A DNA stretch of 64,000 bases, taken from positions 1,862,001 to 1,926,000 of the forward strand of contig NC_045696.1 in assembly GCF_009834535.1 (NCBI RefSeq), written 5' to 3'. The stretch is from Camelus ferus (Eukaryota). The position numbers and the translations under genes are program-made. Position 1 is the first letter of the stretch. Every line of letters begins with the position of its first letter. Of this stretch, positions 1-64,000 are shown in pieces. The notes below the pieces were generated by a model, which searched no databases, was not told where the DNA came from, and saw nothing but the letters and a program-made list of their open reading frames with translations.

Positions 1-284
1 CGGGCCTCCCAGGAGGCAGCTTCATGCCCTCCTCTCTCAAGTGACACACCCAACCACAAGTCCCCAGGCTGGAGGGCGGGCTCCCCACCACCATCCCGGA
101 GCAGGGCTGGCCCCACCCCACCCGTCTGTCCTGACCAGCCTCTCTCTGGGCCTGGGCCTCAGGGATTGAACAATGACAATGACTGTGCTGGGACAGGATC
201 GACCATCCTTCCTCCCTCCCCCACGCCTCACCCCCCTCCTCCCCCTGCTCCCGGCCAGAGCACGCAGCCCACCCAGCACCTTAC

Positions 285-358
285 CTCGTAGATGAGGAAG
301 ACCTTGGCCCCCACGTAAATGCCCATGCGCGTGACAGCTCGAACGGCGGCATTCATGC
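285..358 (-). CDS. PFKL: PFKL coding exon 2 (74 nt)
   Basis: ctcgcag|GC ATG AAT GCC ... TAC GAG|gtaagg. Confidence 0.96.
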
Positions 359-3300
359 CTGCGAGGGAGCAGGGAGACGCCCGTCAGTGGAGACTTGGGG
401 TGTCGGGGCCCTGGACCTTCGCTCCCCGCATCTCAGGGGACACTGAGCCAGGAGCCCAAGCCCAGCACAGGGCGAACCCCACCCCAGTGTCATTCCAGCT
501 TCCAAGCATTTGGAAATAAGCTGCCCAGGAAGGTCCCCACCTGGACTGGATTCCTCCAGAGTCTGGAGAACAGGCAGGTGCAAACCTGCCACATTGTGTC
601 TGGCCTCAGCCTGCCTCGTGCTCACTTGTGGCCCCTGCTGCTCAGCACCACACCCCTCCTACTCCTGTGACCAGACCCTGACCTGGGGGAATCTCAGCAA
701 GTCGGGTGTACGACCCCAGGATGAAAGAGGAGACAGGTGGGACACAGGGGGCAGCAGCCTTCCAAACCCACCCTCAGCCTCTGCTGGACTCTGGGCCACC
801 ACACTGGGGGGCAGCTCAGGGGATACCTGAAAGTCAGTGTCCCTTGGCCCTGGGGCCATAAACCCCCTGCCCCACGGCCTGGAGAGTGGCCTTCATAGAA
901 CAAGGAAGGACAACACCCCCCCCCCTAAGGCTAGGGTCTGGGACTGTTGGTGTTGCCGAATATCGTGTTCCAGCTCAGTTGTGAACAGCTACCTGAATCC
1001 AGGCGAGAGACCAAACAGCCCTCGGACAGACGGAGAACTCAGGCTTGTTACACCAAAAGGCCCACAGGAGTTAACACTCCAAGCTCTGGACCCGTCTGTA
1101 GGGTTACACCGGCTTTTATAAGCTGCCAGTTTACACTTTGCAACATCATATGCAAATGAGGTATAAGGAAAGTTGACTAATTAAGAACAAGCTTTGTAGA
1201 AATGGACCAATTAGGAGGGCGAGAAATAACCAATCAGAAGTGAGCTCCATGCAAATGAAGTACTACAAATGGACCAATCAGAAGTTAGGGAAATGAACCA
1301 ATCAGGAGTTAGGGAAATAACTAATCAGGAGTGAAGGAAATAACCAATCAGAAGTGAGCTCAGGGAACCAATAGAATTTTAGGCGTAAGTAAGCCGTTTC
1401 AGAGGCAAAAAGTGAGATACAGCCTCTGAGCCAGGGAACCGGATGGTGCTGGCAGGAGAGTAGTGGCCCTGCCTGTCTTTTTATGGGGCTTCCTGCCTCA
1501 CTGGGGGGGGTCTGGCGGCCTCCGGCAGTCAGCTAAATGGCCTCATGCACACCGGGGCCACCAGGCTCGGGGGTCACCTCGCTTCCTTGACCCCTGGCCC
1601 CAGCCCCTGTCTACAGCAGCTACCCTGCAGTATAGGCTTCCTGGAAAGACAGACAATCGTGGGGCAGGAAGAGAGCGCAGCTCACAAGAAATACTCAAAA
1701 GAGTCCAATGGAACCTCACTCCCGTTTCCTTGCAGGTCAGTTCCCGCGGGCCTGGCCCATAGTAGGGCTCACAAGGCACAACCCGAGGAAGCCCCATGGG
1801 CGGCCCCACGGGGGACAGGTGCACCAGCAGTAGCCCAACGCGGCAGCCCCTGCTGCTGTCTGAGGGTGGGACGGGGCCTCCAGGTGGCCTGACGCGCACA
1901 GCTGCAGCCCCCTCAAGCCCAGAGAATGCTAGGTCAGATACCAGGTCAGATGCCAGGTGGGTGGCCCTGTGCGGGCACCCGGGGCAGGCCCAGCCCCCAC
2001 CCTGACTGCCACCTGGCAGGGGGCCATGGCTGAGGCCTGGGAATCAGCAGCTGGAGGCAATTTGCCTCAAACCTTTCCTGTCACAAAAGCTATCAGTGGG
2101 ACGGGCAGGACAGACACTGGTCTTCAAGAGGAAGAAAGTTGGCCAAGGCCACCCACCCCAGGTCCCAGCCTCTGATGCCAGGTCTGGGGGTCCGATCACA
2201 GAGGTGACCTGTGCTCAGTCTCGCCCCGGGGACCACCCCTGCTCCCCCGCCTTCCTCCCGCAGGCCTGGCCCAGAGCCCACACTCACATCCTGTGGTCTG
2301 TCCCCAGGCTGGGAAAGCCCTTACCTGCCCTCCGGGCCCCCTGAGCTGGTGGAGGGGCAGTTCCTAGCAGCTTGGGCATCCTGCAGGAGTGCTGTCACCC
2401 ACAGGATCCCTAGAGCATGCGTGGTCCACATGGTGACCCCAACTCGATGACTCTCGACCATTACCCTGATTACACAAGTCTCACCCTGTCTCCAGCCTGG
2501 AGGCAGGGCCCAGGGAGTGAGCAGCTCTCAGACAAGGCATTGAGGGCTGGACAGCAGTGAGAACCTCAGGAAGAGCTCTGCAGGAAGAGCCTCTCCCAGG
2601 GCAGGCCCACGGCCCACAGCTCCAGGCCCACAGCTCCTGGCCCACAGCCCATGGCTCCCGGCCTACGGCCCTAGCTCCTGGCCCAGGGCTCCAAGCCCAC
2701 AGCCCACAGCTCCCGGCCCACGGCCCACAGCTCCCGGCCCGTGGCCTACAGCTCTCGGCCCACAGCTCCCAGCCCATGACTCCCTGCCCACGGCCAATGG
2801 CTCCCGGCCCACGGCTCCTGGCCCACGGCCCACAGCTTCCAGCCCAAGGCTCCCGGCACATAGCTCCTGGGAAGTCAGCTGGGGAATTTGCCACTATCCT
2901 CATTCTGCAGATGAGAAATCCCAGCAGGTGAGGGCAGGGCCAGGGTCAGTGGAGCACAGAGGCCAGACGGACCCTGAGCTGGCCATGCCCATGGCTTACA
3001 CACCTGCCTTTAGCAAGAAAATCCCATTTCTAAAGAAAGCATAAATGTCTCTCATCTCCCAAAGGGATGGAAGTGGGGTTGCAGAAATCGAAGTTAAGGG
3101 CAGGAGCCCAGAGAGTGCACCCCACATACATACTCCCAGACAGCTGGGCTGCCCCCAGAACCTAAATCTGAAGGGCCGAAAGTCCTGCTGCCTGAGGCCA
3201 GGGGGCTGTGAGCTGCACTCTCCTTGCCCTGCCTGCCCTCCTTGCCCTGCCTGCCCTCCCGGCCCTGCCTGCCCTCGCGGCCCCTGCCAGATGAGATGAA

Positions 3301-6300
3301 ACAGCTGCAGTGCTGCCCCCACCCCCCAGCGCCCCTCAGCAGGCTCTGGGTCCTGCAGAAGCATCCGGCCACCTCTTGGGCCTTGGCCAGCCGAGGCTTT
3401 TCACTCTCAGGTATCTGCTGGGGTGAGGCCACTTGGGGCTCAAGGTCCAAGCCCCGCCTCTGGGAGCAGGAGGGAGGCCAGCAGTTCCGGGTGGGTGAGG
3501 AGAGAGGGTGGGGACAGGGGGGGCAGCGGCCAGGAGACCCAGGCCACCGTCCAACCAGAGGTCATGGCCATCCCACTAGCCAGCCTGGAGGCCTTGTCCG
3601 GAGCCCCAAGGACAGCAGAGGGCCCCAGGCTTAAGGTACTGTTTGCAGTCTCGTGGCAGAGAGCAAATGACCATATTACACTCTCAAATCTTGGAAAGGA
3701 ATTGTACCAGCTGCCATGGAGACAGAGGCCTAAGGGCGTGGGTTTCCTTGCCTAGTAAACCTCACTGTAAGCTGCCTTCCTTAAAAGAGCCTATTTAGTT
3801 GCCTTTAATCTGCTTTTCTTTCTCGAAATAACCCTGGGCAGCAGCCATAAGCCCCGAGGGTCAGAGGAGCAGGCAGGAGAAAAGCTGCAGCTGACGGACC
3901 ACGCCTCGACCCTTGACCCTTGACCCTCAACACGTCACCCTCACCCTCCAGCAGGCCAGGGAGACTGCAACTGAGGACCTCCTGCTGGAGGAAATTGACA
4001 TCACAAACTGATGTCTGAGGAGGACGTGTTTGTCCCTAAGGTGAATTTTCATCACAATTAGCTTCTGGAAAAGCCAAACGGACAGGAAAGAGGTGAGCCT
4101 GAGAGGACATGCGGTCCAGCAGGTCAGCATCTAATTGTCAGCTGATGTGAAGACGCAGAGCCAGGCAGGGACAGACAAGATGGGGAGGGAGCCCTCACCT
4201 GCAAACACAGGCCATCACCAGCTACACTGAGCAGCCTGGAAAAGGCCGGTCCTGGGTGCTACTGAGGGACAGGGCTGGGGCCACCCAGGGCCAAGACCCA
4301 GGGGGTCAATGGAGGGGGAGCTGGGCTGTTTTACAGCCTTGTAGTCACTTTTGTACAAAGTAACATCCTTGAACAACAACTGCCTTTCCTCAACTCACAG
4401 ATGGGCACTCTGGCCAACAGGAAGGGCAGAGGACATGGCTTCTGGGCTGGCTGGAAGGAACCTGTCCGGTGGCTCATCCTGGCCTCTCCCCACTGCTTAC
4501 AGAAGGGGAAACTGGGGCCCGAGGGAAGTGCTCGGGTCAAATCACAGAGCTGGTCCAGGCTGGCCCAACCAGGATAGGGTCTGGCCCTCCATGCCATGAG
4601 GCTGGCTGGTTTTCACTCGTTCCAACAAACGCAGACTAGCATCTGGGAGGCAAGCGCACATCAGGGTGGATACCCATTCTCTGCAGCTGCTGTCGGCCCC
4701 GCACCCACATGGGAGAGCACACAAGGGAGGGCCCATGTGGCACCAGCAGGTCCCAAAAGGTCAGCCTTATCTGGAAGGCACTGAGGACCCCTGAGGGCAA
4801 ACTGGGAACCCACCGTCTGGAGCCAGGTCCCCAGAGTGGTGCAAGCAAGAGTGAGTGGGCCCAGGGCAGACACCCACTGGCTGGCTTTCAGAACTTACAA
4901 ACCAGAAAGGCTCCCTACCCCGCAGAGAGCTAGCTGGCCCTCATCTTCCTCCAGGCCTCGGTCCCAGCCCTAAACTGGGGAAGCTGGCGGAGTCCTCCTC
5001 TCTCAAAGCCCCAACCAGAAAATCATGGTGACAGCCGCTAGGGGAATAGGGAAGCAAGGACACCTGCAGGAGGTGAGGTGGCTGCTGGTCAGCCCAGCCG
5101 GTGGTACGCTGACGGCCACACTCCGAGGCATCCAGGAAGCACTGCCTGTTCTGTGTGGGGCTCCAGGGCAGGGCTGGCCAAGTGGAGACCCGCAGGTCAG
5201 ACAGGCTCTGCCCTCAGCTGGCCCACCTGCCGGGATGGCAGCACTGCACCTCCACGCTCCCTCACCCTATTTGGCCTGTGCAGGGGGGAGGGGGCACGCC
5301 TGCCCACCGGGCTCCGCACCTCTGCACCTCTGCCTACACGCCCTTGTTCATCAAGCCCAGCCCTCCCTCCAGCGCTGCTGTCTCCCCTGTGCAGACGGCA
5401 GCCTGGGGTCTGGCAGCCTGGGGTGGAGACCCGGAGCCGCACGAGGCAGGGAGAGGGGCCTTGCCTCCGAGAGGACCTCTCTGGAGAGGCGGGTCTAGCC
5501 CTCTCACTTCCCGGGATCCAGTCTCAGGGATGATGCTTCCGCAAGACCACCTTCTCCACCAGCTCTCCTCCCGCGGCCCCGCCCACTGGCCATGCTCTGA
5601 GAGGGAGCCGTCATCCCCCAGCAACAGGCAGCCAGTGCTCTGGCCATGCGGGGTTGTGGACGTGCAGCAGAGCACAGTGCCCGCCCTGCCAGGTCCAGAG
5701 GGCTCAGCTCGAACCCGCGGGAGGCCTCCCGCCTCGCAGCAGGCCGCGATGCAGACAGTGGCTGACTCGTCTGACTCAGTCCCCCCACCTGGGTTGCCCC
5801 TTGTGAGAGCCGCTTCCTCCGACCTCTTCCCCTCTGACCTCTTCCCCGCTTCTGAGTGGGGAACAGGGGAGTCTGGGGCCTGAGGCAGGGAGAGGAGGTG
5901 TGTGTCTACACTCCTGATCTGGAAGGAGGCAGACCCCGCCCAGCCGTGCAGCCCAAGGGTGCGGGCTGGGTTTCTTCCAGGCCTGCTCCCTGGGCTACTT
6001 AAGGTCTTTCCTGGGGTTCAAGGTGTGTGGTGTGGCCAGGCCCAGGCCCAACAGGTGCCACATTGGTCATCCCCAGAGAGAGGCACTGGAGAGCAGCAGT
6101 CAGGCCCCCAGGAGGGGGCTGCCAGGATAGACCCACAAGAGGGGCACTCACCCAGCTCTGCCAGGTCCTGGCTGTAGGATGCTGGGCAGGCCACCGGGAA
6201 GGCCATCTTTGGCTTCCCCTGTACAAGCCCGGTTAGAACAGGTCTGCACTGAGGAAAAATGCCCCAGAGCCACCCTGGAGGCGGTGGTTTGGGGGAAGCA

Positions 6301-6833
6301 CTGTGCCCCCAGGTTGCGCTTCAGAACCAGGAAGAGCGGGCTCTAGGCCTGCGGGGACCTGCTCAGAACCTCAGCGACCTCCGCTTGGCGTTGCCTCCAG
6401 GAAATGGGCTCCCGACAACAGCCACCGGGGAAGGGGTGTGGGCAGCGCCCGGGGCGGCAGGGGCGCTGAGAGCGTCTCGTCCCGCCACGGCCGGCCGCGC
6501 AGTCACACCCCCGGCGGGCGGGGCGCAGAGGCCGTGGTGGGTGGCACGTACGCAGGCCCGGACTCGTCCGGGTGGGTTCGGGACAGGGACCTGGATGGGC
6601 ACGAGGAGGCGGCGGAAAGCGCAGCCCCGCAGGAGGACCTGCTGGTCGCGCGCCGCAGGCCCCGGCTGAGGGTGGCGGGCGCGCCCCAGGGCCCTGGGGA
6701 CAGGCAGAACCCCCGCCCGCAGGCGACCGGCCGCGTGCCCTCGCCCACCTTGCGCATCGCCGCCGCTGGTCAGCACGCCGATGGCCTTGCCGGCCCCGGA
6801 CATCCGCAGCTTCTCCAGATCCACGGTGGCCAT
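285..6833 (-). CDS. PFKL: 6-phosphofructokinase, liver type; 5' part (coding exons 1-2), gene continues beyond the window start
   Basis: Join 6749-6833, 285-358 gives [53 protein letters not shown] with the PFK [10 protein letters not shown] motif; canonical GT/AG sites; neighbour of AIRE as in human. Confidence 0.97.
951..1500 (-). mobile_element. ERV1-type solo LTR in PFKL intron 1
   Basis: TG...CA termini (TGAGGCAGG start on minus), near-TSD ttgg/ctgg, TATAAAA on minus at 1114-1120, tandem CCAAT repeats. Confidence 0.8.
2604..2870. repeat. Degenerate heptamer minisatellite (GCCCACR / GCTCCNG units)
   Basis: Visible iterations of ggcccacagctcc with 7-bp periodicity. Confidence 0.85.
6544..6553 (-). 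promoter_or_regulatory. Candidate hypoxia response element in PFKL intron 1
   Basis: GCGTACGTGC on the minus strand contains the RCGTG HIF core, about 200 bp into intron 1. Confidence 0.6.
6749..6833 (-). CDS. PFKL: PFKL coding exon 1 (85 nt)
   Basis: gccgccATGG Kozak context, donor CAAG|gtgggc, inside a CpG island. Confidence 0.96.
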
Positions 6834-8424
6834 GGCGGCGCCGACTCGGCCGCGCTCGCTCTGCCGCCCGAGCCGCCGCTGTCGCCGGTCCCGCCCCGCG
6901 CCCTGCGCTCCGCCCCGGCGCCGGGTGAGGTCACCGCTGGCCACGAGGGCGGGGCGCGGGGCGGGGCCGACGCGCCCGCGTGGCTGTCCCGGGGTCCGGG
7001 GCGCGCACCCGCCACCTGGCCGTCCGCGGCGGCCGCACCTGGGCCTCGGGCCCACTGAGCCAGAATTTTAGTTCAAGTTTCCAGACCTGTTCGGTCTGAT
7101 CCAGGACCGCGTTCGTGGAGCGTGCGCAGTCCAGCTGTCCAGGTCTGCTCGTCACAACCGGCGGCAGAGCCAGTCGAGTGTCAACCAGACCGGAGGGACG
7201 GCCCGGGGAGGGGGCCGGACGCGACCCTTTGCGCACCGCCGCCTGCCCCGCGTCTGGCAGGACTTCTAGGCGCCGGTCTATTTTAACTTTGTTCTTTGCT
7301 GGAGCCACAGGAGCCCTACCCACTCAGGGCCCCCCAGCCACCGCCCTCAAGCTTTAACCGAGGGCCCACCGAGAGCGGTGGACGATTAAGATGCGAAAGG
7401 AATTAAGAGGAAACCCTGCCAGGCTTCGTTCATTCATTTATACATTACTTCAGTAAGTACTTGCTGGACCCGTGGAAAACTTGCACACGGGGCAGCGAGG
7501 TGGGTGGGGACCTGGGTCCGGACAGTGTGGGCTCTACGTCGTCGGATGGTCAGCGGATCAGTCACTCGGAGGGTTGGAGCCCCTCCCCTGATCCAGGCCC
7601 CCTAGCTGGGGGTGGGGGTGGGGGGGGGGGCCCAGCCCGTCACCAGAACAGACTTGACCCCAGCCCTCAGGAAGCCTGGTTGCTGGCGGGAGAGTCCCTT
7701 TGAGCCAAACTGGGGTTTCCAAGGAAAGGCCTCCATCCTGGGCTAGCAGTGGGCGGGTCCCAGGAGCCCCAGCAGGGGGCTGGGGGTGGGGTGACACTCT
7801 GTTTCTTGAGCTGAGTGCTGAGCCAGGTGTTTGCTTTGTGAAAATTCAGCGAGCTGATCGCCTGTGATTTGTGCGGTTTTCTTTGTATGCTATGCTTTAA
7901 TACAAAGTTTACTAAAAATATTCCATTGTGGGGGGCGGGGAAGTGGGGGGGGGGTGTTAGTCAACGGGGGGGGAGTGGCAGTTCTGCAGAATGAGTGCGT
8001 CCCCGAGCTCAGTGTCCAGCCCAGTGCCTGCTTAATGATTCTGTCGTGTACACTTAAAACCTGGCCAAGAGGGTAGGCGTTATGTTAAGTGTTCTTGTCA
8101 CAAATAACAACAGAAACAATGACAATAATAAATAAAGAACACAGGAGCCATTTTTTAATTGTCTTTTTTTAAAAATTCCAAGAAACTGCATGAAATAATC
8201 ATAAATAGCGGAGGAGCAGGACTGGTAAGGGGAGTGGAGAGGGTCCAGGAAATGGTGAGTGTGAGCATAGCCCGCTCTTTGTAAGGAGACTTCAGGGAGA
8301 ACTCGAACAAGCACTACATCCAGATAAAGAGCGTGGGTAAGACACCACCGTGGGACGGAGGTCCTGGAGAAGTGGCAGGGTCTCCAGGCCACAGTCTGGC
8401 CCGTTTCCCTGGGAGCTGACAGTA

Positions 8425-9215
8425 CCAGGTACCTGCTGCTGTGGGACCAAGTACCCCAAGACTTACAGGCCTGCAACCACGACAGACATTTATTATCTCA
8501 GAGCTTCTGAGGGTCAGGGCTGTGGGAGTGGCTCTGGACCTCAGGAGGCTGCATCATCGGAAGGCCCCCTGGGGCTGGACCAGTTGCTTCCTAGGTGGCC
8601 CTCAGGTGGCCGGTGGCAGGAGGCCTCAGTTCCTCTCCACATGGGCCTTGCCACAAGACTGCTTGAGTGTCCTTACAACGTGGAGGCCGGCTTCCCCAAA
8701 GCGAGCTATCCAAAGGGAAGCCACAGTGCTTTTTATGACCTACTCTCGGGGTCATGCCCAGCACTTCCAGCACATTCTTTTTTTCCTGGTAAAGCCATTT
8801 TTACTTGATATTAATCAGCACAAAGAAGAAGAAGAAATTACAAGTCTGAAAGTTGGAAAGGAGGATTTATATTATATACTAGCCTCTTTTTTTTTTCTTG
8901 CTAAGAATGTTTTTAACCTCTTTATTGTGGTGTGGTTCCTCTACCGTAAACTCCACATATTTCAGGTGTACAATCTGATGAATTTCGATAGATGTCCACA
9001 CCCATGAAACCACCACCACAATCAAGATAGCGAATGTTTCCCTCACTCCCCAAGAGCTGCAAATTTCGAATTCCTGGTTTATCCCTTCCCACTCCAGCAC
9101 ATTATTCAGAAGCAAGTTACTAAGTTCAGCCCATGTTCAAGGCGAGAGGAATAAGGCTCCACCTCTTGGAAAGATGAGTATCAAAGAATGTGTTGACATG
9201 TTTTAAAACCACCAC
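8425..9215. mobile_element. MaLR (MLT1-like) LTR interrupted by an L1 3'-end fragment (about 8890-9060)
   Basis: gacatttattatctcagagcttctgagggtcagg MLT1-like motif; T-rich L1 tail-like insert. Confidence 0.6.
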
Positions 9216-9399
9216 AGGCCCCCTGGGGAGGGCATGGGTGATGCCTGCCCGAGTCCTGAGAACACGCTGGGTCAGCAGGGCAGCGGTGCGGGCGGGTCCC
9301 AGGCGTTAGGCGGGCATATGGTGGGGAGAGGGCTGATCTGTCTTCCCTGCTGCTAAGCAAACCCAGGATGCCCTCTAGCTCTCAGGAGATGATCAAATG

Positions 9400-10541
9400 C
9401 CCAACGTCTCTGCCCAGAAAACGTCTCATGCTTTCTGACATCAACTGTGTGTGGTTTTTCCCTACACCAACCAATTCTCTGACACCAACTCGTTGTCCAG
9501 TGATTGAATTCAATTCTGACACTAATTCCCTGGCCAGTCAGCAGAGATCCCACAGGTTAAGGGCTTGGTCCCCCAAGACTGGCCCCACTTCAGAGGCCAT
9601 TTGCAAGTGACAGGTCCCCAGGTCACCCACACTTCCTTGGGTTCGATAACTTGCTAGAATGGCTCCCAGAACGCAGGGAAGCGGCTGACCTACAAAGGGC
9701 ACAAGTGAACAGCAGGTGCCGAGGTTGGTGCAGGAGAAAGACTGTGCGGCATGAGGAGGGCAGTGTCCCAGGCCTCAGCTGAGTCCCGGGACACGGCCAG
9801 CAAAGTGTGGGTCCTTGGCTTCGCGCAGGAAAGGATTCAGGGGTGACCCAGGCCGGCTGGAGCTGGAGCATTAGTGGGTACGGCTCTGAAAGTGCACTGC
9901 ACGCTCAGTATCTCAGGAACATTTTGAGAGCTAATCCCACAGACTGGGCTGTTCTCCAGACAATAAGAATGATAAACACAAGCCCAGAGGGTGACAAGAT
10001 AGGTGTTAAATTGTGGTGATACATGGTAGAGTCCATGCGGGTCAGTGAGGCCTTTGCCAGCCTCCAGTGGATGAAGAGAGTGAGGTTGGTGTTATCGGTT
10101 GGCCAAATCCTGTTCCTGCTCAGGAGAAAGGTATTCATAACACTTGCTGACGTGGTAAGGAACTTTATTCAAGGGGGACCACGGTGATGAGGTTTGCACC
10201 GGGGGCAAGGAGTCCGGCTCAATTCTGACCACAACAGGGAAAGCAGGGGATTTATGGCCAAAGAGCAAGAGGGAGCCGGTGGATGGAAACTACTAAATGC
10301 AAACACCGAGGCTAGGGGATCCCGGGACTCCTCTGGAGGGCGGGCCGGGGGCTCGGCTAGCCAGCTGGAGGTGAGAAACTGATCAGCTACGGAGAGTGGG
10401 CGGGTTCCAAGGCCGGGGGTTTCCCCTAAACTGACTTGGCAGGATTTTGGCTAAAACTGACTAAAAACCAAGGGCAGAGGCCAAGGTCAGGCAGACTCAG
10501 AGGAGGCTGACTTGAGTGTGGTCAAGGAGAGAGTCGGTGTC
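9400..10541. mobile_element. Cluster of ERV LTR fragments (MER21-like; a piece related to the 33.2-kb LTR; MER31/MER67-like on minus)
   Basis: 9765-9850 resembles 33205-33290; gactctctccttgacca-type LTR start on minus at about 10500-10541. Confidence 0.55.
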
Positions 10542-10544
10542 TCC

Positions 10545-10860
10545 ACCCCACCAAGATTCACACTTGAAGCCCTAGCTGGAGAAGGTCTCACAGAGGTGAT
10601 TAAGGTAAGTGGGGTTTTTAGGGTGAGCACTGGTGCCCCTATGAGAAGAGATTAGGACACAGACATGCACAGAGGGACGACCATGTGGGGACACAGGAGA
10701 AGACGGCCATCTGCACACCCAGGAGAGAGGCCTCCGAAGAAACCAGCCCTGCGGCACCTGGGCCTCGGGCTTCAGCCTCCAGGACTAGGAGAAGATGTGT
10801 CTGTCCTTTGAGCCGCCTGATCTGTGGAGCTTTGTCACAGCGCCCAGGAAACGAATCCGG
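10545..10860 (+). mobile_element. MLT1B-like MaLR LTR
   Basis: gaggtgattaagg ... agaagacggccatctgc ... aggagagaggcctc ... aaccagccctgc motifs. Confidence 0.7.
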
Positions 10861-12609
10861 TGGGTTCTGCGTGCTTTGCAGACGGGATGTACAAATGTAA
10901 CCCCTGGCTGGGCAGACAAATGCTTCAGGGTGTTACGTAGCCAGACGTTGATCTGGTGCTGGACCAGCAAGACCAACTTCTAACCCCACAGAAAGACGGA
11001 CAGGAGCAGCTGATGGACGGTCAGCTCCCAAGAAGCAAAGAGAAGCCCAGGGACTGCAGGACAGCAGGTCCATCACCCACTGTGCTTAGAGCACGGGATG
11101 AACTCAGTGCCTACGAGCTCAGGCTGCGGCAGGTAGTGAAGGACCGAGGATGCAGGCACACGGCTCCTCCCCAGCCTCCTCCATCCCTCCATGCACACCA
11201 CAGACCACGGACGGGACTCAGGACTGCTCCTGAGTGACATTTCCTGAATGTGAGGAGTGACACGGGGTGTACTGGAAGCCACTGGGCCACCAGTGGGAGC
11301 GCCTAGCCCCAGGGGAGGGCCTCCGTGGGCCTGTCTGTAGAGGGGTTCCGATGGTCTCCAGACCCCCGGGAACCCAAGGCAAGACCCAGTGGTGCCAAGG
11401 CTGCAGTGGCTGAGAGGAGGCCCTGGACAATGATGGGCAGGGTGTCTGTGACATCTGAGTTCACCTGGGCCAGCTCCCCAACAAATCTCCCATCACTGCC
11501 ATGGTCCTCACCATGTCACTGCCACTATGTCACCCCTTAGGTCACCCCCGTGTCACCCCCACTGTGTCACCCTCCACCACGTTGCCCCACCACCACCACG
11601 TTGCCCCCACCGGCTTCTGCAAACTTCATCCAGTCCTGCGTCATCCTATGGGGGGGGGCCGGGGCTGAGACAGCAGCCAGGATCCGTGGGGAAGAGGCGG
11701 CTCCCAGCTGTGAGTCAGCGGGCATCCGTCCCCTGACTCCTGCTCCATCACCCCCCACCCTGCCCCAGCGGACCCAGCTTGGGGTGCTCCTTCCCAATTC
11801 TTGTCTCTGGTCTCCCCCACTCTGGATCCCTCCTTATCCACAGACACGATCCAGCCGCCATTCTGGGCCGCTCCGCACACATCCATGCTTGCTGCGTCCC
11901 TCCTGGCACTGCTGTCCGCTGCCATCTGTCCCCCTGCTGCCCGCCTGGCCCAGCTGGGCATGGGAGAGCTGCCTGCTCGCTCACGTGACAGGCGTGTCCT
12001 CATCAGTGGGTCCCTGTTTGAACAAATGCTAGACCTGGTGGCCTGAGGCACTTACGCCCCACCGGAGGGCGTTGGTCAGCCCCTCCCAAGGGGCTGCCTC
12101 ACATGTGCTGAGCACAGAGGGTCTCCAGAGGGGCTGAATGAGCCGGTAAAGCCTGGGAACCTGAGGGCTCTGAGTCCCGAGCTGGGGCCCCCACACAGCG
12201 GGGCCAGCGGCCACTCCCCACCCTCCCCAGGGCTCTGACCCCACCTGGCAGGGTGTTCTACCATGGGGTCCCTGCAGGTGGGGGGCTACAACAGCCCAGC
12301 CATCTCTCCACCAACACTGACCCAGCAGCCGGGCCAGGTCCTGGGAGCTCAGCCAAGGACTGGATAGGGCACTGGGCCCCCTGGTGGCCGTTCTCAGGGG
12401 GACAGACACTGTGAGGAAAGAACTCAGTTCTGATGGGCTGTCTCCCGTGGCGGGCAGAGAAGGATAAGCACAGGGCCGTCCACAGCGACCAAGCCCGCCA
12501 TGCCCCTGTCACCTGACCCCGTCCTGTTTCCTGTTTCTGTCTGTGGACACCCTCCCCTGGTGAGTGATCTGTCACTGGAATGTCCCTCTGGGACCCCAAG
12601 GCTCAGCAC

Positions 12610-12800
12610 TTAGAAGAGCCACAGTAAAGGTTTCCTGAATAAATGACTGAGCAGGTGACACTGGAACTGAGATCTCACGGATGAAAAAATAGATGTGCGA
12701 AGCACAGGGTGTAGGGAACTCTGAGCAGAGGGAACAGCCTGTGCAAAGGCCCAGAGGTGTGGATGGGCTTGGCCCTTTGAGGAACAGAGGAGGTGGGAGC
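12610..12800. mobile_element. L2 fragment
   Basis: gggaacagcctgtgcaaaggcccagagg L2-like motif. Confidence 0.5.
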
Positions 12801-13001
12801 ACGTGGTGGGTGGCAGGGGTGGGCGGGGCCGGACCACATGGAGCCAGGGCTGTGCTGGGGCAGAGGCTGGGGCACAGGGGTTCCTGCTTGGCATTCTCTT
12901 CTCGTTACGGCTAGCTCAGCCTACACGACAGGGACCAGAAACACAGGGGCACTGACCCCCCAGAACAAACACACCCCACTGGAGAGCACACAGAAGTGAC
13001 T

Positions 13002-13007
13002 TTTATT
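13002..13007 (-). terminator. AIRE polyadenylation signal AATAAA
   Basis: tttatt on plus, about 230 nt after the stop, with GT-rich sequence downstream on minus. Confidence 0.8.
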
Positions 13008-13232
13008 TCAGTGCACACGGTGGCTTTGTGCTGCCAAGACAGGGCTGTTGACAAGCTGAGAGTTAACAGCACTTGAACTCAGTTCCTAGTCCTAACCCGG
13101 CAGCTGCCAGAGGTGAGGGAGCACGTCCCCTTCTGTCCCTTTCAGAGCAGAGTCGCTGCCTCTGTGAGGGTGAGGTCTGCTCTGGGGCTTCGCCTCCCCC
13201 TCCCATGCTGCCTGCAGGCCGGGAGTCCCTGA

Positions 13233-22995
<9,763 letters not shown>

Positions 22996-24419
22996 TGAGC
23001 GCGAGACGGCCCCATCCTCCCGCCAGCCCGCGTCTGCACCGGCCGGAGGCTGTTGGCTTTTCTTTTCTTGGTAAAGAAGCTTCTGGAATGGGGCCTGACC
23101 CGACTCAATTCCGTACATGCGGTTCTGGCTCGCATCCCACAGGGCCTTGTTCAAATGGGGAAAAGCCAGGACAGGCACCCCTCACCTCACCCGGGGCCCG
23201 GCCTCAGGCGCCAGAGGGGCAGCTCCGAGAGGCCGGGACACTACTGCCGCCACAGCAGCTGCTCAGGGGTCCCAAGACGGGGGCTGTCGGCGGGGTCAGG
23301 TGGAGGGGTGCCTGCCTGGTGGAGGACCTGGGCTAGGACTAGCGCGCGTCAGCGCGATCAGCTCTGGGCATCACTTGGAGGCTGGGTGATGCCGGGCAGT
23401 TGCTTTCCTTCTCTGAGCCTCAGTCCTCTCATTTTTAAAATGAGCACATTCCACTGGGAGTCCCCAGCAGCAGCCCACCCCCGACTTCCTCCAGATGTTT
23501 TAGAAAATAAAGCTTCTAGAAGGCGGCTGACCCCGTGGGCAGACAGGCCTGAGTATGCGCTGTGGGAGCCTGTCTTTGTCTGGCTCACAGCCCAGGGAGG
23601 CCCCCCCGCGTGTCTGTGGAACGTGCAGGCAGGACAGGCAGGAATGGTCCCCAAGTCCCACATGTCCACAGCTGCCACCCTCAACACTGCAGCCAGCGCC
23701 CCAGAGGTGGGCCGTGCCAGGGCCCTTCTCCTGTGTCAGTCCCCAGAACATTCTACCAGAGAACCAGCCTGTTCTGACCCTGAGTTGCCAGAGAGCTCCA
23801 CACTCAGGTCCTGGTCCCTGAGATAACAACCCCTACAGCCCTTGCCAGTGCCCCCTCCACCGGGTGGGGGCCAATGGACCTCATGTCTCTGCCTCCCACC
23901 CCCCACTGCAGGCTTGCTCCCCACAGTCCCAGTGCTCAGCACTGAACCGTCAGTGGCCCAGGCCTGGAGATGGGGAAACCAAGGCAGGGTTCCCGCATCA
24001 GGAGGAGGGGGCCTTCACAGCTGAGACGTGTGTCCTCTCCCCGCCCAGGGCCCAGCAGCTGCAACCCGCCTTCCCTGTTCTCTCCTGCATGTGTATCTAC
24101 TGTTAAAACGTGAAAGCGTGAACCGAAGTCAGCCCTACACTCAGCGCCTGTGGGATTCCTGAGTTCTCTGGGCTCCCGGTCTCCTGGTCACTTCCTGTCA
24201 CCGCTAATGACACCCGCTGGGCCAGCTGGTCCCCAGATTCACACAGAGGCTCCCAGGGGACCAGGGAGCCATGCTTCTGGCCTCGGGGTGGCCGGCCCAG
24301 AGCCCCTGGGTCCTTTGGCATCACCCAGCGTCACCCTGCACCCGGTGCATTTTCTCCCTGGGGGCTGAGTGGTCATCGGGGGCGGGAGAGGGACACCTTA
24401 GCCACAAGCCAACTGCTCA

Positions 24420-24610
24420 AGGGAAGTGAAAACTGCTGAGAAAATGGAAGTCTGCACTTCACTTTCCTAAAGCCTCATCCCCTCACAGGAGTCCCCAGGT
24501 TGTCAGGCGGGCCTGGCCACTGTGGACATCACTCAGCCTCTTTCTTGGAGATTAGCAAACAGGCTCCTGTAGAGTTCCGGACTTTCCATCACCCTGGGGG
24601 TTTCCAGGCA
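24420..24610. promoter_or_regulatory. Putative AIRE upstream enhancer (CNS1/ACNS1-like) with two NF-kB sites and Ets/IRF motifs
   Basis: GGACTTTCCA 24579-24588, GGGGGTTTCCA 24596-24606, GGAAGTGAAA 24422-24431, GGAAAGTGAAGTG on minus 24455-24467. Confidence 0.65.
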
Positions 24611-24874
24611 GCCCTTACCTGCAGGCGACCTGGAGCGGGGGACGTGTGGAGGTGGCCCGCGATCACAGCGGCCAGGGTGAGGGCCAGTGCTGCCTCCAGC
24701 CAGGTCACTGCCTCGGGGGGCTTGAGCCTGAACTGCTCCTCTAGGCACCGGGGCAGCAACTTGCCTGCCCCTTGGCAGTGCCATCTCAGAGCCTCTGTCC
24801 TCGCCTGCGAGTAGCTCTTCCTGCCGCGTGGTGGTTTTACATACCAGACCCCACCACGCACCGGGCCCTGTTCT

Positions 24875-25015
24875 GAGTACTTGGCAACTGCACTCACTTA
24901 ATCTCAGAACTGCCCTGTTGGGTCAGCATTACTATCACCCCCAACCTACAGATGGGGAGACTAAGGCACAGAGAGATTAAGGAGCTTGACCAAAGTCACA
25001 AAGCTAGAAAATGGC
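24875..25015. mobile_element. MIR SINE
   Basis: acagatggggagactaaggcacagagagattaag..gcttgaccaaagtcac MIR core. Confidence 0.75.
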
Positions 25016-25499
25016 CTTGGATGAATGGTGCCCAGGTCCAAGATCTCAGCACTCAGGACACCCCTCGGTGCCCAGGTCGTGGCAGGCATCACCAGCTTAG
25101 AAGGAGGAGGAAGTGCTTTCTGTGGGAAGTGCTCGGGGGGGGGGGAGGGGCGAGGCCACAGTGTCAGGGTGAGGGCTGGAGGGGCCCTGCCCCTTGGCTG
25201 CTGGCTCCTGACCCCTCAAGGAAGCGTGGACACTTTTGCTTCAGTCTGTGTGGCTCCCCTGAAGGGGCTGGGTTCCCAGGGGTCAGGAGTCCTGAGCCGG
25301 CATGACCTCGGGGGGCCTCGGAACGCCAGCCCAGGCCTCAGCTGGAGGAGCAGGGCAGGAGAGGCTCTGGGCCTGCCCCTGAGGACCTCCCGGGGGTGGG
25401 GCTAGGAGCGGGTGTCTCTCAGTGACTCTCTACCAGGACTTTAGCACCCTCTTGTCCTCCAGCTGGGTGTGTGACCCTCTCCAGACCGCAGTTTCCCCA

Positions 25500-26222
25500 A
25501 GAAAAGATGCTCAACATCATTAATCATTAGGAAAATGCCAAATATCAGCAAGTGAGGTAACACTTCGCACCCACTAGGATGGCTATTAGCAAAACACAGG
25601 CAATGACAAGCATCAGCGTCAGCGTCAGGAGATGCAGGGAAGCGGGGACCCTCACACTCTGGTGGTGGGAGTGATGCTGGGAGAATGCTTGGTGTCTCCT
25701 CGATGAGGTAAGCGCAGTTCCCGTGTGACCCAGCAATTCCACTCCCAGGTGTGCACCCAGAAGAATTGAAGACAGGTACTCAAACAAGAAGTGGTACATG
25801 AATGTTTATGGCAGCGCTATTCACAACAGCCAAAGGGTGGGAACAGCCCAATGTCCATCGACAGAAGAATGGATGAAGTGAGGTCCATCATGCAACAACG
25901 TGCATGAGCCCGGAAAACGCTACACCAAGTGAAGTAAGCCAGACGAAAAAGGCCTTCAGTGTGTGATTTTATTTATGTGAAGCACCCACAGTAGGCAGAG
26001 CCTTAGAGACAGAAGGCAGATTTCTGGGACGTGGGGGAAGGGGATGGGGGCATGCATACTTAATGAGTATGGGGTTTCCTTTTGGAGTGCTGAAAAAGTT
26101 CTAAAAATAGACAGTGGTGATGGATGTACAACATTGTGATGCACTAATTACTCCTGAAATTTAAACTTCCAAATGGTTAAAATGATCATTTTTATGTTGT
26201 GTGTATTTTACCACAATTTAAA
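25500..26222 (+). mobile_element. L1 (L1MB/MA-like) 3' end
   Basis: agatgctcaacatcattaatcattagg ... gacccagcaattccactcc ... tattttaccacaattt. Confidence 0.85.
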
Positions 26223-26234
26223 TTAATTAGTGAA

Positions 26235-28690
26235 AACAATCAATTGGGTATATTTCTGTGATCTATTTGTGGGTTCTCTATTCCGTTCCATTAATCTCTG
26301 TCTGTCCATCCATCCACCTCACTTAACTACTGTAACTAAATAATAAATCTTGAAACCCAGTAGACCAGTTTCTCCCATTTTATTCTTTTTTCAAAATTGT
26401 TTTAACTATTCTAGCTCCTTTGATTTTTCCATATAAATTTCAGAATAATCTTGTCTCTATCTACAGGAATTCTTGCTAGGATGTGGATAGAAATGACCAT
26501 TTGGGGGAAATTGGCATCTTTATTATGCCAAGTCTTCCAAGCCATGTTTGCATGTTCCTCCACTTACTCAGAACTTCAGTGATTTCTTTCACCAGTGTTT
26601 TGTAGTTTCAGCACACAAGTCCTACATACGTTTTGTTAGACCCACACTTAAGTGTTTAGTTTTTCTGAGCAGGTGTAAGAAGTTTTGTGCTTTTTAACTT
26701 TAATTTTGGTGTCCACATACTCATCGTTAGTACTTAGAATTACAGATAACTTTTCACACGTACATCATATGTCCCACAACCTTGCTGAATTCATTTTATT
26801 TGTTCTAGGGGTGTTTTCACTTTGTTTTGTTTTGTTACAGAACCCGAGATTCTCTACAATCACATCACCTGTAAATGGGAACAGTTTGACTTCTTCCTTC
26901 CCAATCCGTATGCCTTTTATTCCCTTTTCTTGCCTTATTGCACAGGCTAGAACGCCCAGCACTATGCTGAACAAAAATGATGGAAGTGAATGTCCTTGCC
27001 TTGTTCCTGATCTTAGAGGGAAAGCTGTAGGCTTTTGGTAGATGCTCTTCATTTAAGAAGTTCTCTCTATGCCTACGTTCATGAGAGTTTTTATCATGAA
27101 TGGGTACTGAACTTTATTGAATGCTTTTTTGACATTGATTGATATGATCACATGATTTTTCTTCATTAACCTGTTAATATGGCAGATTACATGGATTGAT
27201 TTTTTTTTAAATATTGAGCCAGCCTTGCATCCCTGGAATAAATTCCTCTTGGTCACGATATACATTGTTGAATCTGATTTTCTAATATTTTGTTAAGGGT
27301 TTTTGCATTTATATTCATGAGAGGGATGTTGAAATCTCCAATTGTATTATGCATTTGTCTATTACCCCTATAGGTTTCTTTTCTGACTGTACGTCTGGTT
27401 TTGGTATCACAGTGCTATTAACTTCATACAGTGAATCAGGGCGTATTCCATCTTCTTTTATTTGCTGGAAGAGGTTGTGTAGAATTAGTTTTATTTCTTT
27501 TTAAAACATTTGGTAGAAACCTCAGTGAAACCTTCTGGCCCTGAAGATTTTTGGGGGGCCAGGGGAGGGCAGTTTTTAAATTAAAAACTCAATTTCCTTA
27601 ATAGTTACAGGCTATTCTAATTATTTACTCTATATCAGGTTAGTTGTGGCAGTATTTTTTTAGGAATTGTTCATTTCATCAAAGTTGTCACATTTATGAG
27701 TGTAGAGTTGTTCATACTATTCCCTCATTTCCCTTTTGATGTCGATAGTGACATCTCCTGTGTCTGTTTTGATATTAATAATTTGTGTCTTCTCTCTCTC
27801 TTTTTTTGGTCTCTCATACTAGATATAGTTTACTGATTTTTAAATTTTTTTCTCAAAGAACCAGCTCTTTGTTTCATTGGTTTTCCCCGTTGTTTTTCTA
27901 TTTTCAACTCTTTTTTTCCTGCTTACCTTCCCTGTCTTTCGCTCCTGCTCTGGCTTTATTTCGCTTTTCTTCACAGTCCTTGAGGTGCGGGCATAGGGTG
28001 CCAACCTCTTTTCTAATATCCGCGTTCTGCGCTATGAGCTTCTCTCTCTCAGCACTGACTTAGCTGCATCCCACAAGCTTTCATAGGTTGTGTTTTCATT
28101 TTTCAATGTATTTTTTGAGACTTTCTCTTTAATTCATGGATTTTAAGTGTGATGTTTAGTTTCCAAGTGTTTGGAGACTTCTCTGTTATCTCTGGATTAA
28201 TTTCTAGTTTGACTCCACGTGATCGGAGAACACACGTTGTATGGTTCCAATTCTTCCACCTCTGTTGAGGCTTGCTCCATGGCCTGGGAGGTGGTCTAGC
28301 TCGATGTATTTCTGTGGACACTTGAAAAGAATGTGTGTCCTGCTGTCTGGGGTGAAGGTTTCTATAAATGTGGTTAGATCCTGCTGGCCGATGGTGGTGC
28401 TGAGTTTCTCTCTGTCCAGTTGCTCCATCGTGGGCTGAGAGCGGGATGTCGTCTCTTTCTCCTTCAGGTTCTATTAGTTTTGCTTCACATGTTTTGCTGC
28501 TCTGTTGTTCGTTGCATTTACACATCTAGGCTTGTATGTCTTTTTGGTGGGTTGACTGTTTTATCATATGATGATAAAGGGTCAGTTGTCAAAGCTCTGG
28601 TCATTTTCTTTGTTTTGATGTCAACTTTATCTGATATGAATGTAGCCATGCCAGCTTTCTTTAGATCAGCGTTTGCATGACATATCTTTT
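26235..28690 (-). mobile_element. Degenerate L1 ORF2 segment
   Basis: Minus-strand ORF fragments [29 protein letters not shown] and FSDHVES are L1 EN/RT remnants; multiple stops. Confidence 0.9.
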
Positions 28691-31600
28691 TTTTTTTCCC
28701 AGAAAGAAAAAGAAAACCTCTCTACCTGGAAGAAGACAACAGATGTGAGCCCTGGGGCAGCAGAGAGACGGTGAGATGGGGGTTCCCTGTTTAATCTGTA
28801 CACTCGAATGTGCTTTGAATTTTAATAACGTGCCTGTGTTAATTTGTGCATTAAAAAGAAGAAATAGGATATAATGGAAAATATTCACAATACCAATCAA
28901 AATATCAGATAATTAGAAATAAAGATAGGAAAAAGCCTGCAGTGCCCACGTTTCATTTGATTTACTTTATTTTTATTATTTATTTACTTATTTGTTTGTA
29001 TCTGTTTATTAAAGTATAATTGGCGTATATAATTTTTAAAAAGAAACAGAAAGGTACACCATGATTTATTTTCTTAATTCCATTTTTAAAAGGCAGTGCT
29101 TCCTAAAACTAATGCAGTTCCAATCCCATTACTAAAGAGGTTTTAGAACTTGCATCTAATGTTCTTTTGGAAGATGAATGAACAAGAGAGGAGACATTTT
29201 TGAAGAGGATGGTGCTGCCCCAGATAGCTCACGTATTACAAAACTACAGTGAGGAGGGCAGGAGGGCTGGTGCAGAGAGACGCAGACCTCCGGAGTGAGA
29301 CCCAGACACGTCTGAGGATGCTCACGTGACGAAGACGTCACGTGGGATGCAGGGAGGAGAAGATGGCTCCGTCAATAAATGGTCTCAGAGCAGCTAATCA
29401 GCACAAAAGTCATGACGAACACCAGAAAATATTCTGACTAGACTGAAGACAGAAGTTAAAAAGTGAAGTAAGATGCTAAAATAAAGATGAAGGCTAGTAT
29501 CATCTTGGGGTGGAGAGGAAATTTTTAAGTATGGCAGGAAAGTGAAAACCATGACAGGTGCAACAAAGGCAAGATATTTGTGGGCAAAGATGTACGGAAA
29601 CATTAAAATCAGCATTCGTGACATGGGACGATGAGGTACGAGTTAATACCTTTAATATAGAGAGTTCTTGGATCAATAAGAAAAAGACAAACACTCAAGT
29701 CAAAAAAGAAAAAGGAAGAAACAGAGAGGAGAGACTTGATTTTCATGAAAGGTTTACTCCGCCGCCCGACCTCAGGGCTGGAACCCAGCACTGCGCCACC
29801 ATCTACTTCGGCGCGTTGGAGTATCGGCCTGTAAAAGCGTATAGCCCACGCACAGGTGGAAGATGGCGCTTCCCTTAGTGTCGTCGAGGGACCATCTTGG
29901 CATAGTGGGCTTGAAGGAACAGCAGGTTAGATTGAGGAAGCGGGTGGGTCAGCACCACGCTCTCAGAGACATGAATGCGGTGACGCCACCATGAACGAGG
30001 GCCCAGACACCAGGGTCCTGGCCGGCGGCCCTGCTCCCAAGGCCCCCCTGTGGCAGCCGTGGATGGGGTGCTGATGGGAAGGGGAGCGGTTCTGGGATTG
30101 GGCATCTTCAGGACTCACACCCAGCGGCAGAGGAGAGGCAGTCACCTGGGGAGGGGGCGTCTGGTCATTTTGTGGGTGGCTCACGCCCTTGCTTTTTTGC
30201 TCAGGCGGACTGGGAAAGGCTCTAGTCCTTTCCACTCCCACAGTCACACACGGAGTGGCCTGTCCGAGGCCGTGCTCTGTGAGGTCAGTGATGTCCACCA
30301 GGAGTACACGGAGACCTGGCCGTGAGGCCGGGCCGGCTCGCAGCTGTCAGGGCTACCTGCTCACCCTGCATATGCAAAGCGTCATTAGTGGTCAAGGCAG
30401 CTGCAGTGGGGGCAGGGGGGCCAGACCAGAGCCTCAGGACGAGTGGGTCACAACCTGGTCCTCTGCAGGTCAAGCCCCATGCGAGGGCAGATTTCTCTTT
30501 AACTCCCACTGCTCTGTTTTGAGGAGAAGGATGAGTGTTGGTTCATCCATCCATGCGTTCCCTCAGCGAGCGTGAGAAGCACCCCCACACCCCAGTGGAG
30601 ATGGGTCACGTGACCCGACTTGGCCACTGAAACTCTGGGTCGCCGTGTTCCCTTCCCCTGCCCTGCCACACACTCCAGGTGGGAGGGCACTGTCTGCCAC
30701 GCAGGGGCCAGGACCCCCCACGGTCAGGAGGAGGCGGCGGGTTATCAGCCTGTGCTGCCGCAGCCCTGGGCCCCGGGGTGCTGGTGCTACAGCCCGACTA
30801 GCCCACCTGCCGGCGTGTCCAGCCTTGGGCCACAGCCCGCAGCTCCTCCCATGCTCTGGCAGCACAGTCACAGGCAGCCTTGGGAACAGGGCGCCGTGGT
30901 CAGGACGGTCTGGGCTGGGCTGTGTACCTTCCCCTGCTTGGAGGGTCACAGTTTCCATCACTGCATAAAGGCTCTGATAAGTCCCGCAGGAAAAAAGTGC
31001 CCACTTAACCCTCCACTTCCCCCAAACCTATTTCAGCAGAGGTTGTTCCCTTCGAGGTACATTTATGAATGCTGCACGTGGAGTTGGATGCATGAAGCAT
31101 AGGTTGGGGAAATCAGCCCCAGAAACATAAGGTGACGGAGCCCAGCCCGTCCCAGGAGCCTGCTGTCCCGTGGAAGCATGAGGGTCTGGAGTCAGCGAGC
31201 CCACTCTGGGTGGGGACACAGAGCTTTGCACCTCCCCCTCCCCTGCCATGGCCCACGGCCCACGGCCCAGGAGAGGCGGTCTCTGCACCTCCTCTGCCCA
31301 GAAGACCTACAAGCAGCCAGGAGCCCACACCTGGTGTCTGCAGAAAAAGGGACAGACCTGAATCCCAGTCCTCCACGCTCGCTTGCATGCCTGTCGCTTC
31401 CGGGATGTGGCTTCGGGACAGTGGTCCCAATGTCCCCCGCCAGTGTGCGTCCCAGGAGAGACTCGGCCCTCCACCGGCTCCCAGACCCCTCCCTGCTTCA
31501 CACGCCTGAAAACCCTTCCCAGTTGCCCGAGAGGTGGCCCCGAGACCCCCTGCTACTCTGGGGGCCTGGCAGGAATGTGGAAGGACGGCATGGGGGCTGA

Positions 31601-32840
31601 GCAGGGTTGGGGGTGTCTCTCCCCAGTGCCAGGAACCCTGGCCAGTGCCCTGGTACCGGGATGGTCTCTGCCCAGGTTGTATGTGGCCACTGCCAGGCCC
31701 AGCGGGGCAGGGGGCCGAGGTCCACTGGAGTCAGGATGCCCTTGGTCCTGTGAGCCCAACTGGGATCAAGTTGTGGGTCACCCTGTCAGGCCAGCACACA
31801 GAGGGTGTTCGCGGCCACCTGGGTGTGACCACCAGGCCAGGCAGGATCTAACCACGTGCCCACCGTAGCCCTAGGGATGTGGGGGCTCGTGCAGGGGTGT
31901 CAATGGGTCCTCACCTCGCCCACACCAGCCCTGCACATGTCCTGCCGTAGCAGCCTGGACTGTTGGGGGCAGGGCTGGGGTTCGCCCAGGAAGCTTCAGG
32001 ACCACCACTCGCGGGGTGCGGCTGCTGCTGGGTGCGAGGCAAGGGGGAGGTTTAGCTCACTAGTGGTCCCTGTGGAGATGAGATGGAGCCCCGTTTCACG
32101 TCCCGCCCTTTGCTCCCATGGTGTGAACAGCAGGCTGCCTGGGGGGTCCGTGGGTGAGGACAGGTGCACATCGCCAGCAGAGTGGCCTGACATCTCAGGG
32201 TCTAATGCTGATGGTGGCCTCGGAGACCGAGCTGGTCACCAAGAGGCCAGCTCCTCTGAGACCTGTTTCCAAACCACATGGGCCTCTTTCTGTGCTTCCC
32301 CCCAGACGACATTGGTCTCTGCCAAGCTGCAGCAGCGCCTGCAGGACCCGGGACTCCAACAGGAAGGCATCTGCCCCAGATGTCCTGGGGCCACAGCAGT
32401 GCTCGTCCCGCGCTCTGGGACCTTCCATGAGCCTCTGCTCCACGCTGCCAGACCAAGCGCTCCTGACCCCCAGGATGCCCTCCCTGCTCTTCACGTCTAG
32501 CAGCGAGACGACCATCCCTTCCTCAGAGCTGGAAGGGGCCCCCAGAATCCCCACATCCCTTTCTGTCAGGGAACAACATGGACAGGGTGGGGCTGCTGCG
32601 CGACATGGGGGTCAGGTGATGTGGTTGGGGGGTTGGGCCTGCACCCCAATCACTCTGGTCCTGATAATCATTTTTAATCTGGTGTCCAAGTTAAAAAGCA
32701 AAGCTAAACTAAACAAAAGGAGGAGAAAGCAACCAAGACAAGGTGCTCAGACATGGGGAAAGCGGTTTCACTGTCATCATCAGCGTTCGCTTCCCTCCAC
32801 TGGAAAGAGTTTTAATGAACTCTTTTGGAATAAACATTCT

Positions 32841-32986
32841 GGGGGTGGGTACAGCGCAGTGGTGTAGCGCATGCTTAGCGCGCACGAGGCCCTCGGTTCC
32901 CTCCTCAGCACCTCCATTAAAAACAAGTAAATAAATAAATATAATTGCCTCCCCTCAGCAAAAAACAGAACACATTTTAAAAACTA
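32841..32986 (+). mobile_element. tRNA-derived SINE, Vic-1-like (camelid)
   Basis: ggggtgggtacagcgcagtgg...gcatgcttagc...gaggccctcggttc head, A-rich tail with aattgcctcccc, 13-bp TSD gaataaaCattct/gaataaaTattct. Confidence 0.8.
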
Positions 32987-33163
32987 GAATAAATATTCTA
33001 AAGTATTTAGAATGATACACTCACGGGTTGGAAAAGTTAATACTGTTAAAATGTCCATCCACCCAAGGCAACCTACAGAGTCAATGAAACTCCTTTCAAA
33101 ATTCCAATGGCATTTTTCAGAGAACCAGAAAAGAGAATCCTAAAGTTTGAGTAGAAACACAAA

Positions 33164-33811
33164 TGATGCAGGAAAAACGGACCTGAAGCGTGAGGAGGGC
33201 CGAGTCCCAGGTCTCAGCTCAGCCCGTGGGACGTGCCCCGCCGATGGCAGGTCCTCGGCTTCACGTAGGAAAGAATTCAAGAGTGAGCCACAGTTGGAGA
33301 TTTATTTAGAGAAACACATGCTGTATAGAGTGTAGCCTGTTTCAAAAGACAAGAGAAAGGCCATGAGGTGTGGGGGGTGGGTGCCCAGGTTACAGTAAAA
33401 GCAGGCACTCGCTCCACAGACAGGGTGCGGCCGCCTCCAAAGGGGAGGGAGCGGGAGGGGCGGCCGGGAGGGGCGGTGCTGCTGGCTTTCACCCTCGGTA
33501 GCTTCACACCTGCAGGTGGGAGGGCTACTCCAGCTAACCTGGGGAGGGGGCTGGGGCTCCCAGGGGCTGGGCCCCCACCCACTCTGACCTTCGGTGGTCG
33601 GCCTTGGGGCTGTCCTGGCGCCCGCGGGCATGCTATTTATCATGCTGATACGCTACACTGAGCATATGATGAAGCTCAAGGTCTGCTAGAAGTCAGACCT
33701 CCTGCCGTCTTAATCCTCAAGGCCTAGTGAGAGTTGAATCTTCCTCAGCTTTGGTGTTAGTTGCTGTCATTCCTTGAATGGCTGTGCCCTGCCCCCTGCC
33801 CTCCTGCCTCA
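33164..33811 (-). mobile_element. ERV1-type solo LTR with 4-bp TSD
   Basis: TG...CA ends, TSD CAAA at 33160-33163 and 33812-33815, AATAAA on minus near 33300. Confidence 0.85.
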
Positions 33812-33924
33812 CAAAGACCCAGAATTGCCAAAGCAACCCTGAGAAAGAACAAACCTGGAGGTATCACATGCCCTGACTTCAAACTCTATTACAAAGCTGT
33901 TGTAATTACAACAGTATGGTACTG

Positions 33925-36761
33925 ATTGCTGGTCAAGATGGCAGAGTGGTGAGACCACGGGCTCGCCTCTCCTTGTGACTACAGCAAAACAACAGCTGAC
34001 GGCTGAACAACCATTGGGGGAAAAAGGCTGGAACCTAGCAAAAGAGATCTGCTTCAACTGGAAACATAAAGAGGGACCCACAGCAGGACGGTAGGAGGGG
34101 TGTGCTCAAGACATAATTGGGCCCCATACCCCCCAGGGCGGGCGACCCACAAGCTGAAGAACAATTAAGTCGCAGCGGCCCTCCCGCGGGGGTGAGAGCT
34201 CTAAGCCCCACGTCGGGCTCCCCAGACTGTGGCTCTGGCACTGGGAGGAAGAGGAGACCCCAGGATATCTGGTTTTGAAGGCCAGTAGGACTTAACTCCA
34301 GAAGTCCCACGGGACTGGGATAAACAGAGACTCCACTCTCTTGAGAAGCGTACACAGAAACTCACGTGTACCAGGTCCAAGGGCAGAGGCAGTGACTTCA
34401 CAGGAACCTGGGCCAGAGCTGCCTGCTGGACTTGGAGGGTCTCCTGGGGACGTGGGGGACGGCTGCGGCTCACTCAGGGAACAGAAAAGCTGGTGGTGGA
34501 CATTCCGGGAGTGTTCATCTACATGAGTTTGCTGGAGGCTGAGGATCTTGACTGGATCATTAGCACCAAGACCCAGCCCCACCCAGCAGCCTGTAGGGAA
34601 GTCTCAGACCAAACAACACACAGGGTGGGGACACAGCCCCATCCATCAGCAGAATTCCTGAGCCACAAAGACCTCTAGACACAGCCCTACCCACCAGAGG
34701 TCCAGGACCGAGCTTCACCCGGCAGTGGGCAGGTGCTGGCTCCTCCTGCCAGGAAACCTGCATAAGCCTCTAGTCCAGCCTCATCCACCAGGGGCAGGTA
34801 CCAGAGCTAAGAAAACAACAATCCCAAAGCCTGTGGAAGGAGTCCACAAACACAAAAAAAAGAGTGAAAAGAAATGAGGATAGTCTAAGAGAACTCTGGG
34901 ATAACATGAAGCACGTTAATGTTTGCATTATAGGGGTCCCAGAAAGAGAAGAGAGAGAGAAAGAACCTGAAAAAAATATGAAAACCAGCAAGAGAAAAGC
35001 AACAAATAACATACAAGGGAACTCCCACAAGGTTATCAGCTGAGTTTTCAGCAGAAACTCTGCAGGCCAGAAGGGAGTGGCACGGTATATTTAAAGTGAT
35101 GCAAGGGGGAAACCTACAACCAAGAACACTCTGTCCAGCAAGGCTCTCCTTCAGACTTGAGGGAGAAATCAAAAGCTTCACAGATAAACAAAAGCTACAA
35201 GATTTCAGCACCACCAAGCCAGCTTTACAACAAATGTTGAAGGACCTTCTCTAAGTCATCAAACCACAAGAAAAGACAACAGAAAGAAGAAAGAGGGAAA
35301 AAAAACAAAAGCCCTACAAAAGGTTGCTTTGGCTGTTCGGGGCCTTTTATGGCTCCATAAAACTTCGGAATTGCTTGTCTAGTGCTGTGAGGAATGTCAT
35401 GAATACTTTTACAGCGGTGCCCTGGGTCCGTCGTTGCTTTGGGTGGTGTGGCTGTTTTAATAATGTTGAGTCTTCCAATCCAAGAGCACAAGATATCTTT
35501 CCATTTCTTTGCATCATCTTCAGTTTCCTCCGTCAACGGTTTACAGTTTTCAGAGTATAAGTAACCACCTTGGTTAAGTTTATTTCTAGGTATTTTGTTG
35601 GTTTTGGTGCAATGGAAATGTTTATGCCAGCTATAAAATTCTGGGTTTTGAAGTGCGAAAAAAAAATGTGAAAGAAGGGCCGCAAATGGCAAAATAACAT
35701 TCCTTTTTATGGGTGAGTCGCATTCCATTGCATATGCATGCTGCAGCTTTTTTATCCATTCAGCTTTTCAATCCATTCAGCTTTTCACGTGCACTTAGGG
35801 TGCTTCCGCTTCCGGGTAGTTATAAATAGTGCCGCTGTTAATAGCAGGGTGTGTGTATCTTTTTGAGTTAATATTTTTGTTTTTCTTGAATATATGCCCA
35901 GGAGTGGAACTGCTGGGCCATAGGGTGGTTCTATTTTTAGGTTTTTGAGAAACCTCCATATTGTTTTCCATGGTGGCTGCACCCATTTGCATTCCCACCA
36001 ACAGTGCACAAAGGCTCCCTTTTCCCCTCATCCTTGCCGACCTTTGTTATTTGCGTTCTTTCTGATGCTGGCCATGCTGACGGGTGTGAGACGGGGTCTC
36101 ACTGTGATTGTGACTTGCATTTCCCTGGTATTAGTGATGTTGAGCAGCTTTTCAGTTCATGTTCCTGTTGGCCATCTGCATCTTCTCTTTTGGAAAAATG
36201 TCTGTTCAGTTCTTCTGCCCGTATTTTCAATGGGCTCTTTGGTTGTTTGTTTGCTTTTTAATTGAAGTGCAGTTGATTTACAATGTTGTATCTGTTTCTG
36301 GTGCACAGCATGGCTGGACTCGGAGGGCACTGTGCTGAGTGAAGTGAGTCAGCCAGAGAAAGACAGATACTGTAAGACATCACTTACATGTGGGATCGAA
36401 AAAAATACAACAGACTAGTGAGTGTAACAGAAAAGCAGCAGACTCACACACGTAGAGAAGGAACGAGCGGTGCCCAGAGGGGCGGGGGAGGGGGCGGGGC
36501 CAGATGGGGCCGGAGGACTAACAGGCACACACTGGCGGGTACAGAGTAAGCTACCAGGCCGTGCTGTACCGCGTAGGAATACAGCCAACATTTGTAACTA
36601 TGATGGAGTATAACCTTTAAAATTCACGAGTCACTATATTGTATACCTGTAACATAATACTGTGCATCAAATACACTTCAATTTAAAAAATAACGTTGTA
36701 AAATAAATAAATTAATTAAAAACAATAAAAACTGGCTTAAAGGTAAAAATAAATTTTAAAA
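33925..36761 (+). mobile_element. Rearranged L1 insertion (5' UTR, deleted ORF1, inverted segments, 3' end) with 15-bp TSD
   Basis: TSD aacagtatggtactg at 33910-33924 and 36762-36776; caagatggc L1 5' start; ORF1-like remnant at 34865-35250. Confidence 0.75.
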
Positions 36762-37769
36762 AACAGTATGGTACTGGCACAAAAACAGCACATAGATCAA
36801 TGGAACAGAATAGAGAGCCCAGAAGTAAACCCATACATATATGGACAATTAACTTACCACCAAGGAGCCACGAGTATACAGTCTCTTCAATAAATGGTGT
36901 TGGGAAAACTGGGCAGCCACATGCGAAAGAATGAGACTGAAGCACTATCTTACACCACACACAAAGATTAACTCAAAATGGATTTAAGACTTGAGTGTAA
37001 GACCTGAAACCATAAAGCTCCTAGAAGAAAGCATAGATGGTAAACTCTTTGACATCGGTCTTGGTGATGGTTTTTCCGATTTGACACCAAAAGCAAAGGC
37101 AACAAAAAAGCAAAAATAAACAAAAAACTTGACCATACTAAAAACTCCATCGCTGCAAAGGAAGCCATCAACAAAATGAAAAGGCAATGAATTGAATGGG
37201 AGAAAATAGTTGAAAATCTTACATCTGCTAAGGGGTTAGTAGCCAAAATACATGAGGAATTCATACAACTCAGCAGCAGAACAACAGACAATTTGATATA
37301 AAATCCAGGCAAAGAATCTGAATAAATAGTTTTCCAAAGGACACATACAGATGGCCAACAGGAACAAGAAGATGTGCTCAGCATCACTAATACCAGGGAA
37401 TTGCAAACCCAAACCACGAGGAGATACCACCTCACACCTGTCAGAATGGCCCTCACCAAAAAGACAAGAGACAGCAACTGCTGGCAAGGACGTGGAGAAA
37501 CGAGACTTCTTGTGCACTGTTGTGAGAATGTAATTGGTGCAGCCACTGTGGAAAACAGTATGGAGGTTCCTCAAAAAATTAAAAATAGACCTACTGTATG
37601 ATCCAGCAATCCCATTTCTGGGTATTCATCCAAAGAAAACGAAAACTACTTTGAGAAGCTATCTGCAGCCCTGTTCATTGCAGCGTATTTACAACATCCA
37701 AGACATGGAAACAACCTAAGTGCCCACCAGTGGATGAATGGATAAAGCAAGTGTGCCATGTGTATGTAT

Positions 37770-37796
37770 ACACACACACACACACACACACACACA
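37770..37796. repeat. (CA)n microsatellite
   Basis: acacacacacacacacacacacacaca. Confidence 0.95.
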
Positions 37797-38179
37797 ATGG
37801 GATGTGAAAAAAAAGTGAAATCTTCCCATTTGTGACAACATGGGTTGACCTTGAGGGGATTATGCTCAATGAAGTAAGTCAGAGAAAGACAAATACCATA
37901 TGATCTCACTTACATGTGGAATTAAGAAGAAGAAGGAAAAAAAACCCAAACTCATAGATTCAGAGAAGGTGGCAGTCAGAGGTAGGAACTGGGGGCTGGG
38001 TGAAATGAGTGAAGAGGGTCAAAAGGTACAAACTTCCAGGTAAAAAATAAGTCAATCATGTTAGGGACATAACATACAACATGGTGACTGTAGTTCATTA
38101 TACTGCATTGTCAAAACAGAAACTAGTTTAGAACAGGTTTTATCTGCAGGAAGTCTGCAAAGCTGATGCAGAACCCCCA

Positions 38180-38620
38180 CAGCCCCCACCCAGTCTCCCT
38201 TACTATCAACGTCTTGCGTCCGTGTGATACATTTGTTACAGTTAATGAGGCAGCACTGACACCCGATTCCTGACACGACTAAGCCGTGGCTCACTGGACG
38301 TCTTTCATTCTCCCCTGATGTCCCTTCTCTGTCCCATTTAGTCCACAAGTCTCCTTAGGCTCCTCTTGGCTGTGACAGTTTTTCAGACTTTCTCTGCTTT
38401 TGATGAACTTCACAGTTTTGAGGAGCCCTGGGCAGGTGTTCTGGTGGCTGTCGCTCCTCTGGAATTTTCTGGTGCTTTTGCCATGGGTGGAGGCAAGGGT
38501 TATGGGTGGGGAGGGAGCCCACAGAGGGGACAGGCATTCTCATCTCCTGGTATCTGGGGCATGGACTGTCAACCCGACAGACCACTAGCCAGCAGAGCTG
38601 TTTGTCAGCAAAGTTACTCC
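38180..38620 (-). mobile_element. L1MC-like 3' fragment
   Basis: gatacatttgttacagttaatgag and ctccttaggctcctcttggctgtgacagttt motifs. Confidence 0.6.
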
Positions 38621-38699
38621 CCCCACCTCCCAGTGAAATTTTTACGAGGATGTCAGGAGACTCAACCCACACCCAAGCCGGAGAGAGAGGAGTTATGCC

Positions 38700-39197
38700 T
38701 CCTCCGGGTCCCCACCAACACCCCCGCTCCCCGTTCCCCCTCTCCCGCCCCGCTGACTGCCCTTGACCCACCCCACCGCATTAAGCCCCTCCTCCCCTCC
38801 TGCCCAGAGCACTGAGCGCCCTTAGCCCCGCCCCTGAGCACCCCACCCCCGCACTGAGCGCCCCATTACTGAGCCCCCCTCCCTCACCCTCAAGACCCCC
38901 CCTCCCCTGCACGGATCTCTTCTCTTCATCCCTCCCCACTCTGAGGAATCTCCTCCCCCTCACCCCCTTGGGCTCCCTGACCCCCCCCCATCCAGCAGAA
39001 GCACCCCCCACATGACCTCTCACCTTTCCACCCAACACCTTCTGGCACTAAAGGCTCCGCTACACTCCCCCCTCCCCCGCTCCTGTCCCGCCCCCGCACG
39101 TCACGTGGGGACCCTGCCCCCACTCTGCGTCCCCCAACCCGGCCAGCCCACCACCCCGCTTTCCTGCTGGTTTCTGGAAAGCCCTTTCTGCGGTTCC
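38700..39197 (+). promoter_or_regulatory. C-rich DNMT3L promoter region with GC boxes and a GTCACGTG E-box (39100-39107)
   Basis: Strong C-skew, repeated CTGAGC units, CCCGCCCC boxes, directly upstream of the DNMT3L-like upstream exon. Confidence 0.6.
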
Positions 39198-39307
39198 ATG
39201 GCCCTCTCCTCCCCTGGGACCCTGAGTCTGGAGACCCTGGACGACTCGGACCCTGACCCAGCAGGGACACCTGGATGGGGCGCGGTGGCCGCCACCCTGT
39301 GAAATCC
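39198..39307 (+). pseudogene. DNMT3L: Decayed upstream coding exon of DNMT3L (now a 34-codon uORF ending TGA at 39300-39302)
   Basis: MALSSPGTLSLETLDDSDPDPAGT, then the +1 frame continues LDGARWPPPCEI to ATCC|atgagg where a GT donor is expected; that phase matches acceptor ccctag|39760. Confidence 0.65.
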
Positions 39308-39743
39308 ATGAGGCCCTTTCTCCTTCTCCCCAGCCTCCTGCCTTTGAGGGTTCGGCCCCAGAGCCCACAGGCTGGGGCCTGGGGGACAGTGTGGGAGGCA
39401 GGAACATCGGCCTGGCTGAGGGGCCCACAGCCACAGGTGGAGGTACAAGGGGGGTGGCGTGCCTCAGGCCCTGTAACGCCCTCTGTTCTCCCGTTTGTGG
39501 GGAGAAGCGGCCCACCTGACCGACACTGTGGCGGGGGCCTGGGTGGGGGCATCCAGCCAGCCCCCTCTCCAGGTGGGCACTCACCTCCCAGATTGGGACA
39601 GGGAGGTGTCACCGTGGGAGGCGGGTAGGGGTCGAGCTGGGCGGTCTACTCAGTCCCCACGCTGGGGACCAGAGGCTCCAAGACAGGCTGACGGGCCATT
39701 TTCTCCCTCTCTCGTGCGTGTCCTGTCTCCTGGTTTGTGTCCC

Positions 39744-39849
39744 ATGGCCGCTGCCCTAGTCGTGGACCTGGAGGCGGAGCACAGCATGGACGTCATCCTG
39801 GTGGGCTCCAGCGAGCTCTCATCCCCTCCGTCACCCAGGTCACGCAGAG
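39744..39849 (+). CDS. DNMT3L: DNMT3L first intact coding exon (start at 39744 or 39786)
   Basis: [35 protein letters not shown], donor AGAG|gtcagg. Confidence 0.85.
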
Positions 39850-42800
39850 GTCAGGGCTCCTTCAGGAACTGGGCCTACCGCTTAGGCTGCTGAGCCCAGG
39901 CCCGGGCAGCGTCTGGGGTTCCGTGCTTCTGCAATGTTCACACGTCATCCAGGAGCAGGAGGGCCTGACCCAAAGCGTCCCCACCCCACCCCCAAAGCAC
40001 GGATATTCGAGGTGCAGGAGACGGTGGCGGTGGTCCTCTGGCTCCTGCGACGCCAGCAGATCAACTCGTGAAGCTCGCCTCTCCACCCATTTAAATGAGG
40101 AGACAGGCGGAGGAGGGCTGCTGTTTTTCTTTTTCAGATCTTGTCGCGTATGAAGTCCAGGTGAACCAGCGAGACATAGAAGGTGAGAGGCCGCACGGCG
40201 GCCCAGGCAAAGGGTTGTCAGCCTCGCCCAGGTGTCCATCCCTGGGAGGAGGCAGCGGGCGCCCAGCTCACGCCCTCTCCCGCCCCGGCGGCCCCCAATG
40301 CTCCATTTAAAGTGTGCACGTCAGTGTCTTTTAACGTATTCACAGATAACGTGCAGCCAACACTGCAATCCAGTTTTACGACATTTTCATCACCCCCAGA
40401 AAGAAACTGCTCCCCATTAACAGTCACTCCCATTCCTCACCCCTCCACCTCCCCTCTTTCAGCCTCAGGCAACCACGAATCTGCTTTCTTTCTCTGTGGA
40501 TTTGCCTATGTGAGATCTTCTGCATTTTCATATGAATTTTAGGATTAGCTTGTCAATTTCTAAAAAAAAAACAGAACAAACAAAACCAAAGCCGCTGGGA
40601 TTCTGAGAGGGATCTGCCGACTGCTCTGGGGAGGCTTGCCGCTTGAACGATACCCCATCTCCTGATGCATGAGCGTCACGTCTGTTTGATCTTTCATTTC
40701 TTTCAACAGCGGCTTATGGTTTTCGCTGCACGGGTCTTGCACTTCTGTTGTTAAATTGGTTACTGTGTCTGTGTCTCTGTCTGACGGTATCATGACACGG
40801 CGCCCTGTGCTTTTCCACCTTAGACATGTGCATCTGCTGTGGAAGCTTCCAGGTGCACACGCAGCACCCTCTGTTTGAGGGAGGGATGTGTGCTCCATGC
40901 AAGGTAAGCGGGGAGGTCAGGGTGGCTTCGTGGAGGCCTCGGAGCGGAGGAGGCAGCCTGGTTTGCCCTCGCCAAGGACAAGTTCCTGGAGTGCCTCTTC
41001 CTGTACGATGACGACGGGTACCAGTCCTACTGCTCCATCTGCTGTGCGGGAGAGACGCTGCTCATCTGCGAAAACCCCGACTGCACCCGGTGAGGCCGCG
41101 GTGCCCGGGGGCCGGGCGGGGGGGTGAGGGACCGCTGCCCACAAGCCTAGGAAACTCCCGTCCTTCCGGGCTCCGCATCCAGGAGCGCAGGGGGATTTCC
41201 CCCTAAAAGGATGACTTTCTCCAAAGCTTTCAGTTTCCGTCTCAAACATTTCATTTGGTGTAGAGCCTTGACCTATGGGAGGGAGGTGTCAAAAGCTGTT
41301 TGTGATTTTTCTTTCTGTTTTTATCACTAAGACATAGCTGCCCCCTGGATCACAGGCGCCCCTTGCAGCCGGGGTCAGGCAGGGCATGTTCATTTGCCGT
41401 TGCACACCAGCCCAAGCTCCACCTGTGGGCCCCTCCCCTCAGTCCTTCCGGGCCACCCTCCTCCACCCCAAATCTACCCCCTACCTTAGGGATTTGGGTT
41501 TACTGGGAGACCTGACCCGGTTCCGCAAGCTCCGGAGTTTGGAGGAGGAGGATAGCTGGCTTGGGGGCGTCTCTGAAATCTGCTGTTGCCCCGGGTTCCC
41601 CGCTGTCTTCTGCAGATGGCTGGGTTCCTGACTCCCCAGGTCCCTAAGAGGGGCAGGTCCCCTTCCCTGGCCACAGACTCGCCTCCCCACATGCCACCTC
41701 TGTCTTCTCCCTGAGCCTGAGTGTGGCCTCCACCGCTCGCTCAGGGCAAGGAGCGGGCTCACTTCTGCCTGAGGATGCTCCAGGCTGTCGCCAGGCCGTG
41801 GCGGCAGCGCCATTCCTGTCGCCGTGGTTTTCTGTCCGACTCTAGATGCTACTGTTTCGAGTGCGTCGACACGCTGGTCGGCCCGGGGACGTCGGGGAGA
41901 GTTCACGCCATGAGTAACTGGGTGTGCTTCCTGTGCCTGCCCTTCCCCCGCAGCGGGCTGCTGCAGAGGAGGAGGAAGTGGCGAGGGTGGCTGAAGGCCT
42001 TCTACGACCGCGAGGCGGTGAGGCGCGCGGACGGCTGGGCCTCGAGGGCAGGGCGCAGGCACGGGCCCTGGCTCTGTTAGTTTCTCTGGCAACTGGCCGC
42101 AAAACGCTCATCTGGACACGTGGTGAAGTTAAAGGCTTTTAAGCCAACGCACTTCTGTGTCTTCCTCTTTGAGAGCAGTTTCCGCTAGGTGGTCTATCTG
42201 CTAAAAATTACTGTAGCATGGCAATTGTTTCTCCCCAGCCTGGAAGGAGGCATTTGTAGGCGGCAGGGGAGGGGCTCAGCAGAGGTGGGCCTTGGAGTCT
42301 GGCAATTGGGAGCAAACCCTGCGCAGGGTCAGCTTGGTCCAGCCCGGACAGCATCATGGATGTGGGACCTCTCCAGGGTCCAGGCCAGGAGCCGGGAGCT
42401 AGGCAGGGGCTGTGGGCTCATCAAAGCAGGTTGAGCTGTGTCCTCCCCAAAAGATACATCTAAGTCCTAACCCCTGGTACCTGTGAACTGGACCTAGTTT
42501 GCAAACAGGGTCTTGAGGGAGGTCATCCTGGATCAAGGGGACAGGAAGTGCAACAACTGGTGTCACCTAAGGAGGGGGACCTGGGAGACAGACGCAGAGG
42601 GAGGGTGGCCAGGTGATGGGCAGGGGTGTGGGCTGACCCGGGCAGCATGGAACCAGTGCTGGCCTGGGGATCTCTTCTCTGTGCTTGGCGGCCAGGCTGG
42701 TTCTGGAGAGTCACCGCACGGCGTTGCTGGCCACCCACCCACAGGGGCACATGGTGGGCCCACTGTCCCGCACTGCCTGACACCGGATGGGAGCAGGTGC

Positions 42801-45800
42801 CTCTACGGTGCTTGTCAGAATCAAGGCGCCTTGCTCCCAGTGGAGTGTCTTCAGGTCCATTTAGTGGCAGAAACCTCCCCCACTCCCCCACCCTCCACGC
42901 TGGCAAACTGCAAGGAGAGCTCCCCACTGAAAGCAATGGGAGCTGACATTCAGACCTGCTGTTGCGACAGCTCAGGGCCAGGCCGCCAGGGGGAGGAGGC
43001 GCTGCGCCTGCAGCTGCCGTGGGAACCAGGACGTATGTCCCCAGTGTCCATCAGGGCCACACCTGTGCCAGGCCCTTCCTGCCCTCCTCGCCTCCCCACA
43101 GCTCTGGGTAGCCCCAGACCTCCTGCCCGCCACCCCGGGCTCACTGGCTCCTCCACCCTTACCTGGCTGGGCACCGTCCATCTGCTCCAGCCCTGGGTAG
43201 ACCCTTCCCCAGTGGCTCAGGGTGTCCTGCGCGCCCCCGGTGCAGGCAGACAGGCTCAGGCCTGGTCTCCCATCCGCAGCTCGACACCGGGCTCCCCAGA
43301 GGCCAGGCACCCCCCCAGGGCAGCCTCCTGGGGGGCGGGGGCTCTGGGGGTGCTTGTTTCGCAGATGGACCCCCAGGTCTCTGCGGTCCGGGTGTCCTGC
43401 AGAGAGGCTGGGTTACCCCAGGCCTTCTCGGCTCCTTGGTCCTCAGCCTGGCTTCTCCGTGGCCGGACTCAGGTGCTGGCTCAGTCCTGGCCTGGGAGCG
43501 GCCTGACACTGGTAGCCTTCCTTTGGGAGTACTGGGTGACATGGGCCCTGTTCAGAGCCCACAGAGGGGACGGAGAGGGACGGGTGAATCCCACTGCTGA
43601 GCGTGTTTAGAAACACAAGGGAAGCGGCCTCTCCCGGGTGGAATTCTCTTCTTCCGCAATCGGGAACACCCCCTCGAACCTGCGAACCTGTGAACCCGCG
43701 GTTCCTTTGCTAGAGATGGCCTGGGGAGGGCAGAGTCTTCTCCGGAGGGGGCGCGGCTGGGGGCAGCCGCCCCGCAGGTGTGCCCTCTGTTCATCAGGGC
43801 AGATGCTTCTGCTCGGCCAGAGAGAATTCTTCTTGTCCCTCACGGGCTCTATGACCACGTAGTCATCAGAACATCCTTTCTTTTTTTCTTTTTTTTGAAT
43901 AGAAGAGTCCCCTTGAGATGTACAAAACTGTGCCTGTGTGGAAGAGAGAGCCAGTCCGGGTGCTGTCCCTTTTTGGGGACATCAAGAAAGGTGAGTGCGG
44001 TGACGTCCGAGGACTCACCCTGGAAGATGGGTCAGCCTGGAGCGAGACCCCAGAGGACCCGGTGTGCGTGTTTGGGGAGGGGGGGACATCCCCAGTGTCG
44101 CGCTCACTGCAGGTCTAGAGCCAGGCGCCGAGCACGAAGACGGCCTGAGGGTCATTTTCAAGAGGTGTTAGGTTGGGGGGGTGTCGCTGCAGCACTTGGC
44201 TGCTCATCCCTTCAGCAGCGGAGCCGTGGAGAGAAGGCGCAGGTGGCAGGGTAGCGGCGTGGGGGCCTGATGAGGCCCGTGGGGCCCAGGGCTCTGCCTA
44301 GGACAGCACCTGGGCCCCGCTCTGCCCACGGCCACCCAGCCCCAGACACCTCCACACACCTGGCCACCTTGCAGGGCTCTCCGCACCCTCCCTCTCCCCC
44401 AGTGTCCCGGATTGCCCTGGCCGGTCACATGCTGCGTTCCAGCCCTGCCTGGGTGTCCTGCCCCTCCGGCCCCAAGCAGACCCCCACCTGCTGGTGCCTT
44501 TGGAAATCTTACAGATTCTTCTCGGCCCAGCAGACACAAGAATCCATGAAAATACTCCTTAGTCTCTGGCCAAATGGAATGGGGGGTGGGGATCTACCCA
44601 CTTCCAGGGCTGTGTGGCGTGCCCGGTGGCATGTGGTCCAGCGCCTCATGCACACCCGTGTGAGGGACCTGGGGCCTGGGACGCACAGAGCAAGGCACAT
44701 CGTGTGCCCGAAGGAACCCAGGGATCACGGCCCACGGCCACCCGGCCTTCGAGTCCCTGCCTGGATGGCGCATCACTAGTTCAGTTTGTAGGCTCCTTCC
44801 TGTGCCGGGGCCCAGTGGTGCCACACAGCCTGGCTGGGTGACGTCGTGTGGATTGCCACCACCAGTGGTTTCCTAACCCAGAGAGGGGCACCGCAGCCAG
44901 GGAACCCTGGTTCTGCAACAAATGGCTCGACTTTCTGAAGTTAGTCCCGGTGGAGGTGGCTGCTTACCCCTGCCTGGTCGTTGAAAAGATGAAGTTTGCT
45001 CGTTAACGAGGGGCACGTTTTCCGATCGAGTGCTGGCCTTTTGATTCTGCGTGGGGTCAAAACCAGCACTAGCCCTCCTGTGCCCCCTCTGCTCCCCACC
45101 CAGAGTTGACGAGTTTGGGCTTTTTGGAAAGCGGCTCTGGGCCGGGGAGGCTGAGACATCTGGATGATGTCACCGACGTGGTGAGGAGGGACGTAAGTAC
45201 TGCTGTGTTCCTCCAGGCACCAAGGGGAGGGCAATGTGCCAGAGGTCCCAGGGGTGCTGCGGGGATAGGGGACGGGGAGGTGGGAGGGTCCCCAGCAGGT
45301 CCGGCGTGGGAGGGTCTCGCAGGGACTGGCCCCCACAGTGGGCAAGGTGAGAGGACACCTTTGTGGCTCCCACGCTGCCCACAGCCCACAGCAGAGCGAT
45401 TGGCCAAACCTCCTGTCTGGCTTGTTGGAATCCAGGGGCCAGTCCCACCCCCTGTGATGACAGGGCAGCCCCGAGACCTCCTTCTGAAATAGAACGCTGA
45501 GTCTGGGAAGCCACAGCTGCGGATTGTCTGCACACGTCCTCTGGGTGCTGCTGCGAAGTGGTCAGGGGCCCTGGAAGGCTAGTTCCTGCTGTCCTGCCTG
45601 AAAATGACTCACCAGAGCCCAGCTCGGCCTCGAGCCGTCTCCGCAGATGGGAAAAGGCCGGAGCCTCCTCCCGTGGCCTCAGGGCAGGAGGACCCTGGTC
45701 TCTCGCCCCCAACATGGGCACAGCCTCTCACCCCAGGATTAAAGCCCACTGTCCCCAGAGCCCAGCAACCACGTGCAGAGGGTCTGAGGGGCTGGAGTGC

Positions 45801-48800
45801 TGGCCATCGAGAGGTGGCAGCAAGGAAAAGGCCAACGTGGGGGTTGGCTCTGCGCTGGATGCTGGCCGAGGCCTCACAGCTCTGCTCCCCGCCTGGCCCG
45901 GAGCCTGAAGAAGCCTCCTGCAGCATCCCCGGCCCCCATCGCCCCTGGTCCACCCTGCCGTGAGCCAGGACAGTCCTCTTTGTGCTCTCCCCCCACGCCT
46001 TCAGACGTCCCACCACGAAGCATTTCGGGAGCCTGCCCCCCCCGCACGCCGCCAGCCCCCACCCAGGGCAAGGTCCTCCCTCGCAGGGCAGGATGGTTAA
46101 GACGTGACGTGAGGGTGACAGGAGGCCTCCCCGAGCCGCAGAACTGCAAGACCCTATCAGAGAACTGGGTGTTCCCTCTGAGGGAACGTGGGGTGGTAGG
46201 GGAGCACGGCAGCCTGCGGCCTGCAGTGTTGGGGTGCAGGCCTCGCCAGCCCACACCCACACCCACCTCCTCTAGTCCCCGCACCCCTCCCCACCCAGAC
46301 ACCCCCGGGCCTGCTCCGTCAGCCAGCCGTGACAGAGCCCGGTGTCCAGGTGCCACCAGGAGCGCACCTGGGCGGGGTCACAACCCACTGCCACGTGGGG
46401 AACAAGGCTGGGGTGGACATTGAGTGCAGGCTTCCGCCAAGTGCTGTGGTGGGAGGTGGGGCGTCAAAGGAAGCCAGGTCTGCTCTGGAGGGGGTGCTGT
46501 CGGAAAACCAGGGGTCCAGGATTTGGGTCTCTGACTAGTTTTTTAAGAACGACAGTGGCTAGAGTCGTCATGAGCGAGCCCCGGGGTCCCCTGGGCCACC
46601 TCGGTGGTCTTCCCGCCCCTCAAGGGCGCCGCTGCTGGGCAGCGCTGACCTGTCGGGGGCCTGTCAAGTATTTCCCAGCAGCACACAAAATCCCCATGAA
46701 CCCCTGGGGGCCCGTGGGTCGCGGTTCCGCGGGGTCTGTAAGGGCCACACCTGGCGCGAAGGACTCGTCAGCGGTCAGGTTCCCAGGGCTCTGCGGAGGG
46801 CTGTCCTCTCCCAGATGGGAAAGCCGGCTCCGTGTGTCCCCTGAAGCACACGGGCAGGTCTGGCCCGGAGGGTCTCATTACCCCCGACCCCCAGGGGCCT
46901 TTGGGCTGAGGGTCAGCCTAAGTCGCATGGTTAGATGAGCAAGGTGTGGGGCCCTGGGGGACCCCTCCCCACTCCTGAGCCGCCGTGCTTTCCTGCAGGT
47001 GGAGGAATGGGGCCCCTTCGACCTCACCTATGGCTCTACACCCCCCCTTGGCCACACCTGCGACCACCCCCCTGGTAAGAGACCTAAGTCTGCTCCAACT
47101 CCGGGGCCTCTTGTCCCCCACCCCCTCCCATCGCCCCAGCCCTCCTCAGGGAGGGCAGAAGTGGCAGGTCGTCTGCACTGAGGTGTCACAGACCCACAGA
47201 AGTTGTCTGTCTCCAGTGAGTACAGTTTGGTGGTTTTGAAGTGTGCACCCTGTGAAGCCATCACTCTACCCGAGACGATGACTATGTCTGTCACCCCAGG
47301 GCGGCCTGGCACCCCTCCCACCCTCCTTCCGCTGAGCTGGGTATCCCTGTGAGGTGCTTGCCCGGCTTCTCTGTCACCTGCCTTGTCTCAGTACCGGGCC
47401 CACTGGGTGAGGCTGGGTCTGCAGCCCCAGCTGACAGGGAGCCCTGAGCCCTTGAGCCCTCTGTGGGGACGGGGCTGCCCTGGGGAGCAGATGGACGCCC
47501 GGGGCCCAGGCTGGCCGCACCGCAGTCACCCCGCCCCACCAGGGCCCCTCACCCCCGCCCCCGGGGCAGAGCCCAGACGCACGCGCACGCCCCCCCCAGG
47601 GTGGTACCTGTTCCAGTTCCACCGTGTCCTGCAGTACGCGAGGCCCCGGCGGGGCAGCCAACAGCCCTTCTTCTGGATGTTTGTGGACAATCTGGTGCTG
47701 ACCGAGGAGGACCGGGCCGTGGCCACTCGCTTCCTGGAGGTGTGTGCGGGCCAGGGCCCAGGGGTGCCAGCGGCCCCTTGGTGGGGGTGGCACCCCTTAG
47801 ATTCCTGCCCCCGAGGCCTGAGTTTTCAGAGTTTGTGGGGAGCACGAGGGCCACCGCACCACTGAGCCCCCACCCCCACTCCCAAGGGTGCCTCCCGGCT
47901 GCGCTGGGTTCAGGACGCTGCCCCCGGGGCTCGTGTCCTCCCCCCCCCAACGCCATCTGCGCACACGCCCTGTGCACTTTCACACGTCAGCACGCAGTGC
48001 GCGCAGTGACACACTCACACCCGTGTGCACACACGTCAGTCACTCTCACACCCCACGGCGCACAGGGCACAGGGCACTGGCACACACCACACACACGCAC
48101 TCACACCCACCGACAGCCTTGCTGTTTCCTCCTGTCTGAGTCCTGACCATCAGAGCATTCACGTGCGAGCTCAGTGACCAGTCTGTCCAGGGCTGACCAG
48201 GCCCGTCCCTGCCCGCTACCCCCCCACTCAAAGGGCAGCCCCAGCCCAGGCCCAGTGTCCCCTCCTCTTGGGACGGCTCCCCACGATCAAGGGTTCATAA
48301 ACTGGTCGCCAAAGCCCACCGCCCCCACCTCCGCCACCCCCTCCACCTCTGCCCTCGGGTCCTGGGCTTCCTCCAGGACGTCCTCACAGGCGCACGGGGC
48401 TGCCCGCGCCGCTGCCTTGCGGCCGGCTTTTGGCAATCAGCGTTTCCCTGGGAAATCCTCCCGTTCCGAACGGCTCTTCCCCAGTCTTTGTTTTATTGCA
48501 TCCGTCTTGCTTTGTGCGGTTTTACTTTGTGTGGACGTGGAAAATGCATTGAACCTGTTCCAACTAACGGATAAGGGGGATGCCGTTACAAAGGATACTC
48601 AGGGCAGGGGCGCGTGGGGACACACCTGCGGGATGGAGCCTGGAGTGCGGGTGCAGGGTCCAGGCGCGGTCCCCAGGGGTGCAGCGCCGCCGGGGAGGGT
48701 GTTCCCCGAGGCCCCGCCTGGCCGGGCTGCGCTGCGTTTCCCTCGCCCGCCCACGGGCGGCCCCCTCTCTCTGCGTTCCCTCGCCTTCTCCCAGACGCCG

Positions 48801-51800
48801 CAGGGTTCTTCCTCCCTCCTCTGCAGTGGGGGTTTCCCATCCGTGTCAACTGGTTTTGATTTGTGCGTAAGAAACTATTGCTCCACCCCTGCTAGCCCGA
48901 CCTGGTCGCCCTCCTGGGCTACTTTGTAGCCGGCAGTGACCTGCAGATGGCTCAGCAGCCTGTCTAGGGAGTGGGGCAGGTCGTCTGCCGACAGGGACTG
49001 TTTTTCCTTCTTCATTTTGTACCTCGAATGTCTGTCTCTTGTCACACGTTGCTGCTGCCTCTGGGACAATGTTGAATCGCAGGAGTGACGGGACATGCCT
49101 GTCTTGTTCCTGACATTCGAGGAAATGTTTCCAGTGTTTCCTCTACTAAGCTGTTGCTGGCTTTCAGGTCAAAGTTGATACAGTCCACTGTGTTAAGGAA
49201 ATTTCCAGAAGTTCTCCTGGATTTCTGCTTTTCTGAGTTATTCTGTTGAGAGTAATTGCTGGATTCTGTCAAATGTTCTTTTTTATGTCTTTGGAGGTAA
49301 CTACACTTCTTCTCTGGCTCTGACTGTGATCTCCTAGCAGATTTCCTAGGCACAACTGTTCTTGCCTTCCTGGAAAACACCCTTAGTCACGGCACACGGT
49401 TGTGTTGCCGTACTGCTGACTCCCAGTGAACAGCAGTTCATGTGGGATTTTTGCTCTGATAACAGGACAGAGGTGGGTATGTGAGGTTTCTTGTTTTGTT
49501 TCGTGCCGTTTTTTTTTTAGTTGAAGTGTTTTGTGCCACCGTTACTGAGCTTGGGTGTCGGTGTCCAGCGTGCTTCGCACACGTGCCCGAGCCTTTGGCA
49601 GGGCTCTCCCGGGACGTCGTCTGAGCTGGCTGTGGTTGCCGCTGTTCTTACGTGGGAGTAACTCCTCTGTGGGAACTAATCTGTTAAGGTTTTCAGCCTT
49701 TTCTGAGGTCAGTTTGGTAAGCTGTGCTTTCCCAGAATATAAGCCATTAAGTTAAAGTTAACAAATCATTCCTATAGAGCCGGGCAAGAAGTCCTCATGA
49801 TTCTCGTACTTTCATCCGCGTGTCTGTGGTTATTTCTCCTTTTTATGAAGCCTGGCCGTTTTAGATACTGACACGTCGCCACATACCAGCAGTCAGGGCC
49901 AGCTTCGTAAGGTGCAGCATTTATCAAAACATCTGCGCCTGGGTGATCGCGAGCCCAGCCAACCCTGGGCAGCAGTGATCAGCACACGCGCAGCACAGCA
50001 AAGACACTGGCGGTTTTGTGAGCACGTCTGGCAGATCAGAACGGGTCCCAAACCAGGAGTCGGCAAAAGAGAAGCTCCACCTGTCCTGTGCCCGCTCCCA
50101 CCGCGCTGTGGACTCGTTCCCGCTGACGGCAGGGAACCAGCGAGACGTGCCGATACAGGACCTGCCTCTTTCTGCTCTGCAGCTGGTGGTCCGTCCCGGT
50201 GTGAGCCTCCTCCCGGCCAGGCGTCGGGACACAGGAGGAGGCTGATGTGTCGGGGACGGTTCAGGGAGGTGGAGTCCAGGCCACCCCAAGTGGAGTGTTG
50301 GCAGCTGGGTGGCCTCAGTTTCTCCTCCCTGCCCTCATCCTTTCCACAGCTCCTGCCACTAGCCCTTCCTCCCCTGGCTGCCGGTGCTTTCCGGGGAGAC
50401 GTGACCAGGACCCAGGTGCTCACTGGACTCCCCACGGGCCCCATGAAGCACCAGCCCTTTAGGAAACCCTGCTCTCTGCCCACAGAGCCTCTCATCTCCC
50501 TGAGACGAGACTCCCCTGGTTCTAAGACCCAGGACTTCTCTGTCTTCACGGGAACCCACCTCCGCTCTGGAGCGAGTAGGGAGTCCCTGGGCCATGTGCC
50601 CTTGGGAATGAAATATCTACCAGTTAAAAGTCTTACAATACTATGTCAGCTTTTTTCCTCATGAGGTGATTTACTACAAAAACAGAGATGTGAGATGTCA
50701 GCCATGTGGACCAGAAGACAGTCCAGGGAGGCTGGGGCCCGTGTTCAGGGCTCAGAGATGGTGCCCATGGTGGCCGAGGCCTGTGGGCGCCGTGGGGGTG
50801 GAGGTTACGGTCCGGGTCCCCCAGTTCACCGCCAACATTCTCATCCCTCAGATGGACCCCGTGACCATCCAGCACGTCCGAGGCAGGACCACCCAGAACG
50901 CCGTGCACGTGTGGAGCAACATCCCCGCCGTGAGGAGGTACTTCCTGTGCACCCGAGGCCCCGGGAGGCTTGGGTGGGGGGCTGACCAGCGGCGGGTTCA
51001 CTGGGGTCAGAAGTCTGAGGGGACGGAGCCTCTGCGTCCAGGTAGGGGGCTGTGTCTGGGGGCCTGTGGGGCCACCCCAAGAATTCTAGACAAGCCCTGG
51101 GTTGGGGTGCCCCCTTCCCACTTGGGGAACTTCCCCTGCTTTTGCACTGCTGCCTCTGAGGCTCTCGCCTCTGGACGAACTCCTGCACACGGGCTGCAAG
51201 GCTCGCTGCCCCGGTCCTGGGACGCCCTCCCCAGCCACTAGAGCACCTGCCTCCCTGCACAATCACACTCACACACTCACATACCCACACCCGCTCACAC
51301 TCATCACACACACACACACACAGCACGCGCTCACACAAGCCTTGTGTCCTCACGCTCGCCCCGCCGTGCACTTCTGGGCTGCGCCACTGAGCTGCTTCCA
51401 GCCCTTCACACGTGCCTGCCCTGGGTCCTCACACACACGCACACACCCTTCTCTGCCTCCCGAGAATTCTCAAGACTGTTCATCCTCACGATCACCCCCT
51501 CCGCCTCACCGCCCCGAGCAGCCACCCCGCTGCTCCCCACGCTGGCCCTCCTGTCCTGTCTCTGCCACGTGCCGTCCCCCCAGAGCCCTTGGGCAGGTGG
51601 CCATCTTCTCCCCCAAACCCCACGTGTCTGGCCTTTGCCCTTGTGCTGAACCAACGTTGACTGCATCTTACAGGACAGTAAGTCGTGTGTTCTCCCGACA
51701 GGAAGTTTCTGGAAACTTCTTCTCGGCACCTCCCGATCCCAGCATTGTCCCGCTGGCGCTGTGTGTGGGGAGGGGGTGGCGGGAGCGAGGTGGAGGAGGT

Positions 51801-52869
51801 TTCCAAAATGTGATCTTCTCAGGAGCTTCGAGAGTCACTCCGCCCCTTCCGCGGGGTCGCTCTCCCGCCCACTTCTCCCCCTTGGAGGAGGCGGGGCTGT
51901 TCCCAGAAGCGCAGCAGGTGCTTCCCTTCAGGCTCAGGCGTGAGGAGGGAGGCCCACCCTCCCTGGAAGCAGGGACTATTTTGCTGACCGCCCGCCCTGG
52001 TCCTCCCTTGGCCAGTGGAGCTGCCCCGGGGAGGCGGGCGGGGAGAGTGCCCGGAGGGGCACTGCCTGTTTCTGGTCCCTCGTCTGTGGCCTTCACTCCC
52101 CCAAAGTAAGCCAAGAAGTGTCCCCCAACTCCAGCGAGGTGCCTGGTGCCACGTCCAGGCGCCTTGAGTCCCAGGGTTGCATACATGGCACGCGGGGTCC
52201 CTGCGGGAGTCCTCAGCACAGGTGGCCCGGGACCTGCAGGCGCGGGCGCACTGGGCAGCACCACCCTTGAACACAGCGGGCCTTGCCCACAGTCCCGCCT
52301 CCCTTCTCTGTGGGTTTGCTCTGGGGAGGGGGGGCTCGCCCCACTGAAAGCAGGACCCGCTGAGCTAGGCCAGTGGTCTGTCCTTGGGGACCCTCTGTGC
52401 CCTCTTCTTGTAGGATGGGCTCCTCCCTGGGGAGGCGGGAGATGTGAGGACCCTGGTCATGCTTGTCTTTCTACCACCGGGGAAAAGACTCACAGAAGGT
52501 GTGAGGTCTCCTAAGGGCGTTTCCACCAGAGACCTCAGGTAGTCCAGTGAGACTGGCGCCCGCCCCTCTCCAGGGGCCCTCCCCGCCCACCGTCCCGGCC
52601 TTTCCGGAGCCCGCGGGGCCCTCGGGTGGGCACTGAGCCCCTCTCTCCTTTACAGCAGGCACTCGGCCCTGGTTTCCCAAGAGGAATTAGCCCTGCTGGC
52701 CCAGGACAGGCAGAGAGCGAAGCCCCCCGCCCAGGAGCCAGCCGCGCTGGTGAAGAATTGTTTCCTCCCCTTGAGAGAATATTTCAAGTATTTTTCAACA
52801 GAGCTCACTTCCTCTTTACAAATGAGTCATTATACTGTGAAAACAGCAACAAAAAAAGACTTTTCCTAG
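39744..52869 (+). CDS. DNMT3L: DNA methyltransferase 3-like (catalytically inactive DNMT3A/B cofactor), 11 coding exons, about 402 aa if started at 39744
   Basis: Join 39744-39849, 40138-40182, 40824-40903, 40977-41089, 41846-42017, 43903-43990, 45104-45192, 46999-47074, 47600-47739, 50852-50937, 52656-52869; ADD zinc finger CICCGS...[21 protein letters not shown] interface motif, [15 protein letters not shown]; start codon uncertain. Confidence 0.95.
40138..40182 (+). CDS. DNMT3L: DNMT3L exon
   Basis: [15 protein letters not shown], 45 nt. Confidence 0.95.
40300..40770 (-). mobile_element. L1 fragments in a DNMT3L intron
   Basis: acattttcatcaccccagaaagaaac (3' end) and catatgaattttaggattagcttgtcaatttc (ORF2) motifs. 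Confidence 0.7.
40824..40903 (+). CDS. DNMT3L: DNMT3L exon (ADD)
   Basis: [27 protein letters not shown], 80 nt. Confidence 0.96.
40977..41089 (+). CDS. DNMT3L: DNMT3L exon (ADD)
   Basis: [38 protein letters not shown], 113 nt. Confidence 0.96.
41846..42017 (+). CDS. DNMT3L: DNMT3L exon (ADD end)
   Basis: [30 protein letters not shown]...AFYDREA, 172 nt. Confidence 0.96.
42430..42700 (+). mobile_element. MLT1-like MaLR LTR fragment
   Basis: ggttgagctgtgtcctccccaaaagatacatctaagtcctaacccctggtacctgtgaa. Confidence 0.65.
43903..43990 (+). CDS. DNMT3L: DNMT3L exon
   Basis: [29 protein letters not shown], 88 nt. Confidence 0.94.
45104..45192 (+). CDS. DNMT3L: DNMT3L exon
   Basis: [30 protein letters not shown], 89 nt. 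Confidence 0.95.
46999..47074 (+). CDS. DNMT3L: DNMT3L exon
   Basis: [25 protein letters not shown], 76 nt; lacks the catalytic PC motif. Confidence 0.95.
47600..47739 (+). CDS. DNMT3L: DNMT3L exon
   Basis: [47 protein letters not shown], 140 nt. Confidence 0.96.
49000..49850 (-). mobile_element. Old L1 (L1ME-like) ORF2 fragment
   Basis: Minus-strand SGTRQAC remnant; T-rich. Confidence 0.55.
50852..50937 (+). CDS. DNMT3L: DNMT3L exon
   Basis: [28 protein letters not shown], 86 nt. Confidence 0.94.
52656..52869 (+). CDS. DNMT3L: DNMT3L terminal exon (with 16-aa extension)
   Basis: [17 protein letters not shown]...[38 protein letters not shown] then TAG. Confidence 0.92.
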
Positions 52870-53756
52870 AACAAAGATAACTTTCCTTACACAGTCTCTT
52901 TTTTCCTTTTCAAATTACTATTTATTTGCTTAACTTTGGGTCTCCTGTGGTCGCTACAGACCTACCGCCCCTTTGGGGGTGGCGCCGCGGGCCTCCTGCC
53001 TGCCCTTCGGTGGAGCGGAGCCTCGGGTCTGACTGTGGACGAGACGCTGATGTTACTTTGCGTATTGTGCTGCTGAAAACGTTTCTGTGCTGGCTGAGAA
53101 GTTAAAAATACCTTTGTTACGATAGTTATGGGTCCCTTTTTGGTGTTCGTGTGTGTGAGCACAGCCTTTATATTATTCTGTAGGACGTGGGAGTGTCTCT
53201 GGGAAGGACGGGCCAGATGCCCTTACGACCACACGTGTTCCCTTGTGTACGAAGCGGATGCGGCCACGACTGCTGTTTGCTGTGACAGTTAAAACCACTC
53301 TCCCTGATTAGAGCCCCACGAAGCACCCCAAACCTTTGCGAAGTGTGGGGTATCGACTTGGTGCAAAGGGAGGGCAGGCTGGACAGGCGGCGCAGGGGCC
53401 AAGTGCAGGTCCACCTGTGAATTTTGGTCCTCCTTGACCCACAGGGACTTGCCCACAGGAAGCAGGAAGCCCACTCGCCTGGGCTCCCTGGAGGACAGGC
53501 CACTGGAGAGCGCTGACTGGAGCTGGTTTCCAGTCACTTGTGATGAATCCCGGAGGGTCTTCCCAGATGAGTCAGGAAATCTCCCAAAGGGATCCAGACT
53601 CAGACGAGCGCACAGACTCCACTGTCCTGGCGTCCCCCTGGGAACGGGGGACCCTGTAACTGTCCTAGCACCGGTGCTAGTACGTGGAAGAAGGGTGGGG
53701 TTGAAATTGGACCTTCTGACGGTTTTAAAAAACATGTTTTGAAATAGAATAGAAAT

Positions 53757-54460
53757 TGTGCTGGTTAATCTTCTGTGCCAGCTTGGCTAGGCCTAGGTGC
53801 CCAGACGTTTGCTGAAACATTATCGCCGTGTTTTCCGTGAAGGCATTTTTGGATTGGATTAATATTTAAATCAGTGGACTTTGAGTAAAGCGGATTACAC
53901 CCTCCGTAACGTGGGTGGGTGCTGTGGTCTGAACGTCTGGGTCCCAAAATTCATCTGCTGAAATCCTAACCTCCGAGGTGATGGTATCAGGAGAGGGGGT
54001 GTTGGAGAGGTGACTCCAAAACGGGCTTAGTGCCCTTAGAAAAGAGGCCCCCGGGAGCTCCCTCAGCCCTGCCCACGTGAGGACACACGAGAAGCGTGTG
54101 ACCAGGAAAGGGGCCCTCACCCGACCCCGCGGCACCCGACCGCCCACTGCCAGACCCGCCACCAGCCAGATACCAGTATGTTTCTGTTGTTTATCAACTG
54201 CAGGCGGGTACAGGGGGCCTCTCCCAAGCCACGGAAGGCCTAACCTCCCTTGAGCAAGAAAGAATTGTCTAGCAGACTGCGGTGGACTCCAAACACAACT
54301 CTCCCCCGGCCTCCGGGTGGCCAGCTCACCCTGCAAATTTGGGCTTATCAGGCCTCCGTTATCGCGGGTCATTCCTTGAAGTACATTTCTCTCTTTTTCT
54401 CTGTCTACACACACTTACATCCTGTTGATTCTGTTTCTCGGGAGAGCCCTGGCTGACACA
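53757..54460 (+). mobile_element. MLT2 (ERVL) LTR with a nested MLT1A-like LTR (about 53920-54200)
   Basis: tgtgctggttaat...gtgcccaga start and ctgtttctc..gagagccctggctgacaca end; internal tgctgtggtctgaa...cccaaaattcat..gaaatcctaacc. Confidence 0.75.
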
Positions 54461-54907
54461 GACGTCCTCATAGAATCCATGTGACCTTCTCTTGAGGGTG
54501 GACAGAGGACCATCCTGGGCTCTGATGTCATAGGTCTCCCGTCCAGGGGCTAAAGTTCTGTAATGAAACTGAGGTCATGGCAGCCCCAGAAAACATAGAG
54601 GGGTGGTAGGGACAGGAGCATTGGAACATGGATGAGACCCTCCTAGGAGGCCACGCTCTGGGTCCAAGCTGACTGCAAAGACGTGCTCGTGTCAGCAGCT
54701 GACGGGGCGGGGCATGGTGATGGCTGTGCCCTGGCAGCCTGGCTCCAGCTGCTGCTACCCAGTATCGGCAGGGTCCACCCTCTGTCAGCCTGCTCCTATG
54801 CAGGGGCCCAGAGCCACCCCAGTGTTACATCTTCAGCACTCTCTCAAGCATTCTACAGTCTCCCTCTAATATTTTAATCTTACCCACAAGGGTCCTTTGT
54901 GAGCCCC

Positions 54908-55262
54908 TGTGGTTGGCTAAATAACGACCCCAGAAAGATGTCCCTGTCCTAAATCTCAGAACCGTGAATGTCACCTTACATGGCAAAAAAGGACTTGGCT
55001 GATGGGATGAGATGGAGACAGGGAGACTGGGCTGCACCATGTGTGACCTCAAAGGTCTTCATCAGGGGAGGCGGAGGGAGACCTGACCCCGTCCGGAGGA
55101 GACAGACTTGCTGCAAGCCAAGGGATGCCTGGGGCACCCGGGGCAGAAGAGGAAGGAAGGACCCTGGCCTGCATCCCCTGGAGGAGCCCTGGTTTCAGGC
55201 ATTCAGCCTCTGGGACTTGAGAGGATGCGTTTCTGTTGTTTTAAGCCCCAATTTTGTGGTGA
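54908..55262 (+). mobile_element. MLT1D-like MaLR LTR
   Basis: aaagatgtcc..gtcctaa..c..agaacc.gtgaatgtcaccttacatggcaaaa..ggact. Confidence 0.7.
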
Positions 55263-57639
55263 TGGGGTCTTCATCTTGATAGTCACCCAGGTGGGCTTCT
55301 CCCCTACCCCCACAGCCTGAGAAACAGTCGCGGTGAGGGGAGAGAGGAAAATCTTGCCTCAGCCACAAGGAGCCTCCAAGGGCCGTTCTGCCTGCTCCTT
55401 TGTCTTGAAAGCCCCTGTATTTGTAACCCAGACGCCAGTGTCAGTGCGAATGCACTGTGTGCATTACCTCGTAGTAACCACAGACTAACTTAGCTGCTTT
55501 AGGAGGAAGATGTTGGAACTGTCCTCGATTCACAAATGGGAAGACAAAAGGCACAGAGGCATTAAGTAACTTGCCTGTCATCACATGGCTCCTGAGGAGT
55601 GGAGCTGGGATCTGACCCAGCACGCACTTGCCAGTCTGAGGTTTCTGGGGCTGGTCTTGGGCCCACTCTGGGAGCGGCTCCCTCCCCCACCGCCCCAGGA
55701 TGTCCCAGCCCAGCCCAGCTGCATTCCCAACCACTTCCCTGCTTGCTCAACAAACAGCAGGTTCCTTGGGCCCACAGTCCCCACTCTTGGATGGGGCTGG
55801 CAGCAGCACTTGGCCCTCGGAGGACTGGGCCAGTACTGCTGCCCAGGAACCAGAGCCTGGCCCCTCCCCCAGAGCGCCCACCAGCTCGAGGGCCCACCGC
55901 TCTCCCTTCTGTGCTACAGTGGGGCAACGCCCCGGCTTCACTGAAGGGCAGCACTCTGGACACCGACTGGTCACCTTCCCTTCGCCCTCCACGTGAGCGG
56001 GCACACTCTCTGAAGGAGACTTTAACCGAGGGGGACTCCCCAGCCCCCAGGACTGTGCCTCTCCAATAACCCGAGGTTGCGTGTGAGAGCCACCCTTCCT
56101 GCTCCCCATCCCGGTGGGTAGAGTGGGGAGCCTCGTGGGAGCGGGGGTGGGGTGGGGTGCAACCCAGGCGTCAGCCAATCGGTGCAGCGCAGCCCTCCGC
56201 CTGTCCAATCAGAGAGAACCCGGGGTCCGCGGGAGGGACTGGACCCGCCCCAGCACGCCCTTCCTCCTCGCCTGTGAGCAATGCGAGGGGCTGGTCCTCC
56301 CGCAACGCAAACACGGTCCTCCTCTGCCAGCTGCGCCCAACCGTGGGGGAGAGGATCTAAGGCCACCGATATCACTATCACCCCCTCCTCTAGCGCCCCC
56401 ACCCCCGGCTCTAATACTTGCTAATTACATTCGTTCAAGACAAAGCATTGGTTTTCTGGCTCTGGGAACGGGGAGCTTCCTGAGACCCGCTCTGTGATTT
56501 ATGTCCACACCAGGCTCTCCTAGCCAAGTCTTCCTCCCGTTCCCCATCTCCCACCCCCTTTATCACGTCCCCTCTCCCCAAGTTGAGACTGTGCCCTCAC
56601 TGGACACTCGAACAGGAGCCCTGGCCGGAAACCCCTGTCCCTCTCCACCCTGCCCCTCACTGAAAGGGAGGGCAGACCCCGCTTGGCCTCTTTGAATGCC
56701 CACTGCTCAATCCCCCAGCCTGACCGTGGAGGAGTGAAGCCCCTGGGATCTAGAACTGCATGCCCACCTACCCCTCTGGTCACCTGCAGCCCCGCCCTTC
56801 CTGTTCATCACCCTCAGAAGCATCCCCAGCTCCCAGCTTATCCTTTCTGCTTCTTTGTCTTGTTTGTTCTTGTCCTCACAGAAATGTTCATTCCTACCGG
56901 GCAGAGATTCTCTTGTTTTAACCCTTTATCCTTAGTGTTTTGCACAGGACACAGTGGGTGTGCATTAAATATTTGTTGAAAGAATGACAGCATGCAGGAG
57001 GTGGCTGGGCACAGGGGGGCTCCCCTTGGCTCTGCCCTTACTTTACACCCTACCTCTCCCCCTCCCAAAGGCCGACCTCAGCATCCCCCTCAGCCTGGGC
57101 AGTGGGACACACCTCTCCTGCCTGCTCCACCCGACAGGAGTCTTCAGACCTGAGGTGCGGTGTCTGGGAGCCCAGGCCCTTCCAGGGGCAGCCTTTGCAG
57201 GGAGGGCACCCTATTTCCCCATGGCTCCACCCCGTCACCTCGTTGTCACCTACCTGGCGGTGTGGGAGGGGAGAAGGGGAGCCCTGACTGACTTGGGCCT
57301 CGCAGAGAGGAGGCCCAGTGGACTGGAAGGGGTGGGAGGGAGGAAGAGTACGGCACGTTTGCCCTTTGATCTGAGGCTCAAAAAAGTTTTTTCCAGGCCA
57401 GAAAACGAGAGTGCCAAGTCCCACAAGCTTGGAGGAGCACACACGAACTGGTTTCCACGCGTGGGCTTCTTCGAGCCTTTAATACGCAAAAATGCTGCGG
57501 CGGGTGGCCCAGGACCCAGAAGGGATGAGGGAGCAAAGGTAGGGGTGGAGATCTAGGGCTGGCTGGGAAGGGGAGCCGGCCTGCCCGCCTTCCCGCCTTC
57601 CTTTCTCACATTCATCCATCCCCAGACAGCCGTGGGGCT

Positions 57640-58600
57640 CTGGCCTCACCGAGGGCCAGAGGTCCTGACTCCGGTCCCGGTCCGGGAGGGAGAGCACTGA
57701 GCCCCGCCCCGCCTGGGGCAGAGACTCAGGACTCGGAGGCGGACAGGCGCAGGCGGAGCCGGGGCGTTTGGGGGCGCGGACGTCCTGCGGGACACTGGGG
57801 GGCAGCACGTAGCCTCCCACGGGCCCTCTCGCGGCACATCTGGCCGTCCCCCTCCCTGGGGCCTTTCCTGCCTTCAACTTCCCACGGCACCTACAGCCCG
57901 GTGGACCGGGAGCCCCCGCCCCGCGCCCCTCAGGGCCCGACTGGCACCTTCTCGTGGGAAGGGCTGAAGGTTTTGGAGTCAGCGTCCAAGTTTCGGTTCC
58001 AGCGCGCCCCGCCTGCGGCCCAGGCCGCGGGAGGAACCGGGCCGGGGGCGGGGCCGGGGGCGGGGCCGGGGCCGGGATCGGGCCGGCGCTCAGCCCCCAC
58101 CAGCTCCGCGCCCAGAGCCTCCGAGGCGCGGCGGGAGCGCGGTGGCTGCTGCCTCCGGCGCTCCGAGGGCTCCCGCGGCCCGAGGGCTCTCCTGTTCCTA
58201 GTTCTCCCGCGGCCCGAGATCAGCGCTGCCCGAGGTCGCCGCCCCCACCATGCCGCTGAGAGGGTGAGCGGGCGAGCGGACGCGCCCGGGGGTTGCGGGG
58301 GGCTGAGCGGCGGCGCCGGGTCGGGAGCGGCGCCCCGAGCCTAGGGCCACCCTCCTGGCCGCGCCGCTGGGGCGCCGGGCGCGGGGAGCATCGGGCGCAT
58401 CCGGCGGGGCCGCGGGAGGCGCGGCCACCTGCGGGAGGAGGTGTCGGCCCAGGGTCGGCGCGGGGAGAGCGGCGGGGACCGGGCGACGGCAGCGCGCGGG
58501 CGAGCTGGGGGCGGGTCCCTGCTGAGGGTGGGAAAGCAGCTGGAAGGAGAGGAGACAGCGACCCACGCTCACTTCCTTCCCCCGCCCCCGCCCCCAGCGA
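57640..58600. promoter_or_regulatory. ICOSLG CpG island promoter with tandem GC boxes / G4-prone tract (58039-58076)
   Basis: Dense CpG, gggccgggggcggggccgggggcggggccggggccggg. Confidence 0.85.
58250..58263 (+). CDS. ICOSLG: ICOSLG exon 1 coding part (14 nt)
   Basis: ccaccATGCCGCTGAGAGG|gtgagc. Confidence 0.85.
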
Positions 58601-61600
58601 GTCGCCCAGAAGAACCAAGGGGGTGACCAGGCTGTGTCAAGGGCATTCTTACTCACTTCGAATGCCAGCCGGTGCCCACCGATTGCTGACATCCCTCCCC
58701 CTTCGCCCAGCGCCTGGGATTCCCCCTCCTGCTTCAGCAAAGGCAAACGGGGAGGCTCAGGCTCCTGGTCTCCCGCCAGATGAGGAGGTGGATGACAACT
58801 TTGCTCCCAGCTTTTGGCCACAAGGCCCCTTCAGGGACGCTGTAGGGTTGGCAGCCGGTGCCCCTCCTTGGTGAGCTGGTGAGGTTCCCCATCCTCAGGT
58901 GTCCCCACCCTCACAGCCCAGAAGCCTGCTCAGCCCCGGGTCCCACCGCCCAGTCTCTCCAGTTAGAAGTGCAGGTAAAGACTATTCCTGCAAGAAAGGA
59001 AAGTAAAGTGCTGGCATGTCACAGCTGTCCTTCGCCACCCACACCCCAGAGCAGGTGGCCCTGCCTGTGCTTTGTCCCCTCTGACCCAGGGAGGAAGGGG
59101 CCGGGGCCTGGGCAGGGTGGTGACAGGTGGGGCAGGGGACACCGCATTCTGGGAGGCCTGCAGGCAGGGCTGGCTAGGCTGAGGCGTGCAAGTTTCAGAG
59201 GCTCCCAGACTGAAGGCTCCAGGACCCTGGGGGCGGGGAGAGGGGCTTGCTGGCCCCAGTGCCAAGCTGCCCACCAGCTTGGGCAGAGCCACCAGATCTG
59301 GTTTCAGATTGATCCTATTCCTTTGGAAGATTGTCCTGCAGCTCACCAGACCCTGCCAGGGGCGATGGGATGGGATGGGGGAGCATCTTACGTCCCCTCT
59401 ACCTCTCAGATTTTAAATGATGCTCTTGCTGTCAGCACCTCAACAGTGGGTTTTTTCTGATTTTATCCAGCATCCTGGACTCCATCCCTGCAAGGCCAGG
59501 CCACCGAGGGGTTGGTGACTCCTCTCAGTGCCCTTTAGCACTCTCACTATCGCTCTGAGGGGAGTTTGTCAACATAGGAGCTGGTCCCTTGCAGGGGTCG
59601 CCAGCCCCGTGGGACTTCCCGTGCTGGGCAGGGAGTGGTGGTCCTAGTTCCTCTCCCTGAATCCCTGGATGCCCGGGGAGCCTCGGCTGATGCGCTGGCT
59701 GGCTGTGGAGGTAACCCCGTTTCCATGATGGGTGGAACCATCTCCTGCTCCCATTTGGAAGAAGTGGGCCTCACCTGCCTTTTGGGTTGTTTTTTTTTCC
59801 AGTCCTGAGCTGCTCCTGCTGCTACTCTGCGGCCTGCGAGCCGGTAAGTGCGGTCGCTGCTCTTACGGGAGATTTCCAATCCCTTCAGTGCTGAGCAGTG
59901 AGGTCCGTGGGGTGCAGGCCTCCCCACTGCCCTTCTTGCTTTTCCAGGGGCCCTTTTGAGAAAGCTGGGCCCCAAGACCAGAGTCATGTGTGGGATTGAA
60001 AGCCACAGAGGGGAGCGCTCCTACGGACTCTGTGGTTTTTGTTCTGTTTCGTGTCTGAAGTAGAGTGCAGTTCCTCCCCAGTGATTTAGAACCTCCACTT
60101 CCAGAGGAGCCAGGAGCCAGGCAGCCTGCTTCTCCAGCCCCTTCACTCCCCAAAGCCACCAGCTTCCAGAAGAGCATAGAACAGGGATGTGGCACCACAG
60201 CTGAGACCAAGGCCTTGACCAGCTTTCCAGCCCATGGGTGATGGGTCAGGGGACATGGTCACTTTCCCTGCGGGCATTCAAGTGGTCATAACAGGCCACC
60301 AAACCTCACTGGGCCTTCTCCAATGCAGTGCAGGCTGCATTCGAATGTTGTTGAGAAGCTGCTGTTTTCTTTTAAAATGTCTGAATTTTTTTGAACCCTT
60401 TTTATTTTGAATTCATTATAAAGTCCCAAGAAGTAGCAGAAACAGTGGAAAGCAGCCCTAGGTTCTCACATCCCTGCTTCTCCCAGTGTTGGCATCCCAT
60501 GCCAGGGCAGAGAACTGACACTGGGCAGGACGTTGGAGCAGCTTGCAGCAGATGTCCAAAGTTTTAAAATAGCATGGCTTTCCTATGTGCATCTTCTATA
60601 CACATTCCTTTCCTAGTGAGATGAGTCAGAATTGGTGTTTGAGTCTTGCAGCCCAGAGGCTCCCCTCCCCCCGACAGTGTGACTCTGAAGCCAGGAGTCA
60701 CCTGTGGAAGATGGATTTTGTACTTTCTGGATCATTGCAGAGATTCAGGAACAGGAGGTCAGAGCAATGGTGGGCAGCGACGTCCAGCTCAGCTGTGTCT
60801 ACCCTGAAGGAAACAGCTTCGATTTAAATGACCTTTATGTTTACTGGCAAATCCCGGACAAACCAAATACCTACTCCGTGGTGACTTACTACCTCTCCGG
60901 GAACAACTCCGCTGGCCACAGCGACAACCACTACAAGGGCCGGGCCCAGCTGTCCCTGGACAGCATGAAGCGGGGTGACTTCTCTCTCCACCTGCGCAAT
61001 ATCACCCCCCAGGACGAACAGAAATTTAACTGCCTGGTGTTTCGGAAATCCTTAGAATTAAAAAAGATTTTGGAAGTTGTGGTCACGCTGCACGTGGCAG
61101 GTAAGAGCACGGAAGGGGCAGAGCTGATTTCACCGCCGCCGCATGTCCCTGAAGAAGTACCAGTAAGACCCATTTTCTGTAGGCCGCTCAGCTGTGTCTT
61201 CCCGTAAAGAGCACCCCCATGCCTGTGGCGGGCGCCTGTTTACCCGCGCAAAGCCGAAGTGGCTGGAAGACCATTCGGCTCATGAGGAGGTTCTCCGTGA
61301 GCTGCTTTCGCACGCAGCCCCCAATCTCACTGCCTTTGCCTTGAGCTCTCCAGCTCAACTCCCACTAGATTTTTTTAATGAAATGAAGAGGGAGGACTAT
61401 AAGGCACTAAATGAGATCAGAATTTAGGAATACAGTTAGAGCCTCTCCTCGGAGTTGCTCAGGGCATAGTTCTGGGGAGACGGGCTGTGTCTGTTTCAGG
61501 TGAACTGCCAGCTCTCTGTCACTGGACTCCAGGGAGGCCAACCTCCTTGGGGCAGGAAGTGGGTGCCAGTCACCGCCTGCTGGGCTCAGCAGCGCCCCCG

Positions 61601-62060
61601 TGGGCGGGAAGGGCGACTCTTGGGCAGAGCAGGACCTGTGCGGCTCCCCAGACCGCGTGGCCTTGGTCCCCTACTCCTCCGGGGTCAGGGCGTGACTGCC
61701 GCCTCCCTCTAACCCGGCCCTGGGCGCCATGCACCCCTCCGCTTCTGACCCTCAGCCCGTTTTCCTTCTTGGCAGCGAACTACAGCATGCCTGTGGTCAG
61801 CGGCCCGTCCCAGGATGAGGAGTTCACCCTCACGTGCACGTCCACAAATGGCTACCCGAGGCCGAACGTGTACTGGATCAACAGGACAGACAACAGCCTG
61901 CTGGACCCGGCCCTGCAGAACAGCACCGTGTCCTTGAACGAGCGGGGCCTGTATGACGTGGTCAGCATCCTGAGGCTCGGGCGGACACCCAGCGTGAACG
62001 TGGGCTGCTGCATAGAGAACGTGCTGCTGCACCAGAACCTGACCGTCAGCAGCTGGACAG
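58250..62060 (+). CDS. ICOSLG: Inducible T-cell costimulator ligand (B7-H2/CD275), exons 1-4 (signal peptide, IgV, IgC); continues past the window end
   Basis: Join 58250-58263, 59803-59843, 60741-61100, 61776-62060: [37 protein letters not shown]...[11 protein letters not shown]...ANYSMPVVS...[17 protein letters not shown]...[15 protein letters not shown]. Confidence 0.96.
59803..59843 (+). CDS. ICOSLG: ICOSLG exon 2 (signal peptide)
   Basis: ttttccag|T CCT GAG CTG CTC CTG ... GCC G|gtaagt, 41 nt. Confidence 0.92.
60741..61100 (+). CDS. ICOSLG: ICOSLG exon 3 (IgV)
   Basis: 360 nt, phase 1-1, B7-family IgV. Confidence 0.97.
61776..62060 (+). CDS. ICOSLG: ICOSLG exon 4 (IgC)
   Basis: 285 nt, phase 1-1. 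Confidence 0.96.
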
Positions 62061-63299
62061 GTAGGGTCCCCCGGGTCTGCACGCTGACCCCTGCCCGAGG
62101 CTGTGGGCTGGGAATGGCTTGGGGGGCTCTCCCCAGGCAGAAGACAAAAGCCCTCGCAGGCTGGCTCGGTGGCAGCAAGAGAAAGGGGGCTTGAAATGGG
62201 GAGGAGGTGGGAGGCAGGCGTTACCGCGGCGACTGAGGGCAGGAAACTGTTGGGCACTCAGGGCACTTAATCCTCACTCTCGGGGCTCAGTTTTGGTGAC
62301 CCATCTCACAGGTGAGGGACTGAGGCTCTGAAAGGTCATGTATCATTTCAGAAGTCACAGAACGAGGCAGGAACAGCATCAGGGTGGAAGCCACCCCCTG
62401 CACAGCCCCCCGCTCCAAAGAACCTGGGACCCCCCACCCCCGTGTTGGGGTCCGGCTGGGCCTGACTGCTGGCCCAGGCCTCCCCATGGAAGGGTGCAGG
62501 CGGGTGACTCCCTCGGAGAAGCCACAGGCTCTCAGTGTGTCCCTGTCACCAGTGTTGAGTTGATGGGGGCGGGGTTCCAGGAAGAGCAGAAGAGCTGCAG
62601 GATGGGGCCCATGGGCCTGCCTCCTGCAGGAGGAAGACAGGGAGCTATCAGGACCTGCCACAAACCTGCAGGGCCCAGTGCAGCATGGAAAGACACACAG
62701 AAATCCTTGTCCAGAAACTGTCAGAATTCACGGTGGTGATGGCATCGCATCTCACCAAGTGCAGCCCCGCAGCCTACCCACGGCACATGCCAGGACGCAC
62801 CCCAGCTGCCGGCAACTCCTGCAGCCAGGCACTCTCTTTCCTGGAATGTGGGTGCAGCCCTGTGGCTCAGCAGTCACGGTCTTTGGGCTGCACCAAAGCC
62901 CGCCTCTGACCTCTGCCTCCCAGCGGAGCAGCCAGGCGGCAAGGGAAGGGGACCGGGAGGCTCTTCTGGGGCTGTGGTCTTGGCCCCGCTGCTCTGTGGG
63001 ATAACTGGGAAGCCTGTCAACCCACCCCTGGGCCCAGAGCCTCTGAATCGGCACCTCTGGGCTGTCTGGGCATCAGGACACGTGGAGAAGCTTCTAGATG
63101 GTTCTAAAGTGCCTGGAAGGCCTAGCCACTGTCTGGCTCGTGGCTTCTCCAGGTTTGGAGAAACACGGGGCATTTGAAACAAGCTGCCTGAGGAAGCTGT
63201 TGCTTGTCTGCCCGTGAGAACCACGCTCCAAGGGGCCAAGTACTCGGACATTAGGACAGGAGGACTGGCTCCCTCGTGCGCTGCCAGAGAGACGTGAGA

Positions 63300-63885
63300 C
63301 AGCACAGCGCTGTGGGAAACTGCTGATTCCTTAGAAAGCTAAGCAGAGGTAGCACGTGGCCCAGCAATCTCACTCCTAAGTGTGAACCCAAGAGCACTGG
63401 AAACGAGACTCAGACAAATGCTTGTACATGAATGCTCACTGAAGCTTGTTCTCAGTAACCAAAAGGTGGGAACAACGCGAGTGTCCAGGGATGGATGAAG
63501 GGATGGACACAGCGTGTCCACCCACACAGTGGAGTCTAAGCCACGAAAAGGTGTGAGGCACAGGCCACATAGCAGGGTGGACAAACCATGAAAACGTGAT
63601 ACTCAGTGAGAGAAGCCAGACACAAAAGGCCACACGGTGTGTGATTCCATTTCTGTGAAATGTCCAAAACAGGGAAATCCAAACAGGCAGAAAGTAGCTT
63701 GGAGTCCCCGGGGGAGGGGGAGGGGCTGCTGGCGGGCAGGGGCTTTCCCTTTGGGGCGGTGAAAAAGTTCCAGAGTTAGATAATGGTATGGCCACGCGAC
63801 CTCATGAGTGTACTAAATGCCACCCAACTGTTCACTTTTAAATGGTTAATTTTATGTTCTGTGAATTTCACTGTGATTTTTTTAA
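63300..63885 (+). mobile_element. L1MB-like 3' end
   Basis: cccagcaatctcactcctaagt ... agtgagagaagccagacacaaaaggccaca ... aaaatggttaattttatg. Confidence 0.85.
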
Positions 63886-64000
63886 AGCCAGCGATTAAGC
63901 GAGAAAAAAATTAATTAATTTGATTACATTTAGGAAGCCAGGAAGGCTCCGCTTCCTGCCATGCCCCTCCCCAGGTGTGGGGCTTTAGGTGGTCTCCAAA

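What the first reader, a model, noticed from the sequence alone, without database searches (positions are those of the whole stretch)
39198..39788. DNMT3L upstream coding exon looks inactivated twice (frameshift plus GT>AT donor), which would force a new translation start
Seen: ATG 39198 reads MALSSPGTLSLETLDDSDPDPAGT and runs to TGA at 39300. Removing one C at 39270 continues it as LDGARWPPPCEI up to ATCC|atgagg (39307), a GTGAGG donor consensus with G>A at +1. That phase-1 end joins the acceptor ccctag|TC GTG GAC (39760) in frame. Knowledge: mouse Dnmt3l is about 34 aa longer at the N-terminus than human DNMT3L, and from memory the bovine protein starts with a similar MALS...ETLD...CEI peptide. 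Inference: this lineage lost the N-terminal exon independently of primates, leaving a uORF. Translation would start at 39744 (MAAALVV, human-like, but with no AG just upstream) or at 39786 (acagcATGG, strong Kozak). This could alter dosage of a germline imprinting cofactor.
Basis: partly seen in the sequence, partly recalled or inferred. Interest (0 to 1): 0.75.

Follow-up and report, generated by a model that had tools for sequence, protein, structure and literature searches.

The report
Camel DNMT3L splice-donor shift
In camels the first coding exon of a germline DNA-methylation helper gene lost its old splice signal but appears to use a new one 135 bases further on, which lengthens the protein instead of cutting it; the apparent frameshift is missing from other camel data and may be an assembly error.

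Summary
The window is Camelus DNMT3L (CDS identical to the C. ferus/bactrianus RefSeq protein). Both lesions are in the sequence as described, but they do not mean exon loss. (1) The dead donor (GT>AT, 39308) is real: 2 of 2 runs covering it read AT, and 9 of 9 orthologue read-throughs carry an NGT codon there; probably CpG decay. (2) The extra C (39270) is absent from both runs that cover it, one DNA and one RNA. It is an assembly error or an allele of this assembly; unresolved. (3) The RNA contig splices 39442 to 39760 at a new donor 135 nt downstream, in frame. Exon 1 gains 45 stop-free codons, giving a predicted 478-aa protein, and ATG 39744, the start of 8 of 9 camelid models seen, lies inside the removed intron. 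This is a splice-site shift with intron exonisation, a well-known kind of event; I found no report of it for this gene. Support for the new donor is one contig from one run. 'Primates lost the exon' is too wide: macaque, loris and tarsier models keep it.

The parts
39009..39197 (+). Transcribed 5' leader (at least from 39009); holds a weak-context ATG at 39012 that is in frame with ATG 39198
   Evidence: RNA contig X15 record 2 starts at 39009; ATG list and frames
39198..39307 (+). Ancestral coding exon 1 of DNMT3L (36 codons + 1 base when the extra C is left out)
   Evidence: 32/36 identity to rorqual models, 25-27/36 to pig, ruminants, equids; junction in orthologues
39198..39302 (+).
   Evidence: extra C absent in X14 and X15
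39263..39270 (+). Two letters private to the window among the data laid: A at 39263 (G in X14, X15; synonymous) and the extra C at 39270
   Evidence: tables 3 and 4; word-share arithmetic
39308..39309 (+). Dead ancestral donor (GT>AT in C-G context); the change also makes an out-of-frame ATG
   Evidence: AT read in X14 and X15; 9 of 9 orthologue read-throughs have an NGT-coded residue
39308..39442 (+). 135 nt of former intron 1 now exonic; 45 codons, no stop in the DNMT3L frame
   Evidence: X15 record 2; translation
39443..39759 (+). Shortened intron 1 (317 nt, GT..AG) with the new donor GAG|gtacaa
   Evidence: joint 'skips 317, GT..AG' in X15; rebuilt contig length 551 = observed 551
39744..39746 (+). 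ATG used as start by camelid RefSeq/GenBank models; intronic in the spliced RNA seen
   Evidence: 8 of 9 camelid models start here; lies inside the skipped 317 nt
39760..39849 (+). Exon 2 from the conserved acceptor; holds ATG 39786 (strong context, would give 388 aa)
40138..52869 (+). Exons 3-12 of DNMT3L, all GT-AG, frame intact (40138-40182, 40824-40903, 40977-41089, 41846-42017, 43903-43990, 45104-45192, 46999-47074, 47600-47739, 50852-50937, 52656-52869); ADD domains PF17980 and PF21255
   Evidence: exon 2-3 joint seen in X15
52819..52869 (+). Camelid C-terminal extension of 16 residues after loss of the usual stop (CAA where other mammals end)

Best explanation
An evolutionary splice-donor shift, not an exon loss. 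The ancestral, intrinsically weak donor of DNMT3L exon 1 (..C|GTGAG) decayed to AT, most likely by CpG deamination (inferred). Splicing now uses a GT 135 nt further into the old intron and the unchanged acceptor at 39760 (shown in one RNA contig). As 135 is a multiple of three and the frame has no stop, translation from ATG 39198 adds 45 Pro/Gly-rich residues ahead of the ADD domain, giving about 478 aa against 417 in whales (inferred; 16 of the extra residues come from a separate C-terminal stop loss). The ADD and methyltransferase-like parts are untouched, so the cofactor probably works as usual (inferred). The extra C in this window is most likely an assembly error or an allele of the sequenced animal (my split: error 0.6, segregating allele 0.25, fixed in this species 0.15).
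For: RNA contig X15 record 2: 39009-39442 | 39760-39849 | 40138-40165, two canonical GT..AG joints, so it is spliced RNA and not DNA; rebuilding it without the C gives exactly its 551 letters. Open frame of 478 aa. AT kept and C absent in 2 of 2 covering runs. 9 of 9 orthologue read-throughs have R, G, S or C (the four NGT codons) where camel has H; 5 of 9 have R (CGT). Camel exon 1 is as close to rorquals (32/36) as exon 2 (25/29), so no sign of decay. None of the 14 best DNA holders exceeds 0.97 of the sampled words, the share expected (0.968) if the 39263+39270 letters are in none of them, while X14's listed differences fully explain its own 0.92. X15 has the window's letter at 39136 where X14 differs, so X15 may be of the window's own species.
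Against: The new donor rests on one contig of one run at depth 6.55; the other two RNA runs laid do not cover exon 1. The donor is weak in a rough matrix score (0.2; gene's other ten donors 1.3-7.9), and a better-scoring in-frame GT lies 6 nt upstream at 39437 (matrix values recalled). 0 of 9 camelid protein models include exon 1. No DNA run labelled as the best-holder organism (A) was laid, so the C is untested where it matters; the 0.97 ceiling could come from any other single site (0.974 for 39466). No alpaca or llama DNA was seen. No protein or ribosome evidence.
Confidence: 0.7

Rival explanations
1. The extra C is a real allele fixed in the window's camel species. The donor shift happened first (shared), then a frameshift turned exon 1 into a 34-codon uORF, and protein is made by re-initiation or leaky scanning at ATG 39786 (388 aa, ADD intact), at lower dose and perhaps under nonsense-mediated decay.
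For: The C is in the assembly; it comes with a second difference 7 nt away (39263, a CpG-type change), which could mark a true haplotype; X14 is labelled as another organism and X15's species is not given. ATG 39786 has a strong context.
Against: No best holder reaches more than 0.97 of the words, including the run flagged as possible source; X15 lacks the C while sharing the window's letter at 39136; exon 1 shows no decay.
Confidence: 0.12
2. The 39443 splice is low-level noise after donor loss; exon 1 is in effect non-coding in camelids and the working mRNA starts in intron 1 or keeps its 3' end, using ATG 39744 or 39786 as the RefSeq models have it and as in human.
For: 8 of 9 camelid models start at 39744 and one further downstream; human translation starts at the homologous ATG in exon 2 (PMC3990577, passage); the new donor is weak and seen once.
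Against: The models are predictions and would look so whenever the homologous donor is missing; the one sense RNA seen removes ATG 39744; X15 has no cover over 39451-39737 (a hole proves little); exon 1 is conserved at the level of exon 2.
Confidence: 0.15
3. Both lesions are assembly errors and camel exon 1 is fully ancestral.
For: One of the two (the C) is absent from other runs.
Against: AT at 39308-39309 is read in a DNA contig spanning the whole stretch and in an RNA contig, and the RNA runs through the site without splicing there.
Confidence: 0.01

Closest known systems
Evolutionary splice-site shifts in conserved mammalian exons (CESAR, PMC4914097, passages; TOGA2, bioRxiv 10.64898/2026.06.30.735536, passages)
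   Same: Ancestral site mutated, new site in the flanking intron, frame kept, exon longer; looks like gene damage in an alignment. CESAR used 360 real cases; TOGA2 corrected 452 human-mouse exons and shows a 165-bp donor shift (CFAP46) first called an uncertain loss.
   Different: At 135 nt it is among the longer shifts; it concerns the first coding exon of DNMT3L in camels, which neither text mentions in what I searched (TOGA2 main text: 0 hits for DNMT3L or camel).
Human-specific novel splice sites (PMC3538075, passages)
   Same: Donor shifts that lengthen an exon without changing the downstream frame (50 of 56 shifts kept the frame).
   Different: Those are gains of a new GT; here loss of the old GT is shown, and whether the 39443 GT is new or old was not testable.
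Human DNMT3L 5' structure (PMC3990577, passages)
   Same: Translation start in exon 2 at the position homologous to 39744; 386/387 aa.
   Different: In the camel RNA seen that ATG is intronic and exon 1 stays in frame.
Other lineage changes at the same DNMT3L junction (gene models)
   Same: The exon 1/2 junction is labile: felid models have a shorter exon 1, and horse, tarsier, seal and bat models use upstream acceptors.
   Different: These are predictions of varying support; none shows a 45-codon donor-side extension.

Membership tests
DNMT3L orthologue | ADD domain (GATA1-like and PHD fingers) near the N-terminus | tested here: met
   PF17980 and PF21255 above cut-off in P0129, which equals the window's CDS
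DNMT3L orthologue | Best match to DNMT3L rather than DNMT3A/B over the full length | tested here: met
   731 bits to human DNMT3L chains against about 250 to DNMT3A/B
DNMT3L orthologue | Synteny with ICOSLG and AIRE (gene order recalled) | tested here: inconclusive
   ICOSLG-like exons at 60737-61099 and 61742-62044; AIRE not looked for
Splice-site shift (exon extension) | Ancestral donor present in outgroups and mutated here | tested here: met
   9 of 9 read-throughs NGT-coded; AT in window, X14, X15. Outgroup letters are inferred from protein, not read from DNA
Splice-site shift (exon extension) | New canonical donor used in RNA with the old acceptor | tested here: met
   one contig, one run: 39442-39760, GT..AG
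Splice-site shift (exon extension) | Reading frame kept, no stop in the added part | tested here: met
   135 nt, 478-aa frame without the extra C; not met for the window's letters as they stand
Splice-site shift (exon extension) | Shifted form is the main isoform and is translated | not testable with these tools
   contigs give no isoform shares; no ribosome or protein data
Inactivated (lost) coding exon with uORF | Inactivating changes confirmed in independent reads | tested here: not met
   frameshift absent in 2 of 2 covering runs
Inactivated (lost) coding exon with uORF | No compensating splice site | tested here: not met
   in-frame donor at 39443 used
Inactivated (lost) coding exon with uORF | Relaxed constraint on the exon | tested here: inconclusive
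   32/36 versus 25/29 for exon 2 against rorquals points to no decay, but 36 codons and protein-level data only

The most novel reading that the evidence does not exclude
Camels carry two real DNMT3L alleles or species states on top of a shared donor shift: one makes a 478-aa protein with a new 45-residue insert, the other (extra C) turns the same exon into a uORF and makes a 388-aa protein at lower dose. That would be a natural, possibly segregating, test of what the DNMT3L N-terminus and dose do in the male germline or placenta outside rodents, including in interspecies hybrids.
Probability: 0.3. Interest if true: 0.5.

Novelty: new member of a known kind. Interest (0 to 1): 0.27.

Why it matters
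It corrects the annotation: the camelid DNMT3L models seen start at an ATG that the one spliced RNA removes, and the true protein may be about 76 residues longer at the N-terminus. It is a clean example of how a dead donor plus a likely assembly indel mimics exon loss. Biologically the effect is probably small, since the change lies ahead of the ADD domain in a region that differs in length among mouse, cat, whale and human models. It would matter more if the frameshift proved to be a real allele, because the role of DNMT3L outside rodents is open (PMC10625200).

Tried and rejected
No whole genome is held for this window. Two pattern scans of metagenome contigs for host DNA over the donor and the start found nothing. 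Protein searches with the extended exon found no camelid protein bearing it: 5 hits among 397 candidates, all non-camelid DNMT3L; 9 hits in the HMMER library, 4 of them read-through frames of the orthologous DNA and 5 unrelated. The 96-codon frame with the extra C found one whale fragment among 5 candidates. Exact look-ups of six window frames: 0 of 6 in the collection. These blanks say nothing on the C. An AlphaFold model of a whale orthologue with 30 sequences failed (mean pLDDT 32), so disorder of the N-terminus is not shown; PMC13031684 passages gave no residue range. RNA runs X17 and X18 do not cover exon 1; holes in contig cover are not used as evidence. Rescue of the as-is frame by other weak donor/acceptor pairs was considered and has no RNA support. 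The idea that ATG 39744 is a conserved start was dropped: the homologous codon reads M in human, horse, hippo and bowhead models but V, L or T in rorqual, porpoise, ruminant, seal and tarsier read-throughs. Earlier scan notes held nothing on this locus.

Full report
Identity. Eleven exons from 39744 to 52869, all bounded by GT-AG, give a 402-aa protein. It is identical to P0129 (RefSeq Camelus ferus and C. bactrianus DNMT3L), and differs at 3 sites from the dromedary model P0124 and at 5 from the alpaca model P0131. It has both ADD-domain Pfam families and matches human DNMT3L chains at 731 bits against about 250 for DNMT3A/B. ICOSLG-like exons follow at 60.7-62.0 kb. The window is Camelus DNMT3L and the body of the gene is intact.

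Observation. All letters are as stated: ATG 39198, TGA 39300-39302, a 36-codon peptide up to ATCC|atgagg if one base at 39270 is skipped, and an in-frame join to the acceptor at 39760.

The segment is the ancestral coding exon 1. Of the 245 stored proteins tested (ids P0003-P0248 less P0206), 67 aligned to the end of the peptide. A pattern flagged 35 as spliced straight to exon 2; one (P0221) is an unrelated repeat protein, leaving 34, from whales, pig, ruminants, zebra, seals, bear, bats, mole, tree shrew, armadillo and Old World monkeys. Nine read on into the intron. The other rows use other acceptors or extra exons, and four rows in all (P0197, P0199, P0221, P0228) are misregistered or unrelated. 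Camel exon 1 is 32/36 identical to rorqual models, exon 2 25/29; read-through frames of intron 1 from other mammals match at 20/36, 21/45, 25/46 and 20/45 (taxa not matched, so a rough control). Macaque, mangabey, tarsier, loris, galago and sifaka models keep the exon as coding, so its loss is not primate-wide. In human the start is in exon 2 (PMC3990577, passages); whether apes truly lost the frame was not tested.

The dead donor is real and derived. In the nine read-throughs the residue at the donor is R (5), G (2), S (1) or C (1), exactly the four NGT codons, where camel has H. The rows were picked on the residues after this one, not on it. They share ancestry, so the nominal 2e-5 overstates the case. 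CGT to CAT fits CpG deamination (inference). DNA run X14 (one contig across all 1201 bases) and RNA run X15 both read AT there.

The frameshift is not confirmed. Of 24 runs listed I laid 4. Two cover 39270, and both leave the C out; both also read G at 39263. X14 carries another organism label than the best holders; X15's label names no species, its pieces are 99% or more alike, and it has the window's letter at 39136 where X14 differs. None of the 14 best DNA holders exceeds 0.97 of the 122 sampled words. Losing the 39263+39270 words predicts 0.968, and X14's listed differences predict 0.915 against 0.92 seen, which leaves little room for a general filter. Any other single private site would give a similar ceiling, so this is a hint only. 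My odds: assembly error 0.6, segregating allele 0.25, fixed in this species 0.15. Spurious 1-bp frameshifts in assemblies are documented (PMC4914097, passages).

The RNA shows a new donor. X15 record 2 (551 letters, depth 6.55) maps to 39009-39442, 39760-39849 and 40138-40165, with two GT..AG joints of 317 and 288 nt. Rebuilding it from those ends without the C gives 551 letters. The first joint uses GAG|gtacaa at 39443, 135 nt past the dead donor, and the conserved acceptor. The 135 nt hold no stop in the DNMT3L frame, and the frame from 39198 runs 478 codons, against 433 for the ancestral junction. ATG 39744 lies inside the removed intron, although 8 of the 9 camelid models seen start there and the ninth further down. 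Limits: one contig, one run; X17 and X18 do not cover exon 1; the donor scores low in a rough matrix with recalled values (0.2; the old site with GT would score -2.0; an unused in-frame GT at 39437 scores 1.05); contigs give no isoform shares.

How it most likely works. Shown: old donor dead, new donor used at least once, frame open. Inferred: CpG decay of a weak donor, take-over by a phase-compatible GT (five of the GTs between 39350 and 39473 are in the right phase in this Gly-rich frame), translation from 39198, and a tolerated insert ahead of the ADD domain, which begins about 35 residues after 39744. Disorder of this region is not shown: my fold failed. If the extra C is real in some animals, the same spliced RNA has a 34-codon uORF, two out-of-frame ATGs (39275 and 39308, the latter made by the donor change) whose frame overlaps ATG 39786, and a possible 388-aa product from 39786.

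Comparison with what is known. This is an evolutionary splice-site shift with exonisation of intron. CESAR used 360 real cases (PMC4914097, passages); TOGA2 reports 452 corrected human-mouse exons and a 165-bp donor shift first taken for a loss (bioRxiv 10.64898/2026.06.30.735536, passages); PMC3538075 (passages) lists human cases. I found no report for camel DNMT3L: 'dnmt3l'+'camel' gave 29 papers, 25 listed, none on it by title or abstract; a camelid-term search listed 20 of 5,425 papers, none holding DNMT3L; (listings) showed none. TOGA2's annotation files and most subscription papers were not seen and may hold it. On function, PMC10625200 (parts 1-2 of 7 and passages) found Dnmt3l expressed in oocytes only of murid and cricetid rodents, silent in cow, pig, macaque and human, and leaves the male germline and placenta open. 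PMC7306680 (passages) gives DNMT3L dN/dS near 0.2 in rodents and primates.

Verdict. Observation confirmed; interpretation mostly overturned. A real but ordinary kind of event that corrects an annotation, with one open question (status of the extra C) that raw reads would settle. Interest 0.27.

Noticed in passing
window 52819-52869 (+): Stop loss: CAA stands where other mammals' DNMT3L ends, adding 16 C-terminal residues. Seen in camel and alpaca models (P0003, P0124, P0129, P0131, P0231) and in none of the pig, ruminant, hippo, whale, equid or primate C-termini printed.
   Followed up: partly
window 39629-39767 and 39879-40079 (-): Run X18 holds a contig with a 111-nt skip (39768-39878) that is a canonical intron on the minus strand (donor GCG|gtaggc, pyrimidine-rich acceptor), i.e. 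a spliced antisense RNA whose intron covers most of DNMT3L exon 2. Contigs of X17 (39849-40056) and X15 (39847-40165) may be the same antisense exon or retained intron 2. A human DNMT3L antisense RNA is recalled, not checked.
   Followed up: partly
window 39012-39197 (+): A weak-context ATG at 39012 is in frame with ATG 39198 over 62 open codons and lies inside the X15 contig; it would give 540 aa.
   Followed up: no
window 39744-39746 (+): The homologous codon toggles between ATG and GTG/CTG/ACG-like states across mammals (M in human, horse, hippo, bowhead, some cat and bat models; V, L or T in others), as expected of a CpG site in an intron; many automatic models start there.
   Followed up: partly
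window 60737-61099 and 61742-62044 (+): Two ICOSLG-like exons, 80-83% identical to the goat and deer fused models, each in one frame.
   Followed up: no
window 39136, 39263, 39466: Single-letter differences to run X14 (A>C, A>G, A>G); X15 shares the window's letter at 39136 and X14's at 39263.
   Followed up: partly
window about 33000-38100: A+T-rich stretch upstream of the gene that reads like fragments of old LINE-1 elements (resemblance recalled, not tested; GC 0.42-0.48).
   Followed up: no
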